A stretch of DNA of 64,000 nt, taken from Haliotis rufescens (taxonomy: Eukaryota). The notes beneath the pieces were generated by a model. It made no database searches. It worked only from the letters and a program-made list of their open reading frames with translations, and was not told where the DNA came from. A program made the translations under genes and the position numbers. Below are positions 1 through 64,000 of this stretch, in pieces (within the stretch, counting starts at the first letter, position 1; every line of letters begins with the position of its first letter). The DNA lies in contig NW_025964372.1 in NCBI RefSeq assembly GCF_023055435.1, positions 21,576,001 through 21,640,000 of the forward strand, in the 5' to 3' direction.

Positions 1-1341
1 GCCAGTTAGTTTGGAGAAGGGCCAGTTAGTCTGTAGAAGGGCCAGTTAGTCTGTAGGAGGGCCAATTAGTTTGGAGAAGGGCCAGTTAGTCTGTAGGAGG
101 GCCAGTTAGTTTAGAGAAGGGCCAATTAGTTTGGAGAAGGGCCAGTTAGTCTGAGAAGGGCCAGTTAGTTTGGAGAAGGGCCAGTTAGTCTGTAGGAGGG
201 CCAGTTAGTTTGGAGAAGGGCCAGTTAGTTTGGAGAAGGGCCAGTTAGTCTGTAGGAGGGCCAGTTAGTTTGGAGAAGGGCCAGTTAGTCTGTAGGAGGG
301 CCAATTAGTTTGGAGAAGGGCCAGTTAGTCTGTAGGAGGGCCAGTTAGTTTAGAGAAGGGCCAATTAGTTTGGAGAAGGGCCAGTTAGTCTGAGAAGGGC
401 CAGTTAGTTTGGAGAAGGGCCAGTTAGTTTGGAGAAGGGCCAGTTAGTCTGGAGAAGGGCCAGTTAGTCTGTAGAAGGGCCAGTTAGTTTGGAGAAGGGC
501 CAGTTAGTCTGTAGAAGGGCCAGTTAGTCTGTAGGAGGGCCAATTAGTTTGGAGAAGGGCCAGTTAGTCTGTAGGAGGGCCAGTTAGTTTAGAGAAGGGC
601 CAATTAGTTTGGAGAAGGGCCAGTTAGTCTGAGAAGGGCCAGTTAGTTTGGAGAAGGGCCAGTTAGTCTGTAGGAGGGCCAGTTAGTTTGGAGAAGGGCC
701 AGTTAGTTTGGAGAAGGGCCAGTTAGTCTGTAGGAGGGCCAGTTAGTTTGGAGAAGGGCCAGTTAGTTTGGAGAAGGGCCAGTTAGTTTGGAGAAGGGCC
801 AGTTAGTCTGTAGAAGGGCCAGTTAGTTTGGAAAAGGGCCAGTTAGTCTGTAGAAGGGCCAGTTAGTTTGGAGAAGGGCCAGTTAGTCTGTAGGAGGGCC
901 AATTAGTTTGGAGAAGGGCCAGTTAGTCTGTAGGAGGGCCAGTTAGTTTAGAGAAGGGCCAATTAGTTTGGAGAAGGGCCAGTTAGTCTGAGAAGGGCCA
1001 GTTAGTTTGGAGAAGGGCCAGTTAGTTTGGAGAAGGGCCAGTTAGTCTGTAGGAGGGCCAGTTAGTTTGGAGAAGGGCCAGTTAGTCTGTAGGAGGGCCA
1101 GTTAGTTTGGAGAAGGGCCAGTTAGTTTGGAGAAGGGCCAGTTAGTCTGTAGGAGGGCCAGTTAGTTTGGAGAAGGGCCAGTTAGTCTGAGAAGGGCCAG
1201 TTAGTTTGGAGAAGGGCCAGTTAGTTTGGAGAAGGGTTAGTTAGTTTGGAGAAGGGCCAGTTAGTCTGTAGGAGGGCCAGTTAGTTTGGAGAAGGGCCAG
1301 TTAGCTTGGAGAAGGGCCAGTTAGTCTGGAGAAGGGCCAGT
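1..1341. repeat. 20-bp minisatellite (GCCAGTTAGT[T/C]TG[G/T]AG[A/G]AGG) with higher-order structure, probably intronic in FBXL6
   Basis: Directly visible tandem array of about 67 units that runs off the window start. Variant units recur in a fixed order. Confidence 0.97.
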
Positions 1342-2111
1342 AACTTTTGAAAGGATTAAGCCCTGCTGGCTACATACAAATTTGTTGTTAAATCTACACA
1401 ATACCGGGGTACATATTTTTAATATCTTTAGTTACTGATCAAATGACAGGTTTGTGTTAAAAATATAAAATTATTGTGTTTACTGGAAAAAAGTAGTATT
1501 GCTGTAAATAAACAATAAGGATTCACTGGTTGTTCTGAATGTATGTCGTGCATGTCTTGCAACCATGGCAACAGGGACAGAAATTCTTGTTCCAGGCACA
1601 GAAAAATATTCTGATCTCCTAAAATATCCCATCCCTCTCCCCCAAAACAGTCAATCCCTAATGAACTCTGTGTGTAATCTTTCGTCACATTGTGTGTTTT
1701 TTAACTCATTTATTTACTTCAGCTTTTTTTGTTAATTATTACTGATTCAGTATAGACATACTATTGTGCTGTTTTGATAGTCAAACTAATCGCGAGGTCG
1801 TGCATCATGCTTTTGCTGACACACTGTGATGTAACTGAAATACAGTTCTAATTAGAAATGTTATATTTGGGAAAACACTTTCTCAGTAAAGTACAGATTC
1901 TAGTACATTTTTGGTCTGAGTCCCATCTGGGATTCAAACCCATCCTGCCAGAGTGAGGCACCTAATCACCAGCACACACCTAATCACCAGCGATCTAATG
2001 AAAGTCCAACAACCGGTAGTCCAGATCACATACTTTGTGTACCCCTCTGACAAGTGTAAATTGGCACGGCTCCCATGGCTGAAAGTACTTGATCTAACTC
2101 CCTATTTTCAG

Positions 2112-2277
2112 ACTGGTGCTGGAGTTGTGCCCCAAGCTGATCTTCATCAATCTGACGTCCTGCCGCTCTCTGCCCCGAGGGGTCAAGAGAGAGTTCAGCG
2201 GAAAGAACAAGATTGATAAGCTGAAGAAAGAGTTTGAAGATGTTTCCGACTCCGAGCTAGACAGTTTATCAGACTAG
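2112..2277 (+). CDS. FBXL6: Terminal coding exon of an F-box/LRR protein 6-like gene (rest of the gene lies upstream of the window)
   Basis: Acceptor tattttcag|A, then LVLELCPKLIFINLTSCRSLPRGVKREFSGKNKIDKLKKEFEDVSDSELDSLSD*. The CPxLxxxNLxSCRxLPRGxKR motif matches the FBXL6 C-terminus as recalled. Absent from the ORF track because there is no ATG. Confidence 0.75.
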
Positions 2278-4543
2278 AACTTTTCACTCTGATATGAAAT
2301 GTGTTTTGTTTTTAGTACTAAATGTTTTAGAAAATCACTCCTGTTAATGGTTGAACGATGGGAGGGATTTGAAGAACAACATGCTGAGTTTACAATATAC
2401 CTGATGGCAGCTAATGAATAATGTATGTTGTCTAACGCCACGATCATCAATATTACAACTGTGTAATAGCATTGTGTAAAAAATCGAGTCGCGGCAGGCA
2501 AGCTGTTGTTGGTGACATGAGCTACAATCCACAGTCACACACTATCGGCCACGACCCCAGTCCATTAAGGGATCTCGGCACAAAATGTTAAGGCCAGACT
2601 TCTTGTTTTTTTTGTTTACAGATTTTTGGCCCATAAAGTAAGGTCAGTGGAACGAAAAAATTAAATAATATATAATCCAATTTCAAACATATTTTATATT
2701 TTTCCTTAATTAAAATGTTAAGTAGGTAGGCAAGTAAATGTGAGGGTGGGGAAGATAAATTTGCAACAGGTATTAATTAAAGTATTTTAGATAATTTATT
2801 TATATTGACAGCGACAGTATATTACTTTTTTTAAAAACATTTTACTTATTTCTTGTCAGCTATTTAAAAACACTGCTTTGACTTATTTTATATTTTTACC
2901 TTTCAATTTTTGTGACTTGGCGGATTTGTAAGCCAAGTTTTTAAAAAAAGTTGGTTTAAAGATACACATTGCTTTGTTGGTCACTGTGATAACTTTCACA
3001 TCACAACTACTAAGTGTACTATTACAGCCCAAGTTACCGTGTATATTCGTGGCCCATTTCCAATAGGAACGTAGGAGTGATGAAATACTCAGGATTGCCT
3101 CAGATGACCTTGTTAGTATAGATTGATACACCTAGTTTTTGTCATATTAAGAATTTGTCTCAGGTGCAAAATGGCAGCAATGTATCAGTACTTTTGATAA
3201 CCATGTTTCACCTTTCAACTGTTTCCATTCTGTGAATGAAAATGAACCCTCATGTTTTTTTATATATTTTTTACTTCAAGGGGCCAAGGAATATTCTCCA
3301 TTTGTGATCAGGAATGGGGCTGGTACCAACTTGAAAAGTAAATTTTTGTTATAAATAAGCACAATAAATATATATATGGCTTCAAAATGCCCTTCCTTCT
3401 TTGTTTTTCTATTCAACAAAGTCACCGAGTCTGACCACCCGATCCATTTGGTTATCTCTTGCAACCAGCGAACCAATTCTAACCCAGAATCCCACAGGGT
3501 AACACTAACGACAAACATGTTGAAAAGTGTTCTTCCTTGGCATTGGAATATATTCATGTTTTGTATACAAGTATTTACAGCAGGATGATACCGGACTATA
3601 ACAGTGTTTTCATTATGAACCTACACAAACATATAATTAAATTTGCCACAGTTTTTCAAGAATATCACAAGACAATAAAACTTTGAGAAATTTTACAAAG
3701 GTCTCCAAAACGTAACATTGATTTGGGATTCATTTTGCAAAAACAAATGCAAAACTAAGATTTCCATATAAACAATTTATTATGAATAAACATAAATAAT
3801 AATTCATTTATTGGTGCTGGGAAACAATATATCTGTCAAGTGGTCAAACAGGTGATGCAGGTTTGGTGATGGTATCAAGATATTGATTAAAATAACAAAT
3901 ATCCTACTCAACATGGTCAAGTAAACAATCCTCTTCATCATCAAGCAAATTGTTATTACGGTATGTGTTTTGTGAAGATCATCAGCGATATGAAAATGGA
4001 GGCATATTTCTGTCATCAGCTGTATCGGTACCGTATCCATTTTGTACAGCAATCAAAGAAGTAAAGACCGGCATGGCAATATTCTGACCTCAAAATTAAA
4101 TCCTGTTACTATTAGAAGATATCACCATTAATTACATCAACCATTAACCCTCCGTAACTATCACAACCATAAATCACATATTACATATCACAGGACGGAT
4201 CTGATAACAAATGTAAGGCCATGAAAAAAGTAATGTTCATTTAAAACAACTTTATTCTAAATGGGTCAGAGTGCCAGGGATATTTTTTCCACTGGGCCTA
4301 AAACTTGGGGGTCATTTAGTTTTGAGCATGGTAAGGAAAGACAACTCTGTTAAAATTGGGAAAACCTTGACTTTCATCCAACTACTTTTTACAGCAGTTG
4401 TGGTTTTTTTTTTAAAAACCCATCAAAATACCCTCTGTCTTCACAGGATGTTTTAGATGAAGCAATATGATAAGAAACATTTTTCAAGGCCTTATATAAC
4501 ATTAAATATCAACCAACAAATAATACTGTTAGGACCTGTGAAC

Positions 4544-7500
4544 TCAATTGAAACGTTTGGGCAATGGATTGACGATCATACTCTCCAAACACTCAAACAC
4601 AGTATGTGGATCCTGATCAGCGTTCACATGTTGGCCATCCAAATAAAAGTCTGCAATTTCCTCAACATATGCATGGTACTGAGCAAGCCTCTTTCGCACT
4701 TCTTCTTGACTGTCTTTCGGGAAGCGCTGGAGCCTCTCTTTGACTTCGGGTGTGCGTGGGGGGTTGTAGAGCATGTGGTAGCGTTCCCCTGTGATGGGGT
4801 CTGTGGCGCGGAGGGTCAGCCTCTCAAGTACAGAGTCATTGGGGACATCCAAGAAGAATTGTCTGGTGGAGAAAATGAGGCATGAGTCTCGTGAACTGGT
4901 ATTTATAACCATAATTGTTTGTTGTTTAACCCTGCACTCCCTATTCCAGTTAAATGATGGTGGCATGTCAATAATTGAGACTAGACCAGGGCCCCGTTCC
5001 ACATAGCGATCGTAGCGCTAATACTTTAACATAGACTTACGACGACCGTAGCCCTACAATGGCTTTGTGGAACAAGACCCTGACAAACCAGGGACAGATA
5101 TAATGAGCAATGTCTCACGCCAGGATACAATACCACACAATCAACAAAGCACCAGGCCTTAGCATCTGATCAAGTTGCCTCCAAAGACAATCATGGATTC
5201 CTGGGGACAAATTCTAAGCTGAAATCCCCATGGGGACAGTGATGTCATGTTACCATGGCAACCATGCCACAGAGAAGAAATAATTTGCACACCATTACCA
5301 GTGATTACGGTATTTGAATGGGGTTTCTTATCTCCAAGGGGGGCGGCCGGGTAGCCTAGTGGTTAAAGCATTCGCTCGTCACGCCGAAGACCCGGGTTCG
5401 ATTCCCGACATGGGTACAATGTGTGAAGCCCATTTGTGGTGTCCCCCGCCGTGATATTGCTGGAATATTGCTAAAAGCGTCTTAAAACCCGACACTAGAC
5501 TAACATTTAGTCTCTGAAATCTTATATTACACAATATCCTTCTTGACTCTAAAAATAAAAATAAAATTCCCTATGCTGATTTCAGGAATTTTCAGGATTT
5601 TGTGGAATAGAGCTAGCTTGAGCTGGCTAGACTTGCTTTTGTATGCATTTCTAGATTATGTTTTTTTCATAAAATAAATATATTCCACGGTCATGGTGCA
5701 GGACTAACCCGACACACTCACTCTTATTTCCAAGAATAGTGTTGATAAAAAGTGCCTTTACTTAGGTAGATGGAATAAAAGAGATGCAGTTGGACAACAC
5801 AAGGTAGAAATCAATCTGTGCCCTGACTTACCTGTAAGGTTTGAATCCAGCTTTAGCCAGCTGCTCGGCCTGCTCCCTGGTTTGAGGGTATCCGTGCAGC
5901 ACCCACCCCCTCGTCACACAGTCCAGCTGGGACAGACGCACCTCCAGGATGTTCATCACCAGGTTGTCAGGCACTACATAAACAGGAGAATGGTTACGAT
6001 TAGACTTCTGGGAGTACAAAAGGGTTTTACAATGTAAAATACTTGTCCTTTACACATACATATTAAGAATGGACATAAATGATTTTTAACTTTTGTTTGT
6101 TTTACATAGAGAGTCCTGTGGGTCACTATATTATCATGATTGTAACGTCAATCACTAGTATGTACACATCTTCATGTTTCTGCTATAAATTTAAGGGCAA
6201 AACTATACTATATTTCACTTCACATGGGGTAGGGAAAACTGTATTGCATCATAATAACATCCCTCATTATGCTTGTTAGGTTAGTTCAATGTTTTAAAAG
6301 GGGATTCAAAATCTACCAACGTCAGAAATGCTGTGGTTTAATAGGATATGGACAGTGGTGATGATTACTCTGGTACAGATCATAAAAAGCAGTACCGGTA
6401 ATATAGTGTGTGACATGAATATAACATCTCAATTCCATGGTCAAGGGGAGGTAACTCTTTACATTTAAAACGGTTTCAATCTTTCTGTAGTATCAATTGT
6501 ATCACACACACACCCTATAACAAACATATCTAATAGCAAGACTAGATTTCTTCAGAAATGAAGATATTCTCTACGATCCGTTCTTATATTTTGAGTCTAA
6601 GACAATGTATAAAATAAAACTTAAACTAGCAGTATTTTCAGAGGCTAAATTTTAGTCTTCACTTGTAGATGTGAAGGGATATAAAACAAATGTCAGTCAG
6701 TATCTTGAAATATGGAGCCGATCGTTTAATTGATCATAATCAGATACATCGCATTATGAGAGCCAAATATGTAACTATCAGAAGCCCACGGGACCCTGAA
6801 GATCCAGGTTAGAAATGGTCTTCAGTATCGGATGCATGTCATCATATCTGCCATAAAAAAGCTGGAATACTGCTGAGTGCACACAAACATACAAAGTCCA
6901 CAAAATCAAGCTGATATACTCACCCATGATGCCTTTTTCCACATAAGCTTTGGCAGCCATGCCGGCTTTAGTTTCATCAGCAATAGCCTGTTTGATCAGC
7001 TGACCACAGCACACTGGAAATAGGAACAATGTTGGTCTTATTTTAATGTTGACGTTTAAAATATCCAGTACTACACTGTCTAGCTGTTATCAGCTCCAGT
7101 TTTGTCTTGAAACTATCACTATAAAGAGTGAGGTGAAATGGGGTTTAACGTCGTGTTCAAGATAATTGCACTTATATAGCGATGTGTGTGTGTGTTGTGT
7201 GTTTAATGCTTCACTTATGCCCATAAATAGCGCTCACCCACTAAGATGCCATAGATTAAGCCACTGGATACCCTACCCAGACACAGCATAGAGACTCTGA
7301 GCCGACCAGTCCTTGTTTTATCCCCTTGATATCGTTAAATGTCTTTTGGTATCACACGGCTTGGGATCAAACCCCTGACCTTTTGCTTCTCAGGCAGACG
7401 CTCTATCCACTAGACCATGGAGGTGCACTATCAAGTGTAAACTGGGATTCCAGTCATGAGTGTTGAACTCAGGATCAGCAAATCATGGCACAACTAAGGG

Positions 7501-10500
7501 AAGTAACTCACTTAAGACCACCTGTGCCACTGATGTTGGGAGGTGAGGTGAAATGGGGTTTAATGTTGCATCCATGATTTAATGGCACTTATATAGTGAC
7601 GTGCGTGTGTGTGGCTGCTTGTACTAGTTAGGACTGATGCCGATTTATAGTGCTAGTACACTGAGATACCATGCCCCGGTTTAACATGAATACCCCACTC
7701 AGACACAGTATACTGACTCTGAGCAGACCAGTCCTTGTTTTAGCCCCTTAATGCCTAATACCAGGCAGGATAACAACAAGAACCATCTCTTAATGTCTTT
7801 TGGTATGACATGGCTGGGGATCAAACCCCGGACCTTCCGCTCTTAAGGCAGACACTCTACCACCAGAACAAAGCCACGGAAGCGGTTCTGATGTCCGGAG
7901 AAGAGGAGGAGTGAAGAGTTCTGGTGTCTGCGACTCACCATTGACAACGTTGTACTTGTTGGCCAGCAGGGCAGCCTGAACTCCCTTCCCACTCCCGGTA
8001 GGACCCAGCATGATGATGCGTGGGGTGTGTGGAGCATTGGTCCTGGGCTGGCTGGACAGGAACGTGAACGCTGCAGAGAAAGAGTTCATGGTATCAACAT
8101 AAGAAGTAAAGAAAATCGTGAAATTATGCTAGAAATATAAATTATCCTTTTGTATAATGATAGGAATACTGAGGACCAATGAAGATCTGGGGTAGAATAG
8201 ATCTTCAGCAACCCATGCTTGCCATAAAAGGCGACTATGCTTGTCGAAAAAGGCAACTAACGGGATCAGGTGGTCAGGCTCGCTGACTTGGTTGATGCAT
8301 GTCATCGGTCCCAGTTGCGTGGATGGATGCTCATGTCAGTCACTGGATTGTCTGGTCCAGACACGATTATTTACAGACCGCCCCCATATAGCTGAGTGCG
8401 GCTTAACAACAAACAAACAAACAAACAAAGGAATACTGAGATACTTCATACTGTTACTCCATCAACAACTTCTGCTAGCCTAGTGAGAAACCATGCCACA
8501 GTTTAACATGAAGACCCCACAGTATGCAGTGAGTGAGTATGGTTTAAGGCTGCTTTTAGCAATATTCCAGCAACATCACAGCCAAGGACATCAGAACACA
8601 GTATAAACAGACTCCCAGCTGACAGTCCTTGATGCAGAGCCATGCCATGCCATGCAGAGAACAAGTACTATATTGGTATAATCCCACTCTCCAGGCAAAC
8701 ACTCTATCCACTAGACCACGTAGGCAGTCAGAACAATATGAATCCCTATCACAAGATTAGCGGTATGTTCCAAAGCAACACAGTGCCTGTCAAGATGTTG
8801 ATAGACATTGTCGTCATCTTTTTTATGCTTTCATACATCTTTCAATGATCAACAAAATATGATCAACAAAAATACCAAATTGACTAAATGGTGACACCTG
8901 CTGAAACGTTACCCCTACCCTGTCAAAATACATCTTCAATATTAATAAGAGACTTATTAAGGATATTATTTCTCAGCTGCATTTCCTGATGAGCTCTTTT
9001 TTCAATGTTGTCCACTTATTATCTCATCCATCTTTTTGTAAGGGACCGGTCATTTATGATAGGGGAAAGGAGGGGGGAGGGGGTCAGAGGGAATCAGGGT
9101 AGGGTCTCCCAAAAATATGACAGTCTCTAAGAAAGAGTCATAAAACATAATACACAGATTTGGAAAGGGTCATGAAAAAATTGCAGGGAAATGGGGCCAT
9201 CCAAAAATATGAAAAGCATTAGGAGAGAGTCATCATTTTCTGCACATTAAGTGCATCAAAAATCTCTGACCTACCCCCTCTGCAATAAATAACTGGTCCC
9301 TAAATAGACACATTTTGGGTCAACACAATTCTGAAAAAGTTTCAAGCATACTTTGGCTTTTAACTTTTACATAAACTGACTAACAAAATTTAATTACTCC
9401 CAATTCCAAGCAAATAATTTGTGGATATCATGAGTGAGTGGGAGAGTTAAGATTTTACATTTACTTAATTCAAACAAGCATGAAATACTCATATCCCCCA
9501 ATATGACATGTCTGGTTGTGTGCAAGGCATAAGCCCTCCGGAAACGAGCACTACCTCCATTTTCAGTCTTTGAAGTCAAAGTAAAAAATTCCAAACTATC
9601 AAAAGGCACCAGTTTACCACTAGACCTATCTATGTGCAAAGTTTGGTGAAGAAATATTGTACGGTTTTCAAGAACTGCTCCGCCATTTTCAGAGTAAGTC
9701 AAAGTCCTTGCCAAGGAAACTCGGACAGCACCCATTCCTATATCCCCCTTCCTCTTCATGGCAGGGATTAATAAACAAGACTGTTCTGATTGAAATGTTC
9801 TGAGTAGTGATGAAAGTTTTATGACTCCATTTTCTTTTACAGACTGAACATATCATTGTTATCACGTTTCAGTGATAAACTAACTTGTCCAACTTGTACA
9901 AAGTGTCTTGCAATGATCATATCAAACCATCACAAAACGTAAATATCGCATCACTGACGAAGGATTCAGTCAAAGAACTAAACTTTACAGTATTTCCCAT
10001 CCAGAACAGATCATGTGCCTCATTCAAGACATTCCATGATGACAAATACTGGACATTCATGAGTGCACTAATAGAGTCTTTTATCTATTGCTGCTGCATC
10101 ATATTTTGACCCATTGTAGTACCTTTTATGATTGTAAACCTAATCCATTGCATTTCAGTTTAATTTATTGATTATTCACATCTTCTGGGTTAATCTTTCC
10201 GTTTTAATTTGGGAATGAACACGTAACACATTACAGCTCTCACAGTGGTGTACCTTGAGCAAAGACGTCGGCTTTAGGTTGGTCAGCGTTGATTGTCTTG
10301 AGCGTGTCACCATAGCAGCGGAGGATGCCGTCGATGTGGCGGTGGTACATGACCAGCTTGTCCACCATCGCCTCCTCCGTATATCCTGGCGCTACCTCCA
10401 GGCGAGACTGGACATCGCTGTTGGTCGGCCAGTCAAAGGTTGTGTGGTAAACATCTAAATAGATGCAGTCATACAATTATTTTAATTCCTTGAAAAAGAA

Positions 10501-13500
10501 GAAATTACCATGCTGCTTCAGTGTGATCATGTGGCAAGAGACACCTCTAAGACTGAGAACAAGTCAAGTCAATCACTTCTTAAACATACATTCAAGTTCT
10601 ATCATAGGTTTCTGGCGTGCCAAAGGGATGCAACTCTGCATCATGAGTGAGTGAGTTTCTTTTAGCAACATTCCAGAAACATGGCCGGGGGAAACCTGCA
10701 ATGGTCTTGCCCCAGCAGATGAATCAAACCTGGGCCTCAAGAATGACACATGTGCACTCAACCATGAGGTTATCCCACTATCCTTGCCTTGTCCAACTTT
10801 AATATCATCCACTACTCACCTCCTGTTTTGGTGTCCACTCTCTTCCCAGCTGCTCTCTCTATAAGGACGGTGTCTGGAGAGTCAAGAACCACTGCAACAA
10901 GGCAACATTCATCACAACAAGGCAACATTCATCACAACAAGGCAACATTCATCACAACAAGGCATGCAAACAGCAGTTGGTACGCATATGGAAATGCACA
11001 ATTTGTTCAGTGCAATCTGATACAATTTTCTTTGGTCTTAGTTTGATTACTGTCCAAATCCTGGCCCGTATACATCACATTGCAAACACTATCATGATAA
11101 ATACACCAATACATAGAATACATACTGGTACTTAGGCAAGACCTTTTTGTGGTGGGTACAGATTTTTTGCTCAAATGCTAAGATTGACAGGTAAAAATAA
11201 TCAACATAAAAAATCCAATTTCAAATAAAAGTTTTGCGATTTCTTAAAATGTTATGGAAATATTGCAAGCATCGTTCCACCCAATCAGGGTATGATGACA
11301 CTGTAATTCAGTATATCAGTTTATTCATATACAACTGTAAGGCCACAGGCCCCTAGTACAGCATACATGACAATGTGGAAAGTCAGGGTATGATGACACA
11401 CAATCAACTAAGTCACCGAGCTGGACCACCCAATCCATTTGGTTCGCCGCTTTCAACCAGGTTGGAGGGGACTAATTCTAACCTGGAATCCGGGGTGTTA
11501 GTTATTTATAGAATGACGTACCGCAATGTTTGGGGTAGACCCCGATCTCCTGTAGAGCCTGGGCCTGCTCCCTGGTCTGGGGGAAGCCCTCCATCACCCA
11601 GCCCTTCTTCACACAGTCAAACAACTTCATCCTCTCCTGGACAATCTTCACCCACAACTCAGTGGGGACAGCCTGACAACAATCATAACTTGAAATAACA
11701 TTCACTGGGTAGGAAGCAGGTTCAAAAGTATTCTTCTTGTTGGCACACTTAAATCCCAATGGTCACACCTAAACATCTTTGTGAGTTCCCTGAATACATT
11801 TCTATCACTGATTTCATTTGCTTTCCATTAATGATGATGATGATGTTTGAGATTTAATGAGTGCTTCCGGACGTGCCGATCCTGCACTCAGGTTCCATTA
11901 AGCAATTAAGCAGCTGATCATAACTTGAACAGCAATTGTTAACATTTTTTCATGACCATCTTTGTAAGTGTCCTCAATATATATTGGATGACCTGTCTCA
12001 TGGAACTGTCATTTATTCATGGACTGACTCATATTGTCATACACATCATAAACGATATTACCTGTCGTTTTGAAATGAACTCCTTTGCCTGTTCTCTGAT
12101 GTCCAAATCTGCATCATGGATGAGGTTCTCCATTGTGATGTGGGTCGTCCGTAGCTTGCTACAGACAAGTTTAGCAATAGACCTCTTCCCTGAGGCTGGT
12201 GGGCCCAAGACAATGATCTGTGGAACTGCAACATACATATACCATGTGTACATCGGGGAAAACATTACGCACCATCCCTGCTTTACTTTCTTACATCCTA
12301 AACTTTCCTGTATCTTTTGGAACTCTCTACACATGACATTGATCATTTTGTTATAAATATCTGTGATAACACTGATACCTGCTGAAAACTTGGTACAAGA
12401 ATACTGTTACAAGGACTTGGCCATATCAGACTGTGATTTAGCAAGAGACAAATGGCATCAGGACATTTCAATGATTTTAGCAATTTTTGACAGGTCTTAA
12501 TTTATATGTACCAAATTAGAAAACTTTCTTCAGGACATTTTGGATGATATCAGTTATAGTCCTAGAAATTTAAAATATCTAAATCCTGTATCATATGATG
12601 TAAAGAAGCAGAGGGAGTGAATGAGTTTGGTTTAACATCGCTTTGAACAGCATTCCAGTTATATCACGGCGCAATCTCATTAAAATCAGATCTTAGTTCT
12701 CGCTATCGCTAAACAAAGATCGGAGGACATCCCATTAAGGGTCATGTCAGAACGACCTTTCATCCAACCAATCAGAGCATTGCTTACCAGATCATGAAAG
12801 TGACTGTCGGAATGTGTTTTGTAATCATGCAACAACGAAATACTTAACACGAGGTATTCCGAACGACAGTTACGGGTTTTATGATTGTATCCATACAATC
12901 TACGGCATCTATAAGCCGTTCCAGAATGTTCTTCTTATCAGTTTTAATTTTTTTAATCGAGAATAAGTCAAAATATGTTTCGAAGCGTCACCAGTTTGAA
13001 ACAAGTGTCGTAAACCTCGAGAAAACTGCCTTTTGATTGGCTAATGTCGATTTCTTGTCAGTCATTTCATTGGTCGGTCAAAATTTGCAATGGCCGTTCT
13101 GAAGTGACCCGTAATGGGATGTCCTCATATCTTTGTTTAGCAGTAACGAGAACTGAGATCTGATTTTAATGAGATTGATCATGGCGTGTCATCTTAATGT
13201 GGGAGGAAAGCCAGAAGGGATGGCTGAATGCCAGGTTTCCGGGTCAGGATTAACAAAGTTATAATGTTTGATATGTTGACCCAAACAAAATAAAACACCA
13301 ACATAGACCGATTAATTCCCCTTTGAAGTACAAAGAGGGGCCGGTATATTGGAAATTGGTATGGGGTTTACCATCATTGTTGTCTCGATTGAGGTTTTCT
13401 ATCAGGAATGCAATTGGGTCCGTGGGACGATGGATGATCAACTGCTCCAGAAGTCTCTGAAAAAGGTAGATGATAAAAAAATGAGTTGTACAGTGCCCTT

Positions 13501-13948
13501 ATACTCCAAAACTGTGAGGGCATTAATTCGCAAACGGGTTGAAAATAGAATGTATAGACGCAAATTATATATTCTTTTGCAAATTATCAATTAGCCTATT
13601 TGTGTAACGACAGTGATGTGCGGTAGTTCTGAAGGGAGCCTAATGGAGTTTTGCCCATCTTATCTTTACTATAAAGTATTATGTGGGATAAGAAAGAAAT
13701 TTAATTTACTTATCTCGAGCCAATATACACCTAAGAATTTATAATTTTAAAAAACTAAACGCCTCAGTATTCTAGCATCTAATATGAATGAATGGAATTG
13801 CAGTCTTCCTCGGCTATCGATGCGTCCACTGGGATTATTTCGGTTAATGAATTAAAATCGTTACCTTATACATATCAAAAACACCATGTTCTTCTGCATA
13901 TGTGGCAAAAGCAGGAGGAATCAGGAGCGGTCTCTTAGTCTGGTCCAT
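4544..13948 (-). CDS. AK8: Adenylate kinase 8 (two AK domains), 10 coding exons, 479 aa
   Basis: Exons (-): 13948-13865, 13456-13372, 12225-12062, 11672-11522, 10891-10820, 10454-10254, 8070-7939, 7013-6924, 5973-5832, 4862-4544. All introns are GT-AG, total 1440 nt in frame. N-terminus [43 protein letters not shown]; two P-loops (GPPASGK, GPTGSGK); two GWVxxGxPQTREQA motifs; C-terminus [13 protein letters not shown]. Confidence 0.95.
4988..5082. mobile_element. Small MITE (GGGCCCCGTTCCACA...TGTGGAACAAGACCC), PIF/Harbinger-like; relatives near 44117-44160, 46110-46220 and 59838-59946
   Basis: Imperfect terminal inverted repeats and a shared CGATCGTAGCGCT / CTTACGA core in several copies. Confidence 0.5.
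5249..5262. promoter_or_regulatory. RFX X-box (GTTACCATGGCAAC) in the last AK8 intron
   Basis: Exact match to the X-box consensus GTNRCCATGGYAAC, in a motile-cilia gene. Confidence 0.4.
5338..5500 (+). mobile_element. tRNA-derived short SINE, family A (about 165 bp)
   Basis: A-box GTAGCCTAGTGG, B-box GGTTCGATTCC, tail GATATTGCTGGAATATTGCTAAAAGCG. Many dispersed copies in the window. Confidence 0.85.
7128..7425 (-). mobile_element. SINE family C (Meta/RUDI-like), diverged copy
   Basis: Reverse complement of the family C consensus (tRNA head, AAAACAAGGACTGGTCGGCTC core, CATTTCACCTCAC tail). Confidence 0.75.
7540..7875 (-). mobile_element. SINE family C (Meta/RUDI-like)
   Basis: Reverse-complement match to the copies at 19865-20205 and 42025-42370. 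Confidence 0.8.
8175..8430 (+). mobile_element. SINE family B (GAAGATCCGGGGTAGAATAGGTCTTCAG head, AAAC tail)
   Basis: Matches copies at 28205-28455, 35788-36035, 53870-54115 and elsewhere. Confidence 0.8.
9040..9302. mobile_element. MITE with AGGGACC(G/A)GT terminal inverted repeats (Harbinger-like)
   Basis: taAGGGACCGGTCATTTAT...ATAAATAACTGGTCCCTaa. Confidence 0.5.
9472..9778 (-). mobile_element. Helentron-associated (HINE-like) non-autonomous element
   Basis: The minus strand starts TTATTAATCCCTGCC...GAAGGGGGATATAG and contains TTCACCAAACTTTGCAC, typical of mollusc HINE elements. Assigned by pattern recognition only. Confidence 0.4.
10896..10963. repeat. 20-bp tandem repeat (ACAAGGCAACATTCATCACA) x3 at the AK8 exon 5 acceptor
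   Basis: Directly visible. Confidence 0.85.
12672..13177. mobile_element. MITE with about 90-bp TIRs (CAATCTCATTAAAATCAGATCT...) and a 9-bp TSD, Mutator-like, inserted in a family D SINE
   Basis: TIRs at both ends. TSD ATCACGGCG (12663-12671) / ATCATGGCG (13178-13186). Further copies at about 33999-34565 and 47530-47725 (truncated). Confidence 0.85.
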
Positions 13949-14170
13949 CTTTGTTATTGTTTACCGAGAGAAATGAATGATGCCGATAACGATGTTTCCG
14001 GCGTGTTTGGAAAGGTTGCTATGCAAAACCGAAACAAAAATGAAAGCATCATCCCGATTGGCTCATACTATAATCTACTCTATAGAAGGGATAATTTCAT
14101 TGGCGAAATTCTTACCAAGGGGAAGTAACTTTATTGTTTACGTCTCGTACTTCCGGTTAATGACAAACAC
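13949..14170 (-). promoter_or_regulatory. AK8 proximal promoter
   Basis: Directly upstream of the ATG: X-box-like GTTGCTATGCAAAAC (about 14015), two ATTGG/CCAAT boxes (about 14058 and 14099) and an ETS-like ACTTCCGG (about 14149). Confidence 0.45.
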
Positions 14171-14511
14171 GTGTTATCTTTGAGACTGATACAGCCCGGC
14201 TCCCTGACGAAAGTGACTACTTTCAAAACATTTTATGTGGTTTTGTACCAGAAAATGAATATAATATCATGTAGGCCTGCCTTTATAGCTCTGAATTATA
14301 GAGTGTGTTTGTTTCTTCTTCACAATACTTCTTAAATTGCGATCATGCTTTTTCTCCACAAAATCAAATAGAACAATAAGCATAAATATATGAAGGACTT
14401 AGAATCTTGGTCAGTACTAAGGGACTGGTAATTCATTAAAATTCAAAATAACCTATTTTTCTTTATTATGTCCATTTTTTCACGACCATCCCCAAATATG
14501 TGTATTAATTA

Positions 14512-14693
14512 TAGGGCGTCCTTATTCGTTTTTGTGTTAATCATGTCCCCCCGCCTGCAAATGTCCCTCAAGCCGAAAGAAAAATAATAATCCTGAAATA
14601 TCCCCCCTCCATCTGTTTTTGCTTCTTCTTTCGGCAGGAGGGAAATTTGCAGGCTGCGGGAGATGAGACACAAAAATAAGTAAGGACGCCCTT
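14512..14693. mobile_element. MITE with AGGGCGTCCTTA terminal inverted repeats
   Basis: AGGGCGTCCTTATTCGTTTTTGTGT...ACACAAAAATAAGTAAGGACGCCCT, plus an inner CCTGCAAAT/ATTTGCAGG inverted pair. Confidence 0.65.
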
Positions 14694-17600
14694 AAATTCA
14701 TAATGTGTTTAAAATTCGGGTTTTCGGGATCAGCCTACTCTCAATAGTCGACCATACATACGTATAAATTGTCAATCATTGGGCATAGATCGTGAAAACC
14801 TTTAATAGGTATTCTGCAATAAGTAACTTTTTTACTTTTCCCTCCGAGAAAATCTTGGAGATGAGAAATACAAAAATAAGCTTGCCCTTGCTGTTACTTG
14901 CTGCATGGCTTTAAATCAGTAAATCCTAAAGTGTACGTTATGTCGGCACTTTTTTGTTATTACAAACAATATATTGTGACGTCAAAATTTGTATCTAACG
15001 TGACATTGGTTCAAAATGTTTTGGGGTAAATTGGTAACTATGATATATTCACTCTGCTACAATGATATTCTGAAAGACTGATCATATTTGCAACAAGGCA
15101 TCAGACGCTCAGGATATGTCCGGTTGGTCTGTTTGTGTGACATAAAATGACGTCGCGTGATGCCAATAGAAGTAGATTAATAACGAACAATGAATCAAGA
15201 TAGAAGTCAACACGTGACGATTATATAAACGTCCTTGAAAGATTATCTCGCCAGCGCGGCGTGTTGTGAAGGCGACAAGCCGTGCCGCGCCGCGCCATCA
15301 ATGCAGGTAATGGTCTAAGGGAGATAATCGTGTAATGTGATGTTAATAATAAATAAGAGTAAAGTCCCTTGTATTAGCTCCATACAGTGTTTTAACTTAT
15401 ACTCCCGTCACCGTGTGGAATGTTCTGAGTTTACCAAGTAAACTGGTTACATTGTTGCTACGCGCCGCAAGTTTAGCTCTTTGGGCCAGAGAGGAGCACA
15501 GTCTACCAAGCCGAATTACTTCCCTTTGACCACAAACTGTCAAGCTCCTTCCCAGCGCGTGACACCTTCGTTACACTCTCGGTAACATCGCTGCCACCAG
15601 TGTGGGCGCGGCCATTTCAAGAATCTTGAAATTTGCCCTCCAACCCCATATGTAGTAATGTTTATACTTTTGTTTATGTCTTTGGGAAGGCCATCATATT
15701 TCAATTTGAAAAGGTTTACGACTGACCATATTTTCCAAATGAATTTACTTTGTTGTTTTCGTAATCAGATTGGTTCGAGATTGCAGACTAACGGAAAATC
15801 AACCAATTTCTCCCTTACATTCTTACTATATCAATAACACGATAGTTTTAATGAAACAGAAATTCAAAATGACAAACGAAGAAAGTATTTTAGCAGCGAT
15901 AAGTGTATTCGGCGTCACGACAGTCGTCACTTGTTTGTAAACAAAACGGTCATTCGGTTGCGAGTTCAACTCCAAGCATGGTTGTGGCCACCTATTCACA
16001 GTGGGGAGTTTTGACTGGTGGCAGCGATAGTATAGAGAGCTCCGGGAACGTACTATCGCTGTGAGGAGCATGACAAACTGTACCGCATGGAATATTAAAT
16101 CAACTGAATTGTCTCCCTTTGACCATACCGGGAGCAGGTCAAAACGGCTTTTATGACTTTTTTTTGTGGCCGATTTGACTACTACTCCCCATGACAAAAA
16201 TTGCCTAACGTCGCAGATTTGTAGACCTAGATCAGGTCCATTTGTCTATTTAATAAATAAAATACAAACATAATTTAGGTAACTATTTCGATCTAAACCT
16301 GCGTAGGAAGTTATTTTCCTTGTTCGTAAATGTACAATATCGCAGCTGGTTCCATTTTGCCCGAGACTGCATGTCAGAAGATACATATTTCTTTCAAAAT
16401 TAAAGTGATTTGAGAACTAATTTGAACCTGTGTTTTATGACTTGAAATAGGTCAATGGTAAGAATGTTTTTAATTACACTATGACTTGATGGTGATGGTT
16501 TCTTTTATCTTTTATTTCTTTTTTCTTTATCTACTGTGGTTTTCTCTCAGATTCCTTCCACAATGTGTTTAAATTTCATTTTTCGGGTAACTTGCCCTCA
16601 ATAGTTGTTTACAAGACATAAGTATAAATTGTCAAATATATTTGGTATAGATTGTCAAAGCCTTGAATAAGTATTCTGCAAAATGCAAACTTTTTTTCCG
16701 TATATTAATTTTTGACAGTGAATAAATATACTTGTCAGGGACACGGAATTCAAAACAACGTTCACTTGTCCAAGGGAAAGTAAAATGTTAAAATATTCTT
16801 TTACAAGTCTCCTGTTTCATTTGTAGTCAAACCCGTTAATGTGGGTTTTATCATGAAGTATCAGTTGCTTTCCTTATCACACACCATAATGTTTTTCCTA
16901 CAACCAGCACCCCTGTAATATCAAAATCAACATGTTAAGTAAGAAGCTACTAATGACACAAATAGCAACATTCTTAAACTTAAGGCTTATAACATTTCTA
17001 CTTGTCCCGCACCTAAGCATACATAGATAGACAAGTTTGCCATTGTATTTCAACACCCTACTTATTTCACTGTGATATATAACAAGCGGTTTGTGGAAAT
17101 GTAACTGTGAGGGTGGTATTGAGTGTGAGAGTTTGGTTTATTCACTTTCAAAAGAGTTTCATCACAGCATGTAAGCTTGACATGGGAGGAAATCCCTAAG
17201 TGATGCTGGCGCAAATTTACCAGTTTGATGAAACTTATGAACATAACCATGGCGACTCTGGAATTCCAATTCATGATTCTAGGTTCCTGGCACAGCTAAG
17301 GGACATAACTCTGAACAGGGAAATCCTTTTGTACGACAGCGACAAATCTCTCCAGGAAAAGAAAATATGCTTATATATTTTTGTAACAAATTTATTTCTG
17401 AAGTTCAACAAATGATAAAAATCCATAATATTAATCACACAAACCTGGTATACTGGACCGTGAAAATACATACTCAAATAATTTGAGTGAGTGAATGTTG
17501 TTTAACACTGCAGTCAGCATTTTTCCAGCTATACTCGGAGCAGCCTGTACTAATCACGTTGGGACCAGATAAACCAGTGACTGAAAGCAAGAGCAACAAT

Positions 17601-18555
17601 CCATGAGGGCAAGACGACACACGGTCAGCTGACTGACCATGCTGGTCACCCCATCCTCTGTTGTCGACTCTGAAAACCAGCTTATGATGCCAGTGACAAA
17701 ATCCCACGACAGTCATTCAAAACAATTTATCCATTTTTAATGTACACAGCTACAAAATAAATGGATGACTTAATATTTAAAATGTGTTGTATAATTCATC
17801 AACTGTAAGAATTGTAGTAGGGCTGGGACGGGTAACTCAGAAGGTTACACTACAAGTGAATAATGTCCACATTTCTTTCTGACTCTGCTCTCATTCCTTC
17901 TGACTTTCATTTGTTTGAAAAGAAGATAAAGTTTCAGTCATCTTTTGTGTGTGCATGATCAGGTCAGTTTATATGTGTATCTAAATACATTTTGCCAAGG
18001 CTACGGTCAACTGTTCCCAGCCCTAAACGCCAGAGATGGTCAGTGTGTGGCTAATTCAAACAAGCTAAATGATACCCCTAATAAAGAAAACTATTGTGTT
18101 GTCAATTTCACAGTAATGGTTCACTTGACCAGGGATTCTTAAAAGCATTATTTTATTTTTTTTAGCTTCTTTTTCATGCTCTTTAATTTAATAGTCACAG
18201 ACTGCATTCAATGAAGTAATGTAAAGGTAATCCTAAAGCCTCTTACTCCTTACTGATCTGGTATCAGTACAAATACAAGCTACCCCGGCAATCTGTAACA
18301 TTTCTTGTAATCATTAGGATCGTAACAACCTGCCTTGGGAAAATTCAATTTGGGAATTGAAACCAATATTTGCTGTTGACCTGGGTCTGAATGTTGGTCT
18401 CTGAAAGCAGCTTGACCAATCCCTCTTGACCAATAAGTATTCACAGCAATCTTAAGGCGACTGTAATTCTCATGTATTGGTCAGTTTTATACCAAGAAGC
18501 TACTATTCAAACACTGGTAACTATTACAGTTAAGTTTATCATTTGTACCTCAATA

Positions 18556-18840
18556 GTGAGTGTGTGAGTGAGTTGGGCTTAACGCCCCTTTTAACAGTAT
18601 TCCAGTTATATCATGGTGTTGCAGCTTAATGTGTGAGGAAAGCCCGAAGTGACGCAGGTCTCAGGCGTTTACCACTTCAGTGAAACCCACGAGCACGGGT
18701 ATGGTGCTGACAAACCTAGAAACATAATCGGGGCGAACCGGGATTCGAACACACAATCATAGGTTTCTGGCGTGCCAAAGGGACGCAACTCTGCACAGCG
18801 AATCGCGATGCCCTAGACGACTGGGCCACCCGTGCCCCCT
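18556..18840 (-). mobile_element. SINE family D (tRNA head with long arm, V-domain-like TTTCCTCCCACA)
   Basis: Full-length copy flanked by the TSD TACCTCAATA. Confidence 0.85.
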
Positions 18841-19198
18841 ATACCTCAATACTTTAAGGAGGGTGAATGCGTCAATAACAAATTATATGTGCATGTTTTG
18901 AGTTTTATGCAGTCCTACCCTTGGTACAACTTCCATAAATGATAGTGGGATTCTAAGAAATAACAAAGTAAAAGGAAAAGAAAAGCTATGAGGCATAATG
19001 CATCATGCATGCTTGGCGTATCATATACAGTGTTCTGCTGTAAATAGGAAATCACCTAATGTTCAGACTTATCCATTAATTGAAATTCTTCAAATGTTCG
19101 GCTGGTTGGAGAACAAGTTGTGGCCTGGCATGCCACAACAATGAATGCATGTCAATAGTCTCCAGTATTCTATCACATAGGAAGAGTTGACTGTTTTA

Positions 19199-22100
19199 TC
19201 ACTTAGTGACAGTGCCTGCCCCAGTCTTTATCAAGGGAACAGGTGCAGGCTCTAAATTCAGCTCCTTTCGAAATTCATCCAAATCTTTTTCAAAGTGTTT
19301 TTCAAAATACACAGACATCAGGAACTTGGAATTGTTGGCACTCCTTAACACCCAGGGCAGGTAAATGCTCAGGTACTTTTGTCGATGTCTGAAATTGCAA
19401 AGGTGAATTTTATTTATCAGAAATCAAACGGCTATAGTCACCATTATCAGTAGGTGAAGGTTCCCCACACAACAGTAATCAGTGGGAACTGCTCTTCTAA
19501 GAAATTATTACCAGCACCCAGTTTATATGAGTGAGTGAGTCGGTCTTACACTGCTTTTAGCGATATTCAAGCGCTTTCACTGTGGGACCACCAGAAAGGG
19601 GAATCAAACCCGGGTCTTTTGGTGTGACGAGTGGATGCTTTAACCACAAGGCTACTCCACTGCCCCCATATACTTCATGAGTCGGCATGATCACACAGAT
19701 GAATAATCCAGTCTTTATTTAGCCACTTGTCAAAGCCTGAGTAAATAGTAAATAGTCAGATCAAAATAGCACATATGTATTAAAACGTAGAGCTATTAAT
19801 ACATCATAATTGGATGAGTTCGGCAAACAGACTCAAATGGTACCAGTTATATTCATGTTCAGTAGACCACCTCTGTGGTCTAGTGGTAGAGCGTCCGCCC
19901 CAAGAGAAGATTGGGGGTTTGATCGCCGGCCGTGTCATACCAAAAGACATAAAAGATAGTACTTGCTGTTACCCTGCCTGGCGCTCAGGAATATGAGGCT
20001 ACAACAAGGACTGGTCAGCTTGGAGTCGGTATACTGTGTCTGAGTGGGGTATTCATGTTAAACTGTGGCATGGTATCTCAGTGGGCTAGCACATTAAAAT
20101 CAGGATCAGTCTAACTAGTACAAGCAGCCAAACACACACGTGCACGCACAGCACTATATAAGTGCAATAATCTTGAATGCGATGGTAAACCCCATTTCAC
20201 TTCACCACATTCAAGTAGTGTCAATGTAGCTCATTTCTACAACACGATCATTGTACATACTTTGGCCCAAGCCGGACAGGTCCCACCAGGGCCCCAACAG
20301 CACACATCGGTAGTCCGGTCTGGATGGCCTCAAACCACTTGACCACAACCTCCCCTAGCATGTTGGGGGGCATCCCCAGCAGCGTGTGCATCAGGTCATG
20401 CAGCTGTCGATACCGCAACATCACATACATCAGGTCGCGGTCATCCACGAAGTTGACAGGTCGCCGTGCATCAGGAGAGAACCCCTGCAATAAAAACAAC
20501 CTCCTGTGGGAAATTCTCCGACTCCAAATAAAGATAGATAAACGTTGTTTCTATATCCCTTCAACAATATTCAAGCTTGATCTGATCCTTTAAATAGAAT
20601 TAGTCTGCAACTTTAGCCACCAGTCCAAATCCCTAGTCCAAAAAACTATGTTTGGTCTAGTCATGTCATATTCGTAGTTCCTATTAAAATGCTAAAATCT
20701 ACTGAAGATTATACAAAGTTCGACCTAGCGGACTAGAATGTTTTTGGCACAGATTGGTATGAATATTAATACAATGGATCACATTCAGCCACATTATCAA
20801 GGGGTCCTTGTCTAGGTTGCTCCAACAACAGACATTGGGTACTCAGGATCTATTCCAACCCCATATATCAACGAAGATGTTCAACTTACAAACGGTTAGG
20901 GTTTAGTGATGTGTTCAAGATTATTGCACTATATAGCAAAGTGTGCATGCATGTTGCCGTTTGTACTACCGGTAGTCCTTACTGATGCCAGTTTTACAGT
21001 GCTAGCCTATGCCGAAGTGCTCAGTGCTGAGATACCATGCCAAAGTTTAACATTGATACTCTACTCACATTGCAAACACTATCATGACAAATACGCAAAC
21101 ACATAGAATACATACTAATAAAGATTTTTTGCCCAAATATTCAGATTGGTAGGTCGCAAAATATGCAACAAAAAATCCAATTTCAAATAAACTTTTTGCA
21201 ATTTCCTCGAAATGTTTAGGAAATATTTCAAACATCGTTCCACCTAGTCAGGGTATAATGACACACAATCAACCAAGTCACTGAGTCTTATCACCCAATC
21301 CATTTGGCTGCCTCCTACAACCAGCATAGGTTGGAGCAGACCAATTCTAACTTGGAATCCGGGTAAGGTGAAATGTGGTTCAACGTCGCATCCAAGATTT
21401 TTGGAATAATATATAATATAGCGACGTGTATGCATGTGTGTGTCTGCTGCTTTTACTAGTCCGGACTGATGCCTATTTCATAGCGCTAGCGCACTGAGAT
21501 ACCATGCCGCAGTTTAACATGAATACCCCACTCAGACAAAGAATACCGACTTGAGCCGACAAGTCCTTGTTTTAGCCCCTTTATGCCGAGCTCCAGGCAG
21601 GGTAACAACAAGTCCTATCTTTTAACATCTGTTGGTATGAGACAGTTGGGGATCGAACCCCTGACCCTCCCTTCTCCAGACTGACGCTCTATCCACTGGA
21701 CCAAGGAGGTGGTCTAATCTTCCACACGTCAAAATTATCATTAATTATATTGATTATGCTAGTTTATTTCTGCTTAAGGATTAACTTGTAAAAGCTATCT
21801 TCCCAACAAATAATAAATGTTCTCTTTATATCACTAATGCTTATCAGTCACTTACATTTTTATCTAGGAATCTCCAATAGGCCTTTCCAAATGTATTGTC
21901 TGGGAGACTCTTTAAGTAGGGCACTGAAATTGTCTCTGTTGTTATCAGGGGTTCTTCTCTGAAAATAGAAGGAATGGCGTCACCTGATTTCTGACCTGTG
22001 CTATGCACTTTATCATGTCATGTGAGTTCGTCCATTGTGTCACACAATAGGAATCAAGGGAATGCTTGACGTCCATGAACCAAACATCAGACATAAGCTG

Positions 22101-24734
22101 AACTACGTGTTTGGATACTGTCCTCAATAAGACTGACCAAACTACCTGGCTCTAAAATTTGTCACTTAAAGATTTCTCTTCAAACTCATTTTTGGCAGAA
22201 TTTGAATTTCATTGAAATATTTTTAACATTTGAAGATACTATCATCCAGTTCCCCAGACCAGTTTTAGTCATAATGATGACACCCCTCCATCCCCTGACC
22301 AATTTACCAATTTGAACTAAAACTTGTCTTTTATAAGCATTATAGCTAAAATGGATGGAATTATCATTAAACCGCCTGCATGTTATCAGAAATGAGCGGG
22401 GGCACTGTAACTTGATAATGCCCTCATATTGCTTGATGACAGGACATTATCCACCCGTTGTTAGGTGACGTCATAGGATAGGGATAGGTGACTTCACGTT
22501 CAATAGTGACGTCATCATGGTCATCTGGTTTGTTCTATGACGTTTCCATATTTGTAAAACTGGGTCAGTGATATTCGTGTTAATTGCATTAAATGTTTCA
22601 AAACCGATATTGTTGTTTCTTTTTATTTGATAACAAATTCCATCCATTTTAGCTATAATACCAGTAACGCTATTTTTCAGGGCATTATCATTTGCAGAAG
22701 CCCTCGGTCTTTTCAACTGCCCTCCTTCGTCGGGCAGTTAATGGAAGACCTCAGGCTTCTGCAAATGATAATGCCCTGAAAAATAGCGTTACCCCTATAA
22801 TGATAAAGGACTATCTAAATATCAAATTTGGTAAAGTCTATCAATATACTTTGTAGTTATGATCCAGAAACTGAATCTTTACTGATCACATTCTATTTGA
22901 TAGATGTAGCTTATGAGGGGCTGCTTTATTTGTCAGAGTTATCATGGTTAGCGTCTAGAAACTTAAATGTGATGTCAAGATAATAATGATCTATCTAGAT
23001 TACCACATTGTGTTTGTACTCACTCCAGAATCTGCCTACCAACAGGGTCAGCCAGCATCTTCTGTCTCATGTAGCGCAGAGCTATGGGGCCTGTTGTCTC
23101 ACCCAAAGCACATATCATGTCTGCAAGCACATCAGAACATACATGTTTCGTTTTCTAGAAATTTAAATGTTATTCGTGTACATAATGTAAAATAATGCTT
23201 GAAGAACTCTCACATTTCACTTTCAAAACCCTTTTTTAGCGACATGTGTGTCTAATTAACAAGTTAGACTTGTTGCCTTTTCAAGCATTATTCACAGCAG
23301 TAGACTAGTTCATGCATGTGTGATGCCTACAACTGATCAGTAAATAAAGATCTGTGAAGAAATATTTGGCAGGGTTGTCATACTTTGAATTTTATTAATT
23401 TTTCATGCAAATTTATTAGCAACTCAATTTAATCGGGTAATGCTGACTTATTTTGCCTAATTTATGCATATACACAGCTGAGTGGAGCTCTGGCTACATA
23501 ATAGCAGGCTGTAAAATTAGGAGTCTACGCCAGGCATGTGGTTGATCACATGATCACTGATCATGGTAGGATGACCCAGAATCAGCATGATTAGCCACGT
23601 TACACATTTGACTAACCCAACATTACACATAAGTTGACTTTACTGTTGTTTGTTTGCAACAGTATTATAGATATACCATGGCAGCATATAAACGTGATAA
23701 ATAATTGAGTCAGGGCCAGACAAACCAGTGACTGATATTATGTAAAGTGATTCACTCTGGCCAGGGTATGATGACACGCAATTAACCAAATCTGTACTCC
23801 CCATTCATTAAGTCTCCTCATACTACAAGCATAGGTTGCTGGTGATTCTAACCCAGAGTCTCCAAAAATTTTACTTTAAGGACAGGCATGAGGTACTGGA
23901 TGAAAGCTCCTATGTGATTTACATGACGGCAAAAATTGTTGTTCATATCAATCACTGGACTGGATGGTCCAGATTTGATTATTTACTACCATCATAAAGC
24001 TGGAAAAGTGCTGATTGCAGCAGTAAACGTGGTAAACAACAGACAAAAAAATTATAAATAATTATAGATGATGGGCGACTCGGCAAACACTTGGCCTATC
24101 TAAAATATAATCTATACAAAACTTTTATTATTGATATCAAAAGCCTGATATTTCATACCATCTCTGGCAGGATTGATGATGCACATAGCTGCAGAACCCA
24201 CTGCAAGTACAGCTTTCTGAAAGAGTGAAGTTGGGATATGACCAGGGTAGAGGTCATCATAGTGAAGTTGTCTCCCCTTGTCTTCATAACTATCGTCTGT
24301 TTGCCTGTCCTCATCCAAGTTTTCTGGTGGTTACAAAATATATGGTTCATATCATTCTCAAAACAATCCAGCAACGCTTTTGAAATAGAACTCAGTTAAA
24401 TGAAATGAAATACCAAGGACTAAGATTATTGAAAGATTATTGTACTTCTTGTAAATCTACCCCAATCTGGATTTGATTAAAAAGTGAGGCCAGGATCTCT
24501 GAAGTGAAGGGTACCGCAAAATTTGCGCGAAAACTGAGGCACTCGCATCACATGCTACAATTTCTCGTCATTATTAATGACATAGCACATTTTACCAGTA
24601 GAATATGTTGCTTTTAAACGTCGTATTATGACTTGTGATTGCTGACAGAAAATATTCTTTTGCATTCGCCTCTGACACATATATTTGGAATATGTCAAAT
24701 TGACAAGTGGTCGAAATCGCCAACAAGACGCCAT
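19199..24734 (-). CDS. COQ4: Ubiquinone biosynthesis protein COQ4, mitochondrial; 6 coding exons, 305 aa
   Basis: Exons (-): 24734-24596, 24323-24159, 23120-23024, 21958-21856, 20484-20261, 19388-19199. GT-AG introns, 918 nt in frame. Motifs [25 protein letters not shown] and [29 protein letters not shown] (HDxxH-x11-E). Basic mitochondrial presequence. Confidence 0.95.
19865..20205 (+). mobile_element. SINE family C (Meta/RUDI-like)
   Basis: tRNA-like head GGTCTAGTGGTAGAGCG, core GGACTGGTCAGCTTGGAGTC, tail CCCATTTCACTTCAC. Confidence 0.8.
21365..21715 (-). mobile_element. SINE family C (Meta/RUDI-like)
   Basis: Full-length reverse-complement copy. Confidence 0.8.
22339..22801. mobile_element. 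Non-autonomous element with split inverted repeats (A...A'-B...B')
   Basis: 24-bp A (22339-22362) is inverted at 22636-22659. A perfect 39-bp stem pairs 22664-22702 with 22754-22792. Confidence 0.6.
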
Positions 24735-24958
24735 TTTGAAATACTTGTACTACTTGGTAAACAACTAGTTACACATGTTTTCAACAAACATTGAAAGACA
24801 CATCCACGTAAAGTATATTAGAATAATGAACATATTGTTTCTGATTATACTCAGATTGTTTATTTATTCATGTATTAATGATAGTGAAACAATACTTGGA
24901 GTTTTTAAAATTTATTTGGTTAGTCATTTTAAAGAAATAGTTTAAACTTGATAGTACA
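24735..24958. promoter_or_regulatory. Bidirectional promoter between COQ4 and DNLZ
   Basis: Divergent ATGs about 225 bp apart. A YY1-like GCCATTTT overlaps the COQ4 start, and an NRF1-like palindrome TACGCATGCGTA lies at about 24969-24980. Confidence 0.6.
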
Positions 24959-27007
24959 ATGATTTCTTTACGCATGCGTAGTCATAAACGGATGTTGCAT
25001 GTGCTTAGCAGACAACTTTTGACAAAGTTAACAATGTCGGGTGTGATTGCTAGGAGTTTCAGTTTTCGACTTATTCGTCGCATCTTAACAATTCGAGACA
25101 AACACATTGGTGATAATACGGCGTCAACAGTTTCAGGAATAGATAAAAACACAAACGCAGTCAATGACAGATGTGCAGTGAGGAGAAAAAGCGTGTGGAC
25201 ATTTTCTAATGAAACTAAGCCAAAATATTGTTCGTTTGGTTCTCGAATACCAGTAAATTTCTATTCCGAAGGTGACAATAAACACAAGGTCGTCGATAAA
25301 GAAAAGTCTCAAAATGTTGACAGTGTTGGGAAAATAGAACCGAAAATGCAGATTGCATACACATGTAAAGTTTGCAGCACACGGAACTTTCAAACATTCA
25401 CAAAACATAGTTATGAAAAAGGGGTTGTCATTGTCAAGTGCAAAGGCTGCAACAATCACCACCTAATAGCAGACAACCTTGGCTGGTTTCAAGATGGTGG
25501 AGCTAAGTATGTATTACCTGTATATTCATTGTTAGCACCTGTGGGCTAATCCAGTAGAGATATGTTACAAGTATGTATATATGTCCAACATGTCTATGTG
25601 GGTTGGGTTAAATGATGCTTTGAACTGTATTTCTGTTATATCATGGCATGCCAGCTTAATATGGGTGGAAAGCTCAAAGTGCTTCAGGTTCTAAATGTTA
25701 TAATTTGGTGAAGTCAACAAGCACTGGAATATGGTGCTGACAAACCAAGAAGCAAATATATAGTCAGGGCAAATCTGGGATTTAAACCAATAACCATAAG
25801 TTTCTGGCAGGTCTAAGGAATGCAACTCTGCACAGTGAATTGTGGCACCCTAGACAACTTGACCACCTGTGCCACCCAAATGAGTAGAAACAAAAGTCAG
25901 GAACTTCAGCATAGTTGAATATCTGCTGAATGTAGTCGGGTACAGATGTTAAAAGTATGTGAATCAGATGATAAGAGTGAATTGAGATCAGTACTGTTTT
26001 GTACTGTATTTCTGTTGTATGGTGACATATCACCTTAATGTGTGAGGAAAGCCTGAAGTGATTCAGGTCCTAGATTTTACCACTTTGGTGAAACCAACAA
26101 GCATGGGTATATGGTGCTGACAAACCAAGGAACAAATCTGGGATTTGAACCCATGATCATACTAGGTGTGTCAGGCCTGTGAATTTGCCAATCCTTAGAT
26201 CACTGAGCCACCCACACACCCCAGATGAGGAGAAACAAAAGTCTTGAACTTGGCATTGCTTTATATCTGCTGACCGTAGGCCTACACTAAATTGGATTCT
26301 GTGAATTCAAACTGCTTAGATATTTTTCAGTCTAGTTATAATATTATTTTCAAATGTGATAGGGATTATGAAGCAGACTAGGTTCCCAGTATCCAATGTG
26401 TTACATAAGAGCTGACTGCTGAGGAAGGAGTAGTTAGAAGGTGTGACATGACTGGAGTTTTGCTCATGCTATCAATCAATGGTATGCCTTGCCGATAACT
26501 GATTGCAGGATGGCAAGATACTGTTGGAATACTGCTGCCTGCAGCATCAGGTGGGGAGGGAGAGGTACTAAATATGCTATGCTTGCCTAACGAGATATCA
26601 GTATAAGGTGGTGACTTGGTTGATTGTATGACGGAGTGGAATGTTGCTCATCCTCTCAACCTCTGGTTCGTCTGGGCCCAGACAAACTTAGTTACAGTCC
26701 ACGATGGTGTAGGTGAAATATTGCTGACTGGTGTAAAACATCAAACCAAGGTATCCCCCGGTAAATGGCAGTGAATAAGTATTACATGCACATGATGCAG
26801 GATTATGTTATGTGGTACATTCATGGAATTTGACTTTCATGTAAGAGTTCTCTCCCTTGATCTGCAGCCATGGATTGCATTTTGAATTGATACTATGGTA
26901 TTTCTTTCAGAAATATTGAAGAAATTCTGGCAACAAAGGGAGAGAAAATTTCCAAAATTACAACTGGAGAGGATGGACAGTTGGAAATAGAAGGCAAAGA
27001 TGATTAA
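24959..27007 (+). CDS. DNLZ: DNL-type zinc finger protein (Hep1/Zim17, mtHsp70 escort), 2 exons, up to 214 aa
   Basis: Exons 24959-25506 and 26911-27007 (GT-AG, in frame). YTCKVCSTR...FTKHSYEKGVVIVKCKGCNNHHLIADNLGWF then KNIEEILATKGE. The true start may be a slightly later Met. Confidence 0.93.
25600..26225 (-). mobile_element. Two diverged family D SINE copies with duplicated flank in the DNLZ intron
   Basis: GGTGCTGACAAACC core occurs twice, each followed by ATGAG(T/G)AGAAACAAAAGTC, indicating a local tandem duplication. Confidence 0.6.
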
Positions 27008-27394
27008 TTTCTGTTCCTGTTGTCATGGTTATGTCAGCTTGCAAGAAACACAAGAACATTGTTTTTTATGAATTGGGAAGGATTGAGAGACAAGAGCTTT
27101 CCCAACATTGTGGAACTTTTTTTTACATAAAGTTGATTGTTAATGATATCTGAGTTGTTTCAAATGATTTGGATCCATGTTTATCAAGGGGTGTCAAGTT
27201 GTTGAAGATGAGACAAGCATGCTGAAGACCGACTTCAATCTCATTACTTAAAGTAGCATAAAATCATGCATGCATGCTCACTCACTCACTCACTCACATC
27301 AATCACATTTGAAAACATCCACATATACTACCAAAAAAGCTGAGGAAGGACCACCAGATTCTCTCATATAACTATAGTTACTCTCGTTACAGAT

Positions 27395-27560
27395 GAGTGA
27401 GTGAGTATGTTTTTTTTTCACCGCTTTTAGCAATATTCCAGCAATATCACGGCGGGGTTCACCAGAAATGGGCTTCAAACATTGTACCCATGTCGGGAAT
27501 CGAACCCGTCTTCGGTGTGACGAGCGAACGCTTTAACCACTAGGCTACCTGACCGCCCCG
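27395..27560 (-). mobile_element. SINE family A
   Basis: Near-consensus reverse copy with TSD GT(T/A)ACAGATGA. Confidence 0.85.
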
Positions 27561-28204
27561 TAACAGATGAACTAAAGTAATATGAAACAATTGGGAAGTC
27601 CTTATCTATTTATTAGTATTTATGATTTTTATACACTTTAGTTATTAAAACACATCTCCTTATAATTAATTGACATCATGAGCATCGATCTGCGCAACTG
27701 GAATATGATTACATGCAATCGACCAAGTCACCAACCGATATTTAGTCTCCTTTTACGAGAAGCATAGGTCCTGGGAAATTTCCACGGGTTATTTCATTTA
27801 TGTCATGGAAGCATAAATACATGGCATGCTACAGTTAAAACTCAGATTTTCTTTATCAGTCAGATGTTTAATACTCAAAATTTGCAGTGTTGTGTGCAGC
27901 TGTTGTACGAATAGGATGCGACCTGACGCATGTTCAGCTTTTATAATAAACAAAAGTAAATATTTATATACGCTGTTGTCTCACGACTTCGTAAGAGTCA
28001 GCAAGCACAGTATCCCTATCTGGGGTATTGTTTAGACTCAAGGATTGGAGTCAACTTGGGAGAGAAGTGAGCCCTATATGCAACGACGATTATCTTCTTC
28101 CCTTTCAATGTCTCAACATCCGCTGTTTAAACTATCCAATACCCATTGCGATATAACGGAAATGTTATAAAACTTCGCACGCACGCACGGACGGACGGTC
28201 TCAA

Positions 28205-28455
28205 GACCCGTGAAGATCCGGGGTAGAATAGGTCTTCAGCAACCCATGCTTGCCGTAAAAGGCGACTTTGCTTTTCGTAAGAGGCGACTAACTGGATAGG
28301 GTGGTCAGGCTCGCTGACTTGGTTGATGCACGTCATCGTATCGATGCTCATGATATAAATCACTGGATTATCTGGTCCAGACTCGATTATTTCCAGACCG
28401 CTGTCATATAGCTGGAATATTGCTGAGTGTGGCGCTAAACAACAAACAAACAAAA
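28205..28455 (+). mobile_element. SINE family B
   Basis: GACCCGTGAAGATCCGGGGTAGAATAGG head through to an AAAC-repeat tail. Confidence 0.85.
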
Positions 28456-28681
28456 AGTATATTTCAAATGACCATACGATACAGTTAACCGTGTTTATCA
28501 TGTTCGATTTGCTTAAAACCAAAATCAGCCAATCTGCTTATCGTTCTTCATCAACACGTGTTTGCTGATAAAACTAAATCAAATAAGACAAGTATGTGAC
28601 GGGTCCAAATTAATTTCCCCTTGGTGCGAAGACCAACTGTGAGTAATCAGACGCAAGGTGCTGCTCGCATATCCACGCGAG

Positions 28682-28689
28682 TATATAAG
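28682..28689 (+). promoter_or_regulatory. TATA box of the small C-type lectin gene
   Basis: TATATAAG about 50 bp upstream of the ATG at 28732. Confidence 0.55.
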
Positions 28690-28731
28690 AAGAAAGATGA
28701 CTTAGTACACCACCGCTCCACACCAGACAAC

Positions 28732-29627
28732 ATGATCGCCGCCCTCGTCCTCGCTGTCGTCGTCGCAGTTGCTCAAGGTAATGGATTCACGTAAAGGACG
28801 AGATGTGGGTCTGCATAATTTCAGAATTATGGAAACCTTGAAATCGGTTTACATTTTTATATATGTTCATTTGAATGAGAACTAGACTTCGTTTATTTCA
28901 ACAATTGCATGTTTTGGACTTGTGATAACACTGATGTTTTAGTAAGGATGAAACGCGTCAAAAGTCTGATTTGACCAAAGCAGATTTTCTTAGGATTTGT
29001 TCGTTTGTTGTTTAACCCCGCACTCAGCAATATTCCAGCTATTTGTTTGCTGTCTGTAAATAATCGTGTCTGGTCCTGATAATCTTGCATCGACCCCCGC
29101 AATTGGGATACGATGACATGCATCAACCAAGTCAGCAAGCCTGACTACCCGATCCCGTTAGTCGCCTCTTACCACCATCATGGGTTGGTGAAGACAATTC
29201 TAATCCGGATCTTCACGGGTCGATTTTCATAGCAGATGTAGTTACAAAAAGTACAGACATATGGTAAAATGTCTTCGTGGGTCATTGACTTGCTCAGTCT
29301 TGGATTTTCATTTGAAGTTCGAAAAGCCTGTGTAACTCATTTTAACTGTACTCATGTTCAGTTGTGTCAGACGTGGAAGTACCGCATCCGTGGTCTAGTG
29401 GTAGAGCGTCTGCCCGGAGAGTGGAAGGTCCGGGGTTCGACCTTCGGCCGGGTCATACCAACAGACGTTAATAGATGGTATTTGTTTTTACCCTGCCTGG
29501 CGGTCGTCATTGAGGGGCTAAAAAACAAGGACTGGTCGGCTCGAAGTCATTGGGTATTCGCTAAAATGCAGCATGGTAAAATCGACCTAAGTCCGGACTA
29601 GTACAAGCACGCACGCATGCACGCACG

Positions 29628-29670
<43 letters not shown>

Positions 29671-31090
29671 AAACGGGGTAGGGTGGTCAGGCTCGCTGAC
29701 TTGGTTGATGCATGTCATCGTATCCCAATTGCGTGGATCGATGCTCATGATATCAATCACTGGATTTTCTGGTCCAGACTCGATTATTTACAGATCGCCG
29801 CCAAATAGCTGGAATATTGCTGAGCGCGGCGTTAAATAACAAACCAACCAACAAACCAACCAACATACCAACCAACCATTACTAGCGGGCCCGTATCCTA
29901 CCTTGTCTTTATACATATGGGGGTTTATAAAGAAGATTGATGCCTATCTGGACCTATAGCTATGCCCCAACATTAGGCTACCCATATGAATTCGAACCGT
30001 GTCCCTGGTGTAGAGTGGATGGAGCTCGACATAATGAAAGTTCATATTATTTTCTAGCGTTCGCTTGTCACGCCGAAGACCCGGGTTCGATTCCCGACAT
30101 GGGTACATTGTGTGAAGCCCATTTCTGGTGTCCCCCGCACTGATATTGCTGGAATATTGCTAAAAGCGGCGTAAAACCATACTCACTCACTCATATTACT
30201 TTCTAGTGGTCTTATTTAGCTCACAATCCAATCTCCAATTGAAGGATATTTGTCTGTGTCAGTCTCACTCCGTACAATAATATCATGGGGAAGGTCAATA
30301 TTCCATATTTGACGTATGCATTATAGACCTTTATACCGTATTTATACTAATGTATGCACGATTTCATATATACTGTTTTCATGGTTATAGTTTGCCATAT
30401 TAAGCGCATTAAGATAGACAGGAGCCCAGTCAAGCATATGGTATCATCGAAGTAAGATGATTGCGAATCTGTCTGTTGCATGTTCATCCAGCTCTCCTTT
30501 AGTATAAATACCGGGTATTATTCTTCACAAACTATATCTAAACCTGCTATGTTTCTGAAAATGTAGGTTGTTGGATTTTAATGTATCGTTTTTCTGAAAA
30601 TTATTTCAGGCTGCCCAGACAGATATTCAAGTGTTGGAACAATGTGCGTGCACCCGCATCGCATACAGTCGACATATGCTGAAGCTTACGTAAGTGGGCG
30701 TGGAATTTGTAATCAGGAACATGGGACACGGAGTAAAATATCAGTTATAATATACATGTATAAATGCCGACTCTACTATTTAAACCACCACACGTAGTCC
30801 AGTGGATGGCTTTGTGCCCAGATAACACCGTAAAATGCTTAACATTCCTATCGAAATAGACATAAAATGCCAAATTGAAAATAGAGAATTTAAAGGTTTA
30901 TATATGAAGAAAAGTGGTTTAAGCATTCGTTCGTTACGCCGAAGACCCGGGTTCGATTCCCGACATGGATACAATGTGTGAAGCCCATTTCTGTCCCCCG
31001 CCGCGATATTGCTGGAATATTGCTAATAGCGGCGTAAAAGCATACTCACTTACTCCCCCGTGGACTGGGAATGAAAATTATAAAATAATA

Positions 31091-31126
<36 letters not shown>

Positions 31127-33841
31127 GATGTACTTGCTCCTTTCAATGCGGTTTCACTTAAGATGTGAACGTCGATATGATTAAAATACTGTTTGAAGTT
31201 CGATCACTCATATACTTTGTATATTGAACGAGACAAGCTGAGGATCATTTTTAGAATATTTTTAGGATTTTTCTTTATGAAATTGCGTGCTCAGTTTTCA
31301 CTAAAAATAAAACATCACCAAAAATATTAATGATCCCTAACTTTCTTTGTTTGAGATATTAATTGTTCAAGACCTAAAATTAAGTCTATTATTCCCGTGG
31401 TTGTTACACGGTGAAACACCCCTATCCGGGCAGTACCAACGTCGTCCAGATAACTAATCATTGCAACGTAGTCTACATTTGCAGGTATGGAGACTCTCAA
31501 AGCATCCACCGTTCTATATAAGAGGGTTTCATGTTGATCATTTGAACAAAGGGGTTAAGGGTGGCCTTGTCGTCTAAGGCGCCGCGATTCGCTGTGCAGA
31601 GTGGCGTCCCTTGGGCACGCCAGAAACCTATGATTGTGGGTTCGAATCCCGGTTCGCCCCGATCATGTTTCTAGGTTTGTCAGCACCATACCCGTGCTCG
31701 TTGGTTTCACCGAAGTGGTAAACGTCTGAGACCTGCATCACTTCGGTCTTTCTTCCCATATTAAGCTGACACGTCGCGTTATAACTGGAATACTGTTAAA
31801 AGCGGTGTTAAACCAAACTCCCCCTTTGAACAAACCTGCCTGGCAAAAAGAAAGTATACACTTGATTTGACCAAAACTTACAAACGTCATCAAAGCGTTA
31901 CTTGGCTGAATACAGTCGCCGAAACACAAATATGGTATCAGATACATCACCATCGAATGTCCATTTCTTATTTGTTTCATTTTGAGTCGCCATCAAACTT
32001 TTCCTTTCCCCCCTGATATAATTCACCTTATCAATGAAGGTATAACTAATGCAATATAATACACTTGCAGTGCGGTAGCATAGTGGGTAAAGTGTTCGTT
32101 TGTCAGCCAAAAATCCTTGTTCAACTCCTTACATAGTGTTAAGCCGTGGTATTTCCAAAATATCTATGACTTTGTATTCATGACTCAATTATATATATAT
32201 TGTTTTCGACGCTATATGGCTGAAATAATACCGATGCGACGCCAAATTTTAATTCACTCATTCACTCAAAAACATCCATACTCCATACTCACTCACTCTT
32301 TTCTTTGCAGAGCCTCTGCCGTTTAATGAGGAGCCAGGTGGCTGCCCCTACCACAGACGCCGATAAGCTCGCTCTGTCCACATTCCTCCAAACATTGAAC
32401 CTTAATGGTAGGCTGGAGAACATTTTATCTCTCGACCAACTATTTACAAACACAAAACTCAGTCGTCTGAGGCGCCGCAATTAGCTGTGCAGAGTTGCGT
32501 CCCTTACGCTACCCACCCACTTTCGCGACGTTGGCCGCGATATATCACGATGTTAAGCTCGTGTGAAAGATCGTTAGACACGATGTGAGTACGATGTCTT
32601 CTCGATAGACACGATGTGAGTACGATGTCTTCACGATAGACACGATGTGAGAACGATGTCTTCACGATAGACACGATGTGAGTACGATGTCTTCACGATA
32701 GACACGATGTGAGTACGATGTTTTCACGATAGACACGATGTGAGTACGATGTTTTCACGATAGACACGATGTGAGTACGATGTCTTCACGATAGACACGA
32801 TGTGAGTACGATGTTTTCACGATAGACACGATGTGAGTACGATGTTTTCACGATAGACACGATGTGAGTGCGATGTTTTCACGATAGACACGATGTGAGT
32901 ACGATGTTTTCACGATAGACACGATGTGAGTACGATGTTTTCACGATAGACACGATGTGAGTACGATTTATACGAGCACAACACGTTTTAATTTTCATGG
33001 TGAAGAGCAAACTGCGTCCTTGTCACGAGCATCATACGATGTTTATACGAGCTGGACCCGTAGTACGAGCTAGCTGAATACGAGCTTATCGCGAGTGCGC
33101 TACGATATGATCACGTGGGGACGCACAGTTGACGCAAGATCATCATGAGTATGAATACGGGTCGCGTCACCAACACAGAGCCAGGACCAGTCCGAGGACC
33201 AACTCTCTACCCTCAGTCCCAGTTTGAAGAGATTACCCACACCCACACCCTAACCCACACCCACACCCTCACCCATACAGAGCCAGGACCAGTCCGAGGA
33301 CCAACTCTCTACCCTCAGTCCCAGTTTGAAGAGATTACCCACACCCACACCCTAACCCACACCCTCACCCATACAGAGCCAGGTCCAGTCCGAGGACCAA
33401 CTCTCTACCCTCAGTCCCAGTTTGAAGAGATTACCCACACCCACACCCACACCCACACCCTCACCCTCACCCACACCCACTTCCACACCCTCACCAACGC
33501 CCTAACCCACACCCACACCCTCACCCACACTCACACCAACACCCACACCCGCACTCTCACCCACACCCACACCCACACCAACACCCACACCCACACCAAC
33601 ACCCACACCCACACCCATACAGAGCCAGGACCAGTCCTCTACCCACAGTCCCGGTTTGAAGAGAATACCCACACCCTCACCCACACCCACACCCACACCC
33701 ACACCCGCACCCGCACCCGCACCCTCACCCACACCCACACCCTCACCCTCACCCACACCCACACCCACACCCATGCAGAGCCAGTACCAGTCCTCTACCC
33801 ACAGTCCCGGTTTGAAGAGATTACCCACACCCACACCCGCT

Positions 33842-33878
<37 letters not shown>

Positions 33879-35709
33879 CCACACCCACACCAACACCCAC
33901 ACCAACACCAACACCCACACAGAGCCAGGACTCTGGAAGTTCTGGAACCCTGTCCTGTCTTCTCGTGCCAGCTTCTGCAGGAGGGGTAGAACCTGTGCCA
34001 AAATCAGATCTTAGTTCTGGCTATCGCTAAACAAAGATCTGAGGGTATCACATTACGGGTCACGTCAGAACGACCTTTCATCCGACCAATCAAAGCGTCG
34101 CTTACCAGATCATGAAAGTAACAGTCGGAATGTGTTTTCTAATCATGCAAAACCTCGAAAACGTTAAAACGGGGTATTCCGAACGACAGTTACGGCCCGT
34201 ACGACTGATTCCGTCAAAGTTATCGTCTGTCTCTCGCTTCCGTGGGATAAATATTTGAACGGAGGAGGCGTTGCACAGTACGCGAGAAGCACTGCCAAAC
34301 AATCGCAACCATAATTATATTAGACATTCCGGAATGTTCGTTTGCTCAGTTTTCAAAATTTCAATCGAGAACTGTGTCAACATTTTTCAAGCGTAGTCTG
34401 AAATGGAAGTAGCTAGGCTGCTTTCTCATTGGCTTATCGACTTCTTGTCCTTCGTTTCAGCTTTCTGTCAAAGTTCACGAAAGGTCGTTCTGACGCGACT
34501 CGTAATGGGATGCCTTCAGATCTTTGTTTAGCGGCAGCGAAAACTTAGATCTGATTTTAATGAGAAGTCTTCTTCCCTTCGCTTAGGTCTCCACATACCG
34601 TCTGTACTGGAATTCAGATGACATGTTGCTGCCGTAAGCACTGTGTTGTTTGTGCTGCGAATACCAGTAAAACGCCCCCAAATTAGGTCCTATTCCGGTT
34701 TCGGTTTAGACTTGTTGACATCGTGACATTCGTCACCACTCGCCCCTTTCCGTAACCTGCAAGAAGACGAGTCGCTATTCGGCTTGTGTCGGAATAACAC
34801 GAGTTGGTAACGAATGGACATCGTGATAAACTCGTGGAGATCGTGTCATGTCGTGGGAAGCTCGTAACTAACTCGTACACAACCCGTATTCAACTAGTCC
34901 AGTCCATCATCGGTGTGATTTCGTAGTGACATCGCACTGACATCGTAGTAAACTCGTGTTATATTCGTAGTAAGCTCGTGGTGTGCTCGTATGACTCCGT
35001 GTTAGTGTCGAGTGTCGACATCGCAATATACACATCATACACATCGTAATATATCGCGGTCAACATCGCGAAAGCGGGCTGGTAGCCAGGCGTGCCTGAA
35101 TCTTTGGTCGAGTGATCGCATCCTTGATTCGGTCTGATTATAATTCTTGGTTTGTCATCACTTAAACAGGAAACGTCAACCATTCGGACCATCTTCACCG
35201 GATTCCTATTGACGTAAAGTTATCAATCTGTGACGTCATGAACAATAGATGACCTCATATCGTACTTTCTAAAAAACATTCGGCACCTCATTTCGCTTAA
35301 ACTAATCAATCAGACGCAAATAGTTAAATGCACGTGCAGATATCGGAAAGTTGTTTCAGTCCCTCCTTCTAACCTATATTCTCTAAATATTCCCCGGGAC
35401 GGTCGGGTAGCCTAGTGTTTAAAGCGTTCGCTCGTCACGCCGAACACCCGGGTTCGATTCCCGACATGGGTACAATGTGTAAAACCCATTTCTGGTGTCC
35501 CCTGCCGTGATATTGCTCGAACATTGCTAAAAGCGGCATAAAACCATACTGACTCACTAGATATTCTCCAAATATTTATTTCAGACAGCTTCTACGTCAA
35601 AGGTTCAGCCGGCCTAGGTCTTTGCAGTATCTTCGTCAAAGGAGAAGGGTATGAACAACAGTCAACCAAGTGTGAGAACGCCAATTACTTTGTTTGCCAG
35701 AAAAGTTGA
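28732..35709 (+). CDS. Secreted miniature C-type lectin domain protein, 4 exons, 115 aa
   Basis: Exons 28732-28777 (signal [16 protein letters not shown]), 30610-30689 ([26 protein letters not shown]), 32311-32407 ([32 protein letters not shown]) and 35585-35709 ([41 protein letters not shown]). GT-AG, 348 nt, six Cys, AATAAA at 35717. Confidence 0.85.
28995..29222 (-). mobile_element. SINE family B
   Basis: Reverse copy ending CCGGATCTTCACGGGTC. Confidence 0.8.
29380..29880 (+). mobile_element. Family C SINE with a (CA)n microsatellite, followed by the 3' part of a family B SINE
   Basis: Consensus matches; (CA)n at about 29632-29668. Confidence 0.75.
31555..31822 (+). mobile_element. SINE family D
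   Basis: Near-identical to 44582-44865. Confidence 0.85.
32575..32967. repeat. 30-bp minisatellite (TAGACACGATGTGAGTACGATGT[C/T]TTCACGA), about 13 copies
   Basis: Directly visible. Confidence 0.95.
33172..33935. repeat. Compound repeat: CAGAGCCAGGACCAGTCC...GAAGAGATTA modules alternating with (CACACC)n hexamers
   Basis: Five modules separated by variable hexamer tracts; these give the low-complexity TH, PT and GV ORFs in the track. Confidence 0.9.
33999..34565. mobile_element. Second copy of the AAAATCAGATCT-TIR MITE, nested in the composite transposon
   Basis: Both TIRs are homologous to 12672-13177. Confidence 0.8.
35396..35558 (+). mobile_element. SINE family A
   Basis: TSD ATATTCTC(T/C)AAATATT. 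Confidence 0.85.
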
Positions 35710-35949
35710 ACTTTCAAATAAAGAATAAACAAATAATAATATACTCTTCGTACTGTGTTGTCTGCATCGATTGTACATTGTTTCACACCCATGGAGATCC
35801 GGGGTTGAATAGGTCTTCAGCTACCCATGTACCCATGCTTGCTGTAAAGAGGCGACTAATGGGATTTGGCTGTCAGTCTCGCTGACTTGGTTAATGCATG
35901 TCATGTATCCCAATTGCATGAATTGATGTTCATGATGTCAATCACTGGG

Positions 35950-37724
35950 TTGTCTGGTCCAGACTCGATTATTTACAGACCGCCGTCGTATAGCTGGAAT
36001 ATTGAGTTCGGCGTTTAACAGCAAAATAACAAACATTGTTCAAGCTTGAGAGCAGAGTCATTCAGTGACCTACATTTGCGTGAAGTCACCTAAATTTTCA
36101 TTTGACTTGTGTATAAAAAGGATTGTGACGGGGACTTCGATATTCCGTCAACCCAAATTCTGGCACCCGGTTTTTTTACATTAAATTTCTTATTTACCAT
36201 TTAAACAGACAATCACGCAACGAAAGTTGGTTATTGAGGAGAAAAGACTACTGTGTTTTGAAATTTGATATAGTCCCACTGTAGTGTAGATCTATACCTC
36301 TTGCTTTAATTCGGCACCGCTTTAGCTCGAGGTTACAATTGTATAAATAAGAGGTATCTACTCTACTGTGGGACGACATCAAATTTCAAAACACAGTAGG
36401 TTTATCTCCATTCTGTCACGACGGCAAGAGCGCTTTGAAAACGGTGCTCTCTTGCAAGGCGTTACAACACAGGGTACAAAGGTCCTATCTTAGAACACTC
36501 TGAAAAGGGGTCATGAGTAGTTATATATACAACAAATATCACTAAAGTTCAACTTTAAAATACTCATAGTCTTAACTAGTTTAAAATAAGTGTTAAAAAC
36601 ACATAATTTTTTTCAAAAGGAAGTTGACAAATAAACCTCCAAACTTAGTCCAAAGATATGTTTTAACTTCATTGCAACCTGCTGTGCACTGTTTAGATTT
36701 TACAAGTCACATCTTGAAAATCAGCGCGACAAGCCATTTCTTGGAAATCGAGTATGCCATTTCCCTTTGAAGGTGTGAAAGGTTGTAGATAGAGTTTAAA
36801 AAATGATGAAGCGAATATATTTCTCAAAAAACGTTATGAATTAACATTCTACTATTTATTTTACAGTGTAAGTCTTATTAGGTACTTAGCAATTACCCCG
36901 AGTAAATAATAAACAAATCAAAATATATGCCTCTCCATCCCGAACTTGGATGTGGCAGAACATGACCTACATGACGGTTACTGACTACTCACAACTGTCA
37001 ATGGCTGCCAATGTTGTTGTTTACATTCTCACGCCTCAGACATGTTACAGGAAGAAACATGACAACCCCTATCAATGGTGTGGTTCAACATTAACCTGTA
37101 GATTAACTGGGAATGAGCCTGCTGGTACTACACAATTTATCAATTTACCAACTGGAGTATGACTGATTACAAAATGGTTTGTAAAATTTATCTTGTCATG
37201 AATTAAAAAAAAATCAAACTCTTCCGGATAATGTTATATTTTACTTTCATTGTCGGTTGTTTCAATGAGGAAAGTGCGTGTTCCAAGTCTGTTCACCATC
37301 AAACATCTCCCTAACAGTTTCATAAACATTTCATTTGTATGCAAAAGATATTCATGCTTACCAAAATCTTGTAATCTCATCATCGAAGCAGTCAGATTTA
37401 CAGCCTAGAACATCTTATTGTCGACAAAAACATCCAATATCAAACTACCGTATTTCCTCTATTAGACGCTAGACTCTCTATTTATTTCACGAGAGTCGTT
37501 GACCCAGCGTGTATTAGAGACCTGGCTTGTATTAGAGACCCATCGAGTAACAGAGGAAATATCGATACGTTTTACAGTTCTTGTGGGTGATTGATCGGCA
37601 GCCAATTTTTATGAATCGATATGTAGGCTATCGATGTATACATACTCACTTTTTTGTGTGAAAAGACTTAATGTATTTAAAAGGAGTTTCCTTAGCAAAA
37701 GGGAAACCTCTTTTTAACCAATCA
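35950..37724 (+). repeat. Left arm of a large inverted duplication
   Basis: Reverse complement of 39659-41192; the ORF track shows the same peptide at 36950(+) and 40447(-). Confidence 0.92.
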
Positions 37725-38629
37725 GATATCAAGCATTATTCAATGTGATGGAGGAATATCGAATATTAATCATTGACCTAACTAAAAATACCAGTTTTAT
37801 ATTATATCATGTCCGAACAAAAATCCTTACTTCACTGTTATCATGTAAGTTTGTGACATTTGACTTCACCCTGTAGTGTTGTTTAAGAACAGACGATTTA
37901 ACGTCTCACAACAATGACATAATGTGTCCCAAACATGCTTGCTTCATGCATGACCATCACAAACAAGCTGGTGGGAATTGCTGGTCCGCCTGAAATATTA
38001 CTGGTCACGGGATAACGGGATAAAGGTCATTTTGAGGTCATCTGTATGGCGTAAAGACTAAATATGCCTCCGCTGGTCTCCCTGGAAATGTTCTATTAAA
38101 TAAGACCTGATCAATGTGTTTTGAACAAATGAAGATTTGTGAAATAACTTTATTGATAATTGTTTGGGTTTCCAGGTCCGTAGTTCCAAATTTCTAAAAT
38201 GTGAAATTGTTCTCTTGCAGAGAGTCTGTTATTTCTGTAATTGAACAAATCATACAAGAAAGCCATGTTGCCGCTTTGACTTGTCATTCCGAAAAAGAAA
38301 TCTTTCACCTTTATATTTAACACATCTGAAAAAAAATTAAGAAATCCGTAAAATAACAAATGTTTTAGGAATTCTGTTTCGTTTTTCATATTTCGACAAC
38401 TGACCCGTCTTTATTAAATAAGATATCAGTTGGGTGTGTGTCTGGTTTGAGATCAGCATTTTCGTTCTTAATGGTTTGGAGCTCAATTATTAATAGGTGC
38501 TTAATTTGTTGGGTTTTTTTAATTATAAATAAAGCAATCGAACTGTAATTCGTGCCTTTTTTCTTTGATGAGTTCTTCCCACCTCTCAGCATCCAGTGAC
38601 CTCAAGTCTTCTTTTTCTGAAGGCGCACG

Positions 38630-38945
38630 ACTGTCTCCATGGTCTAGCGGTAGAGCGTCTGGTCCGAGAGCGGAAGGCCCGGGGGTTCGATCCCGGTCGC
38701 GTCATACCAGAAGACGTTAAAAGATGATAATTGTTGTTATCCTGCCTGGCGTTCGGCATTAAGGGGCTAAAACAAGGAAGCAGTATACTGTTTCTGGGTT
38801 GGGTATTCATGTTAAACTACGGCATATGGTATCCCAGTGGGCATTAGTCGACTTTAACAAGCAGCCACACACACATGTGCATGCACGTCTCTATATAAGT
38901 GCAATAATCTTGAACGCGACGTTAAGCACCATTTCACCTCATATC
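38630..38945 (+). mobile_element. SINE family C
   Basis: Consensus match. Confidence 0.8.
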
Positions 38946-39289
38946 ACCCTAAGGCGCTTGCCATAAAGGAGGTCCTTTGAAGAGTGAGAGTTGGATTTTA
39001 CACCGCCTTTCACTGCGCCTGAAACAAATATATCCAATGCAGATCATGCAAGTCTATAATAGTGGGCAAGTCTAAATTACTGCAGTTTCAATTATGAGTC
39101 TCTTGGCTCCTTTTATTATTATTTTTAAAGGTAAAGAAACAACTGTTTTCTTCTGTAAAATATGTTCATTTCAGAGACTAGATGTTAGTCTGGATCGTGG
39201 CATGGGAAAGAACTTGTGTTTGTAACCCTGTCACTCAACGTAATTCCGAGGATGCGCCTTAGGCTGCACATGTGGAAGGTGGCACATTT

Positions 39290-39655
39290 TCAGTGATAAA
39301 TTTCACGGATCAAAATGATCAAAACAAAGACATGCAAACCATTTGTCGTGAAACACGTACAATTCGGAAAAATGCACCCAGTGCATTAACCAAATGCCCA
39401 TGGAGCTGCACGTAATGCATGACTGTGCAGCAGCACTTTGAACGGTATTAAAGTGCATGGTTTTTTATGCCTGGCATCTGTGTTAATCGAACAGTGACAG
39501 TTCAACAACATGCCAAGATTAACAGAAGTGCAAAGAGCAAAGAAACAACGCCATAGGGCGATTGCAGGCAGGGGAGTCCCTATCAGCTGTAACCAGGCTT
39601 TTCAATATAGAGCAAGGCACCATCACATCGCCCGTTGCAGATTTCAGAGGCACCG
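39290..39655 (+). mobile_element. 5' fragment of a Tc1-like transposon
   Basis: ATG at 39510: MPRLTEVQR, then after a frameshift NNAIGRLQAGESLSAVTRLFN. Homologous to the N-terminal HTH of the 49806 transposase. Confidence 0.7.
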
Positions 39656-39658
39656 TCT

Positions 39659-41192
39659 TGATTGGTTAGAAAGAGGTTTCCTTTTTGCTAAGGAAACCCC
39701 TTTTAAATGCATTAAGCCTTTTCACACAAAAAAGTGAGCATGTATACATTGATAGCCTACCGTTTCAATTAAAATGGCTGCCGATCGATCTCCCAAAGGA
39801 ACTGTAAAACGTATCGATATTTCCTCTGTTACTCGATGGGTCTCTAATACAAGCCAGGTCTCCAATACACGCTGGGTCAACGACTCTCGCGAAAATAGCA
39901 GATGATCTAGCGTCTAATAGAGGAAATACGGTAGTTTGATATTGGATGTTTTTGGCGACGATATGATGTTCTAGGCTGTAAATCTGACTGCTTCGATGAA
40001 GAGATTTTAGTAAGCAGGGATATCTTTTGCATAGAAATGTTCGAAGGTCATCAGACTCGGAACACGCAATTTCCTCATTGAAACAACCGACAATGAAAGT
40101 AAAATATAACATTATCCGAAAGAGTTTGATTTTTTTTATATTCATGACAACATGTTGTTTACAAACCATTTTGTAATCAGTCATTCTCCAGTTGGTAAAT
40201 TGGTAAATTGTGTTGTACCAGCAGGCTCATTCCCAGTAAATCTACAGGTTAATGTTGAACCACACCATTGATAGGGGTTGTCATGTTTCTTCCTGTAACA
40301 TGTCTGAGGCGTGAGAATGTAAACAACAACATTGGCAGCCATTGACAGTTGTGAGTAGTGAGTTACCGTGATGTAGGTCAAGTTCTGCCACATCCAAGTT
40401 CGGGGTGGAGAGGCATTTACCGGGGGGTATATTGATTTTTTTATCATTTACTCAGGGTAATTGCTAACTAAGTTAAAACATATCTTTGGACTAAGTTTGG
40501 AGGCTTATTTTCAACTTCCTTTAGAAAAATACTATGTGTTTTGAACACTTATTTTAAACTAGTTAAGACTATGAGTATTTTAAAGTTGAACTTTAGTAAT
40601 ATGTGTTGTATATACAACTACCTATGACCCCTTTTCGGAATGTTCTAAGATAGGACCTTTGTACCCTGTGTTGTAACGCCTTGCAAGAGACCACCGTTTT
40701 CAAAGCGCTGTTGCCGTCCTGATAGAATGGAGATAAACCTACTGGTTTTGAAATTTGATGTCGTCCCCCTGTAGAGTAGATACCTCTTATTTATACATTT
40801 GTAACCTCGAGCTAAAGCGGTGCCGAATTAAAGCAAGAGGTATAGATCTACACTACAGTGGGACTATATCAAATTTCAAAACACAGTAGTCTTTTCTCCT
40901 AAATTACCAACTTTCGTTGCGTGATTGTCTGTTTAAAGGGTAAATAAGAAATTTAATGTAAAAAAACCGGGTGCCAGAATTTGGGTTGACGGAATATCGA
41001 AGTCCCCGTCACAATCCTTTTTATACACAAGTCAAATGACAATTTAGGTGACTTCACGCAAATGTAGGTTACTGAATAACTCTACTCACCAAACTGGAAC
41101 AATGTTTGTTATTTTGCTGTTAAACGCCGAACTCAGCAATATCCCAGCTATACGACGGCGGTCTGTAAATAATCGAGTCTGGACCAGACAAT
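39659..41192 (-). repeat. Right arm of the large inverted duplication
   Basis: Reverse complement of 35950-37724, lacking about 230 bp that corresponds to roughly 36665-36890. Confidence 0.92.
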
Positions 41193-41839
41193 CAGCCTCT
41201 TACGACAAGCATAGTCGCCTTTTAGGGCAAGCATTGGTTGCTGAAGACCTATTCTACCCAGCGTCGTCACGGTTCGCAGAGAATATGAATATTGCACCGC
41301 AAATGAAAAGACTTAACGAATCTGTGATACCTATAGTTGAACCTACTCCACCATTTTGTTTGTTTGTTGTTTAACGCCGCACTCAGGACTATTCCAGCTA
41401 TACGGTGGTGTGTACATATTCGTGTCTGAACCAGAGAATCCAGTGACTGATATCATGAGCATCGATCTACGCAATTGGAAAAAAAGATTACATGCATCAA
41501 CCATGTCAGCGAGCCTGACCACCCGATCCCGTTAGTCGTCTCTTACGAAAAGCATGTGCTGCTGAAAACAAATTCCAACCCAGACGGGGCCTGCTCCATC
41601 AAAGCGCTCGCACAGCAAGTCAAGATCTTCCCATGCAACATCTGCTCAAGGTAATTCAAATCTGCAGGTTATGAACCAGTGAGGTATTATGTAACAGATC
41701 ACGGGAGAGATGAAAGTAACACTGATTTTGCGTTGACCATCGGTCAATGTAACATATTGCTTTGGCACTTGACAGTGGAGTGAAATTCTTAAGGTGGCTA
41801 ATTAATGGGCTGGTCATAGATTAAAGTTAAGACGTAGAC

Positions 41840-41846
41840 TATAAAA
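41840..41846 (+). promoter_or_regulatory. TATA box of FTL-CTL gene A
   Basis: TATAAAA about 50 bp upstream of the ATG at 41892. Confidence 0.55.
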
Positions 41847-41891
41847 CGTCCTGACCCAGAGCTGGAGGATACATTGCTTTTTCATACGACA

Positions 41892-44800
41892 ATGATCCAG
41901 TACCTTCTCATCGCAGCCCTGGTTGGCAGTGGTAAGTATAAACACGTCCTACTTTATTGTAAAGATCAACAACTTTTTACAAGTTAACAACGACTCTCAA
42001 ATCATAACATGTCTAACTGAGATTACCCCTGTGGTCTAGTGGTAGAGCGTCCGCCCGGAGAGCGGAAGGTCCGGGGTTCGAGCCGCGTCATACCAAAAGA
42101 CGTCAAAAGGTGGTACCTGTTGTTACCCTGTCTGGCGCTCGGAATTGGGGGGCTAAAACAAGGACTGGTCGACATGGAGTCAGTATACTGTGTCTGAGTG
42201 GGGTATTCATGTTAAACTGCGGCATGTTATCCCAGTGGGCTAGCACTATAAATCGACATCAATCTGGACTAGTACAAGCAGACATTAACTCACACACACG
42301 TGCATGCACGTCGCGACATAAGTGCAATAATCTTGGACGCGACGTTAAACCCAATTTCACCTCTCCTCATCTGAGCTGAAGTAGAGAATTGCTTGCTTCA
42401 AAAAGGAATAATAAGTACGTTTTGTTACACATAATATATTCAGGGATCCTATTGGTATAGCCATCGTATTTGTTAAAGTGCTATCCTGTTACACATAGTG
42501 ACTTGTTTTCATCGGGAGGTCCATTTTCCAGATTACAGGGGTCCTTACCAACAAGGTTTCACTATGAGCTTTTCTGGCACTTTGTTTCAGCCACCGCAAC
42601 AAACTTCGCCCTTGGTAAACCAGCCACGACCAGCAGCACATGGGTTTCGTATAACGGCTCCCTCGCCACTGACGGCAACACCGACGGTGACTGGAAATCC
42701 GAGTCCTGCTTCGCTACAAACATACAAGACTCAGATCCTTGGTGGATGGTGGATCTGGAGCAGGTTATCACCGTCGACAATGTCGTTATCTACAACAGAG
42801 CAGACTGCTGCGGTACGTTCATTGCAACCACAGAGAAAATGACTGAATGTCGTTATACGCCGCAGCCAGCAAAATTGCAACAATATTAGAGTGGCTTCAA
42901 TTTTTCCTTTGCTATTTCTATTCTTTTACCAATCAGTGCTAACTTACCCCGGCCTTCCGTTTTCCCATTGTTCCTTTGCCAACTACCAGACAGTGATAAT
43001 TTAGTCCTGGCTTCCAGGTGTGCATAACTATCAGCGCTAATTACTGTAGAGTGTTGGCTTCCATTGTCTATTGCTAATCACCTATCGTTGTTATCTTATT
43101 ACCTTTGTTGTACTTACGGGTACATATATGTGCTCTCTGGCTCATAGCATTCGACAGCTGCTCGAACGTATATAAACAGAGCAGCCAAGGATAAAAATGA
43201 AATCAAAACAATATATTAAAATAGAAATCATATCAATGCAAAAACAGAAATTATGTGAACACCGAACTCACAATAGATATGTGAACCCTTCTCACACACA
43301 GGAGTCCCAAAGAGGGACAGGTCAGCCGAAATTGCCTTGGCAGAAGGCGACCTCTTAAAAACCTAATGCAACAACAACAACATCATAGCATTCATTCACC
43401 TGATGAAGGAGTAAGCATATACTCCGAAACGTTGTGATCCTCATAATAAAGAAGTTGACATCCATAAATTATCTTCCTTATATTAGAGTGGCTGCAATTA
43501 ATGAAGTCTTCCCCCGTTAAAGTTCCGGGTTGGAATTGGTCTTCAGCATCCCATGCTTGTCGCGTCTTACACGTATCTGCTGCTGGACCGTTCTTATCCG
43601 TAATCCCCAACGGGTATATTCTCAGCTAGAATTCCCATTTCATTTGACGTTAAATGATTATGATTAATGTTATGATTTAGCGTAAAATGCGTAAAAAGAC
43701 ATTAATTACCCTCAAACGTGGCCCATTGGCTACTTTCCCGCATTCTCTGACACTCCGCGGTTAGGCTGTCATAATAATGTTCAAAGAGCCTTTTATTCAT
43801 ATATCTTCTTCAGGTGAGAGGCTTCAGAGGCTGACTGTAACGGTGTACACTGAGAACCCTGACGTCGTTAGTGACGCTGAAGGAACGCCGTGTGCGACGT
43901 TCGAGGGGCCAGCTGATGACGAAGATGTCGTAACCCTTCAGTGCGAGGGCGAAGTTAGCGGAAGATATATACGCATCACTAAGCAGAAGAGCTTGGAGAA
44001 CGAGTTGGACCTTCTTAGTTTCTGTGAAGTGGAAGTAACAGGTATGAGTATAGGGCACGCTTCCGATCCACACAGCGTTAGTAGTGCTGTGATAGTCTAA
44101 ATACAACTTCTTATTTACGACTGTCGTAAGGCTACGAACGCTTTGTGGATGGGGATCCAGAATTAGACAATTGTCGACGTCATTACAAAATATCTTCATT
44201 TCAAATGACGTTATTATTGGTGAAAACGTCAACAATGATGTAAGGCGAGTGAAATTATGATTCTTCCACGACGTTTTCGAATCCGGCATTCTGATTGGTC
44301 TCCCAGGGGTGTCGAATATACGTTCGAAACTTCTCAATTGAAAAAAACCCAGTAGCCTAACTTCCTAATCATAATTATAACTTTGTCCACACAAACTCGT
44401 GTTTACCGAATAAATGCATCTTTCAATCAATTTACATCTTCTTAAAATAACCCATGATATCAAATCAGAAGATTACTATGAACTCAGTGTAACATTGTTT
44501 GTTCTAAAACCCTGCAATCCTGACGATCACTTACAGAAACGTCTACCTGTTCCCGTGTTATGGGGGGGGGGGGGGGGGGGGGGGGGGCACGGGTGGCCCA
44601 GTCGTCTAAGGCGCCGCGATTCGCTGTGCAGAGTTGCGTCCCCCTGGGCACGCCAGAAACCTATGATTGTGGGTTCGAATCCCGGTTCGCCCCGATTATG
44701 TTTCTAGGTTTGTCAGCACCATACCCGTGCTCGTGGGTTTCACCGAAGTGGTAACCGTCTGAGACCTGCATCACTTCGGGCTTTCCTCCCACATTAAGCC

Positions 44801-47445
44801 GACAACCGCGATATAACTGTAATACTGTTAAAAGCGGCGTTAAACCAAACTCACCCACTCACTCCCGTGTTATGGGTTTCGGGCGCTTAAGAAACATTCG
44901 TAGTTTTCTCGCTAATCACAAGAACTGTAAAACATCTCACTCACTTATAAAAGACGACTTTATTTTAAAAACCTGCCATCATCTGAGTATATTTACAATG
45001 TCTGTGTGACGGCACACCCGCTGTTATAGCGCGAGTAATCGCGATAAACATGGCCGTCCGATACCGCATGATGCCCGAAACTGTATGATCCGACGATACA
45101 TATTCAAAACTCCATACCCAGGACTCGTTTATCCGGAATACGGTTAATCGGGTCGACGTCACAAAGAACAGTTCTGGGAGTAAAGGGATTTCACTGTACA
45201 ACAAAAACCGAATGAACTATATTATCACGACAGTATCGCAGAATGACATTCATTCCTTCGATAACGTTTATCACCATTTAGGGGAATAAGATATATGCCT
45301 TCTACTTTCCTAAATTACTGTTCGTTAATTATGATCAAATTAATGTCAACGGTGAAATGCTATATGATTGAGTGAATGGGTATGATTTTACGCCGCAATT
45401 ATCCAGCAAATCACGGCGGGGGACACCGACAATTGGCTCCACACATTATACCCACGTGGGTAATAGAACCCGGGCCTTCAGCGGAACGAGCGAACGCTTT
45501 AACCACTAGGCTACTTCGCCGCCCCTTCAACATGGAGGGGTGGAGATCTATTCATAATGTGTATACTTATATTGCACTGTACTCAATACACAAGGTGCAT
45601 GTTCAAAGCCCTAAAATTGTTTTCCCGGTCAATAGATCAGTGTGAACTCGTTTCTCGTTCTCAGCTCCCTTGGAAGTATACAAGCTATTGAAGTTAACCT
45701 GCCACATAACCATCTCATCCTACCCATTCACTGCTGGGTGAACAGATCTATAATTGAATACTTTGTATAGAAACCCTGAATATATGTTTTCTATTTCGTG
45801 CTAAAATCATTTCTGTACAATTCCAGCCAAGTGTCCTTCCGGGTTTTCCCCAATAGACACCGAGTGCCTGAGGTTTGTCCCGAGTTTCGCCACATTCGCC
45901 GAGGCCCTGGTAAGTGTTCAAGGACATAAGCAAATCTCTCGAGTTCCGTTTCGAAGGCGAGCTTGAAACAAGTAAATATTCGACACAAAATCGCCCTGGG
46001 ACCTTTGGTATCACAAGTTAGATGCAGGAAGACCTTATGAACCGGATTCTCTTGACTCCATATACGTTAAAGGCGATGCAACTCTATGGTCCCTGCAGAA
46101 TCCGTATCCACCCGGGCCCATTTGCACAAAACTGTCTCAGGTCTAAGACGATCGTAACTCCCATACTTTAACAAAGGCTTACGATAGTCGTAGCGCTTAG
46201 ATCGTTGTACTTTGGGTGGCCCAGTCGTCTTGGATGCCGTCGTCGTTAATGACGCAGCAACTGCGTCAGCAATATTTATTGTTGGCACCCCATGTGCTTC
46301 GTTTTCACCATCTCTTTGAGTGATTGTCGTAATTGTTATCAATATTAATTTCAGTTATCAATACATATATATCACCCTATTATCATATGATATATATTAC
46401 TTTTGCCTTGAGTATATGCAGAAACAGTTATCGTCCTGAAGACGGGTTTTTCTGGATTAACGAGGTTCCGTTGTAGTCAAGGTAAACCTTTGTTGCAGAC
46501 GAACTGCGAGAGCATGCACTCACACCTGCTGATGATTAAGACGGAGAGCCTTGACAACGCCGTCAGAAACTATATGGTTGGAAACAAACTCAATGGTAAG
46601 TTTGTTTTATTACTACTAAGGTAGTTTGGCTTTGAATAGTTTACAAATATATTTTCACTGTTATGCGTCATTTATCGTGCCTTTTAAACGATTTTTTCAA
46701 AGGATTGTAAGTAAAGTTAAGGTTTTGTCCGGTACTTAACCGGTTTGGATATTTGAACACTAAAAGTACAACCCGGTGCCCTTGGTCGTCAGAGTCTGAC
46801 AGATCAAGTGGTTTAGATTAATTAATTTCTGTAACTAATCCTGTTTGCGGAGAGATGGCGCTGTACGTAAGTCATCATTCAGACAAACGGGTTTGGGGCT
46901 ATTATTTACATTATATGTTTCGAGAGAGGTTCCCAACGGTAAAGGTCCAGAGTACAGGGTTTCTTGATTAACGGGGTCGGGACTTACTGGTTAGCTCTAT
47001 CCATCCAATAAGAACCAATCACATAAACGCCATATTATCCTAATCCCAGAGAGGGCGTTTTGTTAGCCGGGTGGTGTTCGCTCGTCAGGCCAAATGCCCA
47101 GGTTCGATTCCTACATAAGCACACCATTTCAAGTATTCCTCGTCGTGATATTGCTGGAACAAAGCGAAAAAATACATATAAAACGCGTCGTAAAAACACA
47201 CTCACTCGTTGCTTTCAGACACATACTACGTGGGCGCCATGGACCTGGAGGAGACTGGAGTGTTTCAGTGGGTGGATGGTTCCACCGTCGACGTTCCCTG
47301 GAGAAGCAAGAACGCTGGCATCGGTGCCGCTGCAGTAGAAGAAATAAAGAATGCAGCATGTGGCTACTTGAACGGAGCCACCGGAGCTTGGCAAGCCATG
47401 TACTGTAGTGAACCTAACTTCTTCATCTGTCAGAGACCACTTTAG
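41892..47445 (+). CDS. Secreted F-type lectin (fucolectin/FTP) + C-type lectin chimera A, 6 exons, 298 aa
   Basis: Exons 41892-41931 (signal), 42591-42812, 43814-44041, 45827-45909, 46499-46595, 47219-47445; GT-AG, 897 nt. FTL motifs NFALGKPA, ATDGN, PWWMVDL, YNRADCCGERL, SFCEVEV. CTL motifs CPSGF...C...TFAEALTNC, FQWVDGS, CSEPNFFICQ. Confidence 0.92.
42025..42370 (+). mobile_element. SINE family C
   Basis: Near-consensus copy in intron 1 of chimera A. Confidence 0.85.
42883..43499 (+). mobile_element. Penelope pseudo-LTR or retrozyme-like unit, interrupted by a 241-bp insertion
   Basis: 20-nt direct repeat ATATTAGAGTGGCTNCAATT at 42883 and 43480; hammerhead core followed by AATAAA; inner insertion bounded by TCATAGCATTC (43142-43152 and 43383-43393) with a (CAA)n tail. 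Confidence 0.6.
43396..43437 (+). ncRNA. Minimal type-I hammerhead ribozyme motif
   Basis: TCAC-CTGATGA-A-GGAGTA-agcata-TACTCC-GAAA-CGTT-GTGA: intact CUGAUGA and GAAA cores, 6-bp stem II, palindromic stem III (AACGTT), GUU cleavage triplet, stem I TCAC/GTGA. Confidence 0.65.
44562..44865 (+). mobile_element. SINE family D with a 5' poly-G run
   Basis: TSD TCCCGTGTTATGGG on both sides; about 26 G at the head. Confidence 0.85.
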
Positions 47446-48649
47446 TGATTATTTCTTGGGGATTAAAATTGTGGAAAAGTTCATTGATGAGTTTGTATTC
47501 ATTCATTGTCAGTTGAAAATATTTTTTTCCAATCTCATTAAAATCAGATCTTAGTTCTCGCTCCCGCTAAACAAAGATCTGAGGACATACCATTACGGGT
47601 CACGTCAGAACGATCTTTAAAACGGCCAATCAGAGCGGCGCTTACCGGATCGAGAAAGTGACAGTCGGAATGTGTTTTCTGACCATGCAACGTCGAAAAG
47701 GTGAACACGGGGTATTCCGAATGACAGACGTGCGAAGTTCCGGGGTAGATGTGGTCTTCAGCAACCCATGCTTGTCGTATGAGACAAAACGATGGCGATT
47801 TGACTTGTCTTATCAGATAGTTGATGTCCGCTATAGGCTGAGCTATTAAGTGCCATGTCCACCATCCACCCTCACACATGAAGATCCTTGTTAAAATTGG
47901 TCTTCAGCAACCGATGCTTTGCGTAAGTGGCTACTAACGGGATCGGGTGGCCAGGCCCTCTGACGTGGTTGAAACATGTCATCGTATCCCAATAACGTGG
48001 ATCGATGCTGTCAATCACTGGATTGTCTGGTCCAGACTCGATTACTTACAAACCGCCATCATGTAACTGGGATATTGCTCATTGCGGAGTGAAACAAAAC
48101 ACCCACTTAGAGGGTCCAGAAATTTAGTTGTTCGAGATAACGCAGATACATCTTTGAAAATGTGTGGTGACTGCATAGTTTTCAGAAATAAAGTCTTGGC
48201 TACAGTTTTGACCACATATGACTCATGAGGCCCAGTCGTGTAAGGCGCCGCAATTCGCTGTGCAGAGTTATGTCCCTTATGTCCCTTGTGAGTTCGAATC
48301 TTGGCTCGCCCCGGGTATGTTTCTAGGTTTGTCAGCACCATACCCGTGCTCGTCGGTTTCACCAAACTGGTAAACGACTGAGACCCGATTCCAACTCGCT
48401 CACTACCTGTTGGAAAGGTTCGCCGCCTCTTTCTGATTTAACAAGACACAATCGAGAAGACATTGTTGGGAAATTGGTTCCACGTTGTTAACATGAAGAA
48501 CCCCATGTTGTCATGCAGGTCCTTGAACAGCCAATCTAAAAGCGATTTTAGCATTTGTGCAAATAGCACATTCAGCAACATCATTCATAACATCTGTTGG
48601 TTTGATTTACATTGACATGATATCCCAAAGATAACATCTGACGGTAAAG

Positions 48650-48814
48650 TGAGTGAGTGAGTATGGTTTAACGTCGCTTTTAGCAATATTCCAGCAATAT
48701 CACGACGGGGGACACCAGAAATGGGCTTCACACATTGTACCCATGTCGGGAATCGAACCCGGGTCTTCGGCGTGATGAGCGAACGCTTTAACCACTAGGC
48801 TACCCGACCGCCCC
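48650..48814 (-). mobile_element. SINE family A, young copy
   Basis: Perfect 13-bp TSD TCTGACGGTAAAG. Confidence 0.9.
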
Positions 48815-49508
48815 TCTGACGGTAAAGACATGGAGGCGCCAATGAACATTCCGCATGTAGAAACTGTTATATTTGGGATAAAACTTTCTTTGTGAAGTAC
48901 AAGTTATAGTACTTCAATGGGTTATTCGAACCCACACTCTCAGAGTGAGACACCTAATCAGCACACAAAGTCAGTGTTCTCACCCACACAGCCACCGAGG
49001 CTTCCACAAAATAAAAATCCGACAACTGCTTTGTCTAGATCCCGTGCTTGGTGTAACCCTCTGACAAGGGTAAATTGGCACGGCTCCCATGGCCGAAAGC
49101 TATGAACACACAAAGCCATTTAGAAAGTCATATGTGTCAAATGTTATATTTGGGATAACACTTTCTTAGTAAAAGTACTAGAATCTGTACTTAACTCAGA
49201 AAGTGTTATATCCAAATATAACATTTGTTACATTTGACCGCTCTCTAAATGGCATTGTTTTGTCATTCAGCATGAACATGGGAAACTGAAGTTGTTGAAA
49301 ACCCTCCTGTGCACACGCTTCAAGGAGTTGGACTGAAAAGGGTTTGCTAAATGACACTTCATGAAAACATTTATGGAAATATGGCAAACATACTCATAGC
49401 CTGGATGAATTCAGTGACTATTTGATAGTGATTTATAAACACGTGCCCATGATATAGTCGGACTCGTGCAATACACACGGATTTTAGCAGAGATTTCTTA
49501 TAAATATA

Positions 49509-51042
49509 TACCCACACGCAAAAGAAACGCAAGTGGTTTTAAGCAAATAGGTAACAAACACGGAACCCTAAATTGATACGAGTTTTAGCATGTAGTGAAG
49601 CCTGATGGTGTTATCAATATTTTTGGTTGCATTTTGGAAGTAAAACGCAACATAAAAAAACGAATCGCCAAAAACGCACGATTTCAATGAATATGTGGGT
49701 ATCATGCACCCATTTCTCGCGAAATTGAAAATGCACGAACTGTCACGAACTGTAGTGGGTATAAAACTGTTGCCGATTCTTTGACCTACCACTCCTTGGT
49801 CAACAATGCCACGCCTAACTCAAATTCAGAGAAACCAGGCTATCGGACGTTTGGAAGCTGGAGAGTCTGTTCAAGATGTTGCCCGTCATTTCAACGTAAA
49901 CATAACCACAATTTACCGTCTCCTGCATCGATAAAATGCTACACAGACCACAGATGACCTTCCTCGGAGCGGTCGTCCTAGGGTCACCACACCTCGACAA
50001 GATCGGCAGGTTACCCGTCAACACCAGCAACATCTGTTCCTAACTGCAAGTTAAAGTGCTCGACAGACCATAGGAACACATAATCAACACATTAGCCGGG
50101 ACACTGTGAACCGACGTCTCTGTTCAAACAACCTCAGATGTGGCCGACCAGCACGTCGTCCTGTTCTCCAACCACGGCATCGACAAGCATGACTTCAGTG
50201 GGCACAGGGTCATCACAATTGGCGTCATCCCGAGTGGAAGCTGACATCTTCTCTGATGAAAGTCGCTATTTTGTCTCCCATGCAAACGGACGAGTCAGAA
50301 TTTGGAGGCGTCGAGGTGATCGTTTCGCTGACAGAAACGTTGTGGAAAGGGATCCATGGGGTGGACCTAGCGTCATGATATAGGCAGGGATTGGACTTAA
50401 TGCGAGACTTGGACCCATGTGCTTTCTGAATGTTGGTCAAGCTCGGTGACACGGCGTCACTGCTCAGCGGTATATCGACCAAGTGATCAGACCCCACGTT
50501 GTTCCATTTTTTGCACATCAACAACACAATTTCCAGCAGGACAACGCTCGTCCCCATGTTGCCAGAGCTACCATGGTCTTTCTGCAACAACACAAACTCC
50601 GTGTTCTACCGTGGCTAGCCCTCAGCCCTGATCTGAACCCAATCGAACACTTGTGGGATGAGGTTCAAGGGCGTCTGCACAATGTGCGCCCAGTCCCTAC
50701 AACTGCCGATGATCTACGCACAGCTGCTCTGGATGTGTGCAGGGGGATCCCTAGGGCCTTCACAAATCGTCTGATCCACTCAATGTACAGGAGATGTGTG
50801 GCAGTGATCAATGCTAATGGTGGTCACACAAGGTATTGATTGACATTTTGGGTATTGACCCGAAACTGTGTAAGCCCTTAACATTTGAAAAAAACAATTA
50901 TGCCATCTACCTTTTAATCCATTAAACTGTCTTCAGTCAAATATTTGTCAATCTTGCCCTATTAGTATTTCTTGTCTTTACTGTTGAAAATAAATAACAT
51001 GTATACTGCATACTCGACTTGCGTTTCTTTTGCGTGTGAGTA
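49509..51042 (+). mobile_element. Full-length Tc1/mariner (DD34E) transposon
   Basis: TIRs TAC(C/T)CACACGCAAAAGAAACGCAAGT at both ends, flanked by TA. Confidence 0.92.
49806..50839 (+). pseudogene. Tc1 transposase pseudogene
   Basis: MPRLTQIQRNQAIGRLEAG...RSGRPRVTT...FSDESR...QQDNARPH...SPDLNPIEHLW (D-x34-E)...GGHTRY*, with several in-frame stops and a frameshift. Confidence 0.9.
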
Positions 51043-51538
51043 TAGAAAGTGTTTTGTCGGTTTTAATTGTATGGAATCAGCATGGACGATTTGTCTGCTC
51101 CCCATGTGGTCTTAGATACACATTTCAGTAGATTTATTATTTTGTTACAACTAGTAGCTGTGCAATGTGATTGGGCTTTGTAAGCCGTTGGTGAAAATAG
51201 ACACCCAGAAATTTGAATTCAGATACAAAAATAATTGGATTAGGCCCAAGCTTGAATTAAATATCTTGAGGGATGTCTCTTCTTGTAAAGAACATAGCTA
51301 CTGACTTTGCATGGGAGATTTTGCAACCTCACTTCAGACACCACATATTGGTTACATCCGGGTATTTATGTATGAAATCTACAATGTGTGGAAGATTGCC
51401 GAATCTAATCAAAGGCTCCCCCAGCAACAAGCTGGGATGCATCAGAAGGCCAGATATCCAGTCATATGTCATTGCCACTTTCATGAATCCTCGGATTTGC
51501 AGTGTTCAGAAAAACACATCGTTTTCGTTAGATATCAC

Positions 51539-51830
51539 CATGCCGTGTCTTAGTGAAAATGACATGTTTAGCCAAGGATTGTTTGAATCCTGTATCTCGC
51601 GGCTCTAATCACGTCCATTCATGTCCACAGCAACACCGTTATGACACCTTCGGCGACGTCAACAACATCAGAGATCGTCCCCGTAGTGGCCACTCACCCA
51701 TGATAACCCTCACCAAGAAATATGGATTTGAACCGCGCATCTTCGACACAGGTTCCAGACAGCAACTTGCACAGCCATGGCAACGAGACGCATCTGCAAG
51801 GACAGTCCCATGGCGTCTATGCATCTATGC
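51539..51830 (+). mobile_element. Degraded Tc1-like transposase fragment
   Basis: MPCLSEND start and RYDTFGDVNNIRDRPRSG remnants. Confidence 0.45.
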
Positions 51831-53377
51831 ATCACCAAGGAGTAGCCAATCCCGGAACATTCGGAGAAAGGAGCAGGGTGACACGAACGGTAGAGTGGCC
51901 TAAGGCTCCCGCTATAATTTCTATACAGGTTCTACTACACCAAACCAGCCTTCAGTGCAGATCGAGAGATATCTGCAGGCTGTGATTGGAGGATATTCTG
52001 TAAGATTTTTATCTTTTTCAAATGTACATCCATCCAGTTATTAAAACTGACCATGTTTTTCTATATTTAGTACTGTCTTTTTCAACATGATGACTTATGC
52101 TGAATGTGACCACAGCTATTTTCAAGTAGGTGACATTTGGTGCGAAACTGGGGGTGGTACTTAGCTTCCGGTACTCGGAAAAGGAGCTGGCTAAGCTAGT
52201 CATTTTTATTTTTTTTATTCCTGCTCTAAAGCCAAACTGTGCACACACGTACAGGTAATAGCTGTTGAATGCTTAGTTATTTTTTTTTAAAAATATAACG
52301 TTACTATAGAAGTCTATGGGAAAACACTTGGTTGTGTGTAACCTATAGTAAATGCAACCCGACGCGTTGAAAATAGTTGCTGCTGAATTCCTTTCACGGC
52401 GTCATATTTTGCACGCAGGGTAATCCTCCCCCACCCACCCCATGCTTCCTGTATGTAGGTTTGTGTGTTTCTGTGTCTATTCATATATGTATGTACCTGG
52501 GGTTCTACATGATGTCTCTAGCTATCAACTATCATTTTTCTATGTTTTATGTATTTTGTTCATGCATTCAGTCTTATTGTTTATGTAACTGTTTATATAT
52601 CATATATCAAATTATATTTCATTTAATTAAAATATGAATCTGGATTTGAAAGAAAGAATCAATTGTAAATATATATTTCTACTATTACTATATGTATTGC
52701 AAACAAATTTTATATTTGGGATTCTTTGTACAGATTCTAGTTTTTCTTGGGTTCAGTCCCATCCGGGATACATGTATTTCCTTTTTTAACATTTATAAAT
52801 TGCATTTGTTTTTTTCTGTTAATTTAAAATTTACATCCACATTAATGTTTCATAATGCAACTTCGCATACAGTTTTAGAAATCGAAGTTCACTACGCATC
52901 GCACTAAATGAACGGTCATCGTGTGAATCAAGCCTAATTCGTCACGAACCTCAAAGGTCTTTCTGGTTGTGATTTTGGATCCGAAATACGACCCAGTTAA
53001 GGAACTATAAGTGTCAGAGTTGGACACCATCGATCGATACGCATAGGCTGGGAGACTTAACATTACACGTGACGTAAATATGTTCCAGTGGAATTAACTT
53101 TCTGCAAAGGACACAAACAAACCCCATTGAAGTAGAGCAAGGTGATATAAGCCATAAAGCAGCGCTTGGAATGAACGCTCGATATCTACCTCTAAGCTGA
53201 CACGTCGTGATTGTATCGCGAGGACTCAAAAATGAAACCAAAGACAATGTTTTCAGCGGATGTATTTATTAAACAGCAAACAAATTTTCATACACAGGTG
53301 AACACAGGTGAGGCATGAAATTCACCTTTGCGCACGATATATGTTAAGTCCGCGACAGTGTACACATTTTCCACAAA

Positions 53378-56300
53378 TCACTGTTGACAGATAAAGAAGT
53401 TAGGCTCGCTGCAAGGCATTGCTTCCCAATTGTATGTGCTGGTGGTGTTGAGATAGCCACACCCAGACTCCTGCGTCTGCCCCGGGAGCAGAGTGGCGCG
53501 GGGGCCGGCTGGGTGCCACGGGGATACAACCAAGCTGCCGTCAACCCAGTGGTACACATCGTCGTCCTCCATGTCGCTGGCGCCAACGTAGTAGTTGTGG
53601 CCTGAAAGTAAGTGGCGTTATAGATGAGGTATTAAATAACAAATATACGTGGAGTTGGGTTTTACGCCGCTTTGAACAGTATTTCATTTATATCACCGTA
53701 AAACCTGAATTAATGAGGGTCATAAACCTTTACTCCTTTGGTGAAAGCTACGAGAAATTTGTTCAAATGCATGTTGATATTTTGATTGTTCAGTTACATA
53801 AATATAATTTGCTTTGACTTTCTTTTAAACTCGACCCGTCCAGTTGTTCACAGAGGTAGTGCATGTCTTTTGGACTTAACGCTGCACTCAGCAATATTCT
53901 AGCTATATGACGGCGGTCTGGAAATATCGAGTCTAGACCACACAATCCAGTGGTTGACATCATCAACAGCGATCCACGCAATTGGGATACGATGACATGC
54001 TTCAACCAAGTCAGCGAACTTGACCACTCGATCCCGTTAGTAGACAAGCATAGTCGCCTTTTACGGCAAGCACGGGTTGCTGAAGACCTATTCTACCCCG
54101 GATCTTCACAGGTCTAGAGGTAGTGTACACATATAGTCTTAATAAAGTGAGACAGCTTGAGAGTATTTAACTGGATTACCTCCCTTTTCTAACTATAGCT
54201 TGTTTGTTTTTTGTTTTTGTTTGTTCTTTGGTTAACGCCGCACTCAGCACTATTCCAGCTAGACGGCGGTCTATAAATATTCGAGTCTAGACCAGACATT
54301 CCTGTGATTGACATCAGGAACATCGATCTACGCAATTGGGATATTTTGACATGCAGCAACCAATTGCCAGTCACTGAGACTCACCACCACTCGATCCCGT
54401 TAGTCGCCTCTTACGACAAGCAAGGGTTGCTGACTTCCAAATCTAACCCGGATCTTCACGGGTACGAACCATAACTAACAACAATTGTGCCTCTGCACCG
54501 GGTTCCATAAATTTGAAGTCTGTTTATGCCATATTTGAACTTTTTTGCACGAATTATTTCATGTGTTTACCGCCCAGTTCGTTGCCGGCGATGTAGGCTG
54601 CGATGGCGTTGTCGAAGTCCTCAGTCTTGATCATAAGGAGGTTGGAGTCCAGCATCTCGCAGTAGGTCTAAAACAGTGAGTGAGTGACTGAGTGAAGGTG
54701 GTATTTATGTTGAGTGGTATTTATGATGAGTCAGCCACAATCATTGGACCATGGTATGTTTTGTTAATACCTCACGTGTTTGTTTACACTACGTTCCTCA
54801 ATCATCCGTGATTGCTTACGGCCTTGTCGGGCCTCGTCGGGCCTTGTACTTCTCGGTCTCCAATTCCGTGTCTAACCCTACGTTTTGTTTATTTTTGCGT
54901 TTTTTTCTTAAATAATACCCAACATCAATATAATAATTGTTTATCCAGTGGATCTTAGTCTGTCCCACAGTTCCCCAACTATATTGTTTCCCCTTCCGCC
55001 CAGCCCTAACAGCAATGCAATAACCCTAAACGAAGCAAGTCTAGATTTCATCAGGTCTCTGTATCCCGTCTCGCTGGGGCTCCTTTCAATTTAAAAGTAG
55101 TTACCTGGTTCAAATTATATATTTTCACAGATTCAACGTTAGCCTACCCGGACCTATTCGCTTCCATAGCCTCGTTTTAGAAGCGAGTGACGCCACCCGT
55201 TTCATGCCTCCTTATCCTATCAGTAACTCCATCCTATTGATTGGACGGCTCTGTTGCGGTAGCGAAATGCTCATAAAATAATGGCGATATTATGCACTGG
55301 AAAATTGAGGATGCAACAACCTTCATTATTAATTGTACTTTTATGATCCGTGTAATTGTAACCACGTCATTTATTTCCAGCCCTGGTCGTGGATAACTTA
55401 CGATAGCCTCCGCGAAAGTTGCGTAGGTGGTGGAGAAGGCCAGGCACCGATCTTCAACATTGTTGAACCCCCTTGGACACACTGCAACATGAAGTGAGGG
55501 TTGTTTGTTTGTTTGTTGTAATGCCACAATCAGCAATATTCCAGCAGTATCGAGTCTGGACCAGACATCATAAACATCGACCTACGAAACTGGAATACGA
55601 TGGTATCATCTACCTTCAAGTCATCGAGCCTGACCACCCGGACCCGTTAGTCGTCTTTTATTTCAACACTAAAAACAAATATTCCGAAATTGTCTATCGC
55701 GGCTGAACGTACAATCGAGGAATGATTACAAACTATCAGCCATTACGAGCACCTGATCAGTCGGCTATTTCAACATGGAGTGAGTGAGTATTGTTGTACG
55801 CCGCTTTTAGCAATATCGAGGCCGGGGACACCGGAAATGGGCTTCACACATTGTACCCATGTGGGGAATCTAACCCGGGTCTTCGGCGTGACGAGCGAAC
55901 ACTTTAACCACTCGGCTACTTCGCCGCCCCTTCAACATGGAGGGGTGGAGATCTATTCATAATGTCTATACTTATATTGCACTGTACTCAATACACAAGG
56001 TGCAAGCCCTAGCATTGTTATCCCGGTCAGTAGATCAGTGTGAATTCGTTTCTCGTTCTCAGCTCCCTGGGAAGTATACAAGCTATCGAAATTAACCTGC
56101 CACATTACCATCTTATCCTACCCATTCACTGCTGGGTGAACAGAGGTACATTTCGAGCAAAGTCACTTGCCTAAGGAGACACCACATGTGCTTCTGTTTG
56201 TTTGTTATTTAACGCCGCACTCCGCAATATGACGGCGGTCTGTAAATAATCGAGTCTGGACCAGACAATCCAGTGATTGACATGAGCATCGATCCACGCA

Positions 56301-59300
56301 ATTGGGAAACGATGGCATGCATCAACCAAGTCAGCGAACCTGATCACAAGATCGCGTTAGGCGTCTCTTACGACAATCATGGGTTGCTAAAGACCAATTC
56401 AAACCTGGATCTTCACGGGTATCGATGGAATGCAGGTCCCGGTAGTCGCCTCTTACGACAAACATAGTCGCCTTTTAGGGCAAGCATGGCTTGCTGAAGA
56501 CCTATTCTACCCCGGAATCTTCACGGGTCACATGTGCCTCTGTGGGGCAGGATCGAAGCTCAACACACTCAGGAGACAAGCTGCCGTACGCGGTCACCAA
56601 TCCAACTATTCTCCGCGACCGACGTTGCTTAAGTTCACCTCATTTGTGACCTGTGCGCTGTGCACAGGACCACGTGGCGCCTACCCATTCTGTCCCGGAT
56701 ACCCCAGGTTTCACTCTACACATAATAGATCACCCTATTGCATGCTGTTGTCATGCGCCGGATATTGTCATCACTACTGTAGATTTAGCACGGCGACCTG
56801 TAAATAATCACGTCTGGAACAGGGAAACCAGTGACTGAAATGATGAGCAACTATCCACGCCACGTTGAAATGCAACGAGCCACAGGGCCTGACCACCAGG
56901 CTATATCCTTCTTCGACCAGTAGGTGATAATGGGCGTGCTCAGCTCGGCATCTCCTTGATCAATAGATCTGCAACTTCTATCCCTTACCATCAACATATC
57001 CAACGTTTCTGCCTTACCTCTGGGCTCCTTGGCTTCAATTGTGACCTCACAGAAGCTCATAAGTTCACCGTCCTTGACAATGCGGACGAACTGGCCTTTA
57101 ACCCCCGCTGGGCAGTTGATGACCTTCACAGCGCCATTTGGTTGAGGTTCAGTGACCTCGCCGCACAGCTGACCTTCTGTGGAGGTGTCATTTCCGGGAT
57201 TCTCAGAGTATACTCGGATCTCCAGATTATTTAACCTTGACCCTTAACAGAATGAACAGATATTATGATGACGTTGAATTGATCTTGTAAAACAGTATCA
57301 TCACTTGCAAACCTTTGCTTTTCTTTTGCTGTATAATTAACGCTAAAAACATCCAAATTGAGTATAGACTTCGAGGTGTTTTGGCACAAAACATATCTTT
57401 ATAAATTATGCTAAGATTTGAAAAAAATATAAGGGATATGTAAATGCAATAATTCTTTCGCTGGGGATTAAGGATAAAGAAATCAATTCTGAGTAGCTTT
57501 ACCTCCTATCAATGCAGACATCATATATGTACTGGACATAAAGTGTCAAGCCTAACCGGAGAGTGAGTGTGATTTTATGAAGCTTTTAACACTATTCCAC
57601 CAATGTCACTGTGAGGAACACACGAAATGGGCTCCAAAGAATTCACGCATGTTGGGAGTTGAACCAAGGCCTCCTACGGTGGCCCATAAGGGACATGGAG
57701 TCAATATTTTGATATTTCACTTACTTTCATCGTAACTTTTTGCAAATTAACACAATTTGTCATACAAATATGTGATAAGTCATGTATAAGTACAACCGAG
57801 AACATGGAAAATGTACTCTCAAGTAGCTATTGAATCGCTGAAATGTGAAGCGAAAATGTCAAAAACTAAAACGAAAATGTCAGAAACAAAAACGAAAAGG
57901 TCAAAAACAAAAGCGAAAATGTCAAAAACAACACCGGGGTAGAAATATTATCACCGCGGTGGAAATAGTTTTCTGCATTTTCATTTTAGTTTTTGACATT
58001 TTCGCTTTTGTTTTTTACCTTTTCGTTTTTGTTTTGGACATTTTCATTTTAGTTTTTGACATTTTCGCTACACTTTTCAGCGATTCAATATCTTCTTTAT
58101 ACATGATTTATCACATATTTGTATGACAAATCGTGTTAATTTGCAAAAGGTTACGATAACGGTAAGTGAAATATCAAAATATTGAATAATAACAGACTCC
58201 ATGTCCCTTATGGGCCACCGTACCTTCCGCGTGACGAGCTAACGCTTTAACAACCAGCCTATAACATCGCCACTTTGGGGAGTGGAGGGTTGTCTTAGTA
58301 TAGTCTGGTATAGAATTGGTTCAGACCATAGGCGAATGGTGAAATACGACTAAAATATGTTGGCGTTTTGTGAAATGCCTAAGTTAACATTTCAGTAATT
58401 TTACACATTGGCTGATTTTACACATTGGCTGTCATATATAAGATCATAGGTGCAATACTCGCTATGCTCGACTGTCCCAGACATCGCCACTAACGCTTAC
58501 CACAGCAGTCGGCTCTGTTGTAGATGGTCACTGATGCGACAGGGAACGCTTGACCAAGGTCCACCATCCACCAGGGTTCATCGTCGTCGTCGGCGGAGAG
58601 GAAACAAGATTTCCCCTCATCAAAGTTGCCGTTTGTGTCTCCGTCAACAGCCCGACCTCCATTGAAGACTGACCAATAGCTGCTCTGGGTCACTGACCTG
58701 TTCAGGGCAAGGTTTGTAGCGGAGCTTCCTGGAAATCATGGCAAATATTTCTTAATGGGTAAGATAGGTTGTACGCCACATACAGCACTATTCTTGCATT
58801 ATCAGGGCGGAGTGAGTGTGTTGAATTTAACGCCGCCCTGAACAGTATTTCTGTTATATCACAGCGTGTCAGCTTGATGTGGGAGGAAAGCCCGGAGTGA
58901 TGCTGGTCTCAAACGTTTACCACTCTGGTGAAAGCCACGAGCATGGATATGGTGCTGACAAACCTAGAAATATAACCGGAACCACGATTCGAACCCACGA
59001 TCTTACGATGCTTGCGTGCCCAAGGGACACAACTCTGCACAGCCAATTGCGGTGCCTTAACCTTAACCAATGATCATAGGAGTCGGGCTTGTCTGATGAA
59101 AGCGACTCTGCCAATTAAGGCTCACCGGATTCTAACTTGCTTTGTTGCAAGAAGGTTGTGAGAGGTTGAACAGTTTCAGGTGCCCGTTTCACGAAGCGAT
59201 CTTAGGGGATCCTAACATTGAAAAAACAAGTGAAAACTGTTCTTTTGTGTCTTTTAGGCACAAGTGACCAGTGTTAATGAATAAAACACGGTAGAGAAAT

Positions 59301-60235
59301 ATACTCTTGTTAAACAGATAGCAACATTGACCTGCGGCTGTCGTAATGCTTTTAGAATTCGTCCATGGTGTAGTGGATAGAGCGTCTGCCTGGAGAGCGG
59401 AAGGTTGGTGGTTCGATCCCCGGACGCGTCATACAAAAAGACGTCGAAGCTAGTGAGGTGAGGTGAAATGGGGTTTAACGTCGCGTCCAAGATTATTGCA
59501 CTTATATAGCGACGTGCATGCACGTGTATGTGTGTGTGTGGCTGCTTGTACTAGTCCGGACTGATGCCGATTTATAGTGCTAGCTCACTGAGATACCATG
59601 CCGCAGTTTAACATGAATACCCCACTCAGACACAGTATACTGACTCCGAGCCGACCAGTCCTTGTTTTAGCCCCTTAATGCCGAGCGCCAGACAGGGTAA
59701 AAACAAGTACAATCTTTTAACGTCTTTTTGTATGACGCGGCCCGGGATCGAACCCTGGACCTTCCGCTCTAGGGCGGACGCTCTACCACAAGACCACGGA
59801 GGCGGTCCTCGAAGCTAGTACTTGCTGTTACCCACATGGGTGCCGTTGTACAATACAATCTTAGCGCTACGACTGTCGTAAGTCTGTGTTATGGTACGCG
59901 ATTTACGATCACCTCAGCGCTAAGATCGCTTTGTACAACCTCACCCTGGCCCTCGGCATTAAAGGGTTAAAACAAGAAGGACTGGTCGGCTCGGAGGCAG
60001 TATATTGTGTTTGAGTGGGGTATCCTTGTCAAACATGGTATCTCAGTTTTCTAGTCTGGATTAGTGCACACAGCCACGCACGGGCGCCATATATTCGTGC
60101 AATAACCACCTCACCTCACGTAACGCTTAAACCTCTTTGTGAAACGGGACCCTGCTTGGCCTCAAATTGTGGCCATGGTTAGAAATACATACCTCCAGCT
60201 ATACAAAAAGCTGCTACTGCGATGAAGAATATCAT
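53378..60235 (-). CDS. Secreted F-type lectin + C-type lectin chimera B, 6 exons, 298 aa
   Basis: Exons (-): 60235-60193 (signal MIFFIAVAAFCIAGG), 58728-58501, 57242-57018, 55481-55402, 54667-54571, 53601-53378; 897 nt in frame. Motifs NLALNRSV, AVDGD, PWWMVDL, YNRADCCGSRL, SFCEV; CPRGF...TFAEAITYC, YHWVDGS, CSEPNFFICQQ*. TATAAG at about 60286 and AATAAA at 53270-53265. Confidence 0.92.
53870..54465 (-). mobile_element. Two family B SINE copies
   Basis: Reverse copies at about 53870-54115 and 54200-54465, each ending GGATCTTCAC. Confidence 0.8.
55780..55930 (-). mobile_element. SINE family A
   Basis: TSD TTCAACATGGAG. Confidence 0.85.
57677..58220. mobile_element. Foldback MITE (Tc1/mariner-pogo type, TA TSD), inserted in a family A SINE
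   Basis: TA|CGGTGGCCCATAAGGGACATGGAGTC...GACTCCATGTCCCTTATGGGCCACCG|TA. The element is nearly wholly palindromic with inner AAAATGTCAAAAAC arrays. Confidence 0.88.
58810..59060 (-). mobile_element. SINE family D
   Basis: Reverse consensus match. Confidence 0.8.
59360..60120 (+). mobile_element. Nested family C SINEs plus a small MITE
   Basis: The outer (+) copy is split by an inner (-) copy at about 59455-59808 with TSD TCGAAGCTAGT, and by a MITE at 59838-59946. Confidence 0.85.
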
Positions 60236-60945
60236 GGTCCAGGCAGTGATGCTTGTGACATCGTTAATATTCTACCCTGTCTTATACCCTGCAGGCGACG
60301 ACATACGCCGAGGGCTGTCACACTTCCGCAACGTTCATTTGGCACTATCGCGGACATCTTGATGCTGTGTGTTTATCTGCCTGTAAAGGTGCGAATCTCC
60401 GCTCGTTTTAGCGCGCTAATTGGTGATTGTATTGTTAGATACCTATTGCAATATGTCGCTGATGAATTGAGTGCGCACCTGTTGATAAATTATCACAGAC
60501 GAGGCATTACAGTCAAATATTAATCTCCGATTGTATATGCTACATGAATAACATGTACAGTGAAACCTCGTTCTTCCGGACCCCGAATATCCGGACTCTC
60601 CATTTCACTGCTTGGACGGGTTACGTGTACACGAAGGGACAAAGAGACAATACTCCAGCCCCGTGAAGATGTGGGTTAGAATTGGTCTTCAGCAACCAAT
60701 GTTGTCCTCAGAGACAACCAACGGGAACGGGTGGTCAGGCTCGTGTGACTTGCATGTCATCGTATCCAAATTGCGTCGATCGATGCTCATGATGTCAATC
60801 ACTGGCTTGTCCGGTTACAGACTCGATGCTTTACAGACCGCCGTCATATTGCGGGAATATTGCTGAGTGTGGTGTTAAACAACAAACAAACAAATTGAAA
60901 ACAACACTCCATAACCATGATTCTATTGACATTTTTTAATCCGTA

Positions 60946-61050
60946 CGTGAGTGAGTGAGTGAGTGACAGGGTGAGTGAGTGGGTGAGTGACAGTGTGAGT
61001 GAGTGAGTGAGTGAGTGAGTGAGCGAGTGATAGGATGAGTGAGTGAGTGG
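60946..61050. repeat. (GTGA)n microsatellite (SINE-tail derived)
   Basis: Directly visible. Confidence 0.9.
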
Positions 61051-61249
61051 ATGTTGTTTTGTGCTGCAGTTTTATCACGGCGGTCTGTCCTGTGAATAGT
61101 TGAGTCTGCACCAGGCAAACCAGATGTTGTAGCATGAACACTGACTCAGGCCGTCGATGAAACAAACTGAATATTCTCAGTACAAGCAGTTATAAAGTTA
61201 TTGCCTGAATATTCTCAATACTAATACATCTTCAATGTCTGCTTTACAC

Positions 61250-62510
61250 TTACTGCCTTGATATTTTCAATACAAATATTTACAGCTACTGCCTTGATAT
61301 TTTCAATACAAATATTTACAGCTACTGCCTTGATATTTTCAATACAAATATTTACAGCTACTGCCTTGATATTTTCAATACAAATATTTACAGCTACTGC
61401 CTTGATATTTTCAATGCCAATATTGCAGCAACTGCCTTGATATTTTCAATACCAATATTACAACTACTACCTTGATATTTTAAGTACCAATATTGCAGGT
61501 ACTTCCTTGGTATTTTCAATACCAATATTACAGCCTTGATATTTTCAGTACCAATATTGCAGGTACTTCCTTGGTATTTTCAATAGCAATATTACAGCTC
61601 CTGCCTTGATATTTTCAGTACCAATATTGCAGCTACTGCCTTGATATTTTCAGTACCACTATTGCAGCTACTGCCTCGATATTTTCAATACCAATATTAC
61701 AGCTACTGCCTTGATATTTTCAATACCAATATTGCAGCTACTGCCTTGATATTTTCAATACCAATATTGCAGCTACTGCCTTGATATTTTCAATACCAAT
61801 ATTACAGCTGCTGCCTTGATATCTCAACTCCTATATTACAAAAAATTCCTTGATATCTCAGCCCCTATATTACAGCTGCTGCCTTGATATCTCAGCTCCT
61901 ATATTACAGCTGTTGCCTTGATATCTCAGCTCCTATATTACAGTTGCTGCCTTGATATCTCAACTCCTATATTTCAAATAATTCCTTGATATATCAGCTC
62001 CTATATTACAGCTGCTGCCTTGATATCTCAGCTCCTATATTACAGCTGCTGCCTTGATATCTCAACTCCTATATTACAAATTATTCCTTGATATCTCAGC
62101 TCCTATATTACAGCTGCTGCCTTGATATCTCAGCTCCTATATTACAGCTGCTGCCTTGATATCTCAACTCCTATATTACAAATTATTCCTTGATATCTCA
62201 GCTCCTATATTACAGCTGCTGCCTTGATATCTCAGCTCCTATATTACAGCTGCTGCCTTGATATCTCAGCTCCTATATTACAGTTGCTGCCTTGATATCT
62301 CAGCTCCTTTATTACAGCTGCTGCCTTGATATCTCAGCTCCTATATTACAGCTGCTGCCTTGATATCTCAACTCCTATATTACAAATAATTCCTTGATAT
62401 CTCAGCTCCTATATTACAGCTGCTGCCTTGATATCTCAACTCCAATATTACAAATAATTCATTGATATCTCAGATCCTATATTACAGCTGCTGCCTTGAT
62501 ATCTCAATAC
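61250..62510. repeat. 34-36-bp minisatellite (GCCTTGATAT...TATTACAGCT[A/G]CT)
   Basis: Directly visible, about 36 units. Confidence 0.95.
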
Positions 62511-62895
62511 CAGCAGACGTCAGCGATAACATCAGTTTTGTTAGTGAGCGAATACAGACTTACGTCGTTTTAGAAACATAACGATATATTCTCTAATATT
62601 TGTCTCTAAGATCAAGTAGAAAGTACACAATAGATCACAGGATTGGTCTTAATTTTCTTCCCAGACAACGCCTTTATCTCATCTCATGACCCAATACAAT
62701 CTATTTTCTCACGAGTGGGGCCTTTTTCGAGGTCACTATTGACGCGTCTAAAAATAATTCAGATAACAAATATCTGTTCTCCCTGAGAAAAGAACACATT
62801 TAAAGTTTTTGTCCCCCAAAAAACACGAGAGCCTCTGATTAAAGTCGATGATGGCTGGGTGTTTTTTCTATATGCCAATACTTGGGGCTACGGAC

Positions 62896-64000
62896 GAGGT
62901 AAACAGGGTATGGTGGAAGTCTAACCTCACGGCGGTGTGTGTAAACACGAGGTAGTGGAGGTTTAACCTCTCGATGGTGTATGCAAACACGAGGTAGTGG
63001 AGGTTTAACCTCTCGATGGTGTTTGTAAACACGAGGTAGTGGAGGTTTAACCTCACGATGGTGTGTGTAAACACGAGGTAGTGGAGGTTTAACCTCACGA
63101 TGGTGTGTGTAAACACGAGGTAGAGGAAGTCTAACCTCACGGTTGTGTGTGTAAACACGAGGTAGTGGAGGTTTAACCTCACGATGGTGTGTGTAAACAC
63201 GAGGTAGAGGAAGTCTAACCTCACGTAGATGTGTGTAAACAAGAGGTAGTGGAAGTCTAACCTCACGTAGATGTGTGTAAACACGAGGTAGTGGAAGTCT
63301 AACCTCACGATGGTGTGTGTAAACACGAGGTAGTGGAGGTTTAACCTCACGGTGGTGTGTGTAAACACGAGGTAGTGGAGGTTTAACCTCACGGCGATGT
63401 GTGTAAACACGAGGTAGTGGAGGTTTAACCTCACGGTGGTGTGTGTAAACACGAGGTAGTGAAGGTTTAACCTCACGGCGGTGTGTGTAAACACGAGGTA
63501 GTGGAGGTTTAACCTCACGTAGATGTGGGTAAACACGAGGTAGTAGAAGTTTAACCTCACGGTGGTGTGTGTAAACACGAGGTAGTGGAAGTCTAACCTC
63601 ACGGTGGTGTGTGTAAACACGAGTTAGTGGAGGTTTAACCTCACGGCGATGTGTGTAAACACGAGGTAGTGGAGGTTTAACCTCACGGTGGTGTGTGTAA
63701 ACACGAGGTAGTGGAGGTTTAACCTCACGGCGGTGTGTGTAAACACGAGGTAGTGGAGGTTTAACCTCACGGCGATGTGTGTAAACACGAGGTAGTGGAG
63801 GTTTAACCTCACGATGGTGTGTGTAAACAGGGGGTAGTGGAGGTTTAACCTCACGAAGATGTGTTTAAACACGAGTTAGTTGAAGTCTAACCTCACGATG
63901 GTGTGTGTAAACAGGAGGTAGTTGAGGTTTAACCTCACGATAGTGTGTGTAAACACGAGAAAGTGGAGTTTTAACCTCACGAAGATGTGTGTAAACACGA
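62896..64000. repeat. 42-bp minisatellite (GTAAACACGAGGTAGTGGAGGTTTAACCTCACGATGGTGTGT), about 26 copies, runs off the window end
   Basis: Directly visible. Confidence 0.97.

Follow-up and report, generated by a model that had tools for sequence, protein, structure and literature searches.

Two convergent abalone genes encode predicted secreted F-type/C-type lectin chimeras with altered sugar-binding sites

Two lectin chimeras encoded tail to tail

The window analysed here is a 64,000-nucleotide stretch of the Haliotis rufescens genome. Exon models built from it define two convergent genes, A (plus strand, 41892–47445) and B (minus strand, 60235–53378), with six coding exons apiece. The coding sequence of each comprises 897 nt and specifies a protein of 298 amino acids with the same order of parts: a predicted signal peptide, an F-type lectin domain (FTLD), and a C-type lectin domain (CTLD). 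All ten introns are of the GT-AG type, and the intron phases, 1,1,1,0,1, are identical for the two genes. A TATA-like box is located about 50 nt upstream of the ATG codon in both.

In gene A, the predicted signal peptide is encoded by exon 1 (41892–41931), which is preceded by TATAAA at 41840 and is assigned from the exon model and the RefSeq N-terminus. The first half of the FTLD lies in exon 2 (42591–42812), which contains the DG motif of the Ca site, an S-C-F-A segment that places Ala55 at the position of the canonical histidine, and RADCC; the second half, with the second arginine (R90), a variable loop (residues 144–156), and FCEV, lies in exon 3 (43814–44041). The CTLD starts in exon 4 (45827–45909), continues with its helices in exon 5 (46499–46595), and ends in exon 6 (47219–47445), which encodes a long loop devoid of EPN/QPD and of proline, followed by WQA and the stop codon. 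The layout of gene B is the same. Exon 1 (60193–60235, TATA-like box at 60286) encodes the predicted signal peptide, exon 2 (58501–58728) the first FTLD half with leucine at the histidine position and RADCC, exon 3 (57018–57242) the second half, exon 4 (55402–55481) the CTLD start, exon 5 (54571–54667) the CTLD helices, and exon 6 (53378–53601) the long loop with G-P-R at the EPN position, WEA, and the stop codon, with AATAAA at 53270.

The A and B proteins are identical to H. rufescens RefSeq entries XP_046332856.1, including the N-terminus, and XP_046332837.2, respectively. The Pfam families F5_F8_type_C and Lectin_C score above cut-off in both; together, the two domains occupy residues 17–298, and no other Pfam family was found. 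Exon models, RefSeq identity, and Pfam thus agree on the two convergent six-exon genes for signal-FTL-CTL proteins that had been proposed in a sequence-only reading of the locus. The RefSeq labels, 'collectin-12-like' and 'CD209 antigen-like protein 2', reflect CTLD similarity only, ignore the FTLD, and are misleading: the features of collectin-12 and CD209, namely collagen, neck repeats, and a type II membrane anchor, are all absent from A and B. The 12 cysteines of mature A fit six intradomain bonds, with no cysteine left unpaired.

Both genes are represented among spliced transcripts

Four runs were aligned to the locus and are presumed to be RNA; the segments missing from their contigs coincide exactly with the predicted introns. 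Six runs lack the stretch, an absence to which no weight was given. For gene B, all five introns are joined in RNA-like contigs of two of the four runs, X1 and X4, which come from two studies, and the joint between the FTL and CTL parts (55481–57018) is present in three of the four. For gene A, exons 2, 3, 5, and 6 follow one another in this order in a single 932-nt contig of X1; a gap of 85 nt in the contig would accommodate exon 4. The last joint of this gene (46594–47218, GT..AG) is found in three of the four runs; the first intron is absent among the joints listed. A and B are both represented in the same runs. Spliced transcripts joining the FTL and CTL exons had been named beforehand as the evidence to look for, and RNA-like contigs join these exons in both genes.

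Orthologues, distribution, and selection

Orthologues of both A and B were identified in H. cracherodii, H. rubra, and H. asinina, which, with H. rufescens, gives eight proteins from four species. A and B reside on a shared contig in all four species and have consecutive locus numbers in H. rubra. Overall, orthologues are 72–79% identical between distant species and 93–98% identical between close ones; per domain, the values are 72–79% between distant species and 45–51% between A and B. In the tree, the orthologues of A and those of B fall into two distinct groups, supported at 98/98 and 100/98, so that the duplication predates the split of these species. The two paralogues are well diverged (140 of 308 alignment columns identical), and the reading frames are open in all eight orthologues, as expected from the earlier description of A and B as diverged paralogues with intact frames.

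Between the paralogues, synonymous divergence is saturated (pS 0.76), and pN is 0.36. In run X5, eight synonymous and nine non-synonymous differences on approximately 196 and 698 sites, respectively, give a rough pN/pS of about 0.3 (17 exon differences; 40 of 68 rows listed). Purifying selection on A and B is supported.

In the H. rufescens genome, only the CTL exons of A and B themselves match strongly. Word-seeded searches recovered PF00754 and PF00059 together in Haliotis only (5 of 94 rows). A profile search covered 1.84 billion representatives; its best 150 of 17,578 matches, all with at least 222 bits, are dominated by tandem-FTL proteins and include two other proteins with both domains, which have low CTL scores. 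The proposal of a conserved two-domain family therefore holds for two orthologue groups in four species of abalone, but in the searches made the family is confined to Haliotis, and WQA is not kept within the A group. Likewise, the search for this architecture beyond the H. rufescens genome was successful in other Haliotis but yielded no relative outside the genus, either in the word-seeded searches or among the best 150 of the 17,578 profile matches. Literature searches, whose scope did not extend to the architecture survey of Bishnoi 2015, to Chin and Mlodzik 2013, or to transcriptome supplements, retrieved no paper on these genes.

Predicted structure

An AlphaFold model computed from a 55-row alignment reached a pLDDT of 84 and a pTM of 0.78 (an input of five sequences gave a pLDDT of 49 and was unusable). 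Only the signal peptide and loop 253–262, which corresponds to the former Ca-site loop, fall below a pLDDT of 50. The N-terminal half of the model matches the eel fucolectin AAA (1k12; Z 18.3, rmsd 2.8, 148 residues aligned) and FBP32, and the C-terminal half matches CTLDs, for instance 2ox8 (Z 18.8, rmsd 2.2, 128 residues aligned). No solved structure among the fold matches covers both domains. The matches of the C-terminal half are near-tied and include sugar binders and protein binders alike; as modelled, the predicted fold does not name the ligand of A or B.

The fold matches include eggshell CTLDs, which raises the question of whether A and B could be shell-matrix or mineral-binding proteins, similar to perlucin or the ovocleidin-type CTLDs. 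Their acidity, with a mature pI of 4.1–4.6 in all eight orthologue proteins, would be in line with such a role, and PMC12221842 reports FTLs from the shell matrix of clams. However, no trace of the A/B motifs was found in the shell proteome of H. laevigata (PMC6003135): five motifs that the H. rubra orthologues retain had no match in any of the 27 supplementary files in a text search, from which line breaks or substitutions can hide matches, and other searches of this proteome returned only an unrelated protease. The only fucolectin-domain protein named in the passages of its main text is a different multidomain protein. The mineral ligand, which the sequence-only reading had listed among the options, is thus unsupported by the proteome of this one species, and we regard a role in the shell as improbable.

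The F-type site

What defines the F-type family is the binding of fucose by means of a triad that includes a histidine. In AAA, fucose is gripped at its axial 4-OH by His52, Arg79, and Arg86, its ring is in contact with the vicinal disulfide, and the Ca ion is structural, as described in PMC5712786. Alignment to AAA and FBP32 places Ala55 of A and a leucine of B at the histidine position; across the orthologues, this residue is alanine in all four A proteins and leucine or methionine in all four B proteins. The FTL domains of A and B contain no histidine at all, every histidine being located in the CTLD. The rest of the site is kept: R83, D85, C86, C87, and R90, which constitute the R-x-D-x4-R/K motif and the vicinal Cys-Cys pair, are invariant in all eight proteins, and so are D41, G42, S52, C158, and E159 of the hhDGx cation motif and its ligands. 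The description of an FTL domain with RADCCG(E/S)R and DG but without histidine is therefore correct for H. rufescens, and the Arg, Asp, Cys, and Ca-ligand positions extend it to all eight orthologues. The Arg-x-Asp-Cys-Cys segment may alternatively be kept for structure, with the aspartate forming a salt bridge to the arginine.

The loss of the histidine is common. Among 80 other abalone FTL exons, taken down the ranking of 148 matched by the A exon so that the sample leans toward this His-less query, 26 have histidine and 54 do not, and in 38 of the latter the residue is Ala, Ser, Thr, or Gly (automated parsing of 78 rows had given 21 with His, and six mis-parsed or unparsed rows were scored by eye). 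A Pfam-ranked sample of 28 other abalone loci contains 15 with histidine, nine without, and four that could not be parsed, with one row corrected by eye. Public tandem-FTL proteins from the best 150 of 17,578 profile matches yielded 634 scorable domains after 97 gapped ones were dropped; histidine is present in 314 of these, and 214 have lost it while keeping both arginines. Given that the loss is widespread in both the abalone and the public samples, this FTL change is not special to A and B. A quick tree suggested that A and B inherited it from a His-poor abalone group; in a careful tree, the relevant fork has support of only 65/82. The His-poor group itself (46 of 50 rows) is supported at 86/80 in this 73-column FTL tree, in which deep forks are not resolved. 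A literature search found no mutagenesis paper on the effect of the loss of this histidine, and the passages retrieved give contacts only.

Loop 144–156 of the A domain, which lies near the FTL pocket, changes in charge between species: it is acidic in H. rufescens and H. cracherodii and strongly basic in H. rubra and H. asinina, and the changes seen in A in run X5 include D122K, E149K, and E151K. Such reversals between species might be expected of a rapidly changing surface used in gamete or species recognition, similar to that of oyster bindin, and bindins are FTLs according to PMC12221842. Against this stand the orthologue identities and the rough pN/pS ratio given above, and we consider a function in gamete or species recognition to have little probability.

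The C-type site

Ca-dependent sugar binding by C-type lectins requires the ligands of Ca site 2. At the EPN/QPD position, the H. rufescens proteins have NAG (A) and GPR (B); across the orthologues, A has NAG or NVG, with no proline, and B has GPR, GPS, or GPA. WND is replaced by WQA in A and WEA in B, with WLS in A of H. rubra and H. asinina, and the glutamate preceding the third cysteine is changed to alanine or serine. None of the five site-2 ligands is retained in any of the eight proteins. The reported lack of EPN/QPD and the substitution of WQA or WEA for WND are thus true of H. rufescens, but WQA is not conserved among the A orthologues. An EPN that occurs toward the C-terminus, within CSEPNF, is not part of the long loop, reads EPS in two orthologues, and was treated as a chance occurrence. 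The features of the fold itself are present: the six cysteines of the long-form disulfides, a YYVGA strand resembling WIGL, and PF00059 above cut-off.

As a background for these losses, 36 of the 48 abalone CTL exons fetched were scored; these were picked from the best Pfam or similarity matches and are therefore biased toward canonical sequences. The exact EPN/QPD and WND motifs occur together in only six of the 36, whereas 32 have at least three ligands, 35 have the proline, and 34 have W-x-D. Loss of the exact motifs is therefore ordinary in abalone, and the total loss of ligands in A and B is at the extreme.

Conservation of the altered region differs between the paralogues. In the long loop, only one of 20 positions is common to six A and B orthologues, and 16 of 20 are kept within B and 12 of 20 within A. 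The altered loop and following strands of B are conserved at 28 of 34 positions, compared to 57 of 86 in the rest of the CTLD (p=0.12), and the altered region of A at 21 of 35, compared to 59 of 86; neither gene's difference is significant. In A, the altered region fits relaxed constraint as well as it fits a new site.

These data bear on three alternatives. First, the changes could be neutral, with ordinary binding of fucose and/or mannose or galactose retained. Two of the three FTL triad residues are indeed kept, in a pattern shared with the 214 public domains mentioned above, but with none of the five site-2 ligands left, Ca-dependent sugar binding is very unlikely in view of what is established for CTL chemistry, and we give this explanation only a slim chance. 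Second, A and B could be decaying lectin genes, as the loss of canonical motifs would suggest at face value. Intact frames in all eight orthologues, spliced transcripts, invariant core residues, and pN below pS argue strongly against decay, which we consider extremely unlikely, in agreement with the original view that these are not decaying lectins.

Third, neither domain may bind sugar: A and B would then consist of protein-binding modules and, once secreted, serve in adhesion or as scaffolds, a role suggested for the degenerate lectin domains of Drosophila furrowed/CG9095; they might do so as a homo- or heterodimer. The furrowed/CG9095 domains are called unlikely carbohydrate binders in PMC5712786 and PMC12221842, and protein-binding CTLDs (DNGR-1, CLEC-2, NKp65/80, and KLRG1) are among the near-tied fold matches. 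The presence of A and B in the same runs and on a shared contig in four species would also suit a pair of partners. However, CG9095 is reported to lack two of the three triad residues, and A and B keep two of three; no unpaired cysteine is available for a covalent dimer; and the fold matches cannot tell a protein binder from a sugar binder. We therefore view this explanation as possible, albeit rather unlikely.

Loss of Ca site 2 would still be compatible with sugar binding, by analogy with the Ca-independent clam lectin SPL-2, which is among the fold matches.

A model for the function of A and B

With moderate confidence, and on the basis of sequence comparison, we interpret A and B as a spliced, conserved pair of paralogues in abalone whose predicted secreted products would function as two-headed recognition, or bridging, proteins, in which the re-tuned pocket of the FTL would still bind a glycan, with altered specificity, and the CTLD would bind a protein or a glycan in a Ca-independent manner. 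The chimera was probably assembled by joining FTL and CTL modules flanked by phase-1 introns. Because both arginines, the aspartate, and the vicinal Cys-Cys pair are invariant in all eight proteins, the FTL pocket appears to be in use. With the histidine that contacts the axial 4-OH gone, binding of plain L-fucose would be weak or absent, and the likelier ligand would be a modified sugar. In the CTLD, loss of the site-2 residues would preclude Ca-dependent sugar binding. Both proteins carry a predicted signal peptide and would be secreted, and one might guess that they take part in recognition at surfaces or in innate recognition, where they would cross-link a glycan to a host partner.

A bolder version of this model, which we offer as speculation and think doubtful as a whole, is that abalones retuned the F-type pocket widely. 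The arginine pair and a small-residue cavity would read fucose substituted at O4, as might be found in sulfated fucans from dietary algae or in methylated mollusc glycans. A and B would then be soluble adaptors linking such sugars to a host partner via the Ca-independent CTLD, and they might do so as a heterodimer of A and B whose charged loop varies between species.

The abundance of His-less F-type domains is the best lead to emerge from A and B. Such domains are very common, making up about two thirds of the abalone sample and half of the public sample drawn from the best 150 of 17,578 matches, and A and B, being small, predicted to be secreted, and well folded in the model, are convenient objects with which to test for the ligands of the His-less pocket. 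If the ligand is a sulfated or methylated fucose, the annotation of many mollusc proteins would change, and new glycan probes might become available.

Comparison with known systems

A and B share with AAA (1k12) and MsaFBP32 (3cqo) the fold, the Ca motif, three disulfides, and the arginine pair, and differ in the equivalent of His52, which is Ala in A and Leu or Met in B. According to PMC12221842, MsFTL1 has an FTL repeat made up of two exons between phase-1 introns, the same exon pair as in A and B. On the CTL side, the Ca-independent CTLDs, including dectin-1 (2bpd), clam SPL-2 (6a7s), NK receptors, and struthiocalcin/ovocleidin, likewise have a CTL fold that lacks the canonical Ca site 2 (Z 15–19), but with 14–26% identity to A and B and near-tied matches they indicate no single ligand.

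Chimeras of FTL and CTL domains are named in two reviews, PMC5712786 and PMC12221842. In the account given there, Drosophila furrowed/CG9095 (CCP, CTLD, FTLD, and a transmembrane segment) resembles A and B in carrying both domains in one chain and in missing canonical residues. It differs in its sushi repeats and membrane anchor, A and B being predicted soluble proteins of 298 amino acids that keep both arginines, and there is no sign of orthology; a furrowed cluster in the ESM Atlas, at 0.79, is taken as a lead only. The closest counterparts in domain pair and size are chordate two-domain FTL-CTL proteins, represented by three ESM Atlas clusters (68, 86, and 99 members; 279–315 amino acids) with feature scores of 0.92–0.93. 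In another chordate protein, P0102, which has three FTLDs and a CTLD, the FTL-to-CTL order and the short linker are as in A and B, but the identity over the two domains is 27%, and the histidine and WND are kept. As judged from these sequences, the chordate and abalone fusions are likely independent.

Since the furrowed/CG9095 and chordate FTL-CTL proteins exist, neither the architecture nor the double degeneracy of A and B is unprecedented. A and B carry true FTL and CTL folds, yet are neither canonical fucolectins, nor Ca-dependent carbohydrate-recognition domains, nor furrowed orthologues. What they add to this known domain combination is modest: a soluble gastropod form that had not been described.

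Variable loop and F-type domain copies

The loop formed by residues 144–156 of the gene A product (exon 3, window 43980–44020), which adjoins the F-type pocket, is variable in charge: it is acidic in H. rufescens and H. cracherodii, whereas in H. rubra and H. asinina it is strongly basic. Among the changes in sequencing run X5 are E149K, E151K and D122K. The loop is a candidate for positive selection.

F-type domains are greatly expanded in the H. rufescens genome, with at least 150 exon matches at loci L001–L110. The matches are clustered on contigs C112, C583, C594, C79, C312 and others. In a sample of 80 of the 148 other matched exons, which leans toward the His-less query, the pocket His is absent from the majority of copies, often with a small residue in its place. 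A group on C583, C279 and C410 retains the His and has lost the R-x-D-C-C segment.

Genomic surroundings of the two genes

Between genes A and B lies a decayed Tc1/mariner-type transposon (49717–50974) that carries stops and frameshifts and contains a DDE_3 match (50450–50836); an additional fragment is present near 51600–51800. The same high-copy SINE-like repeat occupies part of intron 1 in both genes (42030–42370 in gene A, 59480–59800 in gene B), the rest of the introns being dissimilar, and the two copies are probably independent insertions. In gene A intron 3, a repeat copy starts with a run of 26 G (44562–44587). Long minisatellites (1–1341, 32575–33920, 61244–62512 and 62913–64000; periods 20, 31, 96–156, 34 and 42) give rise to spurious long ORFs.

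The housekeeping neighbours of the lectin pair are an adenylate-kinase-like gene (4547–12406, minus strand; ADK match below the cut-off), COQ4 (20251–20550, minus strand) and a DNL zinc-finger gene (24941–25546, plus strand). All three are usable as synteny anchors; AK8, COQ4 and DNLZ are presumably linked in human.
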